Assembly: GCA_030390025.1 (NCBI GenBank)
Contig: CM059431.1
Location: 122,328,001 to 122,392,000 of the forward strand
Direction of reading: 5' to 3'
Length of the DNA stretch: 64,000 nucleotides
Origin: Squalus acanthias
Taxonomy: Eukaryota
Shown here: positions 1 to 64,000 of the stretch, piece after piece
How the letters are laid out: each line of letters begins with the position of its first letter
Numbering within the stretch: the stretch's first letter is position 1
Notes under the pieces: generated by a model
Told to the model about the DNA's origin: nothing
Databases searched by the model: none
Seen by the model: the letters and a program-made list of their open reading frames with translations, nothing else
Translations under genes and position numbers: made by a program

Positions 1-1878
1 TCCACCCGATCAAGCCCCTTCACAATCTTATATGTTTCAATAAGATCGCCTCTCATTCTTCTGAACTCCAATGAGTAGAGCCCCAATCTACTCAACCTTT
101 CCTCGTATGTCCACCCCCTCATCCCCGGAATTAACCGAGTGAACCTTCTTTGTACTGCCTCGAGAGCAAGTATGTCTTTTCTTAAGTATGGACACCAAAA
201 CTGTATGCAGTACTCCAGGTGCGGTCTCACCAATACCCTATACAACTGCAGCAATACCTTCCTGTTTTTATATTCTATCCCCCTAGCAATAAAAGCCAAC
301 ATTCCATTGGCTTTCTTGATCACCTGCTGCACCTGCATACTAACTTTTTGATTTTCTTGCACCAAGACCCCCAGATCCCTTTTTACTGCAGTACTTTCCA
401 GTTTCTCGCCATTAAGATAATAACTTGCTCTCTTATTTTTCCTGCCAAAGTGCATAACCTCACATTTTCCAATATTGTATTGCATCTGCCAAATCTCTGC
501 CCACTCACCCAGCCTGTCTATATCCCCTTGTAGGTTTTTTATGTCCTCCTCACTCTCTACTTTCCCTCCCATCTTTGTATCATCTGCAAACTTTGATATG
601 TTACACTCGGTCCCCTCCTCCAAATCGTTAATATAGATTGTAAAGAGTTGGGGACCCAGCACTGACCCCTGCGGAACACCACTGGCTACTGGTTGCCAGT
701 CCGAGAATGAACCATTTATCCCAACTCTCTGCTTCCTGTTAGATAACCAATCCTCCACCCATGCCAGAATATTCCCCCCAATCCAATGATTTTTTATCTT
801 GAGTAATAATCTTTTATGTGGCACCTTGTTAAATGCCTTCTGGAAGTCTAAATACACTACATCCACTGGTTCCCCTTTATCCACCCTGTACGTTATGTCC
901 TCAAAGAACTCGAGCAAATTTGTCAGACATGACTTCCCCTTCATAAAGCCATGCTGACTTTGTCCTATTAAATTATGTTTATCTAAATGTTCCGTTACTG
1001 TCTCCTTAATAATAGACTCCAAAATTTTACCCACCACAGATGTTAGGCTAACTGGTCTATAATTTCCAGCCTTCTGCCTACAACCCTTTTTAAATAAGGG
1101 TGTTACATTAGCAGTTTTCCAATCTGCCGGGACCTTTGCTGAGTTCAGGGAGTTTTGGAAAATTATTACCAAAGCATCCACAATCCCTATTGCCACTTCC
1201 CTCAAGACCCTAGGATGTAAGCCATCAGGTCCAGGGGATTTATCCGCCTTGAGTCCCATTATTTTACTGAGTACCAATTCCCTAGTGATTTTAATCGTAT
1301 TTAGCTCCTCCCCCACTAGAGCCCCCTGTTTGTCCAGTGTTGGGATATTCTTAGTGTCCTCTACCGTAAAGACTGGAACAAAATATTTGTTCAGCATTTT
1401 TGCCATCTCCATGTTTCCCACCATTAATTTCCCGGTCTCATCCTCTAAGGGACCTACGTTTGTCTTAACCACCCTTTTTCTTTTTATATAACTATAGAAA
1501 CTCTTGCTATCTGTTTTTATATTTTTTGCTAATTTATTTTCATAGTCTATCTTCCCTTTCTTAATCAATCCTTTAGTTACTTTTTGTTGTCTTTTGAAGA
1601 CTTCCCAATCTTCTATCCTCCCACTAACTTTGGCTACCTTATATGTCCTTGTTTTTAGTTGGATACTTTCTTTAATTTCTTTACTTAGCCATGGATGGCT
1701 GTCATTTCTTTTACACCCTTTTTTCCTCAGTGGAATATATTTATTTTGAAAGTTGTAAAATAACTCCTTGAATGAACACCACTGCTCATGTACCGTCTTA
1801 CCCTTTAATCTATTTTCGCAGTCCACTTTAATCAATACTGCTCTCATACCATCATAGTCTCCTTTATTCAAGCTCAAG
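1..1878 (-). mobile_element. CR1 LINE ORF2 fragment (reverse transcriptase region), degenerate, runs off window start
   Basis: Minus strand reads CR1 RT motifs (YRPVSLTSVVGKILES, QHGFMKGKSCLTNL, DFQKAFNKVPH, GVPQGSVLGP, FADDTK-like, LEYCIQFW); homologous to CR1 copies at 10.5-14.5 kb and 21.9-23.2 kb. Confidence 0.93.
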
Positions 1879-2639
1879 TGTTGTTATGGGCCGTGTGTTA
1901 TGTAGTGACAGATTAGAAATCCAGGTATATAAAAGTGCCTGAATATCAGATTAAACTGCAGTTGTGCAGAGGGGTTAAAGGCATCATTTATCTTTTATCC
2001 TGACGGGGAGAAGGTTTTGACGCTGATTATAATATTGGGGAGGCAGAATATGAATGTTCATGTCGAATGGAGTTTAAAACTTGCGAATGTGGCTATTTAA
2101 AGTTGTGAAGGCTGAGGCGGGGGGTGGGTGCGGGAGGTGGGAGCCCTTGCACCCTGGATCCCACGCTCTGCCATTACTGTAAATAACCACCCACTGCAAC
2201 ACCATCCACAAATGATCAATCTGCTAGCCAAACAGGCGGAAGTGCAGCAACTCATTGCGCCTGCTCACTGACAGCCTGTGAGCTTGAGGTAACGAGGGAC
2301 AGATCGTCCCCCTCCCCCAACACCTTGCCACGTGAAAGAACAGCTGCACTCGGAGAGATGCATTAATTGAAGGCCTTGCATATTACCATCTCTCTCGCAA
2401 TATTTTAATCATTTCCATTGTCCATGGTTTTCTGTGATGTCAGACCATTGGTCATTGTCCTTCCACCGTAAGTTGAGGCCCGCAAAAAACTTCCATTCCT
2501 AGCTACATCACTGGCAGAACCATGGCTCTGTTTTGGTTTGGAGTCTCTCTGAACTTTTTTGTGTTCATGGCGAAAATGCAGTTTTCATAAGCAAACCAAA
2601 TCTCCTACAATCTGAAATGTATGTTCATTTATAAATGTT

Positions 2640-3467
2640 GGGCTGGATTTTCTCGGGTCCCACTCACACGGTGCAGGGGGACCCAGGAGATGGTGGGAAA
2701 CCCGGAAGGTCGAGTTTCCCGGCACGCTGTGCAGTTTTCTCCACAGTGTGCGGGTGATGTCAGGGGCAGGTTCCCCGCCTGGAAGCCAGCCTGATCGACA
2801 AGCTGGCTGCCAGTCGTGTGGGGAACTCAGAGAAGGAGGCCACAGCAACTGGTAAGTGCTGGGCCTAGGATGGTGGGGAGGGGAGGTCCAGGCTCGGGGG
2901 TGGTTGGCGGGGGGTCCGAACCCTGTCCCTGGGGTGGGGGAGGAGGGGAGGGAGTTGCGATCCCTGGGGGTGGACGGGGTGGTCCGATCCCCAACTCCGG
3001 GGCCAAGTCGCGATCCGGGGGGTGGGGGGTGTTCCAGGCCCGAGAGAGTCCGATCCCTGGTGGGGGGAGGGGTTCAGATCCCCGACTCTGGGGAGGGCTA
3101 AGCTAATGGTGGGGGAGCTTGGGGGCCAGAAGGAAGCACTCCTGCTCCTCCCGGCCAACAAGCATTGCTCCCCGAGGCTGAGGCCGCCTCGTTGCCGTCA
3201 CCGGGAATCCCGAGCCCCAGGATCCCCGGCCGCCTGCAGTAAAACCTGCAATGCATGTTAAAGTAGAGGCTTCAGGCGTCATTATCATATGTAAATTGCT
3301 AACCCTCCTCTTGGCAGCGGGTTGGCAGCCCACCCCCCCGTCCCACCTGAGTGAAAGGTGAAAGTGGGCGGGTTGGAGGCAGGTTGGGGTTGGGGTTTAC
3401 ATGTTTACAACTTTCACTTCCCCCCACGCCTCCAATCCACCCGTTCTTACCTCTGAAAATTTGGACG
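2640..3467. mobile_element. Probable Harbinger/Tourist-like MITE (GC-rich, degenerate right TIR)
   Basis: Starts GGGCTGGATTTTC, ends GAAAATTTGGAC (partial inverse); termini resemble those of the other MITEs here; no clean TSD. Confidence 0.55.
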
Positions 3468-4046
3468 TTGTGTTTGAGATAGCATGCCTGGGATTAACAA
3501 TTATACTCTAATACACCCAAGATCATGTGGAATGCCCAGCATGTTTTCCTACCTCCTTCAAAAGGCAAAAATACCACACCATCACGTCAATGTGTACAAG
3601 CTAAAATAGTCAAATTATTTTCCAGATTGAATAGAAGTATTAGAACACAGTGATACTGAGCGTGTGGTACTAGAATGCATGGAATATAAACTGGACAATA
3701 TATAAACCCTCTCAAAACAACAAAAGAGACAGTCTTAAATCCTTGCAGTTCTTTTCAGTAGCTTCTGACTGAGTCTTGGATGGAAATTATGTGGGTGTTA
3801 ACAAGCCTTTTGTTAACTCCTTATGTGGTAAAGTTAAGGGGAAGCTGGGCACTGCAAGATTAAGCGTCAGTTATTTATTTTATGTCTTTTTTTTATATGA
3901 AAGTAAACCCATTTGATGATTAAATGATTTATTTTCAATGGACAGTCAATTAGAAGTCAGCCATTTATTAAGACTTAAGTAAAGTCAGTGTGAACTGTAA
4001 TCTCCTGGCCATCAAATAGTCCATTTGCTTTTGACATTTGAATATT

Positions 4047-4791
4047 GGCCCAGAAATTCGGCTCCCTGGCTTCCCGCGGGTGCAAGGATCCCGCGCGCAC
4101 CTACCTACCGCACCTGCCGTTGACCTCTGGGCCCACGGGGACTTCAGCTCCTGGGCCTCCCCCAACTGCCAGCACGCAGTGCTTGCGTGTCCCAGGGGCA
4201 TAGTTCGTGCGATGCGTCCCCTGGGATCACGTGGGCCATGGAGAGCCAATGGCAGCAGACCATCTTTCATTCATAGATTTGACAGGACCTGTCAAATCTA
4301 TGAATTGAAATCGGCCCCAAAACAACACCTAAACTTCAAATAAATTTTTAAAAAACCATCACATTTTTAAAATAACTATAAGTTAAATAAATTTACTACT
4401 TTAAACAAAAATTTAAATTTTTGAAAAAATTAAAATACTTTTTAACAGTGTTAAAAATAAACTTACCTTTCTTTAAAGTATCTAAAAAAGATAAACCTGT
4501 TGAAAAAAAAATTAAATTGTAATTAATTAACCACTTACCTTGTTGAAAACGGGTCTTGCGCCTCCTTTTTAAAAGCGCAGCTTCTTCAATACTTACCCTC
4601 CCAGAGAAACCTGAAAAAAACCCTAAGTTTGCTGCGTGCACACGCGGTTCACCTCTGAACCACTCCCTTCACGAGACCGGAAGTTCCGGTTTCCCACGCA
4701 TGCGCAGTGCATGCAGGAAACCGGCACTTCAGGCACCTTACGGATGAGTACACAGTGCGTACTCACCCAGCAAGTGCCGAATTTTTGGCCC
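4047..4791. mobile_element. Harbinger-type MITE, family A copy 1
   Basis: TIRs GGCCCAGAAATTCGGC / GCCGAATTTTTGGCCC (14/16), 3-bp TSD ATT on both sides; collinear homologue at 18397-19138. Confidence 0.88.
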
Positions 4792-6245
4792 ATTAACATT
4801 GCAACTTTGTCAGATTGACATCAACCAGAGTGTGATTAGCTTGGGTTCAAAACCGACTGCGGTTTTGGTTCCATATGCCTTACCTGTGACTCTTCATGTT
4901 GTATGTTGATAAGGCAAGACAACATCTGTTTTAACTCTAGCTTTTGAAAACTATTAGAAATAAATGCACACTTGTCCCAGAACAAAACACTCTAGAAGAT
5001 TCTTGCACATATGCACACCCTGTTGTTCCCCTGTATCCTGTATTCATGCAGATATTGCACAGCAGGTGATTAGGATTGTACCACATCAAGATATGATTTC
5101 AAATTGATCCAAAATGTTGCAAATGCCAATGTCCTTCTTTGTCCATTGAGGATATTATGGAAATGTTACATAATTGAAGCATGTTTTGTTTTCATTAGGC
5201 TAATGCACATAGCAATGATGTTGTTTGAATTGTTTTGTATTACTTGATGCACCATCATGAAATAGTAATGGTACAATACTCATTGTCCCTAGATACATCA
5301 GCCTCACGATATACAGTGTAGAAAAACAACACTGCTCTAAAATTGCATTGTGCAAAATTAGTAATGAAATGATTAATGAATTCATGTAAAATTATCTCTC
5401 TCTTATTCTAATGAAGGCATTAAATAAACAAATGAATGCCTCCATTAAAATAACTGATGGACATCTTAGATGAACATGTTAATGTGCTCCTTACTAATAT
5501 CGCAAATTGCAATTTCAAGGCAAAGGTATATGGGCTGATTCTCACTCCCAGTTGGAAATGGTGCTTACAGAGGCGTGTAACCAATAACTTTCCATCCATT
5601 TATCTACCCGCGATTTCCCACTATGCACTCCGTATGAGTGCCAATTCCTGCAGGAACTGCAGGCCTATTCAATCAACCCTATGTTAACTTTGGTCTGTTG
5701 ATAGTTTTAAAGCTTGATCAAAGTATGACAGGTTGCATAAAGGCACAGTAATACGTGAATATGCAATATGATTAAGGTAATTGGATTCCCTTCCTAAAAA
5801 TCAGCTCAGTTGTTTTTAGTCCAGTTGCAGTTGGTATTTAATTATGATTTAAATCCATATCAGACATGCAGTTTTGCATTAACACCACCGATACAAACAT
5901 TAATTTCAAGTCTTCCATTTTTCAATTGGCGCTCACAATGCAAACTTTGCCAAGAAATGAATTATATCAAACTCCATCACAAGCCCCCTGGTAAAAAAGT
6001 AGCTGTCCTATCTTGCCAAAAGACTTTGCTCATCAAATTAAAAACAGCATTATTGGTGATTAGAGTTATAAATTATGAGCAGGAATTGAAGCAAGACTTT
6101 TCATTTTCAGCTCTGATTTTCTGGCACTCTAAATATTAACAAGAGTACAAGTTAATAGAGCCAATGTTAGCACACAGCTTTAACATTAACAGAGACTCAC
6201 GCCTCGCTTCAATTTATTTTCAAACTGGCAGTTTTAAAACGTATT

Positions 6246-6964
6246 AGGCTGGATTTTGCTGTAGAAATAATGATGAGGCTAACAGCCCTCACCGTTATTA
6301 AAGAGTAAATCGGACAGCAACTTCTGGTGACAGCACATGTGTAGTTAAACGTGGAGATCTGGAAGTTGTTGCCCTGCTCCTCCAGAAGCTGCGTGATAAT
6401 GGTATTTTGCCAAGAGACTCAGCATTGAAATACATGGAACGGCGTGAACTTGCTGTACTTGCATGATAAATACACATTAAACTCGTCAGAAAAAGTTAGG
6501 GCTTGTCCATTCCAGTGGAAGTAAATTTTTAGTGGCGTGATAAGTCTTAATTATTGCCAAACAACATCTCTGGCACTGAAAATTAACTTTTAAAAGTGTG
6601 GAGATTTAAAAAAATAAAAAAAACTTAAATAAAAATAATATTTTTTGAACTTTTTCTTTTCTTTCCCTCTCTTATTTTGCTTTCTGTACCTGATTTGACA
6701 TTGAATTAAATATTCTAACTGACACTTTCTGGTTCAGACTCTGCACTGCTCATTAACGATTCTTCAATCTGATAGCTAAGGAGATACACATTTGCTTGCC
6801 CTGTTCACACAGGTCCCAGATCCCCTGTAGAGGGTGCTGTGCCGTTTTGACTCTCTAATTTACAGTAAGTTCCAGTGCAAAAGCCCATAAAAAGTCAATG
6901 GGCAAGTGCAAGTATAATGAACAGCTGGCACCCTTCGTTCATCACTGAACACAAAATCTGGCCC
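6246..6964. mobile_element. Harbinger-type MITE, family B
   Basis: Imperfect TIRs AGGCTGGATTTTG / CAAAATCTGGCCC, TSD ATT/ATT; internal blocks (GTACCTGATTTGACATTGAATT, TCCCAGAT) shared with 49406-50133. Confidence 0.8.
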
Positions 6965-7014
6965 ATTGGTTACACTACCAATAAGTTACATAGATATGCA
7001 TTCATACCAGTGTT

Positions 7015-7700
7015 ATGCAGGTACAGCAAGCAATTAGGAAGGCAAATGATATATTACACTTCATTGCAAGGGGGTTGGTGTACAAGAGTAAGGAAGTCTT
7101 GCTGCAAATATATAGGGCTTTGGTGAGACTGCACCTGGAGTACTGTGTACAATTTTGTTCTCCTTACCTATGGAAGGATATACTTGCCTTAGAGGGGGTC
7201 CAACAAATGTTCATTAGATTGATTCCTGCGATGAGACGGTTATCCTATGAGGAGAAATGACTAGAATGGGCCTATATTCACTGGAGTTTAGAAGAATGAG
7301 AGGTGATCTCATTGAAACATATAAAATTCTTAGAGGGCTTGACAGGGTAGATGCTAAGAGACTGTTTCCCCTGGCTGGAGAGTCTAGAACTAGGGGTCAT
7401 AGTCTCAGGATAAGGAGTCAGCCATTTAGGACTGAGATGAGGAGACATTTCTTCCCTCAGAGGGTTGTGAATTTTTAGAATTCTCTACCCCAGAGGGCTG
7501 TGGATGCTCAGTTGTTGAGTATATTCAATAATTAGATCGATAGATTTTTGGACACTAAGGGAATCAAGGGATATGGGGATAGGGAGGGAAAGTGGAGTTG
7601 ATGTGAAAGATTAGCCATGATCTTCTTGAATGGCAGAGCAGGTTTGAGGGGCCTTATGGCCTACTCCTCCATCTATTTCTTATGTTCTTATGTTCTTATT
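7015..7700 (+). mobile_element. 5'-truncated CR1 LINE 3' end
   Basis: ORF2 C-terminus (LVRLHLEYCVQF, RRMRGDLIETYKI), CR1 3' UTR and (TATGTTCT)n-type tail. Confidence 0.92.
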
Positions 7701-7884
7701 CCAAACTATTCAAACCTACTATTTTTCAAGCATTGGTTGGGGCAGATCCAGGGACTGATTAGAGTAGAAAATGAGTCTTAAACCACGAAGGTGAATAGAT
7801 TAAACTACAACAAAATAAATATTAGCTCCTTACAAGTAGGGTAAAGTAAAATAAAATTAAAAAATATCAGACACAGAACTATTA

Positions 7885-8175
7885 ATTACATAGAATTACA
7901 TACAATTTTACAGCACAGAAACAGGCCATTTGGTCCAACATGTCTGTGCTGGTGTTTATGCTCCACATGAGCCTCCTCCCACCTTACTTCATCTCACCGT
8001 ATCAACATATCCTTCTATCAACATATGCTTCTATTCCTTTCTCCCTCATGTACTTTTCTAGCTTCCCTTTAAATGTATCTATGCTATTCACCTCAATGAC
8101 TCCATGTGGTAGCAAGTTCCACATTCTAAGCACTCTCTGTGTAAAGAAGTTTCTCCTGAATTCCTTATTGGATTA
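7885..8175 (-). mobile_element. CR1 3'-end fragment
   Basis: Reverse-oriented CR1 tail (CATAGAATTA repeats, ACAGCACAGAAACAGGCCATTTGG) as at 10515. Confidence 0.75.
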
Positions 8176-8270
8176 GCAAGGGTTACTTCACTATCATACG
8201 TCATAGCTCTTGTTAAGTCTTATTTATAGTTCATATACATTTACCAATATACTTCCTGTTACCAAAACAT

Positions 8271-9847
8271 TGTAAAGTTTCGCAATTATCGCGATTCGAA
8301 ATAACATAAGAGAGGCAGATTCGTTTGATCAGTTTTATTAAACAAAATGCTGTCATGATTATAAAGGACACAGAAGCCTGTAAAATGGCCGCCGAGCATC
8401 GTGGCAGAAGTTTCCAGAAATACAGTGGGCAGACAAGATGGCGTCGAATAAACATTCAATATAAGATTGGATCATACTCGGTAAACATTGATAAAGACAG
8501 GATGCAACCCGTTTGCATTTGGAACAATAGCAAAGATATAAGTGCTGGAATCATTTTCCATGCACAAGTAAGGACCATTGTACTGGGCAATCGAAGGCCC
8601 ATCCAGACACATCAATACACAAATACCCCCACGGCTCTACAATGAGAGAGACATTGACGGGTGATTAAACAAGTATTCGGGGGCCCCCAAAACCAGTCAG
8701 GGAGACGATTCGTACACATCCTGGCTGGGTCAACAATGGGGAAAATATTAACGGATAGTTGGCCAGTTTCAGGTGCTACCGAAACCCGTTAAAGAGAAGA
8801 ATCGCCCCATGCTGGGAGTTTTGAGCACCAATATTACACAAAGGACAAACATTAAGATTTGAGCGGGAGATAAAGGAACACAGCACTATAACTATAGAGA
8901 ACAAATGTCCATCGGTCTGTTGACTCACTCGATCACTGGCTGAAGCTCTTCCTTAGGGCTGGACTTTGTTGACTCTTGACTTTTAGCCGTACTGGTCGAT
9001 TATTCGAATGTTGGGTGGAGCTCAATCGGAACGAGCCGCCCCGACAAGGGCAAGTAACAGGGTACACCATCCCGAGTGTCGGTAAACGGTGTCTGGACCC
9101 GGAGGCCCGAAGAGACAAGACGAGACGAGAAGAAGAGGAGAAGAATCCACGTGCCGCCACGGTCAGTAAACCCCGACCGCGCCCGAAAATATAAATACAG
9201 AACTCATCTTTGAATTCTACGGGTTACTGCATGATCCGGTTTGGGTCTGTCGAGTTCTTCATGACAACAGGGAGTCTGGCCTGCTTGTCGCAGCAGCGAA
9301 GATAAACAAGTGGGGTACAGAGACCCCTCCAAACACGTGACAATCAGGCGCTGCAGCGAAACGAGCCGAGTGCCTCACTTTAAAATTCTCCGAAGTAACA
9401 CGAGTGGTGAGCATGTTTCCCGATCCCACAAATCTAGACGTAGTGTAGGTATTGTTAAGTGAGGGTGGTTATTAAGGTTAAAGTATAATGTGTTCCCCTT
9501 TTTACGATGTGCCGTGCGTTCTTCATTTCCATAGACCAAGCTTTATGAATGTATGTATACTTGTACTCTCGTTAATTTGCACCTATGACATGTACTTCAT
9601 GATTTTGGACGCTATGCAATAAAGATTTCCATTTCGTACTATTCAACCGGGTCTATTTGAGTTTTCTCTGCATTACTGCTCCCTGCACCTAAGTCCAGTG
9701 TTAGAACCGTAAGGGCGAGTGGGTCAAACCACTCACAGGTGCTTATTGCAATAAGGCTGGCCGGAGACCAGAGCAAGCAATAGTATTAGGCAACAAAGGC
9801 CTAACCTCGCACCAGCACCGTCTGAGACACAGGCACAAACCCTTACA
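8271..9847 (+). mobile_element. Solo LTR (1,577 bp) of an LTR retroelement/ERV
   Basis: Termini TGTAA...TTACA, 4-bp TSD ACAT (8267-8270; 9848-9851), AATAAA at 9618; removal restores a TGTTAC(C/T)AAAACATTTT unit like those repeated downstream; post-polyA block resembles the LTR ending at 30847. Confidence 0.85.
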
Positions 9848-12800
9848 ACATTTTTAATGTAAATGTTACTTGAAAGTTTTTAGTGCAAAATGTTACTAAA
9901 ATATTTTTAAGCTATAATGTTACTAAAACATTTTAAAACATTTTTTAATTGATTACATCTTTATGCTCACTATTTGGACACTTATAAAGTTGAGCATAAC
10001 ACATAACGATGCGTTTGGCAGCAGCTACTCACAAAATGGCACAAGTGCTTTAACTTCAATGCTAATTGTCTAAGACAAAAACGAAAACTTTCGCATCTTT
10101 GTTGGTTTCCATGGGAAATGGAATAAGTGAGCAGATTTAAAAATTGTACTCGCCTGATTAATTATTGATTAGAACAAACATCACTGTAAACAGACAAAAT
10201 CACTGGGAAAAGTCGGAAGTATTGGCGTGACCCAGGGGTCAACAGAAGTAATGCCTATACAGGGTAGGTGTTAAAAGCTACCCTGCCTTTCATATCAGGG
10301 GACCAAGCATTCAGCACTGAACACCAGAGGAATTAGCAGAGTGGATAATTGCTTTGGAGAACATTGAATTACAAAAGTAGAACTGTCTGCCAACTGAATC
10401 ATACCTACTTTGACTTTCAGTCCCAAAAGTCTGATCCCTGCCAGTTCCATTAAAAGCCTGCAGCAGTGTAAAATCCTAAAGCCCCAACACTCATAGTTTC
10501 ACAACTCAAGGAATGATAGAATGAATCATAGAATGGTTACAGCACGGAAGAAGGCCATTTGGCCCGTCGAGCCCACGCTGGCTCTCTGCAAGAGCATTTC
10601 ATCTAGTCTCACTCCCCCGCCCTTTCCCCGTAGCCCTGCAATTTTTTTTCCTTCAGGTACTTATCCAACTCCCTTTTGAAAGCCATGATTGAGTCTGCTT
10701 CCACCACCCTTTCAGGCATTGCATTCCAGATCCTAGCCACTCGCTGAGTAAAAAGTTTTTCCTCATGTCGCCTTTGGTTCTTCTGCCAATCACCTTAAAT
10801 TTGTGTCCTCTGGTTATCGACCCGTCTGCCAATGGGAACAGTTTCACTCTATCTACTCTGTCCAGACCCCTCATGATTTTGAACACCTCTATCAAATCTC
10901 CTCTCAATCTTCTCTGCTCTATGGAGAACAAATCCAGCTTCTCCAGTTTATGCACGTAACTGAAGTCCCTCATCCCTGGAATCATTCTCGTAAATCTTTT
11001 CTGCACCCTCTCTAAAGCCTTCACATCCTTCCTAAAGTGCGGTGCCCAGAATTGGACACAATACTCCAGTTTAGGCCAAACCAGTGTTTTATACAGGTTC
11101 ATCATAATGTCCACGCTTTTATACTACCTCTATTCATGAAGCCCAGGGTCCTGTAAGCTTTTTTAACTACATTCTCAGCCTGCCCTGCCACTTTCAATGA
11201 TTTGTGCACATATAACCCTAGGTCTCTCTTTTCATACACCCCCTTTAGGATTGTCCCCTTTAGTTTACATTTCCTCTCTTCATTCTTTCTAACAAAATGT
11301 ATCACTTCACACTTTTCTGCATTAAATTTCATCTGCCACATGTCCACCCATTCCCCCAGCCTGTCTATGTCCTCTTAAGACTATCACTATACTCCTCACT
11401 GTTCACTATACTTCCAAGTTTTGTGTCATCTGCAAATTTTGTAATTGTGCCCTGTACACCCACATCCAAGTCATTAATATATATCAAGAAAAGCAGTAGC
11501 CCTAGAACCGGCCCCTGGGAACACCACTGTATACCTTCCCCCTGTCCGAAAAACAACCATTCACCACTACTCTCTGTTTCCTGTCACTTAGCCAATTTCG
11601 TATCCATGCTGCCACTTTCCCTTTTATTCCATGGGCTTCAACTTTGCTGGCAAGCCTATTATGTGACACTTTGTCGAACGCATTTTAGAAATCCATATAC
11701 GCCATATCCACCGCATTGCCCTCATCAACCCTTTCTGTTACCTCATCAAGAAACTTGTTCAAATTGGTTAAACACGATTTGCCTTTAACAAATCTGTGCT
11801 GGCTTTCCTTAATTAATCTGCACTTGTCCAAGTTACTGTTAATTTTGTCCCTGATTATTGTTTCTAAAAGATTCCTCATTACCGAGGTTAAACTGACTGG
11901 CCTGTAGTTGCTGGGTTTATCTTTACACACTTTGTTGAACAGGAGTGTAACATTTGCAATTCTCCAGTCCTCTGACACCACCCCCGTTTCAAAGGAGGAT
12001 TGGAAGATTATGGCTATACCTCCGCGATTTCTTCCTTCACTTCCCTCAACGTCCTTGGATGCATCCCATCTGGTCCTGGTGACTTATCTACTTTAAGTAC
12101 AACCAGCCTTTCTAGTACCTCCTCTTTATTAATTTATATACCATCCAGTATCTCCTCTACCTCCTCCTTCACTATGTCTATGGCAGCATCTTCTTACTTG
12201 GTAAAGACAGATGCAAAGTACTCATTTAGCACCTCAGCCATACCCCCTGCCTCCATGCGTAGGACTCCTTTTTGATCCCTAATTGGCCCCATCCCTCCTC
12301 TTACTACTTGTTTACTATTTATATGCCTATAGAAGACTTTTGAATTACCTTTTATGTTAGCTGCCATTCTATTCTCATACCCTCTTAGCCCCTCTTATTT
12401 TCTTTTTCACTTCTCCACTGAACTTTCTATATTTAGCCTGATTCTCAGATGTATTCTCGACCTGACATCTGTCATACGTGCTCTTTTTCTGCTTCATCTT
12501 ACTCTCTATCTCTTTCATCATCCAGGGAGCTCTGACTTTAGTTGCTCTACCTTTCCCCCCTGGTGGGAATGTACCTCGACTGTACCCGAACTATTTCCTT
12601 TTTAAAGGCAGCCCATTGCTCCATTACAGTTTTGCCTGCCAATCTTTGATTCTAATTTACCTGGGCCAGATCCGTTCTCATCCCACTGAAACTGGTCTCC
12701 CTCCAATTAAGTATTTTTACTCTAGATTGCTCCCTGTCCTTTTCCATAGCTGATCTAAACCTAATGATACGATGATCACTGTCCCCTAAATGTTCACCTA

Positions 12801-13060
12801 CTGACACTTGCTCCACTTGACCTACCTCTTTCCCCAGAACCAGATCCAGCAATGCCTCCTTCCTTGTTGGGCCGGAAACATACTGATCAAGAAAGTTCTC
12901 CTGAACACACTTCAGAAATTCTTCCCCCTCTCTACCCTTTACATTATTACTATCCCAATCTATCTTAGGATATGATGTGGAGATGCCGGCGTTGGACTGG
13001 GGTGGACAAAAATGAGAAGTCGCACAACACCAGGTTATAGTCCAACAGATTTATTTAATT

Positions 13061-13098
13061 TTACAAGCTTTCGGAGCTGTCGCTCCTTCCTCAGGTAA
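13061..13098 (-). ncRNA. Minimal hammerhead ribozyme motif, mirror copy
   Basis: Exact reverse complement of 13114-13151. Confidence 0.75.
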
Positions 13099-13113
13099 GT
13101 TAGCACTGCTAAC

Positions 13114-13151
13114 TTACCTGAGGAAGGAGCGACAGCTCCGAAAGCTTGTAA
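13114..13151 (+). ncRNA. Minimal type I hammerhead ribozyme motif (Penelope pLTR type)
   Basis: UUAC-CUGAGGA-A-GGAGC(GACA)GCUCC-GAAA-GC-UU-GUAA: CUGANGA and GAAA core boxes, 5-bp stem II, palindromic AAGCUU in place of stem III, 4-bp stem I UUAC/GUAA. Confidence 0.75.
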
Positions 13152-13779
13152 AATTAAATAAATCTGTTGGACTATAACCTGGTGTTGTGCGACTTCTCAT
13201 TTTTATATTAGGATAGTTGAAGTCCCCCATTATCACTACTCTGTAGTTCTTGCATCTCTCTGTAATTTCTCTGCAAATTTGCTCTCCATATTTTTCCCAC
13301 TAGTTGGTGGCCTATAGAATACACCTAGTAGTGCAATGGCACCTCTATTATTTCTTAACTCTAGCCATATAGATTCTGTCCTTAACCCCTCCCGGACATC
13401 CTCTCTCTCCAGCACTGCAACATTCTCCTTAACCAATATTGCCACACCACCTCCTATCTTTCCTTCCCTAACACCTTATATCCTGGAATATTTAATACCC
13501 AATCCTGCCCTTTTTTGAGCCAGGTCTCCGTTAATGCCATGACATCATATTCCCATGTAGCTATATGCGCCTGCAGCTCACCAGCCTTGTTTACGATGTT
13601 TCTCGCGTTCACATACATACACTGTAAACCTATCTTAGACCATCCTTTGTTCTCTCTTAGTCTGGCCCCACCTAATACCTTACTATTTCTTGCTTTAGTG
13701 CTATCCGTCTCTCCCAATCCTTTGTGCACTTTGTTTCTCCTTTCTAATGCTACATCCTGGTGTCCATCCCCCTGCCAAC

Positions 13780-14530
13780 TTAGTTTAAACCCTCCCCAAC
13801 AGCACTAGCAAATCTTCCCGCGGGTATATTGGTCCCAGCTCTGTTGAGGTGCAACCCGTCCGGCCTGTACAGGTCCCACCTCCCCCAGAACCGGCCCCAA
13901 TGCCCGAGGAATCTGAAGCCCTCCCTCCTGCACCATCTCTCCAGCCAAGCATTCATCTGCTCAATCCTTCTATTTCTATACTCACTCGCGCGTGGCACCA
14001 GGAGTAATCCAGATATTACTACCTTTGAGGTCCTGCTTTTTAAACTCTTTCCTAGCTCCCTGAAATCTGCTTGCAGGACCTCATCCCTCTTTCTACCTGT
14101 GTTGTTGGTACCGATATGGACCACGACCTCTGGCTGTTCACCCTCCCCTCTCAGAATATTCTGCAGCCGCTCTGTGACATCCTTAACCCTGGCACCAGGG
14201 AGGCAACATATCATCCTGGAGTCACATCTGTGGCCATAGAAACGCCTGTCTGCTCCCCTAACTATCAAATCCCCTGCCACTATTGCTTTCCCTATCTTCC
14301 TCCTCCCCCCCCACCCCCTGTACAGCTGAGCCACCCATGGTGCCGTGGACTTGGCTCTGGCTGTACTCTCCAGAGGAACCATCGCCCTCACCAGTATTTA
14401 GAACAGAATACTGGTTGGAAAGTGAGATGCACTCAGGGGCCTCCTGCACTACCTGCCAGATCCTCCTCTTCTGTCTGGTGGTCACCCATTCCCTCTCTGC
14501 CTGCACACTTCTTAGCTGCGGGGTGACCAC
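13780..14530 (-). pseudogene. CR1 ORF1 SGNH/GDSL esterase-like domain, frameshifted
   Basis: ORFs 14258-14530 and 13780-14391: ISLSNQYSVL, GDLIVRG, CLPGARVKDV, HIGTN, DGLHLN. Confidence 0.88.
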
Positions 14531-15306
14531 CTCCTGAGATCTACGTAGCTTTCAGGAATCTTAAAAAGAGTGATAAACTTGCAAAATAGAGACAAAGGAT
14601 CAATACGAAATGTAAATACAAATTAAGTCAACTTGTATAGAACAATCTGTACCACTTTTAATAATTTTACAATTTTCATAATCCAGAAATTGATGAGTCT
14701 CCCACAGTGATACATGAGACATTGTATTGATTAAAACGGCTAACTAATATCTGAAGGTGAGTCATTAGTACTCAGTGGCAAGGTAGGATCAGTATTGGAA
14801 TAATTAATGTAGCACATTGTCTGCAGTGTGTCTAGCAGCTCATTTAACTTTTCAATTACTGTTTAGAGTTCCCTCAAATGTGCTTTAATGAAACAAATCT
14901 TTCAGTCCAGAAGGGAAATACAAAATAACTTTGTTTTCAAAATACAGATTCCCCTCCATTCAATACTAGAATCTTGAAACTTCCCTCCTGTAATCACTGC
15001 CCTATCTTTATTTCAATCGAGACAATCTATACTTCAATGTGATTAATATATCAAGTATGATGTAGTTTTGATTTGTTTTTATATATACAGGTACCATGAA
15101 TCACTAGGAAAATATCAGCCGTCTTTAAATTTAAATAATACTTAAGAAAACTGGGATTTCCAGATGAATATTAACAATTAAAATATAAAATGAAAACCTC
15201 AAAGTTAAAGTTCTAATGCAGGGACAGTAATCTGATGCATTGTTCTAAAATTTAAAAGTACACAATTCTGTTAGGGTAAATGTCCTGATCGGTAAAAAAA
15301 AAAATT

Positions 15307-15920
15307 ATCCTCCCTCATATGCTTAACTAGCCTCCCCTTAAATGCATCTGTACTATTCGCTTCAACCACTTCCTGTGGTAGCAAGTTCCACATTATCAAC
15401 ACTCTCTGGGTAAAGAGGTTTCTTCTGAATTTCCTATTTGATTTCTTTTTTTTATTTGTTTATGGGATGTGGGCGTCACTGGCAATGCCAGCATTTATTG
15501 CCCATCCCTAATTGTCCTTGAGAAGGTGGTGATGAGCCGCCTTCTTGAACTGCTGCAGTCCGTGTGGTGAAGGTACTCCCACAGTGCTGTTAGGTAGGGA
15601 GTTCCAGGATTTTGACCCAGCGATGATGAAGGAATGGCAATATACTTCTAAGTCAGGATGGTGTGTGACTTGGAGGGGAACTTGGAGGTGGTGGTGTTCC
15701 CATGCGCCTGCTGCCCTTGTCCTTCTAAGTGGAAGAGGACTTGATGACTATCTTGGTGGCCTCTAGTTTTTCTCTTCCCCACAAGTGGAAACATGCTCTC
15801 TGTGTCTACTCTATCAAAACCTTGCATTTTAAGACCTCTGTTAGGTCAGCCCTCAGCCTTCTCTTTTTAAGAGAAAGGAGACCCAGCCTGTTCATTCTTT
15901 CCTGATATGTATAACCTCGC
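15307..15920 (-). mobile_element. Old CR1 3' fragment interrupted (~15447-15735) by the 3' end of a different non-LTR retrotransposon
   Basis: CR1-like flanks similar to 7990-8170; insert on minus strand reads ..GLQQFKKAAHHHLLKDN* followed by a short UTR with AATAAA and an A-rich tail. Confidence 0.65.
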
Positions 15921-16602
15921 AAATCAGGCAACAGTATGTGATTTCCCTAACTACCAATGCATGAGTTGCCAATCACATTTTCTATGCCTGAAGCTCGCCC
16001 ACAGTTTTAAAAATAGCAAATATACAAAAGATAGGTGCACTATGTGTCAGGTGGATGTGATTCTTACATCACCCAACTTCTAGTTGAGATTATGCCTCAT
16101 TAGAAAATTAGTGCTGTTATGTGAAGTCAAATAGATTAGCGCGTACTACAGGGTAGAAATTACTGTTGATAACGTTATCGCACAAACACTTAACGCATTT
16201 GTTTCCACTCTTTCCACTATGAAAATAAATAGATAAACACCCCCATTAAAATAGTGGACAGTGGGGCTTTAAGCATTCATATGATAACATTGGTTTTGGT
16301 ACCTTCTATCTTTATATACCACAAGGTAAACATTAGCAAGGACCTTAGGACTGGCACCATTACTTCACATCAACATCTGCTACTTCCATGAAGGAATGCT
16401 ACCTTATTATCGGAGTGAAATTACTCTTCATGGATTAGCAGTGTGTTAATTGAGATTTTAAATATTTACCAGGTTTTTTTGACATATTCACAGGAATGTC
16501 TAACTTTATCCTGTGTGCATTATGGGAGCTTGGTGACAATCGCGTGTGCTAAAAAAAATGCATAAATGAATGGCCAATCTAATGGCCGCTGCAAGAATAT
16601 TG

Positions 16603-16687
16603 GCCCAGAATTTGCGGTTAGCGGCGAAGCAAAAGTGTTTGTCGCTGGCCCCGAAGTAAGCTTCGTACAAAGATCTCGCAATCTCGG
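16603..16687. mobile_element. Terminal fragment of a GGCC-type MITE
   Basis: GGCCCAGAATTTGC terminus preceded by ATT; similar in reverse to ~62088-62155. Confidence 0.6.
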
Positions 16688-16956
16688 TGTCAACTACCCT
16701 GATATTAATTGGACAGAAGAGGTGGGTAAAGGGGATAAGGGAATGGAGTTCCTACAATGTGTACAGAACTCCTTTCCAACCAGTATGTAAGAAGCCCAAC
16801 AAGGGAGGATTCACTACTGGATCCAGTAATGGGGAATGAACCAGAGCAGATAAAAGAAGTAAAAATGGGGAACATCTAGGAAATAGTGACCATCATATAA
16901 TACGCTTTAAGATAATAATTGAGAAGGACATAAGTATGACGAAGAACAGTGTAATA

Positions 16957-17174
16957 AAAAGAAAGATTTGTATTTATATAGCGCCTTCACGACCACCAGA
17001 CGTCCCAAAGCACTTTATAGCCAAAGATGTAATTTTTGAAGTGTAGTCACTGTTGTAATGTAGGAAACGCAGCAGCCAATTTGTGCACAGCAAGCTCCCA
17101 CAAACAGCAATGTGATAATGACCAGCTAATCTGTTTTTATTATGTTGATTGAGGGATAAATATTGGCCAGGACA
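16957..17174 (-). mobile_element. Truncated SacSINE1-like (Deu-type) SINE
   Basis: Same sequence as the tail half of copies at 31481, 40506, 41129, 61088. Confidence 0.8.
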
Positions 17175-18396
17175 GATTGGAGAAAAGCCGATTTTGAGTT
17201 GCTGAGAATAAAATGGACAACAATATCAGCAAGCAATTTTGTAGAACAGCAGTGGGAAATATTTAAAACTGTGTTCAAAAGAGTCCGGGAAAAATATATT
17301 CCGCTAAAAGACAAGAACAAGCTAAAAACTAATGAGACACCATGAATGAATAAAGACATAAGGGAAAAATTGAGGGTAAGGAAAGAGGCATACACTAAGT
17401 ACATGGACAGCAGGGGAGAGCAAGACAAGAGAGAATACGAATTAGAAAGGCAAAAAGGAACTATGGAATTAAATTATCAAGGAACAAAAAACAAAATAGT
17501 AAAATATTTTACATACACATAAATACAAAAAGGACATTTGGGATGGGAATAGGGCCACTAAGGGATGGACAGGATAATATCACAGGTAGTGATAAAGAGA
17601 TGGAAGAAATATTAAACAATTACTTTGCTTCAGTATTTAACAGGTAGACAGAGCAGGTGGACATGACATTGGATAATGAGATTAGAAATGAGATAACTGC
17701 ATTTAAAATAAAGAGGAAAAGTATTAAATAAACTAATCAAACTCAAGGAGGATAAAACCCTTGGTCTGGACAGATTACATCTGCGCATTGTAAAAGAATC
17801 TAGGAACGAGATAGCAGAGGTATTATTACACATATTTAATAATTCATTAGAACAAGGTGTAGTGCCAGAGGACTGGCGGATAGCTAACGTAATACCTATA
17901 TTTAAGAAGGGAGATAGAACATGTCCAGTGAACTATAGACCAGTCAGCTTAACATCAGTGGTAGGAAAAATAATGGAATCCCTACTAAAGGAGAAAATAG
18001 AAGGTCATCTAGAAACCAAAAATATAATAATGAATAGTCAGCATGGATTTCAAAAGGGAAAGTCTTGCTTGACCAACCTCCTTAAATTTTTTGAAGAGGT
18101 AACAGAGAGAGTAGACAATGGTAATGCAGTAGATGTAATTTATCTAAATTTTCAAAAGGCCTTCGATAAGGTACCCCATAATAGACTAATGAATAAGGTC
18201 AGAGCATGCGCAGTCAGGGGACAAGTAGCAGAACGCATAGCTAGCTGGCTTCAAGACAGAAAGCAGAGAGTAGGGGTAAAGGGTAGCTATTCAGAGTGGC
18301 AGAAGGTGGAAGTGGTGTTCCACTAGCATCAGTGCTGGGACCACTGTTGTTCACAATTTATATTAACGATTTAGAATTTGGAATCAAAAACATAAT

Positions 18397-19138
18397 GGCC
18401 CAGAAATTAAAGTCTGAGTGTTGACGCGGGGGTAAGGCTTCCCCGCGATCTCTCACTCCGCGTTGGCTTTTTCAGATCCAGCTCGCACGAACTTGATGTT
18501 CTAGACATCAGCTGGGCAGTGCTTGCGTATCCCACCGGCGTAGTGAATTCGTGCGAGCTGTGGGATCACGTGACTCAGTTAGAGCCAATGGCAGCACACC
18601 ATCTTCCATTCATAAGTTTCACATAAGTGCTGTGAAAGCTATGAATCTTACACACCCCCAAAATAACAGCTAAACCTCAATTAAATTTAAAAAAAACCAT
18701 CACATTAATAAAATAAGTATAGTTAAATAAATTAACCATTTTAAATAAAAAATTAAATTTTTGAAAAAATTTAAAATCTTTTAAAAAGTTATAAAAATAA
18801 ACTTACCTGTCTTTAAAGTCTCTAAAAAAGATATACCTGTTAAAAAAAATTCAAAATAATACTTAATTCACTACTTACCTTGTTAAAAGTGGGTCTTACT
18901 CCTCTTTTTTTCATTTCTAAAATCTTCCGTCCTTACCTGCGCGTCCAAAGCACTGAGTGCACAGCATGCCCGCAGCCTGTAGCGCACACGCGGTGCACCG
19001 AGGAACCGCCCCCTTTTCCAAAAACCAAGTGCCGGTTTTCAGCGCATGCGCAGTGCATGCAGAAAACCGGCAATTGGTGACAGAATACGCGAGAGTACAC
19101 AGTGCGTACTCTCGCGTATCAAGACTAATTTTTGGGCC
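18397..19138. mobile_element. Harbinger-type MITE, family A copy 2, inserted in CR1 RT
   Basis: TIRs GGCCCAGAAATTA / TAATTTTTGGGCC; TSD AAT (18394-96; 19139-41); excision restores CR1 sequence AACATAATTTCTAAATTTGCAGATGAC. Confidence 0.92.
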
Positions 19139-19495
19139 AATTTCTAAATTTGCAGATGACACCAAATTGGGGAGGATAGTCAATACTGAGGAGGACTGCA
19201 ACAGCGGCGAGAGCAGGACCAGGGGAGGAGCGGCGGACATAAAAGCGACGAGCTGGGAGCAGGAGTGGACGGACCTGTGAGGTGGGGGGATGGAATCAAA
19301 GGGTGACGTCATAGGAAAGCAGGTGAGTGATTGGTTGGGGAGTATTTCTCTTATTCTCTTGTTTTCTCTTTTTCTCTAAACTAGGACACTGGTTTAAATT
19401 ATGAGCCATGATTATAGATTAAAAACTACACATAGATAATTGAGTGATATTTCAAAACTTAAAACATTTAATTAGCTAAATAAAATACAATAGAG

Positions 19496-20443
19496 ATGGC
19501 AGGGCAGGTGATGTGTTGCAGCTGTAGCATGTGGGAGCTGGTGGACCCCAGTGTGATCCACAGCGACCACATCTGCAGTAAGTGTTGGGAGCTCGAGGAA
19601 CTTCGGCTCAGAGTTGATGAGCTGGAGAACGAGCTTCGGACAATGCGATGCATCAGGGAAGGGGAGAGTTATCTGGGCACTTTGATCCAGGAAGCAGTCA
19701 CACCCCTTAGGTTAAATACTTCAAATTTGGTCCATGGTCAGGGACAGGAGGGTGTGACTATGAGTGAGGCAGTTATGGGGATCCGGAAGGTAGCATTGGA
19801 GGAGCCTCAGCCCTTGCACTTGTCCAACAGGTACGAGGTTCTTGCAGCCTGTGTGGACAAGAGCAGGGATGGCAGGGAGGATGAGCAAACTGACCACAGC
19901 ACTGTGGTACAGGGGGCCATTCAATTTGGGGGAGTAAAAAGGAATGTAGTGGTAGGGGACAGTATAGTTAGAGCGATAGATACTGTTCTCTGCAACCGAG
20001 AGCGTGAGTCTCAAAGACTGTGTTACCTGCCAGTGCCAGGGTTAATGACATCTCCTCCGGGCTGGAGAGGAACTTGGAGTGGGAAGGGGAGGATCCAGTT
20101 GTCATGGTCCACGTAGGTACCAATAAAATAGGTAAGACTAAGAAAGAGGTTCTGCTGCGGGAGTATGAGCAACTAGGGGCTAAATTAAAAAGCAGAACCA
20201 CAAAGGTAATAATCTCTGGATTACTACCTGAGCCATGAGCAAATTGGCATAGGGTCAATAAGATCAAAGAGTTGAATGCATGGCTCAAAGATTGGTGTGG
20301 GAGAAATGGGTTTCGATTCATGGGGCACTGGCATCAGTACTGGGGAAAGAGGGAGCTGTTCTATTGAGACGGGCTTCACATGAACCATGCTGGGACCAGT
20401 GTCCTGGCGAATTGAATAACTAGGGCTATAGATAGGGCTTTAA
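19496..20443 (+). pseudogene. CR1 ORF1 (Cys-rich zinc finger, coiled coil, SGNH esterase), frameshifted
   Basis: MAGQVMCCSCSMW..HICSKC, heptad LEELRLRVDELENEL, GDSIVR, HVGTN, DGLH; frameshift near 20035 and internal stops. Confidence 0.9.
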
Positions 20444-20629
20444 ACTAAATAATGGGGAGGAGGGGTCAGGTGAGGGGAAATTTAGAAAGTTAAAGAGAAA
20501 AGACAAGGCAATAGTGCAGGGTAGCAGTAGGGGTAATGATAACCAGAGTGTAACAGGATGGGACAGAGCGTACAAATATAAGAGTGTACCAGCAAATAGG
20601 GCCAGAGTAGGGAAAAATGTTAAAAAGAC

Positions 20630-23600
20630 AAAATTGAAGGCTCTTTATCTGAATGCACGCAGCATTCATAACAAGATAAATAAATTGATGGCTCAAATAG
20701 AAATAAATGGGTATGATCTGATAGCCATTACGGAGACGTGGTTGCCAGGTGACCAAGGCAGGGAACTGAATATTATGGGGTATTTGACATTTTGGAAGGA
20801 TAGGCAGAAAGGAAAAAGGAGGTGGGGTAGCTCTGTTAATAAAGGATGAGATCAGTACAGTAGTGAGAAATGATCTTGGCTCGGAAGATCAAGATGTAGA
20901 ATCAGTTTGGGTGGAGTAAGAAATAGAAAGGAAAATAAGTCACTGGTGGGAGTTGTCTATAGGCCCCCTAACAGTAGCTACACTGTAGGGAAAAGTATAA
21001 ATCAAGAAATAATGGGGGGCTTGTAAGAAAGATACTGCAATAATCATGGGTGATTTTAATCTTCATATCGATTGGACAAATCAAATTGACAATGGTAGCC
21101 TTGAGGACGAGCTCATAGAGTATATTCGGGATGGTTTCTTAGAATAATACGTTGTGGAACTGACCAGGGAACAGCCTATTTTAGAACTGGTAATGTGTAA
21201 TGAGACAGGATTAATTAATGATCTCATAGCGATGGATCCTCTGGGGAAGAGTGATCATAACATGATAGAATTTCACATTCAGTTTGAGGGTGAGAAACTT
21301 GGGTCTGAAACTAGTGTCCTTAACTTAAATAAAGGCAATTACAAAGGTATGAAGACAGAGTTGGCTAAACGGACTGGGAAAATAGATTAAATGGTAAGAT
21401 GGTAGATAAGCAGTGGCGGATATTTAAGAAGATATTTCATAACTCTCAACAAAGATATATTCCAGTAAGAAAGAAAGACTCTACGAGAAGGATGAACCAT
21501 CCGTGGCTAACTAAGGAAGTTAAGGATGGTATCAAATTGAAAGAAAAGGCATACAATGTTGCAAAGATTAGTGGTAGGCCAGAAAACTAGGAATTTTTTA
21601 GGAAACCAGCAAAGGATGACTAAAAAAATTATAAACAGGGAGAAAGTAGATTATGAGAGTAAACTAGCAAGAAATGTAAAAACAGACAGTACGAACTTCT
21701 ACAAGTATATAAAAAGGAAGAGAGTAGCTAAAGTAAACGTTAGTCCCTTAGAGGATGAGACTGGGGAATTAATAATGGGAACCAAGGAAATGGCTGAGAC
21801 TTTGAACAAATATTTTCACGGTAGAAGACACTAAAAGCATCCCAATAATAGTAGATAATCAAGGGGCAAAAAGGAGGGAGGAACTTAAAACAATCACTAT
21901 CACTAGAGAAAATGTACTAGGCAAACTAATGGGACTAAAGGCTGACATGTCTCCTGGACCTGATGGCCTGCATCCTAGAGTCTTAAAGGAGGTGACTGCA
22001 GAGATAGTGGATGCATTGGTTGTGATCTTCCAAAATTCCCTAGATTCTAGAAAGGTCCCAGTGGATTGGAAAACCGCAAATGTAACACTTCTATTCAAGA
22101 AAGGAGGGAGACAGAAAGCAGGAAACTATAGACCAGTTAGCCTAACATCTGTCATTGGGAAAATGCTGGAATCCATTATTAAGGAAGTAATAGCAGGACA
22201 TTTAGAAAATCATAATACAATCAAACAGAGTCAACATGGTTTTATGAAAGGGAAATCATGTTTGACAAATTTATTAGAGTTCTTTGAGGATGTAATGAGC
22301 AGGGTGGATCAAGGGGAATCAGTAGATGTAGTGTATTTGGATTTCCAAAAGGCATTGGATAAGGTGCCACATAAAAGGTTATTGCACAAGATAAGAGCTC
22401 ACGGTATTGGGGATAATATATTAGCATGGATAGAGGATTGGCTAACTGACAGAAACCAGAGAGTCAGGAAAAAACGGGTCATTTTCAGGTTGGCAAACTG
22501 TAACTAGTGGAGTGCCACAGGGATCAGTACTGGGGCCTCAACTATTTACAATCTCTATTAATGACTTGGATGAAGCGACCGAGTGGACTGTAGTCAAATT
22601 TGCTGACAATACAAAGATAGGTGGGAAAGCAAGTTGTGAGGAGGACACAAAGAGCTGCAAAGGGCTATATATAGGTTAAGCGAGTGGGCAAAAATTTGGC
22701 AGATGGCGTATAATGTTGGAAAATATGAGGTTATGCATTTTGGTAGGAAGAATAGAAAAGCAAAATATTATTTAAATGGAGAGAGACTACAGAATGCTGC
22801 GGTACAGAGGGATCTGGGTGTCCTCGTACATGAAACACAAAAAGTTAGCATGCAGGTACAGCAAGTAATTAGGAAGGTAAATGGAATGTTGGCCTTTATT
22901 GCTATGGGGATGGAGTGTAAAAGTAGGGAAGTCTTGCTACAACTGTACAGAGCATTGGTGAGACCACACCTGGAGTACTGTGTACAGTTTTGGTCACCTT
23001 ATTTAAGGAGGGATATACTTGCATTGGAGGGTGTTCAGCGAAGATTCACTAGGTTGATTGCTGAGATGAAAGGGTTGTCTTATGAGGAAAGATTGAGCAG
23101 GTCGGGCCTATACTCATTGGAGTTTAGAAGAATGAGAGGTAATCTTATTGAAACATATAAGATTCTGAGGGGGCTTGACAGGGTAGATGCTGAGAGGATC
23201 TAGAACTAGGAGCCATAGTTTCAGGATAAGGGGTCGCCCATTTAAGATGGAGATGAAGAGGCAATTCTTCTCTCAGAGGGTTATGAATTTTTGGAATTCT
23301 CTACCCCAGAGAGCTGTGGAGGCTAAGGGGTAAAAATTCACTTGGTTGCACCACCCGTTAGCGCCTTAAGAGGGCGCTAATGGGGCGCAAAGCCGCTAAC
23401 GCCCGGGCGCAGCGATGTTTGCGCCGCTCGAGAACTTAACTTGAGATTGTGCGGCGGCGCTAAAACTTACCGCTGCGACCACCTGCGCGCGCAGATTGTG
23501 ACGTCATTCCATGGTGCAACGCCCTTGGGGCGCCCCGTAGCGGATATTGAGTGGCGCCCCCTGCCTTACCGCCTGGCGCTTCCAACGACCAGAAGACTGG

Positions 23601-24260
23601 AACGCTATCAATCGCTGTGGGGCTGGGGGGGGCGCTATTTAAAGGGGGCCTCTTCCTGTCTTTTATTGTTGGTGGCATTTTTGAACTACGCATTCTGTGA
23701 GAGAGAGGGAGAGACTTCTGGAGAGATTCAACGTTGTGTGAAGGAGTTTTGGGTACTGAGCAGCACTTTGCAGGTTCATTTTGATTTGCCATTCCTTGTA
23801 TCGATTTAGCAGAGACCGTGGGAGCTGCACTCTGAGCTCTTTGCCTGGTGCTCTCCATTGTTCTTTCCAGCACATTTGATGTGCAAGTCTCTCCAGGCCG
23901 AGATTCAAGGCAGCAATGAACAGGATGTGGATGGAAAGCAAGATTAACCATCCCCTTTAAGAACTGGCCCGTGCCATTGTGTGTGTGTTCCATTGCTGAC
24001 TGACATTACATGAGCTTCGCCAGCGCTCCGAGTTAGCGCCTCACTGCTCGGCCTTTGCGCCTTAAGAGAGGTGTGCAGCGCCTGCTTTAGCGCTCCACTC
24101 ACCTCCCGGGGCGGTAAAAGTGAAGTTTCCCGTCAGTGCCGATAATTAGCGCCAGGCGCTAATATTTGCGTCCGGACGATATTTGCGCCCCAAATGGGGC
24201 GCGACCTAATTTCTACCCCTAAGACTTTGAATATATTCAAGGCTGAGAGAGACAGATATT
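20630..24260 (+). pseudogene. CR1 ORF2 APE endonuclease/reverse transcriptase, disrupted
   Basis: ORF pieces 20514-20849, 21154-21390, 21929-22507, 22703-23203 with canonical CR1 motifs. Confidence 0.9.
23327..24219. mobile_element. Non-autonomous Harbinger (MITE-1, 893 bp) related to 26274-30435
   Basis: TIRs GGGGTAAAAATT / AATTTCTACCCC, TSD TAA; both ends near-identical to the full-length element. Confidence 0.95.
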
Positions 24261-24638
24261 TGAGCTCCAGGGGAATCAAGGGTTATGGGGAACAGGCAGG
24301 AAAGTGGAGTTGAGGCCAAGATCAGATCAGCCATGATCTTATTGAATTGTGGAGCAGGCTCAAGGGGCCAAATGGCCTATTCCTGTGTACGATTCTCAAA
24401 ATTCCCACATTTCCCAAGTCATCAATAAGGGAACCCTCAAGGGAATGGCTTTTATTATGGCAGGAAAAATGCAAGGTTAAAGTAGGACACTGCAGACAGG
24501 AGGTCGAGTTTAAAAGGCCTAGAACTTGAAATGCCTGGGCTTGTAGAATACAGCTTTGATTGTTACCTGAAGCCAGACAACTTGAGGAGACAGAATACGC
24601 ATTCTTCCCTTAAAACAATCAACCCAGGAAAAGACTTA

Positions 24639-25536
24639 GGGGGAAAAATTCAGTTGGTTGCGCCTCCCGTTAGCGCCTTAAGAGGGCGCTAATGGGGCGC
24701 AAAGCATCTAGCGCCTAGGCGTGGCGAAGTTTGCGCCGCTCGCGAAATTAACTAGACATTTTGCGGCGGCGCTAAACACTACTGCCACGATCTCCTGCGC
24801 CGGCAGATCGTGATGTCAGTCGAGTGCACAACACCCCGGTATCGCCCCGGAGCAGATATTGAGTGGCGCCCCCTGCCTTACTGCCTGACGCTAGCAACGA
24901 CAGGTTGAGGGGAGCGTTTCTGCAGTCATGAAGGGAAAGGGGGAGCGCTATTTAAAGGTGACCGCTTCCTGCCTTTTATTGTTGGTGCCATTTTTGAACT
25001 ACGCATTCTGAGAGAGAGAGAGAGAGAGAGACTTCTGGAGAGATTCAACGTTGTGTGAAGGAGTTTTGGGTACTGAGCAGCACTTTGCAGGTTCATTTTG
25101 ATTTGCCATTCCTTGTATCGATTTAGAAGAGATTGTGGGGGCTGCACTCTGAGCTCTTTGCCTGGTACTCTCCATTGTTCTTTCCAGCAGATTTGATGTG
25201 CAGGTCTCTCCAGGCCGAGATTCAAGGCTGCAATGAGCAGGATCTGGATGGAAAGCAAGATTAACCATCCCCTTTAAGAACTGGCCCGTGCCATTGTGTG
25301 TGTGTTCCATTGCTGACTGACATTACATGAACTTCGCCAGCGCTCTGAGGTAGCGCCTCGCTCCTCGGCCTTTGCACCTTAAGACAGGTGTGAAGCGCCT
25401 GATTTTGCGCTCCAATCACCTCCAGGGGCGATAAAAGTCAAGTTTGCAGTCGGTGGCGATAATTAGCGCCAGGCGCTAATCTTTGCGCCCGGCCGATAAT
25501 TGCGCCCCAAATGGGGCGATACTGAATTTCTCCCCC
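24639..25536. mobile_element. Non-autonomous Harbinger (MITE-2, 898 bp)
   Basis: TIRs GGGGGAAAAATTCAGT / ACTGAATTTCTCCCCC (15/16), TSD TTA. Confidence 0.95.
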
Positions 25537-26860
25537 TTAATCTTGCACAAACCTATAGCCCATCAAAACTATGCATAAATAATCACTTACAGTTCAAACT
25601 AGCTACCGAGCCAGGAAGACAACGATTTACATTATGCATAACAAACACCCAAGGCATTAAAGCCATTAAAACAACGAGTGAAATTACCTTAAGGAGCCTG
25701 CCCAAAAGTCAGACAAAGAACTAACCCTGATTTGGCGCCCAGATAAGAAATTCAAAAACAGTATAACTGTGGGCCACCAGTAACCAAAGGGGGCTTGGAA
25801 AACCTCTCCGGAAGCAGCAGGAAGATCCAACATCACAGCGAGGGGGCACGGTGGGGCAGGCTCAACCGAAGATGACAAGGCCGCCACCGCAGCCCTACAC
25901 AAAGACCGAACACGAGCACCGCGGTAACCAAGGGCCGGGTAAACCATACCTTCAGATCATTACCACCACTCAGGTAATGATCTAGGCCGCTGCGACCGAG
26001 CCGACACCAAAAACCGCCAACCGGACCCCAACCCCAACAAAACTCGACGACCAGACCATCATCGGAAGAACAAAACCCGAAGTTTCGATTCTACAAGGTA
26101 AAGTACCCAACAAAGACTTTACTTTCCCTATTTCTAACTAAGAAAAGTGGGCACTTACCAGACAAATCCATAACTGCGCCCTACCGCATCAGCGGACTCC
26201 ACCAAACTGAGGGACCTTCGCAGATTCCACAGACCGGTACCACGTGGGGACGGCAGGCCCCAAAGGACACAAAGGGGGAAAAATTCAGTTGGTTGCGCCT
26301 CCCGTTAGCGCCTTAAGAGGGCGCTAATGGGGCGCAAAGCCGCTAGCGCCCGGGCGCAGCGATGTTTGCGCCGCTCGGGAACTTAACTAGACATTGTGCG
26401 GCGGCGCTAAACTTTACCGCTGCGACCACCTGCGCGCGCAGATTGTGACGTCATTCCATGGTGCAACGCCCTTGTGGCGCCCCGGAGCGGAAATTGAGTG
26501 GCGCCCCCTGCCTTACCGCCTGGCGCATCCAACGACCGGAAGACTGGAACGCTATCAATCGCTGTGGGGCTGGGGGGGGCGCTATTTAAAGGGGGCCTCT
26601 TCCTGTCTTTTTCTGTGGTTGACATTTTTGCACCACTCGTTCTGAGAGAGAGAGAGAGATTCGGAGAGAGAGAAAGAGAGACTTCTGCATTGAGTCAATG
26701 CTTTGTGAGGTAGTTTTGCCTACTGATCCTAACTTCGCTGGTACTTTGGTTGCTGTCCTTCATAACTTTGCTTGCAAAGAGACTATGGGGGCTGCACTGA
26801 TTGGGGGCGTCGTCCTGCTCCAGCTGAATCGGAGGACACAGAGACGCAGAGAGAGTGGCA

Positions 26861-27943
26861 ATGATGGCCAGACGAAGGAGGGCCAACAGGCGTATGTACA
26901 GGAGAGCTTACCCTCCCAGGGTATATCGTGAACAGCTCTCCTACATTCATATATCTGAGGAGCTGTGTTTGCGAAGGCTGCGATTCAGCAAGGAGGTGGT
27001 CACTGAGCTCTGCCACCTGCTGCAGCCAGATCTGCAGCCTCAACTGAGGTCCAGGACATCTCTGTCGGTGGCAGTGAAGGTCACAGTGGCTCTCAACTTC
27101 TATGCTACTGGCTCATTTCAAGCTGCTGCTGGAGACCTCGCCAATATCTCCCAGTTCGCGGTGCATTGCTGCATCCGGCAGGTCACAAATGCCCTCTTTA
27201 AAAGGAGACGAGAGTTCATCTCTTTCCCCATGACCCTAGACAAGCAGCGTGACTGCGCTCTGGGCTTTGCGAGGATAGCGGGCTTCCCCATGGTGCAGGG
27301 CGCCATTGACTGCACGCATGTGGCTTTGCGTGCTCCACATGAGAATGCCGAGGATTTCCGGAACAGAAAGGGGTTCCATTCCTTGATTGTTCAGTTGGTC
27401 TGTGACCACAGACAGCTGATACTCGCTGTCAATGCCCACTATCCTGGCAGCTGCCACGATGCTTTCATCCTGCGCCAGACTACTGTGGCAGAACTTTTCG
27501 AGGCACCGCATCAGCCAGTTGGTTGGCTTCTCGGGGACAAGGGGTATCCATTGAGCACCTGGCTGATGACACCGCTCCGTACGCCCAACACCCCTGCTGA
27601 GCTGCGGTACAACGAGAGCCATCAAGCTACCAGGAACATCATTGAGCGCACAATCGGCGTGCTGAAGCAACGGTTCCGCTGTCTCGACCATTCTGGAGGA
27701 GCCCTGCAGTACTCGCCTGAGCGAGTATCCAACTTCGTAGTTGTGTGCTGCATGTTGCATAACATGGCAATCGTCAGGACCCAGCCAATGCCACCAGGCC
27801 TTGGAGCACCACCAGAGGAGGAGGAGGAAGAGGAGGAAGAGGACGAGGAGGATGATCATCAGCAGCACCAAGGCGGGAGGGCGGCCCACAATGGTGAAAC
27901 TGCAAGGGCCGTCCGTCAACGGCTGATAGCAAGCCGCTTCTAG
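26861..27943 (+). CDS. Harbinger DDE transposase (HARBI1-like, DDE_Tnp_4 type); ancestral start probably ATG 26785, now out of frame
   Basis: Open 360 aa from ATG 26861: FYATGSFQ, GAIDCTH, NRKGFHS, YPGSCHDAFIL, LLGDKGY, YNESH..TRNIIERTIGVLKQRFRCL, CCMLHN, acidic tail. Confidence 0.93.
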   Translation: MMARRRRANRRMYRRAYPPRVYREQLSYIHISEELCLRRLRFSKEVVTELCHLLQPDLQPQLRSRTSLSVAVKVTVALNFYATGSFQAAAGDLANISQFAVHCCIRQVTNALFKRRREFISFPMTLDKQRDCALGFARIAGFPMVQGAIDCTHVALRAPHENAEDFRNRKGFHSLIVQLVCDHRQLILAVNAHYPGSCHDAFILRQTTVAELFEAPHQPVGWLLGDKGYPLSTWLMTPLRTPNTPAELRYNESHQATRNIIERTIGVLKQRFRCLDHSGGALQYSPERVSNFVVVCCMLHNMAIVRTQPMPPGLGAPPEEEEEEEEEDEEDDHQQHQGGRAAHNGETARAVRQRLIASRF

Positions 27944-28255
27944 GGCCCCTGCTGTGGAAATGGCTTCTGCCATTGCTAACAACATCAATGAACCCAGCAC
28001 GCAACCCCTAAGCCGGTCAAGGCACCAATGATTCCAAACACCAAACATGTATATTTTGAATACAAAAACTTATTTATTTTACAAACTCTGTGTGTGTCAT
28101 TTCCTCATGACAAACTCATAGAAATAAACACAAAAAAACAGTCATTAACATAACTGGTTCTCACAACCTGGAGATAATGTCCAAAACACTAGACAAAAGT
28201 TGGACCACGAACCTCGGCCTTTAATAAAAAAATGACCAGCATTTTGTCACACCTC

Positions 28256-30075
28256 CTACTTTTTGCCCTTCGAGGGTGATCTCCTTCCCTTGCGCACTTC
28301 CCCCCTTCTAAACCTACTGCTCCTCCGTAATGGGACCTCAGTGGCTGCAGCAAGGCTGGTGGAAGGCTGCTGATTGTCAGACCCTGACACTGCAGATGTC
28401 CCTGAAGGATGGCCTCGACCAGTTCTGGGCCTGGAGGGCCCGGCTGCAGACTGCACCAACTCTGCATGGGCGGCAGCAGTCTGTCCTACAGGCGGTGGCA
28501 AGTGCAGTGGAGAAGTGACAGTGTTGGCAGCAGGAATGCTGTCATTGTGAGAGAGGACAGCAACTCCCTGCTCGACCGACACACTGGCACTCCCACGGGG
28601 CAGCACTTCAGCATCCGGAGCAATCTGCTGGAGCACAGATTGCTGCCCTGCTGCGGTGCGGTGAGAGCCCCGGGGACATTTGAATGAACCATCGAGGTTG
28701 GCAGCAGTCAGTGCTCGCGTGGCCTCAATCTGAGTCTGCATGAGAGCAGTCAGAGATGGGATCACGGCAGTCAGTGACTGAATTGCAGCACTAAGCTTTA
28801 GTGTGGCATCCGCCTGTGCTACAGCGAAGTGCTCCACACTCCTTGCCAGTGACTCAATGCATTCGGACACCCTTCCCACTGCACCCATGAGCTCAGTGTG
28901 CATGCCCACCGCCTGGGTGTTCATTTCTGCGATCAGCCGCTCCTCCTCTGCGTCCATTGCAGTAGGAGTCGCTGGCATACTCTCCCTCTGGGGAGAAGGC
29001 CCCCGTTCTTCCCTACCCCCATGGCGTTGCTGCAGCCCGCTGGGTCCTGGAGCTTCACCCTCATCAGACTCTTCCCCCCTGCTCCCCTCCAGGGAAGGCG
29101 TGTTCCCAGTGTGGGCATGGGCTTCCTCGGGAGAGGGTGGCACTGATGCTCCGGCTTCCTCTTCCTCCTCAGCTGCAGCTTCACTCCCACTGGCAGCTTC
29201 AGGGCCCGTCTCCTCAGCTGGTGAATCACCATCTGAAAGCAGGGAGGTACAAGAGTGGCTTTAGCGTGAGGACAGGGTGGCAGTAAGGGAGGAATAAGTG
29301 CAGCGAGTTAGCAAGTTGGATTGAAAGTGTCAAAGGCTGGTGTTGTGAGGGACAAGTGGAAGGACAGAGGACAAAAAGGTGATGACCTTACCATTGCTGT
29401 CCAGAACGGGGTCGGCGTCTCCAGTGGCGACGGGACCGATCACCCGGCTTGCCACAATCCTGTGGACGCGCTCCTCAAGATCGCTGAGGAGTTGCAGCTG
29501 AGGCCGCCCTCCACCTGTCCGTTGCTGCTGTCTCCTATTATGCGCCAGCTTGGCCTGCAAGAAAAAGGATAGCATCTGAGTAAATATACAGCCATGGTCT
29601 TGCCTGATGTGCCTCCCATAGGTGAATAGCCCTTACTGTATACAGCCATGGTCTTGCCTGATGTGCCTCCCATAGGTGAATAGCCCTTACTGTATGCAAA
29701 GTGTGGAATGTGTGTGTGTGTTTCATGAAAGGGCCATAGGTGTTGGATGAGTGTTGTGCATTGGGGTTTTAAGACCCTCTGGCCATAGAGTGAGGTTGAG
29801 ATGGAGGGATGGAGAGGTATTGAGAAAAAGCCACTCACCCTGACGACCCGAGTGAGGTCGTTGAACTTTTTGCGGCATTGAACATGGGTCCTGGGCACCA
29901 TGCTCCTGGAGGAGACGCTCTGAGCCACCTCCCTCCACACTCTTCTGTACTCGCGTGGCAAAGGCCTCCTGCCACTCTCAGGGAAGAGTATAGATCTTCT
30001 GCACTCCACCGCGCCAACCAGAGCATCCAAGGCCCGCTCGGTGAAGCGCTGAGCTCGTTCTCTCACCCTCTCCAT
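28256..30075 (-). CDS. Harbinger ORF2 Myb/SANT-like DNA-binding protein, 3 exons (30075-29839, 29554-29392, 29232-28256), 458 aa
   Basis: Exon 1 MERVRERAQRFTERALDALV..W..V..R..QCRKKFNDL; donors GTGAGT and GTAAGG, acceptors TTCTTGCAG and CTTTCAG; phases 0 and 1 join in frame (237+163+977=1377 nt); RTGGG motif in exon 2; basic C-terminus. Confidence 0.88.
29585..29695. repeat. Perfect 54-bp tandem duplication in ORF2 intron 1
   Basis: TATACAGCCATGGTCTTGCCTGATGTGCCTCCCATAGGTGAATAGCCCTTACTG x2. Confidence 0.95.
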
Positions 30076-31340
30076 CCTTGGCTGCAAAATGGATTCACAG
30101 GTCTCTCCAGGCCGAGATTCAAGGCTGCAATGAGCAGGGTGTGGCTGGGGAGCAAGTTGCAACCCCCCCCCTTTAAGAACTGGCCGGCGCCAGTGTGTCT
30201 GTGTTCCCTCGCTAACTGGCAGCACCTGCGCTGCGCTCGCGTGCTGAGTTAGCGCTTCACTGCTTGGCCTTTGCGCCTTAAGACAGGTGTGCAGCGCCTG
30301 ATTTAGCGCTCCACTCACCTCCCGGGGCGGTAAAAGTGAAGTTTCCAGTCAGTGGCGATAATTAGCGCCAGGCGCTAATTTTTGCGTCCAGACGATATTT
30401 GCGCCCCAAACGGGGCGCGACCTAATTTTTCCCCCAAAGAGCGTACCCCAAAAACGCAACCGGCTTACCTGGCTGGATTTTGAACTGTCAAGAAACCCCT
30501 GTTGGTGAGCATGATCCCTGGCCTCTCTTAGTGCAATTTAGTTAGGTTTTGGGGGTGGGACAAGGGTAAGGGGATCATTATTGTGATTTTTCCCTCGTTC
30601 TGCCATGTGTTCTCCATTCTTAACCAAGTGTACTCTTGAATGTCTGTATAATCTAAGTGTATTTTTAATGTTATAATTTTAGTGCGACTTCAATAAACAC
30701 AGTTTTCTTGCACCAAACCAGTTGTCCACTCCAATTTTGTATCGCAGCCTGTATCTAAGTCCGGAGTCTAGAACTTCAGGGGAGTGGGAACGGTTCGACC
30801 CGTCCAGACAGTCAGAGGCAAAGCTGACCCACAGGCCACCCCCTACATCCTGCTCCTATTTCTTATGTTTTAATGTTCTAACAAATTACAACAAGACATT
30901 AATAAATTTGAAGAATGGGCATATAATTAGCAAATGAAATTCAACACAGATAAATGTGAGGTATTACATTTTGGTAAGTAAAATAGGGAGGTCACTTGGA
31001 AAATATGAATCTAAGTGGGGTAGAAGAGCAAATGGTTCTGGGAGTACAAATACACAAATCACTGAAAGTAGCGACACAGGCCATAAAAAGGCAAACCAAG
31101 CGCTATGGCAAATTTCTAGAGGAATTGAATTGAAAAGTTGAGAATTTATGCTAAACTTGTATCGAACCTTGGTTAGACCACACTTGGAGTACTGCGTACA
31201 ATTCTGATCGCCATATTATAAAAAGGACAAAAGGATATAGATGCACTGGAGAGGGTGCAAAAATGATTTACGAGGATGATACCAGAAATGTGAGGGTATA
31301 CCTATCAGGAAAGGATGAACAGGCTGGGTCTCTTTTCTCT

Positions 31341-32350
31341 TGATGTGGTGTATTTGGATTTTCAGAAGGCATTCAATAAGGTGCCACACAAGAGGTTATT
31401 AAACAAAATTAGGGCTCATGGGTTTGGGGATAATACACTAGCATGGATTGAGGATTGGTTAATGGACAGAAAACAGAGAGAAATGAAAGAAAAGAAAGAG
31501 TTGCATTTATATAGCGCCTTTCAAGACCACCGGACGTCTCAGAGCACTTTACAGCCAATGAAGTACTTTTAGAGTGTAGTCACTGTTGTAATGTGGGAAA
31601 CGCGGCAGCCAATTTGTGCACAGCAAGCTCCCACAAATAGCAACGTGATAATGACCAGATAATCTGGTTTGCTATGTTGGTTAAGGGATAAATATTGGCT
31701 AGGACACCGGGGATAACTCCCCTGATCTTCTTTAAAATAATGCCATAGGATCTTTTACGTCCACCTGAGAGAGCAGACGTGGCCTCGGTTTAACGTCTCA
31801 TCCGAAAGACGGCACCTCCGACAGTGCAGCACTCCCTAAGCACTGCACTGGAGCATCAGCCTAGATTTATGTGCTCAAGTCCCTGGATTGGGACTTGAAC
31901 CCACAACCTTCCGACCCAGAGGCGAGTAGGAATAAATGGGTCATTTTCGGTTTGGCCGGTTGTAACTAGTGGGGTACCGCAAAGATCAGTGCTTGGGCCT
32001 CAGCTATTTACAATCTATATCAATGATTTGGATGAGGGGACCAAATGTAATATATCCAAGTTTGCTGATGATACAAAGCTAGTGAGTGGGCAAGAACATG
32101 GCAAATGAAATATAATGTGGAGAAATGTGAGCTTAACCACTTTGGTGGGAAAAATAGAAAAGCAGAGTATTTTTTAAATGGTGAGAGATTAGGAAATGTT
32201 GGTGCTCAGAGGGACCTGGATGTCCTTGTACACGAATCACTGAAAGTTAACATGCAGGTACAGCAAGCACTTAGGAAAGCAAATGTTGGCCTTTTATTAG
32301 AAGAGGATTTGATTATAAGAGTAAAGACGTCTCACTGCAATTATATAGGG
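31341..32350 (+). mobile_element. CR1 RT fragment interrupted by a SINE; CR1 tail at ~32775-32908
   Basis: DVVYLDFQKAFNKVPH..KQR|VGING..GVPQ..FADDTK; HVQ/MQVQQA motif. Confidence 0.85.
31481..31926 (-). mobile_element. SacSINE1-like Deu-SINE (tRNA-derived head)
   Basis: Minus strand: B box GGTTCAAGTCC, central domain, tail ..GGCGCTATATAAATGCAA.TCTTTCTTT; multi-copy in window; family name from recall. Confidence 0.8.
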
Positions 32351-33945
32351 CACAGCGCAGCCTGTGGAGGAGCAGTGAATGACAGAGCGCAACTTCAGGA
32401 TTTCCGCGTTAGGCTGCATTAATTCCTGAAGTTGGGGTCAGTTTCAAATCGAAATGACGGCGAATGCTGCCAGCTCACCATCATCAGGATTGTAAATTCC
32501 GGGCCATTGCTTCGCAGTACATTGTGAGCAAAGCTAGTTCTGGAGTGCACAATTTCTGGGTGATGTGGAGAATGTAGAAGGCGTAAAGGAAGATTCATGG
32601 ATGTAGATCTACAGATTATAGTACACAGTGCAAGAGCATGGCAAAGTTCTCTCGATGGAGTGGAGGGGAAAGCAACAAATATCAAGATGTTGAGACAGAT
32701 GTGAATGGCCATCCCAGAGGAAGTCAGCAATGCATGTCACTGGGTTGGTTTATGCTTAAAATGCTGCTGACAATTGAGTGAATGGGGAGAGAGCGGGAAT
32801 ATGGTATTGAGATAGAGGATCAGCCATGATCATATTGAATGGCGGAGCAGGCTCGAAGGGCCGAATGGCTTACTCCCGCTCCTATTTTTCTATGTTCTAT
32901 GTTGCTATGAGTGCTGTGGTGTAGTTTGTTCCTGAGACGGTTGTTGTTTCACTGGTACATCTCGTAGTGCAATACAGTCACTGCTTTATAAACATTTAGC
33001 ACATTTACACAAAGAGCTGTGATTACAATTGGTCAGAATATATGCATATTGCTCACCTGATTCTGTAACGCCCATGCCGTGACAGGGAGCCGGCAGAACA
33101 ACTTTGTTCCCGCCTCGACTTGCTATGGCAGATCGACCAATGGAATGGGTGAACTCATTAGTAATTGCAGAGAAAATGAATGCTAAAAATTTGAATTTGC
33201 ATACCCCGGATTGTTAAAAGCGAATATTTCAAGCTGCAGCACTTGAGGAAATTATGGAACACTTTGTTATTGTAGCAAGCTAGATGAGCCCATAGGCTTC
33301 TGACAACTGAACATGGTTTAAACACTTTCCTTATGGAACGTACAGATTCTATATGGTTTCCACTTTGTAGTGTTTCAGCCCAGGAAGTAGTCACAAAACT
33401 CTCCATATGATATGTGAGCATATTAAAGTGTGGACATACCAATGCATAACATAGTATTATGGTGTTTATCCAAAGGCGAACATCGTACCAGACCTGCAAA
33501 GATATTTAAAGTTACCAAAAGAGTCAACCTGAAACAATAATAAAAACAATTGTATTTTTGAGTTAACATTTGATGGTGACATCACCCTAGTGAAGTTATT
33601 AAGATACGAACCTCAGCTACTGAGCATATGGCACATTAACTTCAAGAAATATTATTCTATTGTACTACAGGTTCACGAAGAATAGATGCAGGCAAAAATA
33701 ATAAAGAAACAATTTGGTTATGAATAAGTGCAAATGTTTATTTGTTTGTAGGAATATATAATGCTGTTATATGAGCATTTACAGATGTTCCTTTACTTCG
33801 TTATAATGTTTCCTATGATTTGAGATTGGCTATGCAGATTAGAGATAGGCCCTTAACAATCTAACAATGAATCAATGACAACTCCAGCCAGAGAACTGAA
33901 GATGGATTTTGTTCGCAGAGGCTGAACTGCTGACTACCGCACGTA

Positions 33946-34703
33946 GGCTTAGAAATTAATTGAAGTCAGCCGGTTTTACATGTGTAAAACGGGTGCCTCA
34001 GCGTCCAATATGGTGAGCAGCGTGTGCGTGTAAATTCTGCGCAGGAAGTGCTATAATCCGCCATATTGGTAAAGGCTGCAGTATAGCTGTCCAGGGCCCT
34101 TGTGTGAAACAGGTGTAACTTTTGCATATGTAAATGGGGGATTAACACCTGTCTGAGGCCCCCTTCCCAAAATTGAGCCAGCTGCATTCAGGCTAACCAA
34201 GTCTAAATGAGGCCTAACCAGAAGTCCTGAAAGGGGCCACTGGAGGCTCCCATCAAAAACATAAGTTTGAAAAAAAATGCTTACCTGAAAGTGGAGCCAG
34301 CTCCTCCCATCTCCACAGAGTCCCGAAGACTGTTGCCGGCCCCTGTTCGACCCCCTTTCAATTGCCTCCCTCCCTCAAGATCGCCCCCTCCCTTCCTCCT
34401 GATCGGCTCCCTCCCTCCCAATCACCACTTCCCTCCCTCCCGATCACCCCACTCCCTCCCGATCGCCCCCCTCTTACAACCTATCTAAGGGCTGCTGCTG
34501 GGGAGGCAGTCAGTCCAACTTTGGCTTCATGGAACCGGTGATTTTCCTCTGGAGGCCTGATTGGCGCCCACAGCTCGCCGGTCATATCCTGATGAGGTCC
34601 GAGGCCCAATTTTGGGTGACTCTCGGGCCTCTGGCTTCTGGCACACGCTTCTAGTGCCCCACCTATTTCAGGCTCAAAATGGGTCAAAATGAATTTCCAC
34701 CCC
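33946..34703. mobile_element. Harbinger-type MITE, family C
   Basis: Termini GGCTTAGAAATT / AATTTCCACCCC; homologous in opposite orientation to 43144-43845. Confidence 0.75.
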
Positions 34704-34719
34704 ATCTTTTTAAACTTTA

Positions 34720-35560
34720 ATAAAGTTATTTCATTGCATTCAATTTTGGATTACAAAGAGCCCTTACACAGAGTACATGTGTTACAGCTAACTCACAGAG
34801 GAAATCCTATATCAAAGAAATCAAATTACAATCACGGGGAAGAAAACAAGCCAGAGAAGATGACCCAGAGAAAATAATAAGAACTGGTCAAAAGATTTGT
34901 CCAGGTCCATCCTATTCAGAACAACACAGTTAAACCCTTTATATAACAAAAGCCAAAAAAATGAATCTTCCCGATCCAAAATCCCAAGTGGTGTCTAAAG
35001 CAGCAGGTAATTTGATGACATGAGCCTTGCACTATATCTTAAGAATGATGACCATGTCTGAAGTAATTCCTCCTGTGAGACATAGGGAATACACGACCTG
35101 TTCAGAATTGGCCTTCTTGCACAACATTTGTATCCAAGGAAAGCAGGAAAACAACTAAATCTGATGGCACCATACAGAGTTGGATAGCTTAATGCATCAA
35201 AATGATTAATTGGTCTAATCTGAGATCTAAGGAGGATTCCACCCGGACCAAAAGATCCGAGTCCAATGCAACACCGGTGAGAACCCTAATCCAGAGCGTG
35301 ACACATGCCCAATGCATCCAGACATAAGGACATTGGCAAAAATGTGCAGGTAGTCATCGATTCTTCCATATGCCCCCAGCTTTTAATTGTAACAGTTAGC
35401 TGCCACTAGTGCAGCTACATGCTATGTATTATCTGAAATTGGCACTTCCTAAGTGTCCCGCTGGTTGCTACGGAGTATGTGGCTCAGGAAACAGGCTTCC
35501 AATAAGAATTAATTTTGCACAAGGAGTACAGATCACGAGACCTAAATTCCCAAGTAAGTG
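34720..35560 (-). mobile_element. Possible old L1/Tx1-like ORF2 3' remnant
   Basis: Minus strand gives HIF.QCPYV..W-like zinc-knuckle remnant around 35300-35350; heavily decayed. Confidence 0.35.
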
Positions 35561-36042
35561 AGGTGAATGTTCACACCAGGTAAACTCAGAATGAATTGGT
35601 CAAGCTGTTTCAATTTCTGTATGTAATTAGAAAATCTGCCACTAATAATACTGGAACCTACAGAACAGGTGCAGTTGAAACATTAATGTGACCTCTTTTC
35701 CCCTTTCACCTTGTCTGCTCATGCTTCCTCTGCTGAAAGCAGAGTCTCACGCTGGGGATACAGTTTCATAGGATCCAGTTGCTCTCTGGAAGCATGATTA
35801 ATGAGTGTTAACTAGCTGTTCGACCGTAGGAACCTTCAGAGCCAATCGTGATCTTTCATTAAGCCACAATTCATACTTGTGATTGTAGCAGGGATCACCA
35901 GACCGTGATCAGAAACAGAAACAAGGACTAACTTTTGACCCTCCCAATCCCAAAGGACATTACCAGAGCAATTTCATATAATTGTTTAGCCTCTCAAACG
36001 TGTGATAAGATACCATATAGCATTTCTAAGTTTCAAGGTATA

Positions 36043-36199
36043 AGCCGGGAAATTCCTATGAGCTACACCCATTCTGCCGACGTTAACTCACCAGAAGTGT
36101 GACGGAAACCCCATTGAACGCATGTAAAAGGAGCCTCCGCTGCACTCCTGGCAAAGTAACGTTGACAGAGTGGGAACAGCTCCGAGGAATTACCCGGCC
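36043..36199. mobile_element. Short fold-back MITE (157 bp)
   Basis: AGCCGGGAAATTCCT / AGGAATTACCCGGCC termini, imperfect inverted symmetry throughout, TSD ATA. Confidence 0.8.
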
Positions 36200-36452
36200 A
36201 TAGTTTAGATATTTATCCCATTTCACAAAGAACTGGAGTTTAACCTAGCCAAAAATTGAAGGTTAATACCTTTCATCCTCCAATGGTTGTCTCTAATATT
36301 TTCTTTCTCTGCAGTAGATAGAATTCAAATTGGTATTTAGAGTTCCCATTTAAAGGCTTTACCATCATGACTAACAAACGATTTCCACAGAGACCCAGTT
36401 ACTTTAAGGAATACGGGCATAGAAATTTATTCCATGGGCCTTTATAATGGTA

Positions 36453-37868
36453 TTATAAGAGTAAGGAAGTCTTGCTGCAATTATATAGGGCTTTGCTGAG
36501 ACCACACCTGGAGTACTGTGTACAGTTTTGGTCTCTTTACCTAAGGAAGGATGTACTTGCATTAGAGGGGGTGCAATGAAAGTTCACTGGATTGATTCCT
36601 GGGATGAGAGGGCTGGCCTACGAGGAGAGAATGAATAGGAGGGGCCAATACTCTCTGCAGTTTAGAAGAAGAGGTGATCTCATTGAAACATATAGGGGGA
36701 AAAAAATGGTTGGTTAGCGCCTCCCATTAGCGCCTCCGGGGGCGCTAACGGGGCGCTCGGAACTTAGGAACTCACAAAATTGACCAGTAGTTTTGCAGTG
36801 GCACTAAACACTACCGCCACGATCTCCTGCGCCCGCAGATCATGAGATCGGTTGAGCGTGCAATGCCCTGGTAGTACCCCAGACCGGATATTGAGTCGTG
36901 CACCCTGCCTTAGCGCCTGCCGCTAGGAACGACAGGTAGAGGGGATCATTTTCAAGTCAGGAAGAGCTGGGGGAGCGCTATTTAAAGGCGGGCACTTCCT
37001 GCCTTTTCTTGTCAGCAAAATTTTTGGTACACTCAGGTTGAGAGGGAGAGAGGCGTCTGGAGAGATTTAACACTGTCGTAAGGAGTTTTAGCCCTCAGCA
37101 CCACTTTTGAGGTTCCTAAGCGCCGGGCTCTTTCCCAGGGCCTATTCATTAATGCTTCCAACACAATTGCTTTAGAGGTCTTTCCAGGCCAAGATTCAAG
37201 GCTGCAATGAGCAGGGAGTGGCTGTCCAGCAAGATGGCCCCTCCCCTTTAAGAGCTGGACGGCGCCAGTCTGCCTGGCTTCCATGGTTACTGACATCGCC
37301 TGAGCTTCGGTAGCGCTCTGAGGTATCGCCTCGTTCCCCGATGTTTGCACCTTAAGAGAGGTGTGTAGCACCTGATTTAGCGCTGAAATCACCTCCAGGG
37401 GCGATAGAGGCGAATTTTGCAGTTGGAGGCAATAATTAGCACCGGGCGCTAAACTTTGCACCCAGCCGATATTAGCGCCCCAAAATGGGCGATACCCAAT
37501 TTTTCCCCCATAACAATCTTAAAGGGCTTGACAGGGTAAATGCTGAGAGGTTGTTTCTCCTGGCTGGAGAGTCTAGATTATATAGTCTCAGGATAAGGGG
37601 TCGGCCATTTAAGACTAAGATGAAGGGAAATTTTCTCACTCAGAGGGTTATGAATCTTTTGGAATTCACTACCCCAGAGGGCTGTGGATGCTGAGTCATT
37701 GAGTATATTCAAGACTGAGATTGATAGATTTTAGGGCGCGAAGGGAATCAGGGGATATGGGGATAGGGTGAGGTAGAAAATCAGCCATGATCTTATTGAA
37801 TAGTGCAGCAGGCACGTGGGGTCGTTTGGCCGACCCCTGCTCTTATTTTTCGTGTTCTTGTGCTTATT
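36453..37868 (+). mobile_element. CR1 3' end interrupted by MITE-3
   Basis: RPHLEYCVQFWS..DLIETY| then LKGLDRVNAERLF, 3'UTR and tail. Confidence 0.88.
36695..37509. mobile_element. Non-autonomous Harbinger (MITE-3, 815 bp)
   Basis: GGGGGAAAAA / TTTTTCCCCC termini, TSD ATA, subterminal homology to MITE-2 and the 26274 element. Confidence 0.92.
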
Positions 37869-37869
37869 C

Positions 37870-40147
37870 TTACCAGGACTCCAAGTTAAAGGCTGGCTAT
37901 TGGGTGAGAAGGGCTATCCCCTCCAGACACAACTCATGACTTCAGTTCAGAACCCGCGCACAGCTGTGCAGCAGGAGTACAATGAGAGCCATGTTGCCAC
38001 ACGGAGCATCATCAAGCAAACAATCGGCGTCTCCAAACAATGCTTCTCCTGCCTGGACCGTTCAGGAGGAGCCCTGCAGTACACTCCTGATTTGTGGTTG
38101 TCTACTACATGCTCCACAACTATGCCATCATGAAGGACTAGCCCTTACCACCACCTGAGCGCCAGCAAATTGAAGAGGAGATGCCCCTTTCTGCCCGAGC
38201 TCTAAGAGACCAGCTGATTGAGGGGCAGTTTCAATAACCACAACTCCAAGTCCCCATTTACCAGCCATCCTGCACTCCTTACCTTTCTTCTTACAGTCAC
38301 CATCACATTGTCCTCTTTCACTCAACATTAGTTGATTTTTCCTTCACTTGTCCGCAAACAAAAAAAAACAGCAAATGCAAATCTGAAACCAAATTTATCA
38401 AATCACTAATCTGATACTTTACACAAAATTAAACTATTCACCCTTGCACATTCCCTTAGTGTGCCTGTCTTTCATGTTCCTTTGCCTATCCTGGTGCTTT
38501 TACAATGTGTTTCCCCAGTGGCTGCAGCTTGAGAGGTGGAAGGCTGCTGACCTTCCATTGAGGAGACTGCAGATCGCCTTGGGGGCAACCTTGAGCAGCT
38601 CTGGGCCTAGAAGGCCCAGCTTCAGACTGCACAATCTCGGCCTGAGCTGCAGCAGTCTTGGCTGGCTGGCTGACAGGCACCAGCAAGGGCACTGGCGGAG
38701 TGGCAGGGGTGGAAGCAGGACTGCTGTCCTCCTGAGCGAGGACAGCGCTTCCCTCTTCCATGGAGCCAAGGCCACTCTCCTGTGGGGGGGTTGCCTCAGC
38801 AACCCTAGTGCTCTGTTGAGAACAAAGTGCTGGACTGCTGTGACGCCCTGGAAGCCCTTTCAACATTGGCACCCAGAGCCAAGATGGCAACTGTTTGAGT
38901 TGCCATGGCAGCATTTTGTGCTACGATGGAAGCTGTCATTAGACATTCCATCATCGTGTGTTTCACAGTTGTGCTGATGAAGGTAACCTCCCGTTCCACG
39001 TTGGAAAGGATTGGCTCCAAGCTCTGCGCAAAGCCATGCGCTATGTTTGAGCTGGACTCCTCCACGCAATGTGACATTATGCACAAGCTCTCTGACAGGC
39101 TTCCCAGTGAAGTCTGCATCTGAGTCTTCTGCAGCAAAACTAGTATTCAAACTTGCCATCTGGCGAGTTGGCACCTGTGGTGTCCTCTTCTCCTGCTCTG
39201 GATCCTGTGCACTTGTGCCCGGTGAGTCACCATGAGCAGATCCCTCTTCTAACCTAACATCTAAAGTCCATGTAGTATCAGTCTCTGAGCTGGTGGCTGC
39301 GAGAGTGAGATCAAGTGACAGTGTCCCTTCCTGGTCACTCTCATCCTCTTCCTCCCCTGGCTGAGGGACTTCCACATTCTGGGTTAATGAGAATCTTTCA
39401 AAATGTTTGGGTAATGTGGCTGTCATGGTTGAATAACTGCCAGTGTGTGTGTGAGATGTGAGTTGTGGGTGTGAAGTTTGTAATAATGCTGAGTGTGTGA
39501 GGGTGAGATGAAGACTATTAATTGAACAGTTCTGTACTGATTGTAGGTTGGCGGGGGAAGGGCCTGCTGCGAATTCAACAGTTCATGAGACTATGAGTGG
39601 TGCAGCTTTTATGAGATTCCATTTGAACCTTGTTCTTACCTTAACATCTGTTATCACATCAGTAAACATCTTACGGCACTGCATCCATGTCCTAGGAGCT
39701 ATGCTCCTTGCGTTTACCTCATCTGCATCCTCCTCCCTCTGCCTGCAAATGATATCCCTGGAAGGCTTCCTGCCCCTGGGAGTTACAGAATGTCACTCCT
39801 CCTCTCTACCTCCTGCACCAAGGACTCCAGTGCAGCAACTGAGAACCTTGGTGCCCGCACTCGCCCAGGTCCAGCCATTTCAGCTGATAAACAATTTCTA
39901 ATGGTTGTTGCAGCCACAATGCACCTCTCCTTTAGAGGTGCAGGCTGCCTTTAAGTAGTGTCGTGGACCCCCAATAGCGGGCCCCCTCCTCATGCGTGCA
40001 GCCAATGAACAGTGCAGGTAGCTTTGGCTGCACGCAGCAATCATTTTAATGAGCAAGCAGCATGGATTTTACGTGCTGCTTGCATGGCTATTAATTGCTC
40101 ACGGCGATTCCCGCGCCCGTTCTCCCACACTAATCAATTTCACCCCC
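37870..40147. mobile_element. Degenerate, left-truncated Harbinger (transposase C-terminus on +, ORF2 remnants on -)
   Basis: GWLLGEKGYPL..YNESHVATRSIIKQTIGV..CLDRSGGALQY (37890-38090); minus-strand AAAQAEIVQSEAGPSRPR matches ORF2 at 28256-29143; right terminus AATTTCACCCCC. Confidence 0.85.
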
Positions 40148-40505
40148 ATGGTATAAGTAAATAAATGCTATTTATATCGGGTCAGACAATTTATTTTTCT
40201 CACCAATGTTCTCGCTCCCCTCTTTATTGGGGTACAATTCCACAAGCACTAGTTAAGTTTCTGTACATCATCCAAATGTTTGAATTTAATTGGGTAACTG
40301 ACTTTATACAACGTGTGTAAAACAGGTGGATTCAAGCGTAGAGGCACCACCATCAACCTTAATATCTGGCGGGGTCATTAAATAGCAACTAGGACTGGGA
40401 ACATTTTGCTGATTTTTTTTGTTTTCTGTCGTTTCCAACCTAAGGATGCTGAGGCCAACTGTAATTCCCATACCATTACCCTAGCTGTGGTATCATATCT
40501 GGAGT

Positions 40506-40955
40506 AAAAGACTTGCTATTATATAACGCCTTTCCCAACCTCAGGATGTTCCAAAGCACTTCACAGCCAATGAAGTACTTTTGCAGTCTAGTCACTTTTC
40601 TAATGTAGGAAACGCAACAGCCAATTTGCACACAGCAAACTCCCACAACCAGCCATCTGATAATGACTGGGTAATCAGTTTTAGTGATGTTGGTTGAGTA
40701 ATAAGTTTTGGCCAGGACACTAGGGAAAACTCCCCTGCTCTTTTTCAAAAATGTGCCGTGGGATCTTTTACGTTCACCTGAGACCTCAGTTTAACATCTC
40801 ATCCGAAAGTTGGCACCTCCGACAATGCAGCACTCCTTAGGTACTGCACTGGAGTGTCAACCCAGATTATGTGTTCAAATATCTGGAATGGGACTATGAA
40901 CCTACAACCTTCTAACTCAGAGGCAAGAGTGCTACCACTGAGCAAAGGCTGACAC
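40506..40955 (-). mobile_element. SacSINE1-like Deu-SINE, full length
   Basis: Minus strand head TGTCAGCCTTTGCTCAGTGGTAGCAC (A-box-like), body and tail as in other copies. Confidence 0.82.
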
Positions 40956-41128
40956 CTAATGTGTTTGGGTGGCTCAGCTGATTATTTGCTATACTTGCTG
41001 AGGCATCAGGGAGGCTGTGCACAGAAAAATAGCACAAGCCTTAGCCATCGGAGGTATTTTTGATTTCTATGTTCATAATGGACAGATATCTCTGGTAAAG
41101 AAAATGAAGAACAGTAGTATTTCAGTAT

Positions 41129-41562
41129 AAAAAGAAAGACTTGCATTTGTATAGCGCCTTTCATGACCACTGCACGTCCCAAAGCACTTTACAGCCAATG
41201 AAGTACTTTTTGAAGTGTAGTCACTGTTGTAATGTAGGAATCGTGGCAGCCAATTTGCACACAGCAAGCTCTCACAAACAATAATGTGATAATGACCAGA
41301 TAATCTATTTTCAGTGATGTTGATTGAGGGGTAAATATTGGCCTGGACACCAGGGATAACTCCCCTGCTCTTCTTCTAAATAGTGTCATGGGATCTTTTA
41401 CGTGCACCTGAGAGAGGAGACGGGGCCTCAGTTTAACGTCTCATCCGAAAGACGGCACCTCAAACAGTGCAGCACCCCCTCAGTACTGTACTGGAGTGTC
41501 AGCCTAGATTTTTGTGCTCAAGTCTCTGGAGTGGGACTTGAACCCACAACCTTCTGACTCAG
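41129..41562 (-). mobile_element. SacSINE1-like Deu-SINE
   Basis: High similarity to 31481-31926; B box GGTTCAAGTCC on minus strand. Confidence 0.85.
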
Positions 41563-42419
41563 CGGTCATTATTTAAGGGTGGAATTCCTAGAAGGGATTG
41601 CATTGCAACGCCAAATTCAAAATAATGGAAAAAATGTTGCTCATTAAAATATTTTAAATAATTTGGCACATTGATTTTGAGGTTTAACAGTTGCTGGCTT
41701 TCATCTCCAGAGACTTTCATTTATATCCAGCCAAGAAACATATCCAGAAGGTTAGTTCCCAATCATGTTTGATAAAACTCACAAGAGAAATGAGACGGAG
41801 GCATTTGCAGTTTAATGCCAGAGGATATCAGTCTGCAAGTTGCCCTTTTTGTCTGTTTTGAGCATAGAATTTAAACATTAGAACTGAGCAAAAATCTTAA
41901 ATATAAGAGTTAGGCAATGGTCAGTTCTTGAGGAAATGCCCAGCATTGTGGCATACCTCTGAGCATCTAATTCTCTTAAAAAATATAATACATAGGCCCC
42001 GCATTAGAGGATTAATTAATGTTCATTCTAATAAACTTGGATAAATAAATAATATCAAATCCTTCTGCTTTGCAATTACAATCTAATCCTATTACAGAGC
42101 AGGTTCCGCTGCCTAAGTTTTTTTGCTTGGTTTAGTAGACTTCAAAGAATTGAAAATGTATATTGGTATAAGCTGTTTGGATGAAGAAGCTATGTAGATA
42201 CATCACTCTAAATTAAAATTATATTGGATGTTGCTTTAGATAGCTGCACATCAATGGATGTGGCACAATCAAATATTTGTTGATCGGTAAACTTGTTTTT
42301 CCATTAATTTTGCTGCAAAAGATAATTGTAGCTATGAAAAATTCTTCAACATCAATTTCAATTTTTAGTTTTTACAAATAAATGTTGATTCTCATTTTCT
42401 CTCTTCCTATTTTAAAGGT

Positions 42420-43131
42420 CATGATGTGGAGATGCCGGCGTTGGACTAGGGTGGACAAAAATGAGAAGTCGCACAACACCAGGTTATAGTCCAACAGATT
42501 TATTTAATTTTACAAGCTTTCGGAGCGGTTCGCTCCTTCCTCAGGTAGGGTAGCAGTGAGAGAATCTCCCAGAATTCACAATATAAACACAGCGAAAATC
42601 TATTCAAATCTTTCCCTACATCAAAGACACACTAAGAGCACAGCCAAGACAATGAGATGTGTCCCAGGGGGTCCAACGTGTCAAAACACCTGCTGGCTGC
42701 ATATCCTGTCAATTTGTGTTGGTTCTTGTGTTAGTCTTTTTAAAAAAAAAACACCTGGAAAGACCGGCCGTGATGTCAAGTCACGTTCTGTATCGTGACA
42801 TGAACCCGATATCGCGATTGAGGCCATCCTCATGAGTGCGGAAGTTGGCTATCAGTTTCTGCTCTATGATTTTACGCTGTCGTGTATCCCGAAGGCCGCC
42901 TTGGAGAACGCTTACCCGCAGATCCGAGGCTGAATGCCCCTGGCTGCTGAGGTGTTCCCCGACTGGGAGGCAACCCTCCTGCCTGGCGATTGTTGCGCGG
43001 TGTCCGTTCATACGTTGTCTCAGTGTCTGCATGGTCTCGCTGATGTACCATGCTCTGGAGCATCCTTTACTACAACGTATCAGGTAGACAACGTTGGCCG
43101 AGTCACATGAGTATGTACCGTGTACCTGGTG
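42420..43131 (-). mobile_element. 5'-truncated Penelope-like retroelement (GIY-YIG endonuclease end + pLTR)
   Basis: GIY-YIG-type C-terminus NVVYLIRC..WYISET..LRQRMNGHR..PVGEH..E..I..GLN (stop at 42781); 9-bp TSD TTTAAAGGT (42411-19; 43132-40). Confidence 0.92.
42511..42547 (-). ncRNA. Minimal hammerhead ribozyme motif in the pLTR
   Basis: UAC-CUGAGGA-A-GGAGC(GAACC)GCUCC-GAAA-GCUU-GUA; core identical to the 13.1-kb copies, loop II differs. Confidence 0.72.
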
Positions 43132-43143
43132 TTTAAAGGTATT

Positions 43144-43845
43144 GGGGGTGAAATTGAACAGCGCCAGCCTCCTGGCACGGAATGATCTCTTCACCGGAAC
43201 GGGTAGACCCGAAGCATACTCGAAATTGGACCTCAGGCCTTATCTAAATGAGACCAGCGATCTATAGATACCTGTTGTACATCCCCAGGCAGCTTGTTGG
43301 TGAAGCGGATTTAAATTTGCACCCTCAGGTTGGTCCTGGGAGGGGGGGAAGGCGATCGGGAGGTGGCAGAGCGGGGGGTGGCAATGGTCTTCGGGACTGC
43401 TGTGGAGAAAGGAGGAGCGCTCCTGTGCCTCCTAGCTCCACATTCAGTTAAGTATTTTCTTAAACTTACCTTTTTGGTGGAGCCCCCCCAGCAGTCCCTT
43501 TAAGAATTGCTGGTTAGGCAAACAGGCATTATGGCATTTGCATATGCAAATAGGATGTCCAACACCTGTTCCAGGACCCCTTCCTGAAATTGGGCTACGT
43601 TGAGGGCAGCTCAATTTCAGGAAGGGGATCGGAAACAGGTGTTGGACACCCTATTTGCATATGCAAATGGTCTAATGTCTGTTTCAGGCGTGGGCCCCAG
43701 ATGCCTATACTTTAGCCTTCGTCAATACAGTGGGCGGCACACTTCTGATATGGAAGGTGTGCGTGCACATTACCTATCATATCCGACATTTAGGTGCTCA
43801 TTTTATGCCTGTAAAGTGGGCATGGTATCAATGAATTTCTAGGCC
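43144..43845. mobile_element. Harbinger-type MITE, family C
   Basis: Termini GGGGGTGAAATT / AATTTCTAGGCC, TSD ATT (43141-43; 43846-48). Confidence 0.85.
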
Positions 43846-43873
43846 ATTGGGACATGCTGAAGTATTCCTCCAA

Positions 43874-44189
43874 GGGCAACACGGTGGCATAGTGGTTAGC
43901 ACTGTTACCTCACAGCGCCAGGGACCCGGGTTCGAATCTGGCCCTGGGTGACTGTCTGTGTTGAGTTTGCACATTCTCCCCGTGTCTGCGTGGGTTTCCT
44001 CCGGGTGCTCCGGTTTCCTCCCACAGTCCAAAGATGTGCGGGTTAGGTTGATTTGGCTATGATAAATTGACCCTTAGTGTTAGGGGGATTAAATACGTGG
44101 TATTACGGGGATAGGGTGGGATATGTGTCAGTGCAGGCTCGATGGGCCGAAATGGCCTCTATCTGCACTGTGGGGATTCTGTGATTCTG
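43874..44189 (+). mobile_element. HE1-like V-SINE (tRNA-derived)
   Basis: A box TGGCATAGTGG, B box GGTTCGAATC, V-domain GTCTGCGTGGGTTTCCTCCGGGTGCTCCGGTTTCCTCCCACA, CR1-like tail with GATTCTGT repeats. Confidence 0.9.
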
Positions 44190-46619
44190 TGGGTGCTAGC
44201 AGGACTCTGGTACCTCATCCATTCTTCATGTGCAAGCTTTGACACTGAAGGCAGGATTTGATTCTTTACCACTACTAAAGCTGAGGCAGGCTTAGGCAAC
44301 TAATTGGGCAGGGATCCATTACTTTTGATTCCCATCCATGTTTCCGTGCATCGCATGCTGTGCCAGAAGTGTTGGCAGCCCCTGAGATTGCCTGTATTCA
44401 AAATTGAACAATAATGTAATTCATTATCTATTCCAAATTACTTCCTTTGCAACAATGGATGTAAAGAATGCCTGCATACAACAGGCAAAGAGTGATGTGA
44501 AGGGAGGTGGAACAGCTCCAAAAGGTTGAATAAAGGAGGTAGGATGATCAATGGATTGCAGTACAAAGGAGAGATAAATTGGCGTCCTTAGTTTGTCCCA
44601 TTTCATCACACCTTGAATTTATTTTTGATAAGGTTGTCTGCCCCTTTAAGCTGCTGCAGGCATCAGGCACCCACAATAATGGGCATTTCCCACCTTCTAC
44701 TGTTAAGCTTCCATGTGCAGGTAGGAATCCCACCAGGAATTTGCCCAACATTTTAAATTAGATTGACCAGTAGAAATTTGTTGGGGTCAACTGTTGGATC
44801 AGTCAGTCCAGCAAAAAGTTTGTCTGCCAACTTAACACCAGTGATCCTGGCTGGAGGAAAATATAGGATTGAGTGCCGGCTATTTGATTGTGGTGGACAT
44901 TACAGTTGAGCCCGATTCTGTCCTCAACTGATGTCCAGATGTACAGGCCAAATTTTGAATTGCAGGCCAAATTTGATGGCCTGACTGATGTTTTCCTCTA
45001 TCCCTAACCCAGTGACATTGTAGCCAATATTAGCACCCCTACTCCATCCCTCAGCTGACAATACTAACATAACAATAGGGGAGAGAAATTTGTTTTAGCC
45101 AGTAAAGTTGCTGGTGTCACTGGCAACTGGAGTTAACGGCCACTTAAAATGGCCGCAACGCTAATGGAGCAAAATTCATCTGGGGGGATGGAGATTGTTG
45201 GTGCAGCGCTTATCTACCATGCAACGCTGTCCTGGTGGCATTGCTGGAGGCATCCGACCTGAAGTTTGTTTGCAGGTGCGGCGTTCGAGCCTCGCACAGC
45301 CTCTGGAATCGAGACTGTGGCGCTCGCAAAGAATTGTGGGCAATGAAGAGGCCTGAGAATTAAAGGGGCCTTGCACACTGAAGCAATACAAATTAAAATG
45401 AAGTGAAACAATGCAGTATTCAGAACTTTATGTCTATAAAAAAAAAATTAAAGAAAGACCTGCATTTATGTAGCGCCTTTCATGACCACCGGACATCCCA
45501 AAGTGCTTTACAGCCAATGAAATACTTTTGGAGTGTAGTCACTGTTGTAATGTATTTAACATTAAAAAGAAGTCCCAAATGTGAATATTCAGCTCTTAAA
45601 GCTGAATTCCCTTCCTAACCTCAAAAAATGGGAAAAATGCCTCAGCACGAACACAAGTGGCTCAGCAAGCCATGGAACGGGCGCCCAGGGACTTGAATGC
45701 AGCATTCCAGCTTTGTGCAAGGGGTCAACACCACAAGACTGGCCCTCTACCCACAGGTGCCAGGAGACACTCCAGAAAGAACAATGTGGGACTACATCAC
45801 TGAGGCCTTCACTGCTAGCAGTGTCGCCCCCACCACCTGGCTCCAGTGCCCAAAGAAGGTTCATGACCTCAGAACACTGGTCAATATCAGTGAATGCCTC
45901 TTCAAAAGCCGTCTCCTACCAACTGTACCACTAGCCTCAATGCACGACCCCCCAAGCCCAATCACTCGCCTAACAACAATCTGCAACAATCATGAGACAC
46001 ATCTCCCACTCCTAGCCTCATCCCACATTCTTGGCAGAAGCCTGGCTGAGCCCTTGGCCAGTGGCGGTGCTGAAAGGATACAAGAAGCTGCGATCCTCAT
46101 ACGTTATCCTCCTGCTAGCATGCGCCTCTTGCTTTCCCGCCCTCCGCACACCAAAACTGCACCCTTGTGCCTTCCTCATTTTAAACACCCAAAAGATGCA
46201 GCCTGCCCAGCCAATGGGTGACCAAGAAGAGGGAGAGAAAAGTGAAGAAGAACAAGAAGAAGAAGATTGATTTGACACTCCCAGCCACCAGCTCCTCAAG
46301 GTCAACCAGCAAGGACATTTGCAGTGTTCCCCACTGAAAGTCAGCAGCCTTCCACCAGCCATGCTGCAACCACTGGGGTAGCACTGCGTGACATCAGTAG
46401 ATAGGCAAAGGCACACACAAGACAGTCACTAAGAGAATGCATACAGGTGATGAGTTGATTTCTTGATGTCACATTGGGTGGATAGACGTATATAGGTGGA
46501 TGGTAAAGTTTGCTTTGTGGTGGATTTTATTTCAGCATTGTGGCCAAGAGGACATTGTGATGGTCAGTAACAGATGGATGGTAAGGTGTGGGATTAATGT
46601 TGGAAGGCGAATTGGGGTT

Positions 46620-47988
46620 GTGGTCACTGGGATCGCAGGCAGATGATTCCATCCCAGATATCCCGGCCACAAAGGGGCTGTCTGGGAAGCATCCTTCCTT
46701 CTGCTTCCTCTTCTTCTGCTTCCTCCTCTTCGGCTTCCTCCTCTTCTGTGTCTTCCTCTTCCCTCTGCAAGCTGATGCTGTAAATGTGAAATGACAGCAT
46801 AAAATGCTGGAAATACTCAGCTGGTCGGGCAGCGACTCAACCTGAGACGTGAACTCTGATTTTCTCTCCAGGGATGTTGCGTGACCTGTTGAGTATTTGC
46901 AGCATGTTCTGTCTTCTCAAAGGCCTTGATTTACCATCCATGCCCTTGCAAGCATCCAGCAGCACTCCCTACACACTTAAAAAACTTTTCACATCTATTT
47001 TAGAAAGCCACCACTTCAATAAAATCAAAAAATCCAGTCCAAAACCTTAAATCCAAACTTACCTGAATGATGTCTGCACCTTTAAGAGGTGCAGACGTCA
47101 CCACTGTCAGCCTGTTTGCACACCAGATTAACCTGGCGTTCTTAGGACCCAGCATGGTTCTCATTATATGAGTGCTGGGCACGAGTGTTGGGGTTGCGGA
47201 GGGGATTCATCAGCCAGGTGCAGAGCCTTGTCTCTGAGCAGCCACCCTTGAGTTTCATGTGATGGCTGGAAGATTGCTGGCTCACCAGACTGGCGCAGGA
47301 TGAAGGCATGATAATTGCTGCCAGGATAGCATGCATTGACCATCAGGAAGCACTGGGTGTGGTCGCACAACAACTGCACGTTAAATGAGTGATAGCCTTT
47401 GCGGTTACGGAGGATCTCAGGGTTGTTATGCGGCACCCGTAAAGCCACGTGGATGCAGTCAATGGCGCTCTGCCCCATGGGGAAGCCCACAATCCTAGCA
47501 AAGCCACATGCACGCTCGTCCTGCTTCTCTCTGCTCAGACAGAAGAAAATGTAGTCCCTACTCTTGGTGTAGAGAGCCTCTGTGACCTCCCGGATGCAGC
47601 GATGGACGGCGAACTGTGAGATGTTAGCTATGTCTCCTGCTGCAGACTGGAAGGTTGCGCTATTGAAGAAATTGAGGGCCACAGCGACCTTGAGGGCTAC
47701 TGGGCTTGCTGTTGTCACCCTGCTCTCAGGCTGTAGGTCTGGTTGCAGGAGGTGTCAGTGTTCTGTGATCACCACTTTGGTGAAACGGAGACTCCTAATA
47801 CACTGCTTCTTGCTTAAATGGATATAAGTAAAGTGGTTTCGGTAGACCCTAGGTGGGTAAGGCCCCCTTTTGAGAGCCCTCATGGCCCTCCTCCTCCCTC
47901 TGCGCGCATCTTCTCCTTTTCTTCGCTGCCTCTGCTCCCTCTCCCGAAGATACTCGAGCATGAGGGGGACTGCCAGTAGAGCCCCCAT
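46620..47988 (-). pseudogene. Harbinger transposase pseudogene
   Basis: MGALLAVP..YPPRVY, KVAVALNFF, AIDCIHVAL, NRKGYHS, YPGS, GWLLRDK; frameshifts; acidic tail at ~46700-46765. Confidence 0.88.
46790..46915. mobile_element. Decayed inverted-repeat element, probably a second Penelope pLTR family
   Basis: ATGCTGGAAATACTCAGCTGGTC / GACCTGTTGAGTATTTGCAGCAT imperfect arms; family assignment from recall of similar shark repeats. Confidence 0.55.
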
Positions 47989-49405
47989 GACTGTGAGCAA
48001 GTGTTGTGAGCAGAAGCCTTTAAATAATAATGCAGGCGTTCTCCACTTGCCCCAACACTCCCTGTTACCTTAGAACCTTGAAAGAAGTTTAGAAAACTGC
48101 TGGAGTTGCAGAAAGTTCCACAGAGCCAGTCAAACTGCATAAACATGTCAGGTGCAATTTGTTGCTGATGATCCCCATAAATAACACATCTGGAGCCTCC
48201 ATCCTGCTTGTTAATGCTTGCTCAACTGGTCGCACTTAAGGCATGCTGGTAAGTGGAGCAGCGGAGTTGAAAATGGTGGGTCGGGCAGCAGGTGAGCGTT
48301 GCACACTCACTGACGTCACGATTTGCATATTCTATATCATTTTCGTGAGCACAGACATTGGCAGCACTGCTGGCCATCCGAAAATAGTGGCCACGGTGGG
48401 ACCCGACGACAGCCGCCATTTTTTCCCCGAATCTGGCGGTAACGGGTGGCGCTGAACCCCCAAATTTTTAGCCCAATGCATTTAGCAGCAAACACATCAG
48501 AGGATCTGCAGATAACGTAATCATTTGTTCTTATTCAAGATAAAAATTCATTTTTGGGGGTGCAAATATGGCAGTTCTGCATGCAAAATCCTCAAAAAAA
48601 TATAAAGCAGTAAACAACCAATGAAGATCTTGCAGAACTGCAGAAACCAGGGTGGATAATCATCAGCGAAACATAGAAAAAGGCTGCAAAATCTCAGAAA
48701 CAATAAATGTGGAACTGGTTTTCTTAGCCTAGGAGAGCATGGTTAGATAAAGTATGAGTGGATAAAATGCTTTAATGTACTTCTTAGGATAATCTCAGCA
48801 TTGGGTCTGCCTCAATCATGATGCTGTGAACTGTGGGCTGATTTGAAGAGCAGGAGAGAATGGGATGTACTTTTTCTATCTTGCTTTTCAATGAGGCCAT
48901 ACCAGCCCTACAGCTTGTTTACCATGAGGCCATGCCAGGCCTTTAATGAAGATGTAACAGCTGTACTTCTCCAGGGACTAGGTTATTATATTTCATTTCC
49001 CAAGGCAGCAAAGCAGCACCTACATCGTCAGGACAGAGACTACTAGAGCAGTCGCATTTCTCAGTGTTTGCTATAATTGATATTTTGTGGCATTCCAGCT
49101 ACCGGTCCAGTTGGAACATCTGTTCAGGAGGTGGAAGTGGCTCCGTTCCATCAAGAGGAAGGTGGGTTAGATGCTTAGGTGTGTGATCATGAATGTGGGT
49201 GTTTTATTTTTTTCCCCCAAGGTCAACTGATAACTGATTAGTAACTTTAGGTATTGAAGCCTGCTGCACTTGCCTGGACCAGCTGTTGGATATGTTTCTT
49301 TTTGTAAACTGCTCCTGTAACATAATGGCATAGTAGTTGACTCCCATTAGTTGAAGTAGTAAGATATATCAGTGCTTTGATGTTTGAAAAAGTGCATAAT
49401 ATTTT

Positions 49406-50133
49406 GGGCCAGAATTTGCTGAACCAATTGTGTGAACGACACACGCCGTTATTTATGTGTAAAACACCAGCAACTTGTAGTGAGGAAGAGATACCCTGTG
49501 AATTGCAAATCGCCACAAGTTGCTGGCCGATTTGTGCCGCTCCGCCGTTAGCTTCGCACAAACAACATCTCGCCCTTAACCTTCACATGATTTTCATGCA
49601 GTTGCTGCATTCGCGCATTAATTGCCCATTAAACTCAGCACAAAAAAAGTTTAGTAATTAATAGCGTAAATACCCTTTTAACAACATGATAATTGTTAAT
49701 GTCTGCCAATCAACCTCTCTTTCACAGAAAATGAGCAATGATAAGTATGGAGTCTCATTCCTTCAGGTTGTGAATTGTTGTGATTTTTAAAATGTCAAAT
49801 TTAATTTTTCTTTTCTTACTTTTCCTTTCGCCTTTTTTTTTCTCTCTCTTAATCCAATCTTTCTTTCCTCAATTTATTTCTCTTTCCGTACCTGATTTGA
49901 CATTGAATTCACCCTCATTCACAGTCCTTCCTGGTTATTTCTCAATCCTTTAATCTCATTGGTTAAGAAGATACACTGTGTGTTCCATTGTTCACCAAGA
50001 TCCCAGATGCCCTGTTGCCCTCGCTCAAACTTCCAGCAACTTTTGGGCAAAAAATATTTGAGCTGAAGGGTGTAGGAGCAAGTCTAGCTAACAGGGCATG
50101 CCATGAGATCCCCGTTCCAGCAAATTCTGGGCT
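49406..50133. mobile_element. Harbinger-type MITE, family B
   Basis: TIRs GGGCCAGAATTTGCTG / CAGCAAATTCTGGGCT (14/16); internal homology to 6246-6964. Confidence 0.82.
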
Positions 50134-50781
50134 AATGATTGTCCCACACAATAACAATGATACGATATGCTGAGTTGGTTGAAGCGAGGCATATATTTCC
50201 CGATTAATAGTCCTTTCAAAACTATTTGGTGGTAAACCAGCTTCAATTACAATCCAGCAGAAAACAGCATTTCCCACAATAAGCAGCAGCCTAATGTAAG
50301 CCAGGCAGTAAAATCATGGTACTCAATCAGCGTTAATCGCACTTTAGCCCCTTAACAAACTGGAAATTACCCATTTGGCCGCTATAAAACACCAGGCAGT
50401 TGGCAATCCAGATGTGCTGAAACACACAGAAGACTATAAAAACAAAGTTTAGTGAGGCAGATTGTTTAGAGTTTAGAAATGGCTCTCACATAGAAAAAGT
50501 GTTGGCAGGCAGCAATGGTAGGCACAGGAGTGCAGTCTCCTTCCAATCCACACTTCAGAAAATAGGTCTTGTAGGAAATAGCATTGCCATCAAATATCGC
50601 CTTGTTAGAAATATTTAGTAGGATGTTAGAAAATGACTTGATTATGTCAAAAAGACAAGTGAAGGAAAGGTAGTGACCTATCACTAGGCCAGAAAGACCA
50701 CTATATGAGAATCGCCGAAATTAAATGTTTGCATGGAGCTAGAAAAATACTGTGGCCCAATTGTTTAGCCTAACACAGACT

Positions 50782-52299
50782 GGGCTAGAAATTCATTATA
50801 GCCCAGGAATGGGCGGTATCTTTAGAAAAGTTTGAGAATTCGCGCCAGGCGCAATTGCTTTAGACTGCAAGCAAAATTCATTCTCACTGCTCAAAGAAAT
50901 GATTGGGGCACTAAATCAAGTCTTAAAGGCTTAGCTCAGTGGCATTATACTCAAAGGGTGGACCAATATCGGGTGCAGTCTAATCTCAACTCATCATTGC
51001 CGCTGGCTTTTCCCAGTACTTAAAGGGGAGGTTCATTGATACTGCAGCACCTCATTCTCAGCATTGCTGGCTGTGCAGCTGCCTCAGCAAGGAGAAGCAC
51101 AACAAGGAGAAGGATCCAGAGGACTGAAGCAGATGTGCTCATGGCAGATCCACCTCAGTCGTGTGGTCAAGGTGATTGAATGCTTCAACAAATGCTGCAT
51201 ACCACCATCTGTACCATAAGCTTCACACACTGCCCAAAGCACCACACCCCCAACACACACCCACCAACAATCTCCACCTGCCAACACTCACACCCACATC
51301 TCACACCTTGCACACATTCAACCAGCTATTCAACAATTACAGGCACAAGGGTCATTCATTATGAGAATGAATGTGATATGTGTGATATGTTTATGCATAA
51401 ATTTATTAATGGAGTTTGCGATATTTTGTGGTCTCTCTCATTTCCCCTTTGCACCCAGGAGGACGCTGTGATATGGCATGACACAGGGATGGTATGATGT
51501 GCATGTGGTGAGCAAAAGGGATCTGGGGTTTAAGTCATCCTGATGTGAGGCTGGAGGTCTGTTTGGAGGAGGTGGCAGAGTTCTGTGACCAACACCTTGG
51601 TGATGTGGAGCCATCTAATACACTGCTCCTCGCTTAATTGAATGTAGGAGAGGTGCTGTCAGAATACCCTCGGAGGGTAAGGCCTCCTGGTAAGAGCCCT
51701 GATATCCTCATCATCCCTCTGCGCACATGTTCCTATATTTCTGGCTGCCTATGCTCCCTCCGCCATAGATCCTGGAGGGCGAGGTGGCGCCAGTACAGCC
51801 TCCATTAATGTTGCCACGTGTAGCAGTTTGAATCTTTGAACAATAAGTGTAGGCACATTGCACTTGCCAGAACACTGTTGATAAAAAAGAACCTTGAAAT
51901 TACTCATTCAAAATGATCCACTAGCTGAAACTGACAAGAAACCACTGAAACGAACCTGCCCTGACAGCTGCGAGTGATTAATGCAGATGCCTTTAAATAA
52001 CGTCCCTGGAGCTGGCATCCTGCAGCTGTGTGCCTCCTCTCCCTGTCGCATTCTGGTCGAGGCGCAAAGGTAAGTGGCAAAAATCAGTTTTGTAGATCGA
52101 GTGCCTTGCACGCTCACTGACGTCACAATCTGCCGGGCATTGAAGCCCTCGGCGGTACCTCGTACTGGCGGTGCAGTGGGGGGTCCAGATTTGCCGTGCT
52201 CCGTTGGGTTCGCCTCGCCCCGGCCCTCCTGCATCAGCGCCCCGTTACCGCCCTCTGCAGGCGCTAGTGGGAGGCACTAACCAACTTAATTTTCCCCCC
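50782..52299 (-). mobile_element. Harbinger internal-deletion derivative
   Basis: Termini GGGCTAGAAATT / AATTTTCCCCCC; transposase N-terminal remnant on - (~51560-51810, RPYPPRVF..FSYIQLSEEQCIR) similar to 47755-47988. Confidence 0.75.
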
Positions 52300-53308
52300 A
52301 GTAATTTTAACTCAACCCGCCCGGCAGGAAACTGACGGGATCAGATAGGCTGCCAGTTTCACACACCGTCTGTTTTGACTTTCCACACATTTCCATCTAG
52401 AAGGAATGATGTAGATTGATATTGGCTGAGTTATCTCCCAATGAAACTGTTTCCTTTTTGCTTGTGTCAGCTCTTTGGTAGAGCTATACAATTAATCTCA
52501 CTTCCCTGCTCTTTCCCCATAGCCCTGCAAACTTTTTCCCTTCAAGTATTTATCCAATTCTCTTTTGAATGTTACTGTTGAATTTGCTTCCAGATCGTAA
52601 CAAAAAATTACAAGTAATCAGGAGAGCTATCTTTGCTTTTATATTTATTGGTTATTTGTTCCAATCTTGGACTCGAATCCAGTTTGCTTCTGAACAAAAA
52701 GATCAACAGTTGCTTTCAAGTGATGCAAAACCAGTGGATACAATTTTGCACAGAGACTTGGCCGTAAATTTTGGGGGTCTATGCGGGTGCAATCGGAGGC
52801 GGGTCGGGTGGGAAATTTGCAATAAGTTGGAGCAGGTCGGGAACTCGTTGGCATCCCGCCCCCACGCGCCTTTCCCTCGGGCGCGTTTGCCGGTGCAGCA
52901 GCGACCTGACCGGCAGAGGCGGGCGACCTAATTCAAATCATTACCACTTTGTTGTCAGACCCTTAAGTGCCTTTTTCAGTTTAGCTTTCAAATTTCCCTG
53001 GCTGCCCATGGGATTCAAGCAGCTCAGGAACCACGTCTGTCAGCCTGAGGCAGGAGTTGAGTGGCCATTGCTCCAGCTGATTAGATGACAGCATGAAATG
53101 TACTATAAAAACTCCCACCTCACAGCTGATCACTTTCCTCTGGCAGAAGCTGTTGCTGACTGCATTCCCAGCACACATTTAATTTTCTACAGGCTGCAAG
53201 TGTTTGCAGCAAAGTCACCACCCAGTCTTACCTTATTGGTACAATCTATCACTCCATTGACAGATTGCTTCTCTCATCTCTACTTGACCTGCCATCTATT
53301 CCATCAGC

Positions 53309-54612
53309 ATGGGTGCCGTTTATACTGTCTCACCTTGTTCCTCAGAATCGGACCACGATGAGCCCCAACACCAGCAGCACCAGGCACACCAGCAGCACCA
53401 ACAACAATACCACCAACCTTCTCCTCAACCACCTTAAGCTGCACAGGACAGAGGGCATCAGCGCAGGGCTGCACCATGCGGAGGCAATACCCCCAGCACA
53501 GGGTATACAGGCAGAGGATGAGCTTCCTCAACATGACGGAGCAGCAGTGCCAAAGGAGGCTCAGGCTATTGCATCAGGTCGTCGCAGATATTTTCACATT
53601 GCTGGAGCAAGACCTGCAGCCCAGAGGAATGTGTAGACACGCCTTACCAGTGGATGTCAAAGTCACCAGCACCTTCAACTTCTTTGCCTCAGGTTCCTTC
53701 CAGGGATCTGCAGCAGACATTTGTGGCATCTCACAGTCGGCCGCCCTCAGATGCATCACACAGGTCACTGATGCCCTCTTTCACAAGTCAGCCATTTATA
53801 TCAACTTTGCCACTGATGAAACCAGTGTTACTGAGCAGGTGCTCGCCTTTGCCAGTCTGGCACTGCTGCTCAGTCATGTTGAGGAAGCTCATCCTCTGCC
53901 TGTATACCCTGTGTTGGCTGGCATCCCACGGGTGCAGAGCGTCATCGACTGCTCACATGTGGCCATCAGGGCACTCCATCATCACCCAGGTGTCTTTGTC
54001 AACCACAAGGGCTTCCACTCCCTCAATGTGCAGCTGGTCTGCAACCATAGGAAGATCATCATGCATGTGTGCACCAAATTCCCTGGCAGCTGCCATGACT
54101 CTTTTGTCGTTCATCAGTCCACCCTCCCTCAGCTCTTTGTTCCTCCAAACAGACTTTCCGGCTGGCTGCTTTGAGACAAAAGCTATCCACCGAAGACATT
54201 ACTCATGACACCCTTGAGGAGGCCAAGTACAGATGCCCAGGAGAGATATAATGAAAGTCACATTTTCACCAGATGTGTCACAGAGCAGACAATAGGCATT
54301 CTCAAAATGCGCTTCAGATGCCTTGACATATCTGGAGCAGCCCTTCAGTATGCACCAGCCAGGGTTTCCAAAATCGTCATGGTCTGCTGCGCCCTGCACA
54401 ACATAGCACAGCAGCGAGGATTAGCACTGCATGAGGAGCAAGGCACTGAGCGCACAGCCTCTTCAGAGGAGGAGGAGAAGGAGGAGGAGCATCAGCTGGA
54501 ATACGAGGAGGAGAAGGATCAGGAGGAACCTGCGGTCCAGATGCCACCAGCACCCGAGCACATTGCTGCCCGGGAGGCCAGGAATGGCCTCATCAAGGCC
54601 AGATTTACTTAA
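53309..54612 (+). pseudogene. Harbinger transposase pseudogene (early stop and frameshift, TGA at 54172 in LL-G-DK, 57-bp insertion)
   Basis: [65 protein letters not shown]; ORFs 53476-54174 and 54205-54612 are in the same frame. Confidence 0.92.
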
Positions 54613-54899
54613 CTTTATGCAGTACACCCATATGGCTGTCACATGTTGTGCCAGGTTGGCACCACCCCACAGCAACATCATAAAGGATCCCTACAATGAC
54701 TAAGCCATTCCTTTCACACTGACTACCATTGCTGGAGGAACTGTTATGTGTCAGCATTCACTGCAACTCACTAAGCCACTTCTAAAGGTGCACACAAATT
54801 TGTCCAAGACTGGAAAGTGGTGAAATTAAAGATTTTTATGGTTGAGATCACATTAACGGAAACTTGACATTAACATTGAGTAAAACACCCAAATGGCTA

Positions 54900-56806
54900 C
54901 CCTTGTGAATCTACTTGTGTGTCATCTTTCTCTTCCGCGTGCTTCTACAAGGTGCTACCCCTATGGCTTCAGCAGAGGTAGAGGCACTCTACTCACTTCC
55001 CTGCTGCGACTGCTTAGACACTTTTGGCGGACATCTTCTGGGTTTTGGAGCCGGTGATGGCCCCGCCAAAGTCTGCTCCTCCTGTGACTGTGCAGGGGCA
55101 GACTCGGCAGTCACTGTCCAAGGAGGCAAATGGGGCTCGGACTGAGGGGGTGGCAACAGGGGAGAAGTGTAAGTGCTTTGAGAGGAGCCCACACTTCCAT
55201 CTCCCCTCTTACTATCATCCCTCACATGGGCTACTCGCATTTCCCTGCTAGCAAGGAGCTGTAGAGCACCTTGCTGCACATCAGTGGGGCCATGAGGACC
55301 CACATCTATGTTGACATCCTTCCTAGACAGGAGCTCTATGAGGCTTTGCCATCTATGCTCCATAGATAGCCATCCATTCTGCATAGGTAGCCATCTATTC
55401 TCCATAGTGATCATGTGCTCCTGTGAGCTGCTCCATGCAGGGGGCCATCCTATCCATGGAAGAGCCTACAGTCGCCATCGCCTGCGACACGGTGGTGCTC
55501 ATGTTGGAGATGGACTCCTCCATTCTCTGGACATTTTCAGTCATCACGGTCGGAAAACCTGTCAGAGCCTCCTGCACATCTTGCTGCACCTCCAGGATCA
55601 CCCTCTTTCTCGATGGCCCCCGAGGCTCAGCGTCTGCATGCAGCTGAGCAGAGCTGGGAGCATCCTGCACCTCTCGGTGAGGAGTCTCACTGCTGTCCCT
55701 GTCTCCACCATCTGCTCTTGCTCACTTGTGATTTGTGACAGACCTAGTGACAACACTACTCTATCTTGCGTAGGACCCACCGAGGTGTGCGTCTCTGCGC
55801 TAGTGCTGGGTGCTCTTATGTCTGGTGACGGTGCACCCTCAGAGGCTGGAGGCTCCTCTGAGGAGTCATTTTCCTCTTGCTCCTGGACAGTGGTGGGGGC
55901 TCTTGATGGACCTGTGGTAGAATAAAGAGTTGAGTTAGATATGCCATATTAAAAAATGGGTACAGATACCATTATGCACATGATAACCATTCAGTGGCTG
56001 CTGACATCAGTCCCCATATGAGTGACTGATGTATGCCATGTAGCTGTTTGATATGTAATTCTATCACCAGGTTGCTGAGATGTCCCCCTCTCACTGTCTC
56101 CCACCTCCAGCTGCTCAGCCACTCTGATACTTCCAAACCAGCCTCCTCTGCTGTTGTGAGGGTCGCAAATGATGGAGGCCCACCTCCAGTTCTCTCCCTC
56201 TCCCTCTTATTTTGGGCTCTCGTTTCCTGCAAGGAGGGAAAGAAGAGAAGGTTGAGTGAGAGTGATGGAATGAGTGTAAGGAATGGATGTGTTACATCTT
56301 TAGAGGGAGACTATGATGGAGTAAGGTGCCAATGACAAGTGGTCTCCTTGTGTGTCGTTAGTTGGTATGATTGCATTAGGATGAGGGTGAGTGTGAGGGG
56401 TGGTTAGTCAGATGGGGATGTGATAATGTAGATAGAAAGGGATGGGTGGAGGTGCAAGGGGTGTTGATGTGAGTGAGGATCTGCAGGAATAGGGTTGGGA
56501 AGGCAGAGTGATGGGGATGTGATGAGAGGCACAGCAGGATGAAGTTGAGTGTGGCTTAGCACTCACCTTTCCTGATCTAATGAGATCATTGAAACATTTC
56601 TGGCACTGCACCCAGGTCCTCCTCCCCACATCGCTGCTGGTGACCTCCTCTGCAATTTGAAGCCAGGCTCTTTTTGTCTTCTGGAGAAGTCCCTTCTGCC
56701 CATTTGAAGGGAAGAGGACCTCCCTGCATGCTCTGAGTCCCTCCCCAAGCATATGGAGGGAGTCATCGGAGAACCTGGGTGCAGCCCTCTGCCTCTGTGC
56801 TGTCAT
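54900..56806 (-). pseudogene. Harbinger ORF2 Myb/SANT-like gene, 3 exons (56806-56567; 56226-~56068; from 55911), exons 2-3 frameshifted
   Basis: MTAQRQRAAPRFSDDSL..W..IAEEV..QCQKCFNDL | GTGAGT; TTGCAG | ETRAQNKRERERTGGG; same intron layout as 28256-30075. Confidence 0.85.
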
Positions 56807-57753
56807 GTCTCCAAGTGTTTGGAGCAATCAAAGCCTCCAGAGCAGTGACTGCTCACTCCTAGATGAACCTTCACATGCAATGTGGCCATCGTTCCTTTAA
56901 ATATCCCGGCTGAAAATGCGTCATCGATGACGTCATCAGACTCACACCATTTAATAGGGCCGGCTAACACGCAGGGCGGGCATAATAGGCCCCATTAGCG
57001 CAAAGTCGATTTCTGCAGCGGGATGGAAGCAAGAACGGGGTCGCGACCCGCCACACCGACTGCCCGCACCCGACCCGCCCGGGTACAGAAAATTCCGGCC
57101 AATAACTGTAAACTTAAATTTTAAAAAGTTGCTGCAAAATTGTTCTTCTAAAGAAATATTCCGTATTTTTCAATATTAAACTTCTCATTAAATTCATTAC
57201 TCCAAATTTCAAATTAAGGCTTTCTATATAAATATTGCAGTTTAATTAGGCCACTAAAGATTGAATCCTTGTCTAGTCAAGCATGTCCTTGGAGCATTCC
57301 AAGTAAAGGAGGCATTACTGTTAACTTATGTTTTATGTGATGGTTTTCGGGAAGATTAGGAGTTTAGGTACGGTGTCTGTTATCGAGGATGAGGTAATAG
57401 AACAGATGGCAGCTAGATGAGAGACAAAGGACATTATTGATGGGAAGCCTTTCAAGGGTGTGTTTTAATGTATAGAAGCCTTGACTTAGAGCATAGATTT
57501 TAGAATATTCTTGGAGTGAAGCTGGATATGCTCAAAGTGGTAACCATGCCATTCCGAGTCTGAACGCCTCCAATTTGTGTGGTGTTAGTCAGGTTGTATA
57601 TCTACAGCTCATTCACTGTTTAACTGTTCAATAAGTATAAGCTTTGTATTTTAACTTCTTTACTTCTATTGTAGCTTCTTTTGTAACTATAATAAACATA
57701 TACTTTGGAACAAGACTCCCTCTAATCTCTGAGTATCACAGACCGAATCTAAT

Positions 57754-58812
57754 GGCCCAGATTTTGAGGTCAGTGGCGAAGGAACAGCGCTTACCGTTCA
57801 CCTCACTGACAGCCGCCCACAAAGTGTTCTCAGGCTTTTGAGCGGAGACTTGCTCTAACGGTGCCTGATCCAGCGCGGTGCACTCTTTCGGGAATCTGTG
57901 GCATCTGTGAGCAGAAAAAGTAAGAGCAAGGCTCTTCAAACAATCAGACTGAAGAATCCTCACTGAGACACGCAGGGCTAGAAATTCTGCTCCTTTGCGC
58001 CTCCCGTTAGTGCCTCCAGGGGCGCTAACGGGGCGCAAAGGGCTTATTGCCCAGGGGGGAACAAAAAAAGCGCCTCCCGAAAAATTCAGCGGGGCATTGC
58101 TGAGGCTCTAGACAATAGCACCTCACCCCTGCCGGTAGCGCCCTGGGCCACTGCGCCGCATGCGAAGAAGTCATCGCCGTGCGCCACGACCCCTTACCAC
58201 CCTGCAGCAGAAATTCGGCTGTGTCCCGTGAGGCTGCTGCGGCGATGTCAGCGCCAGCCTCGCAAGTCGCGAACAGGGCCGACCTCCGCTCTCGGGGCGG
58301 TATTTAAAGGGGAGGTGCGGCCTCAACCCACGTTGCCATTTTCTTTTTTAGGGGTCGGCCCTCAGTGGTGGGCCGTGGCATGGTCATGGCAGCCATCGCG
58401 CAGCCTGGCACCGCGTCTCGGTGCTGGGCTGCAGCCACGGCACCATGCCGCCCTGGTGGCCTAGTGTGGGCCTTCGGCGGCCCTGTAGAGTACGCAGTGA
58501 CCCTCCCCTTTAACTGAAGGGGAGGGGCATTGAAACGCGGCAACGCTCGGCGGAGCCTCCGCCGAGCGCTGCCGATCGCGCCCCGACATTGCCTCAGTTA
58601 CCACCCCACCAGGAAGTGGAGCGCCCGAGATTGCACTCCACTTCCTGTGCGGGGCGGTAAGCCGAATTTAGTGGCTGGGGCAGTACTTCCATGCCGGGCG
58701 CTAAATGTCCGGCCTTAACTCGGTTACTGCCCCCAAACGGGGCGTAACCGAATTTCGCGCCTGCAGAGTCTAAACCAGGAAGTATAAAGCAGGAAGTATA
58801 AACTAAATTTCT
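57754..58812. mobile_element. Truncated family B-like MITE (reverse orientation) hosting a nested MITE
   Basis: Terminus AAT|GGCCCAGATTTTG; sequence across the insert (GAAGAATCC..GCA|GAGTCTAAACCAGGAAGT) matches the reverse complement of ~6725-6766. Confidence 0.72.
57975..58762. mobile_element. GC-rich non-autonomous Harbinger related to the 26274 family
   Basis: Subterminal GCGCCTCCCGTTAG..GGGCGCTAACGGGGCGC and GCCCCAAACGGGGCG as in the 26274 element; TSD GCA. Confidence 0.85.
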
Positions 58813-61087
58813 CAACTGCACTTTAAAACTGATACTAAATAACAACAGTTCTTTGCTGGGCTTTTTATGGCAAGAAATAGAAAAAATGGCTGTACTCTGC
58901 CATTTATCCCAATTCTCTGAATGTTCTGCTGATATCCCTCCAAAGTTATGGCGGGAGACCAAAAGAACATATGTAGAATTTTAAGGCCTCTCACTCATCC
59001 AAGACAAAGTAAATCTGCCACAGCATACAAGAGTTTTGCTAGCAGGATACGCAGTGGTGACACCATTTTTATTTTGTGTTTTTCTCAACAGCCTCATAAT
59101 CAAGTTAATTATTTCTTTCACCTGACTGGGTTTTGTCTCTTTAAACGTTTAATAGGCTTTACAAATAATTTGGTCCTAAGCAATCATTAAATGTCTGATA
59201 GCAGATGACAAAATAACACAACGATTGTTCTTCAAAGAATCCAAAATTTGGTGGACTCTAAATTAACAATTACTGAAGCAATTTAAAATGTTCGTGTTCA
59301 GGAGAGAATTCTTGAAGTCATTTAAAACTTGATGTCCCCAGATAATTTGCATAATCAGGTAACAAGACATATTTATTTCCAGAAAGCAGCCAACAAAGGC
59401 AAGTTTAATTTGTTGGAATATTGGGCGTAGCGACACATTTAAATAAAAAATGCAATATGGAAACCCATATAACATGAAACAGGATGGATCTCATTTTGTC
59501 AGAGCCTTTGTGTCATAGAAAGATCTAGCTCATACTGAACCATTGTTGATTTGTGCTACAAATTCAGGTGACTTGTGAATGCTGCTAGCATTTTGCCGCC
59601 AAAGTAAATGCAATTCAAACACATTCAACAAGCAATAAAATGCAAATATTTGAAGAGCATCTTAAATGTAATGTTGAAATGTGGGAGATCAGAATTATGC
59701 AAGTTACTGTATTCCAACATGGTTAAGGCAAAAGAGAGAGCCCAACTGAAATGTAACTCCTGTTTTATTCATCAAGGCATGGAATGAATTTCTTCAGTGA
59801 GTAAGTAATGACAGAATATGCTCTGTGTAGTGTAATGCAATGAATGTGCGTGTGTCAGGAGCAACATTTTATTTAACCCTCAGGGGTGACGTTGTGGCAT
59901 GTTCAGAATTTCCCATTTTCCTTCAGGTACAGGAAATTGGAGGGCAAACTGAATTTTAGCAGTTGCCCAGACTCTTTTTGTTAGCTTTCTTCAATGAAAA
60001 TTCCACATTGAAGTTACTATTAGATTTTTATTAAATAAGGTTGGAGTAATTATACAAATTTTATATTAACAATGATTCATTGTTGCTAACATTATACATG
60101 CAGATTAGAGGATTGATGCTTTTGCAGTTCAGGTGTCATAGCTGTGTAATTGCAATTTCTTTCCCCAAATTGTTGTTTTGTCACAGTCTTTATTTATATA
60201 ATCAGTCACGTATATTTTTGTTCATATTCTTTATCCTACTTTCTTCACTTTGTCGAGGCTCATTGCTACATCCAACTACCTGCCTCTTTCAGACTGAATA
60301 CATAAGACCGTTTGTGCTGTTAACATCCTCTAAAGTTCAACATCAATGGTACTCCATCTCGCACCAGAAAGCATTTTCTTTTTATATCTTTCTTCCCTCT
60401 CTCCCAACTATATTATGAACTGCTCCGCCCTGCAGCTTAGAAGAGTGGTAGCGAAAAATAAACAGCAGGAAGCTGGCTTCACATTATAGCTGAGATGTTA
60501 ACTACACCTAGGTTATCCTTCATGCTTCATTACTAGACAAAATTTCACTTCACCTTTTTTGAAAATGTAATTATATGCAAAAATATGCAAAACACACAAG
60601 TTGTAACCGTTCCAGATTAAAATGGATTAATTCATTAAAAAAAGCATATAGCATAACACATAAGGAAGACCAAAGTCATTTATTAATTACCTCTTAACAT
60701 TCCTGTTCTGTGATTAGATCTCTGGTACTTCAGCAGCGAGCTTTGCCCCATGATAAATTACAATCCAGATACTTTTTGCAAATGAACGGTGTATGGTACA
60801 CAAAATTATATTCCATTAAAAGAACACAGCAGGGTAGATATTATTACCCTGTTAATAATAACACATGCAATTTCTATAATCCCATCATTACAAAGTATAT
60901 ATAGCAACATAATTTTAGTTAGTATGCGCTTCTTCTAATCCTCTTGCACTACATGAAAGGGGAGGGAATAGATCCATATAAACTCCGCAGTACATTCCAT
61001 CACCACAGTCTCTTTACCTCTGCTAAAGGGACTGCAGAGGTAACACATAAACAATAATACCTTGGGTATCTTCTAATGCTTGTGCAT

Positions 61088-61446
61088 GAAAGAAAGGAAG
61101 ACTTGCATTTATATAGCGCCTTTCACGACCACCGGATGTCCCAAAGTGCTTTACAGCCAATGAAGTACCTTTTTTTAAGTGCAGTCACTATTGTAATGTA
61201 GGAAACACGGCAGCCAATTTGCACACAGCAAACTTCCACTAACAGCAATGTGATAATGGCATAACAATCTGTTTTTGTTACGCTGATTGAGGGATAAATA
61301 TTGACCAGGACACTGGGAATAACTCCTCTGCTCTTCTTCGAAATAGTGCCATGGGATCTTTTACGTTCACCTGAGAGAGCAGACGGGGCCTTGGTTTAAC
61401 GTCTCATCCGAAAGACGGCACCTCCGATAGTGAAGCACTCCCTCAG
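61088..61446 (-). mobile_element. SacSINE1-like Deu-SINE, head truncated
   Basis: Matches other copies up to GCACTCCCTCAG. Confidence 0.82.
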
Positions 61447-62170
61447 CGTTCACCGTCATCCCGCCTTTGAAACTGACCACAACTTTGGGATTTGGCGCAC
61501 GCACAGGCACATGCGGATATCCAAAAGTTACAGTCAGTCATTGACAGCTCCGAAACAGGCTGACTGTGCCCGCCTACCACCCCACGCACCCCTCGCCCCC
61601 GCCCCACAGAGCTGGCAATCTGTGTAATCAGCCAAATCATTGAAACTGAGGAAAACTTCAGCTCTTCCACAGTAATTACACTTTCAACTTCCCCACTAAA
61701 AGTTAGACCCAAAGGGATTAGGTGTAACTTTGGTTTTGACAGCGCTATTGCTGCTAAACAAATGTTAAGGCCTGGAAAACTAATTTTAATTTTGTGCAGT
61801 TTCAGATTTGTCCATTTTAATAAAAATTTAATTTTTGAGACATTTTTTAAAATTAAAAAAGAAATTTAAAGTTTGTCCATCTTAGGGCGCTAATGGGAGG
61901 CGCAAAGCAACCACATTTTTAGGTCTAAGAGCTTACTCACTTCCTTGTTCGCTGTCTGTGAGAATTCTGCCTTTTGATTGGCTGCTTAGACAGCCTGTTG
62001 ATGTCACAGCAGTTTGACCAAGGGGATCCCCACTACAGTCCGTGGAATTGAATTAAAGGTCAGAAAATCCAAAGTTCTCGACACAGGGATTGCGAGATCC
62101 CTGTGCAAAGCGTACTTCGGGGCCAGCAGTGAATGCCTTCACTTCGCTTCGCTGCTGTTTCTTGCTCCAA
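61447..62170. mobile_element. Decayed MITE(s)
   Basis: 61447-61520 similar in reverse to ~32400-32470; ~62088-62155 similar in reverse to 16620-16687. Confidence 0.5.
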
Positions 62171-62720
62171 TTAATTGGTCAGGAGGCACTGACAATTTGT
62201 TGATATGTGCTGAATATTGGGAAGATAGGTTTCCCAATAAGTATGCCACTTATATTTTGTGGAGAAAGTAAACGAGGAGCAATGAAGAGTTATCAAGCAG
62301 CTTCGGCTACACTGAGGCAGACTGCAGTAATCTGCTGCAACCATCCCACCCACATTTACAAGTAGAGACAAACCTACCTGGCAAGGTCTATTTGGAACTA
62401 GCTACATAGGTTCCAACTTAACAAATAGCCAGATGCAAAGGTGCGCCATCTGTACCTAACATGTATCATTGGACTGACAGTGGCGGTGGCAGTAACAATC
62501 AACAGCAACTTCCATTCATATAGTGCCATTAACATAGAAAAATGTCCTGAGACACTTCACAGAGGCATGAGGATTACTGACACTGGGCCAAGAAGGAGAA
62601 ATTAGGAAGAGTGGCCAAAAACTTGGCCAAAGATGTGGGTTTTAAGGAGAGTCTTAAAGGAGGAGAGATAGTTGAAAAGGTTGGAGTGTTGCAATACCCC
62701 ATCACTTGGCCAAAGACCAT

Positions 62721-64000
62721 GGCCAGGATTTTACTTACCTTGGCGAGTCCGGGGCGGGCGATGTCGGTGGCGGTTCGCTGACTCCATCCCGCTGTCTAAA
62801 ATGAATTTATGTTGATAGAGCTTGTTAAGCCAGCCAAGCGTGATTCCTGGTCACTTTGAGGAAACGGGTCTGGTGACGTCATTCATGATGCATCATCAGC
62901 TGATTTCCTTAAAGGGACCATGGCCAACTTTAATTTGACATTTGTGCTGTCAGTGTTCTGCAGTATTGAGGTGCTGCAAACACTGACAATGACTGCACAG
63001 AGGTGCAGGGCTGCACCCAGGTTCTCCCATCACTCCCTTCATATGCTTATGGAGGGAGTCAGAGCACGCAGGAAGGTCCTCTTCCCTTACAATGGGTGGA
63101 AGAGACCTCCCCAGGAGATCAACACAGCCTGGTTGCACATTGCACAGGAGAGCACAAGCAGGGATAACGTCAGGAGGAACAGGCTGCAGTGCCGCAAATG
63201 TTTTAATGATCTCAGTAGATCAGGAAACGTTAGTACAAAGCCACATTCAACCTCATCCTGCTGCGCCTCTCATCACATCCCCATCACTCTGCCTTCCCTA
63301 CCCTACTCCTGCATATCCTTACTCACATCAACTTACCTTGCACCTCCACCCATCCCTCTCTATCTACATTATTACATCCTCATCTCACTGGCCACCCCTC
63401 ACACTCACTCTCATCCTTGTACAATCATACCAACTAACAACACACAGGGGTATTTTATCCAATGTTTATGTAAAGTTTCTATTAATGTGTTGTCAAACAT
63501 TGAAATCTTTATTTTCAACACTTTCTTTTCTTGGACAGATGTATGTGCACCTTTGGAAGTGGCTTAGTGAGTTGCAGTGAATGGTGAGACATAACGGTAT
63601 CCCTACAATGGTGATGAGTGTGAAAGGAATGGCTTGGGCATTGTAGGGATGTTTTATGGTGTTGGTGTGGAGTGGTGCCAACCTGGCTGCATCATGTGGC
63701 ATCCAGGGTGTACAGCATAAAGTTAAGTAAATCTGGCCATGGTGCGGCCATCCCTGGCTTCCCGGGCAGCAATGTGCTCGGGTTCTGATGCCCTGTGTCC
63801 TGTGCAGCATCAGGTGATTGAGGAGAAGGTTGGCGTTGTTGTTGGCTGCTGCTGGTGTGCCTAGTGCTGCTGATGTTGTGGCTCATTGTAGTCCGAATCT
63901 GAGGACCAAGGTGAGAGAGTATAAATGGCACCCCTGCTGATATAATAGATGGCAGGTGAAGTACAGATGACAGAAGCAATCTGTTAATGGTGAGAGAGGT
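62721..64000 (-). mobile_element. Harbinger deletion derivative of the 52760 family, opposite orientation, runs off window end
   Basis: Terminus GGCCAGGATTTT; ORF2 exon 1 on + (62989-63228, MTAQRCRAAPRFSHHSL..QCRKCFNDL); transposase N- and C-terminal ends fused on - near 63785. Confidence 0.88.

Follow-up and report, generated by a model that had tools for sequence, protein, structure and literature searches.

The window, the whole stretch of 64,000 nucleotides of Squalus acanthias DNA that was analyzed, contains at 12973–13204 a palindromic cassette, which interrupts the endonuclease part of a decayed LINE. The insert comprises 232 bp in total, and there is no ORF in it. The host LINE is recognized by its ORF1, having a GDSL-type esterase domain (Pfam Lipase_GDSL_2, 50 bits, cut-off 32.9), and by the remnants of an endonuclease (Exo_endo_phos_2, 22.3 bits) and a reverse transcriptase (RVT_1, 20.4 bits), the latter two being under their cut-offs. 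Elsewhere in the window there is an ORF of 196 amino acids (47164–47754, − strand), which by eye resembles a DDE transposase of the Harbinger/PIF type or a HARBI1-like gene. The features concerning the cassette are as follows.

10653–14397, − strand: decayed LINE, host of the cassette (from ORFs and Pfam)
12962–12972: target-site duplication, left copy, ATCTTAGGATA (10 of 11 positions identical to 13205–13215)
12973–13007, − strand: 35-nt tail of a Penelope-like element (PLE), on one arm only, reading GTCCACCCCAGTCCAACGCCGGCATCTCCACATCA on the − strand (from the sequence and the matching stretch in the full-length copy L053)
13008–13105, − strand: left arm, end of the PLE pseudo-LTR, with the sense strand on the − strand (98 nt, 100% complementary to the right arm)
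13061–13098, − strand: minimal hammerhead motif of the left arm, predicted cut at 13065/13064 (from the core at 13065–13094 and family conservation)
13106: single central base, C on the + strand, putative turn-around point (from the repeat search)
13107–13204, + strand: right arm, PLE end, with the sense strand on the + strand, tail-less, ending in ...CTCATTTTT (from the sequence and the repeat search)
13114–13151, + strand: minimal hammerhead motif of the right arm, predicted cut at 13147/13148 (from the sequence, covariation and conservation)
13205–13215: target-site duplication, right copy, ATATTAGGATA (from the sequence)
42421–43239, − strand: second PLE fragment, nonpalindromic, with a GIY-YIG remnant, a 3′ region with a hammerhead, and the tail (from the sequence search)

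The repeat search identifies the arms as one inverted pair, in which the two 98-nt arms are 1 nt apart, confirming the perfect palindrome with a 1-nt spacer that was described in the first-pass annotation. A core of 30 nt, CTGAGGAAGGAGCGACAGCTCCGAAAGCTT, occurs exactly two times in the window, at 13118–13147 (+) and at 13065–13094 (−), where none is expected from 100 shuffles. The palindrome of 13008–13204 is far beyond chance, and its structure is found again across the genome, where the reversed control pattern gives no match. The 35 extra bases of the left arm (12973–13007) are absent from the right arm. The flanks, which had been noted as resembling a target-site duplication, are indeed an 11-bp duplication with one mismatch, and the cassette looks young, as was also proposed. 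The left arm shares 95.7% identity with the 3′ end of the second PLE fragment of the window.

In run X1, one RNA-or-DNA contig fuses 12961 with 13205, which is the insert-free form; this contig probably stems from another copy of the host LINE. In the contigs of X1, X4, and X19, the summed depth over the final ~80 nt of the element, tail included, is 10 to 100 times that over the hammerhead region (12969–13053 and 13156–13206 compared with 13054–13155), contig depth being a poor measure. Heavy 5′ truncation, or a greater upstream divergence, could account for this contrast.

The second PLE fragment is the only other copy of the element in the window, at a distance of 29 kb, and no inverted partner of it is found within the window. 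It extends beyond the point that corresponds to the centre of the palindrome, and it adjoins a GIY-YIG-type ORF remnant (42781–43239, − strand). Its hammerhead has AAC as loop II, rather than GACA, and a stem of 6 bp. The ORF remnant of 152 amino acids gives no match in Pfam; it is 87% identical, over 116 amino acids, to the C terminus of the full-length ORF of L053, which is a full-length copy of the family at G000 C7:134550400–134556600, 12 Mb away. The open frame of L053 encodes 921 amino acids, with matches to RVT_1 (35.2 bits, cut-off 29.6) and to GIY-YIG (22.6 bits, at the cut-off of 22.6). An identical 29-nt hammerhead core is present on the ORF strand on both sides of this ORF, at 4628–4656 and at 1490–1518, as located with a variable-gap pattern, these motifs being missed by the fixed-spacing pattern. 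The counterpart of the 35-nt tail in L053 has 2 base differences and encodes STPVQHRHLRIM; its end coincides with the first Met of the ORF, which implies that the inserted copies end at the start codon. It is also seen that the hammerhead cut predicted in L053 4533–4656 (−) lies ~91 nt upstream of the first ATG of the ORF; such a cut would leave the ORF a short leader.

The canonical marks of PLEs are a reverse transcriptase combined with a GIY-YIG nuclease, pseudo-LTRs, hammerheads, and a tail (PMC8557442, PMC3846280, and PMC11167929, in the parts of these texts that are available). Judged by its sequence, the family is a canonical EN+ PLE, with hammerhead-bearing pseudo-LTRs flanking the ORF. 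The proposal that the arms of the cassette are derived from a hammerhead-bearing PLE pseudo-LTR is thereby borne out, both by the GIY-YIG neighbor of the second fragment and by the reverse transcriptase/GIY-YIG ORF of L053.

Each strand of the palindrome reads UUAC-CUGAGGA-A-GGAGC-GACA-GCUCC-GAAA-GCUU-GUAA, followed by AAUAAA (13114–13151 on the + strand and 13098–13061 on the − strand), such that a hammerhead motif is seen on each strand, as had been annotated. In the right arm, the parts of this motif are helix I (UUAC/GUAA), the CUGAGGA box, an extra A, helix II with its loop (GGAGC-GACA-GCUCC), the GAAA box, the palindromic GC, U16.1, and U17. The minimal hammerhead ribozymes (min-HHRs) of metazoan PLEs have CUGANGA and GAAA boxes, a base between positions 9 and 10.1, a G10.1–C11.1 pair, palindromic 15.2–16.2 positions, and a helix I of 4 to 5 bp, the loop of helix III being absent (PMC4209133). 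At the sequence level, the motif of the cassette agrees with the published min-HHR in every one of these features, including the short helix I and the absence of a helix III loop. Helix II has 5 to 6 bp here, compared with 7 to 8 bp in the Schistosoma families (PMC4209133). The number of intact motifs in the genome is 49,609, obtained with a pattern of our own, which is not the descriptor of PMC4209133, the numbers reported there being ~4,000 for coelacanth and ~9,000 for Xenopus.

The conservation of the motif has been examined in 45 distinct full arms, which are taken by an anchor outside the motif, avoiding selection on the motif itself. The CUGANGA box is kept in 43 arms and GAAAGCUYG in 44, and both are kept in 42 of the 45, which bears on the conservation across family copies, whose absence the first-pass annotation had listed among its refuting conditions. 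The aligned arms show no variation at G5, A6, G8, A9, the extra A, and G10.1–C11.1 (the pair 24–41, being G10.1–C11.1, is G–C in 45 of 45 arms), and the palindromic A-G-C-U is also present in all 45; H17 is U or C, and loop II is variable in length and in sequence. Helix II is paired for 99.1% and helix I for 91.7%, with the helix I pair 13–52 being C–G in 22 arms, U–A in 18, and U–G in 2. When the partners are slid along each other, the pairing falls from 91% to 32–44%. The covariation score is 0.129, which is reached by none of 500 shuffles; because the sampled arms are related, this covariation probably reflects one or a few subfamily events. Position N7 is C in 18 arms, G in 17, A in 5, and T in 3. 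Within a pair, this position frequently differs between the arms, CTGACGA versus CTGATGA (for example, 235615/235676, 1460037/1460072, and 5255043/5255088 of G000 C1), which suggests that the T form is partly due to CpG decay after insertion, and that part of the variation at N7 is not selected.

The element is abundant in the genome. With a 30-nt anchor taken from downstream of the hammerhead, 56,168 and 56,160 matches are found on the two strands (with at most 3 mismatches), the reversed control giving 0; there are about 112,000 copies of the element ends. Among the first 100 places listed, neighboring anchors less than 3 kb apart are arranged head-to-head in 31 cases, tail-to-tail in 3, and in the same direction in 4. 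Using exact 11-mers with 20 to 124 nt between them, 16,380 short head-to-head pairs are found, the reversed control again being 0, and 2,701 short head-to-head pairs have 20 to 70 nt between the anchors. The tail is present on exactly one arm in all 75 pairs inspected, the cassette included; these 75 comprise the same-centre copies described below other than L001, pairs of the first loci, and another 47 pairs. In an inspected subset of the pairs, the arm identity is mostly 88 to 99% (two lower values being extension artefacts), the spacers measure between 0 and about 50 nt, and every pair is flanked by a target duplication of its own, of about 8 to 13 bp when judged by eye. These duplications are AT-rich and several contain ATT, also as judged by eye and with no statistic attached. 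Which of the two arms is the longer one varies: of 50 short pairs, 23 have a tail arm shorter than its partner and 12 a longer one, the difference being at most 3 nt in the other 15. Since either arm can be longer, no single fixed order of events fits all pairs.

Six loci of G000 C1 (L020, L036, L038, L040, L044, and L046) are independent fold-back insertions with different centres at one site of another abundant repeat, with the shared flank ...GCCTCT(A/G)TTTAT(G/A)AAGCCCAGGATCCC..., and L031 and L042 have a second host repeat in common. Such shared sites could reflect a target preference or merely a very common host repeat.

This anatomy is known from PLE insertions, in which an inverted 5′-truncated copy lies beside the pseudo-LTR and a tail of 30 to 40 bp is present at one end (the available portions of PMC8557442 and PMC3846280); the suggestion that inverted pseudo-LTRs are a known product of PLE insertion is likewise found in these portions. 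Palindromes at the inverted junction have been interpreted as the result of self-priming (Arkhipova et al. 2013, PMC3846280, again from the part available).

From its sequence, the hammerhead of the cassette is predicted to cut after U17, being 13147 on the + strand and 13065 on the − strand. Its constraint pattern is that of a hammerhead, with only N7 being free, G10.1–C11.1 being fixed, 15.2–16.2 being palindromic, and H17 being U or C, and this pattern argues against the rather unlikely alternative that CUGANGA...GAAA, although conserved, does not function as a ribozyme and is kept for another purpose, such as serving the pseudo-LTR as a structure for protein binding or template recognition, in which case its likeness to a hammerhead would have no function in animals. 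For this alternative speaks the outcome of the covariance-model search, which had been proposed as a check and in which the Rfam hammerhead models (types I–III, HH9, and HH10) give no match in 12500–13700 at E values up to 10, and no match at the gathering score in the whole 64-kb window; presumably, these models miss the motif because they expect a helix III hairpin, which is absent from the minimal form. Helix I is limited to 4 bp, and two molecules are needed for a helix III. The fold of one motif with only helix I and helix II has an energy of −9.8 kcal/mol, compared with −10.7 kcal/mol for the minimum free energy fold, and a two-strand thermodynamic fold favors another pairing and gives no double hammerhead, such that the dimer is thermodynamically unfavored. 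The minimal hammerheads of PLEs also cut poorly in vitro (PMC4209133), requiring either a dimer or the protein, and for the PLE of Anolis it is found that cleavage is not necessary for insertion in vitro and that no RNA-seq reads end at the site (PMC11167929). Against the same alternative, the Anolis motif is cleaved when protein is added, and the C3G/G8C double mutant partly rescues the activity (PMC11167929). The first-pass annotation had considered a dimer formed via stem III; since the two motifs of the cassette are on opposite strands, a same-strand dimer is not possible at this locus.

The inner ends of the arms bear on the same question. In 100 arms of 50 short pairs, a sample picked for 20 to 70 nt between the anchors and thereby biased to short arms, the commonest start is +1, which is the predicted 5′ product end (G1.1). 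It is seen in 10 arms, 5 of these without overlap, with L065 looking like an alignment artefact and with L056 and L057 maybe being one event. The other frequent starts are −14 (9 arms), −2 (7 arms), +3 (7 arms), and −5 (5 arms), several of which are at natural palindromes. At the predicted cut site, arm starts are only mildly favored when compared with −14, −2, and +3, which is in line with the alternative of a motif that does not cut, and the mild mode at +1 was rejected as evidence of cleavage.

The two motifs face each other, so that read-through RNA would fold into a 98-bp hairpin in which both are buried. In agreement with this proposal of the first-pass annotation, a hairpin is predicted for the read-through RNA of either strand (−186.7 or −180.2 kcal/mol), with the motif buried in the predicted fold. 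A perfect hairpin of such predicted stability, together with several sub-threshold matches to miRNA models (the best having 56.4 bits with a cut-off of 171), is what could be put forward for a host small-RNA gene, a precursor of miRNA or siRNA co-opted from the repeat. This is very improbable, as these matches are far under the gathering scores and are equal on both strands, which is expected of any long hairpin, and as the locus is one of 16,380 alike, lying within a dead LINE. No miRNA family (MIR6224, mir-1597, and others) is matched at the gathering threshold when 12500–13700 is compared with Rfam.

The centre of the palindrome, TTAGCA-C-TGCTAA, is found at 4 exact sites and 1 mutated site in the genome, with different flanks and with its own target duplication at each site. 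Such recurrence is in agreement with the possibility, improbable on balance, that the palindrome itself is a small non-autonomous mobile unit (mini-PLE or retrozyme-like), which is copied whole and inherits its centre. It would also be in agreement with the shorter tail-less arm of L001, as expected from 5′ truncation of a palindromic template, and with the recurrence of two centres in the young subfamily. In the 31 pairs of this subfamily that have their centre within 44 nt of helix I, the cassette's centre occurs 4 times and GAGA(A/T)TCTC 5 times, four centres occur 2 times each, and 14 occur once. These 31 pairs thus have 20 different centres, which argues against copying as a unit and points to a mirror half that is, most likely, newly formed with every insertion. 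The exact 47-nt core of the arm occurs 503 + 487 = 990 times in the genome, so that the copies with the same centre represent only ~1% of the lineage. The tail-less arm of 4 of the 5 same-centre copies ends at the family-wide position, which in the case of unit copying would require an RNA with its 5′ end exactly there. In the inspected pairs, a few tail-less arms end some bases earlier. Also speaking against unit copying, shorter tail-less ends are seen in unrelated pairs (L043 and L052). The recurrent centre GAGA(A/T)TCTC is located on a natural near-palindrome of the element, as would be the case for a turn-around hot spot.

The view, in the first-pass annotation, of the cassette as a distinct strand-symmetric mobilized unit is not supported by the 20 centres, the 990 arm cores, and the family-typical outer ends. 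Of its check, whether the centre is unique or recurrent, the recurrence stands, at 5 sites, and the mobilization as a unit is not favored by the 31 pairs. From the sequences of these pairs, it is most likely that the mirror half is made anew per insertion, with hot spots, rather than spreading as a unit. The two centres that recur 4 to 5 times in the 31 pairs do exceed a rough uniform expectation, and this excess may be due to hot spots or to some copying of whole palindromes.

The cassette is, with high probability, a 5′-truncated, head-to-head double copy of a PLE pseudo-LTR with an 11-bp target duplication in a decayed LINE, likely generated in one event and likely inert. The mechanism proposed for its formation is derived from its anatomy and from the published biochemistry of other PLEs. 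The GIY-YIG nuclease would nick an AT-rich target with a stagger, and reverse transcription would begin within the RNA at one of two neighboring sites, such that the 35-nt tail is retained at one outer end and is missing at the other. The cDNA would then grow to about 100 to 135 nt, traversing the hammerhead and reaching a point that lies 7 nt upstream of helix I, where the enzyme may turn round, either by self-priming or by a jump onto a second cDNA, generating the mirror arm. The hammerhead would cut after U17 only with a second copy on the same strand or with the protein of the element.

A more extended, joint reading, to which we give only a small probability, is that the more than 16,000 stumps are a fossil record of the copying process, in which the arms have a one-RNA origin and in which a footprint of cleavage in vivo is preserved. 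The one-tail rule (75 of 75 pairs), together with the mostly symmetric centres, would then suggest that a single RNA molecule is the template of both arms. On opposite target strands, two reverse transcriptase subunits would begin at neighboring sites, and the products would be joined by a template jump. The modal G1.1 start of the arms in short pairs could be the footprint of self-cleavage of the hammerhead in living cells. To our knowledge, such a footprint of self-cleavage in vivo has never been seen for the hammerheads of animal PLEs.

The cassette resembles the PLE insertion units, as far as these are described in the available parts of PMC8557442 and PMC3846280, in being a head-to-head inverted repeat with a palindromic junction and a tail at one end, and also in the variable target duplication, the heavy 5′ truncation, and the hammerhead in the pseudo-LTR. 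Unlike the units in these parts, it consists of just two stumps, with no ORF between or beside them; there are 16,380 of such short pairs in the genome, and the tail of this family ends at the start codon of the ORF. Dual motifs on opposite strands, 100 to 700 bp apart, have also been noted in PLEs (PMC4209133). For PAc, the Poseidon element of Anolis carolinensis, it has been shown in vitro that two adjacent internal start sites of reverse transcription bound the tail, that both target strands are cut and extended, and that the targets are AT-rich, with an ATT cleavage motif (PMC11167929). The anatomy of the family described here matches this account, with a tail that two start sites would explain, with targets that look AT-rich by eye, and with a hammerhead at the junction of pseudo-LTR and ORF; cutting and extension of both target strands would fit it as well. 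The geometry is different: the start sites of PAc are 111 to 118 bp inside the ORF, whereas the copies here end at about −36 and 0 from the ATG, and the cut site of PAc is 26 bp after the start codon (PMC11167929), whereas the cut predicted here is ~91 nt upstream of the ATG.

ORF-less derivatives of PLEs have been considered as well. Non-LTR retrozymes, which are tandem hammerhead repeats giving circular RNAs, were reportedly described by Cervera and De la Pena in 2020. As characterized in the available part of 10.64898/2026.07.22.740005, these are same-strand tandem repeats, able to form dimeric ribozymes and circles, and in that part retrozymes are also counted in one cartilaginous fish. 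Like these, the cassette is an ORF-less, hammerhead-bearing derivative of a PLE pseudo-LTR; unlike the retrozymes of that part, it lacks a tandem partner and bears one motif on each strand. An identity as a non-LTR retrozyme was rejected, given the opposite strands of the motifs and the 29 kb that separate the cassette from the single other copy in the window. In the literature, no description of this PLE family is found, while the supplements of PMC4209133 and PMC11167929 may list similar motifs. The kind of insertion is already well described, and the cassette is an ordinary representative of this known kind.

By itself, the cassette matters little, being a dead by-product of a known class of retroelements. 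Perfect palindromes of this type can break assemblies and can mimic genes of hairpin RNAs, as is seen from the sub-threshold miRNA matches. The huge number of such stumps, with their clean duplications, one-sided tails, and variable centres, is a large natural data set, which could be used for testing the models of Penelope insertion and also for testing whether cleavage by the minimal hammerhead takes place in vivo at all.

What the first reader, a model, noticed from the sequence alone, without database searches (positions are those of the whole stretch)
26274..30435. Near-intact two-gene Harbinger transposon: candidate recently active element
Seen: perfect TIRs and TSD, complete catalytic motifs in an open transposase frame, a fully open 458-aa Myb/SANT gene with canonical introns, CpG-rich undecayed ends, and innermost (youngest) position in the nest. 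Established: Harbinger transposition needs both proteins. Inference: possible source of transposase for the related MITEs and a candidate for reconstruction as a vertebrate transposon tool.
Basis: partly seen in the sequence, partly recalled or inferred. Interest (0 to 1): 0.7.

Follow-up and report, generated by a model that had tools for sequence, protein, structure and literature searches.

The report
Decayed shark Harbinger transposon copy
This is an ordinary full-length copy of an abundant two-gene "cut-and-paste" jumping gene in a shark-type genome, whose transposase has a reading-frame break near its start, so it is probably a dead relic rather than a working element.

Summary
The anatomy is real. 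The element is 4,162 bp with 12/12 TIRs and a 3-bp AAA duplication; empty paralogous sites skip exactly 4,165 bp in 3 of 3 contig runs laid. It carries a DDE transposase frame and a convergent 458-aa three-exon Myb/SANT gene, inside a solo LTR inside a CR1 LINE. All 120 listed relatives are animal HARBI1-like proteins, the best from sharks and rays (67%).

The transposase is not intact. Its conserved MGA start (26785) is out of frame, because this copy lacks one AG unit at 26847 that the family's main contigs carry (X9 100%, X6 78% of depth; X1 only 12%). It also has I where 93 of 115 homologues have N. The copy lies about 1.3-1.9% from an abundant family shared by two organisms laid here; 8 of 9 listed coding differences change amino acids, as neutral decay predicts. 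CpG-rich ends also mark the older MITEs. The MITE cores come from a sister family. Splicing and polymorphism were not testable. Harbingers are already reported in shark genomes, and this scan noted others in this genome. Ordinary; low interest.

The parts
26271..26273 (.). Left target-site duplication (AAA)
   Evidence: empty sites skip 4,165 bp in X1, X6, X9
26274..26285 (+). Left terminal inverted repeat, 12 bp, starts GGGGG
   Evidence: 12/12 match to right TIR
26286..26600 (+). Left subterminal region, CpG o/e 1.07, repeated TAGCGC/GCGCTA words (candidate Myb-binding sites, inferred) and a TATA-like box at 26583-26590 kept in all three MITEs
26785..26847 (+). Native 5' end of the transposase gene (MGA... 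start, strong context), cut off from the rest by a 2-nt frameshift in an AG run at about 26847; this frame stops at 26931
   Evidence: 11 of 120 homologues start MGA and 24 of 120 start MG; AG put in behind 26847 in family contigs
26861..27943 (+). Remaining open transposase frame, 360 aa from the downstream ATG; D150 (27308), D200 (27458), D226 (27536), E262 (27644); N-to-I at residue 176 (27386)
27944..28255 (.). AT-rich spacer between the two stop codons with AATAAA on + (28123) and on - (28073-28078): likely overlapping 3' ends of convergent transcripts (inferred)
28256..29232 (-). Myb/SANT gene exon 3 (acidic, coiled and basic tail), with stop
   Evidence: no Pfam hit
29233..29391 (-). 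Myb intron 2, 159 nt, GT-AG
   Evidence: splicing not observed
29392..29554 (-). Myb exon 2
   Evidence: gap-free homology across junction 1
29555..29838 (-). Myb intron 1, 284 nt, GT-AG, holding a perfect 54-bp tandem duplication (29585-29695)
29839..30075 (-). Myb exon 1 with the Myb/SANT-like domain; start codon also seen in the MITEs (MESTRQRAQ)
   Evidence: PF13873 E 2.9e-10
30076..30423 (-). Right subterminal/promoter region, CpG-rich at its outer part
30424..30435 (-). Right terminal inverted repeat
30436..30438 (.). Right target-site duplication (AAA)
24386..30847 (+). Host: about 1.4-kb TG...CA element with a 5-bp duplication (24381-24385 / 30848-30852), read as a solo LTR (class not determined), interrupted by MITE2 and by this element, itself in a CR1 3' tail
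   Evidence: multi-copy with empty sites
23327..24219 (+). MITE1, 893 bp, TAA duplication, in CR1; mosaic: outer ends about 94% like this element, core 87-100% per window like MITE2
24639..25536 (+). MITE2, 898 bp, TTA duplication, in the same solo LTR; sister family (76-81% to this element's ends)
36695..37509 (+). MITE3, older relative, ATA duplication, in CR1

Best explanation
A full-length copy of an abundant, two-gene Harbinger-type (PHIS superfamily) DNA transposon family of a cartilaginous fish. Family mechanism, from established knowledge of Harbinger3_DR and mPing: the Myb/SANT protein binds the ends and brings the DDE transposase into the nucleus and onto the TIRs; the element is cut out and reinserted with a 3-bp duplication. 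Shown here: this copy landed in a solo LTR at an AAA triplet whose flanks fit an A-N-N-Y|TSD|R-N-N-T preference, and it has since decayed. It lost one AG unit at 26847, and it carries near-private amino-acid changes in both genes. Inferred: ribosomes start at the strong AUG at 26785, read a 48-aa frame that overlaps and passes the downstream AUGs and stop at 26931, so little transposase is made. The copy is therefore non-autonomous, although its intact ends could still be moved in trans and its open Myb gene could still be expressed. The family burst is old in absolute time (millions of generations), though late relative to the other repeats here.
For: TIR, TSD and empty sites. Pfam hits. All 120 listed homologues are HARBI1-like, best 67%, the top 50 from sharks and rays. 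'AG put in behind 26847': X9 391.8 of 391.8 depth (one main contig), X6 6,143 of 7,921. MGA starts in 11 of 120 homologues, and the same codons survive in MITE1 and MITE2. Of the 40 difference rows shown (of 208), 10 lie in the element and X1, X6 and X9 agree on all 10; the window's letter holds 1.5% or less of X1 depth at 8 of 10. 8 of 9 coding rows are non-synonymous against a neutral expectation of 71-72%. At residues 31 and 132 the family letter (M, R) is the one common among homologues (30 of 96, 62 of 118). N176I against 93 of 115 N. Divergence: 6 substitutions in a 451-nt main contig; word shares 0.55-0.66 in 13 runs imply 1.3-1.9%. At that divergence a stop-free Myb frame is expected 47-59% of the time by chance. 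Flanks of the four insertions fit the target motif at 14 of 16 positions, P about 5e-5.
Against: In X1 (organism A, deepest) only 28,696 of 231,700 depth shows the extra AG. Short contigs ending in the repeat may explain this, but a common short allele is not excluded. The deletion lies in a dinucleotide run, where an assembly slip is possible; no reads of this individual were seen. The downstream AUGs at 26861/26864 give a 360-aa frame about as long as some homologues (P0085, P0089, P0091: 349-360 aa). A 200-nt main contig has 0 differences. The rows shown were the best supported, not a random draw, and the family state at residue 176 was not among them. No RNA of this organism was available.
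Confidence: 0.8

Rival explanations
1. The copy is intact and recently active: the 2-nt gap is an assembly error or a common allele, and the other differences mark a young subfamily.
For: Perfect TIRs and TSD, open Myb gene, all four acidic residues present. Only 12% of X1 depth shows the longer allele. The chance that both frames stay stop-free after neutral decay is only 19-33%.
Against: The main contigs of X9 (organism A) and X6 (organism B) carry the longer allele. 8 of 10 listed differences are nearly private by depth, which a multiplying subfamily would not give. N176I. The family is shared by two organisms laid and four or more indexed.
Confidence: 0.08
2. The copy is frameshifted but still a weak helper: leaky scanning to AUG 26861/26864 gives a shorter 360-aa transposase that works, and/or its open Myb gene supplies protein in trans to MITE1-type elements.
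For: Strong context at 26864; homologues with short N-termini exist; MITE1 ends about 94% identical to this element; Myb frame open with canonical introns.
Against: The upstream AUG is also in strong context and its frame overlaps the downstream AUGs. Conserved positions are changed. No expression evidence: the one RNA raw-read run laid (organism I) held nothing but an AG repeat.
Confidence: 0.1
3. A domesticated gene pair of the HARBI1/NAIF1 kind, kept by the host.
For: Databases name the homologues 'putative nuclease HARBI1'; the Myb frame is open.
Against: TIRs, TSD, empty paralogous sites and family contigs at 13-35 times the depth of a host LTR that is itself repeated; neutral pattern of changes.
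Confidence: 0.02

Closest known systems
Harbinger3_DR / Harbinger3N_DR of zebrafish (reconstructed; seen only as cited in passages of PMC2836001 and PMC3016246; the primary paper was not held)
   Same: Two genes (DDE transposase and Myb-like), short TIRs, 3-bp duplication, extended palindromic target. The left flank of this site ends in ACAC, as in the published target AAACACCWGGTCTTT (PMC3016246).
   Different: The central triplets here are AAA, TAA, TTA and ATA, not CWG. Sequence identity to Harbinger3_DR was not tested. This copy is frameshifted.
NuwaI / NuwaII groups of the PHIS superfamily (PMC4482050, passages and section 8)
   Same: Two ORFs with DDE and Myb/SANT, TIRs starting GG(G), about 4.2 kb against group means of 4.5-4.7 kb; C...G flanks at this site and C|TAA|G at MITE1.
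   Different: This site is C|AAA|G: neither CWG nor TNA. MITE2 and MITE3 lack the 3' G. No tree with reference Nuwa transposases was built.
PIF-Harbinger / Tourist repeats reported in whale shark and grey reef shark genomes (PMC8455134, PMC12498223; one passage each)
   Same: Same superfamily in sharks; Tourist/Harbinger named the commonest DNA transposons in the grey reef shark.
   Different: The passages give no family-level anatomy; whether this family is in those repeat libraries, Repbase or Dfam could not be checked.
Shark and ray 'putative nuclease HARBI1' proteins (e.g. P0001, Pristiophorus japonicus)
   Same: 67% identity over 97% of the 360-aa frame; MGA start; acidic tail.
   Different: No listed protein above 67%, so this family is not among the listed hits; those entries are gene predictions without element ends.

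Membership tests
Harbinger-type transposons, broad sense (PHIS superfamily, two-gene type) | DDE transposase of the DDE_Tnp_4/HARBI1 type | tested here: met
   PF13359 E 1.3e-39; D150, D226, E262 present (the triad assignment is from my own knowledge of the motifs)
Harbinger-type transposons, broad sense (PHIS superfamily, two-gene type) | Second gene encoding a Myb/SANT protein | tested here: met
   PF13873 E 2.9e-10; 458-aa spliced model
Harbinger-type transposons, broad sense (PHIS superfamily, two-gene type) | Terminal inverted repeats | tested here: met
   12/12; shorter than the 25-50 bp called usual in PMC9179366, within the 12-61 bp given for NuwaI in PMC4482050
Harbinger-type transposons, broad sense (PHIS superfamily, two-gene type) | 3-bp target-site duplication | tested here: met
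   Empty sites skip 4,165 = 4,162 + 3 in 3 of 3 contig runs
PIF/Harbinger group, strict sense (PMC4482050) | TSD is TWA | tested here: not met
   AAA at this site; TWA at 2 of 3 MITE sites. One site does not settle the family's preference, so it is not filed here.
NuwaI (PMC4482050) | TSD is CWG | tested here: not met
   0 of 4 sites
NuwaII (PMC4482050) | Target C|TNA|G | tested here: inconclusive
   Full match at 1 of 4 sites (MITE1); C and G flanks but AAA centre at this element
NuwaI / NuwaII (PMC4482050) | Transposase falls in the Nuwa clade | not tested
   Reference family sequences lie in supplements that were not read
Potentially active (autonomous) Harbinger copy | Both ORFs intact | tested here: not met
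   Transposase start out of frame; Myb frame open
Potentially active (autonomous) Harbinger copy | Spliced transcripts, polymorphic insertions, transposition in cells | not testable with these tools
   No RNA raw reads of this organism were offered; X21 lacks the family; no genome held
Domesticated HARBI1/NAIF1-type genes | Single copy, no TIR/TSD, fixed position | tested here: not met
   TIRs, TSD, empty paralogous sites, high depth

The most novel reading that the evidence does not exclude
This copy is dead, but its family is one of the youngest autonomous DNA transposon families of sharks. It may still have working copies in some lineage, and it uses a relaxed AT-rich triplet (AAA/TAA/TTA/ATA) inside a Harbinger3_DR-like flanking motif. 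It may also have captured a sister family's MITEs by swapping ends (MITE1). That would give a natural, testable shark Harbinger system with a target choice unlike the zebrafish one.
Probability: 0.15. Interest if true: 0.45.

Novelty: new member of a known kind. Interest (0 to 1): 0.17.

Why it matters
Little as it stands: it is one decayed copy among many, in a window crowded with older Harbinger remnants. It is a clean worked example that full two-gene Harbingers multiplied in a shark lineage. PMC4482050 called PHIS elements absent from sharks and PMC9179366 left other cartilaginous fish open, but later genome papers already list the superfamily (PMC8455134, PMC12498223). It also warns that near-intact looks mean little in a lineage with so low a mutation rate. 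A still-active relative would matter more, as a natural vertebrate Harbinger with a different target triplet.

Tried and rejected
No whole genome was held, so copy number and copy-to-copy divergence were not counted directly.

A metagenome scan with the transposase gave 622 pattern matches and none confirmed. Rfam gave 0 matches in the window. A PDB sequence search gave only chance hits, best E 0.12. A Myb exon-1 search among longer proteins gave 1 hit of 149 candidates. No structure model was obtained, so the effect of N176I is inferred from conservation alone.

The RNA run X21 (organism I) held only an AG repeat, 114 reads, so it says nothing about splicing. No joint at the predicted introns was among the 15 shown of 60. 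X9 has an unspliced contig across intron 2 and behaves like DNA, which is no evidence against splicing.

Runs X19 and X20 (shares 0.07 and 0.06) were ignored.

CpG-rich ends were rejected as an age marker. Direct descent of the MITEs from this element was rejected.

In one search the right end of MITE3 was set one base too far. Read from the printed sequence, it ends at 37509 with ATA on both sides, and the motif count stays 14 of 16. Look-ups of earlier findings by relatives and by sequence returned nothing.

Full report
Observation. The element spans 26274-30435 (4,162 bp). Its ends match 12 of 12 as inverted repeats and are flanked by AAA on both sides. In all three contig runs laid on 25560-30860 (X1 and X9, organism A; X6, organism B), contigs join the two flanks and skip 4,165 bp, the element plus three bases. 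The ends and the 3-bp duplication are therefore exact, and the host repeat has empty copies elsewhere. On the minus strand, exons 30075-29839, 29554-29392 and 29232-28256 give 458 aa with two GT-AG introns. Exon 1 matches PF13873 at E 2.9e-10, and two homologues align without a gap across junction 1. On the plus strand a 360-aa frame from ATG 26861 matches PF13359 at E 1.3e-39 and holds D150, D200, D226 and E262.

Host and nest. The homologue search found 487 proteins and listed 120; the named ones are 'putative nuclease HARBI1' or unnamed predictions, the top 50 from sharks and rays, the best at 67%. The genome is therefore most likely a cartilaginous fish (inference). The element sits in a TG...CA element of about 1.4 kb with a 5-bp duplication, read as a solo LTR, which interrupts a CR1 3' tail. 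MITE2 (24639-25536) lies in the same LTR, so the two cannot be ordered. Older Harbinger transposase and Myb remnants lie elsewhere in the window.

The transposase is broken. An ATG at 26785 in strong context begins MGAALIGG, but its frame stops at 26931 after 48 aa. Of 120 homologues, 24 start MG and 11 start MGA, including 4 of the best 5; many of the rest are partial predictions. MITE1 and MITE2 keep the same first codons at their deletion joint. Family contigs carry an extra AG behind 26847: X9 391.8 of 391.8 depth, X6 6,143 of 7,921, X1 28,696 of 231,700. With those two letters the MGA start is in frame with the catalytic part. The low share in X1 counts against a clean reading. It may come from short contigs that end inside the repeat, or from a common short allele, and I could not separate the two. 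An assembly slip is also possible. I infer that the overlapping 48-aa frame would block most translation from 26861/26864, although a 360-aa product is as long as some homologues. Residue 176 is I where 93 of 115 homologues have N and 1 has I; the family's state there was not among the rows shown.

Age and abundance. Eighteen of the 23 runs listed hold half or more of the sampled 31-mers: five of organism A at 0.78-0.83 and 13 runs at 0.55-0.66. The latter shares imply 1.3-1.9% divergence; shared variants bias this down and missing coverage biases it up. A 451-nt main contig differs at 6 letters and 2 gaps, and a 200-nt one at none. In X9 the family's main contigs have depth about 390-410 against 11-30 for the host LTR; the tool warns that depth is not copy number, so I say only 'abundant'. 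One search showed 40 of 208 difference rows, the best supported; 10 lie in the element. X1, X6 and X9 agree at all 10, and the window's letter holds at most 1.5% of X1 depth at 8 of them (11% and 35% at the other two). Eight of the nine coding rows change an amino acid, against 71-72% expected without selection. At this divergence a stop-free Myb frame arises by chance in 47-59% of simulations, and both frames together in 19-33%, so open frames are weak evidence of function. With the epaulette shark rate of 7e-10 per generation (95% CI 1.4-14.1e-10; PMC10587355, passages), 1.3% needs about 9 million generations even at the upper limit. This is rough: it is another species, CpG sites mutate faster, and some differences may predate the insertion. 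The ends are CpG-rich (1.07, 1.04), but so are those of MITE1, MITE2 and the much older MITE3 (0.84-1.16).

MITEs. All three keep both ends and lose the genes; MITE1 and MITE2 keep the first codons of both genes head to head. MITE2 is 76-81% identical to this element's ends. MITE1 is a mosaic: 339 of 360 left and 169 of 180 right outer bases match this element, while its core matches MITE2 at 87-100% per 60-nt window. The MITEs thus stem from a sister family. MITE1-type ends could have been moved by this family's proteins (inference), but nothing points to this copy as the source.

Target choice. The four sites have AAA, TAA, TTA and ATA duplications. Their flanks fit A-N-N-Y|TSD|R-N-N-T at 14 of 16 positions, P about 5e-5 from base composition. 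I took that motif from earlier finding e1-7807215 and tested it here. It resembles the Harbinger3_DR target (PMC3016246, passage) and explains the unusual AAA.

Mechanism. Shown: ends, duplication, two genes, nest, frameshift relative to the main contigs, neutral-looking decay. From the literature: both proteins are needed; the Myb protein binds the TIRs and brings the transposase into the nucleus (PMC2836001, passages; PMC9179366, abstract and introduction). Inferred: this copy no longer makes useful transposase but could be moved in trans. Not tested: transcription, splicing, polymorphism, activity.

Known and new. It meets all four features tested for a two-gene Harbinger in the broad sense. 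It fails TWA (strict PIF/Harbinger) and CWG (NuwaI) and is inconclusive for NuwaII (PMC4482050, passages and section 8). That paper called PHIS elements absent from sharks, and PMC9179366 found none in the elephant shark (passages). The whale shark and grey reef shark papers already list PIF-Harbinger (one passage each). Large Harbinger bursts are described in a newt (PMC5741667, passages). PMC9392472 (two passages) covers the domesticated genes. Five searches (listings and abstract starts only) showed no family-level description of a shark Harbinger. Repbase, Dfam, subscription journals and supplements were not seen, and the family tables of PMC4482050 and shark repeat libraries may hold this family. 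This scan has noted several other Harbinger features in the same genome; they are leads, not support.

Verdict. A real, full-length but probably dead copy of an abundant shark Harbinger family. New member of a known kind; interest 0.17.

Noticed in passing
window 23327-24219: MITE1 is a mosaic: outer 360 bp left and 180 bp right about 94% identical to the full element, core like MITE2; suggests end swapping between sister families.
   Followed up: partly
window 29585-29695: Perfect 54-bp tandem duplication inside Myb intron 1; whether it is private to this copy was not seen.
   Followed up: no
run X1, joints 30435 to 26274 and 30440 to 26274: Contigs join the element's right end to its left end with 1 or 6 letters between (depth 45 and 47, table 5c): tandem copies or excision circles.
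   Followed up: no
window 24386-30847: About 1.4-kb TG...CA element with a 5-bp duplication at the CR1 3' tail, hit by two Harbinger-type insertions; repeated and shared by organisms A and B; class not determined.
   Followed up: partly
window 36695-39730, 46279-47892, 51539-52298, 53160-57101, 62720-63998: Several older Harbinger transposase and Myb remnants (48-66% and 39-53% amino-acid identity): the window is dense in Harbinger families of different ages.
   Followed up: no
window 26698-26700: A further upstream ATG in frame with the MGA start (77-aa frame to 26931); MITE1 and MITE2 have ACG there.
   Followed up: no
window 28073-28128: Opposite-strand AATAAA signals placed so that the two convergent transcripts would overlap at their 3' ends.
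   Followed up: no
   Followed up: no
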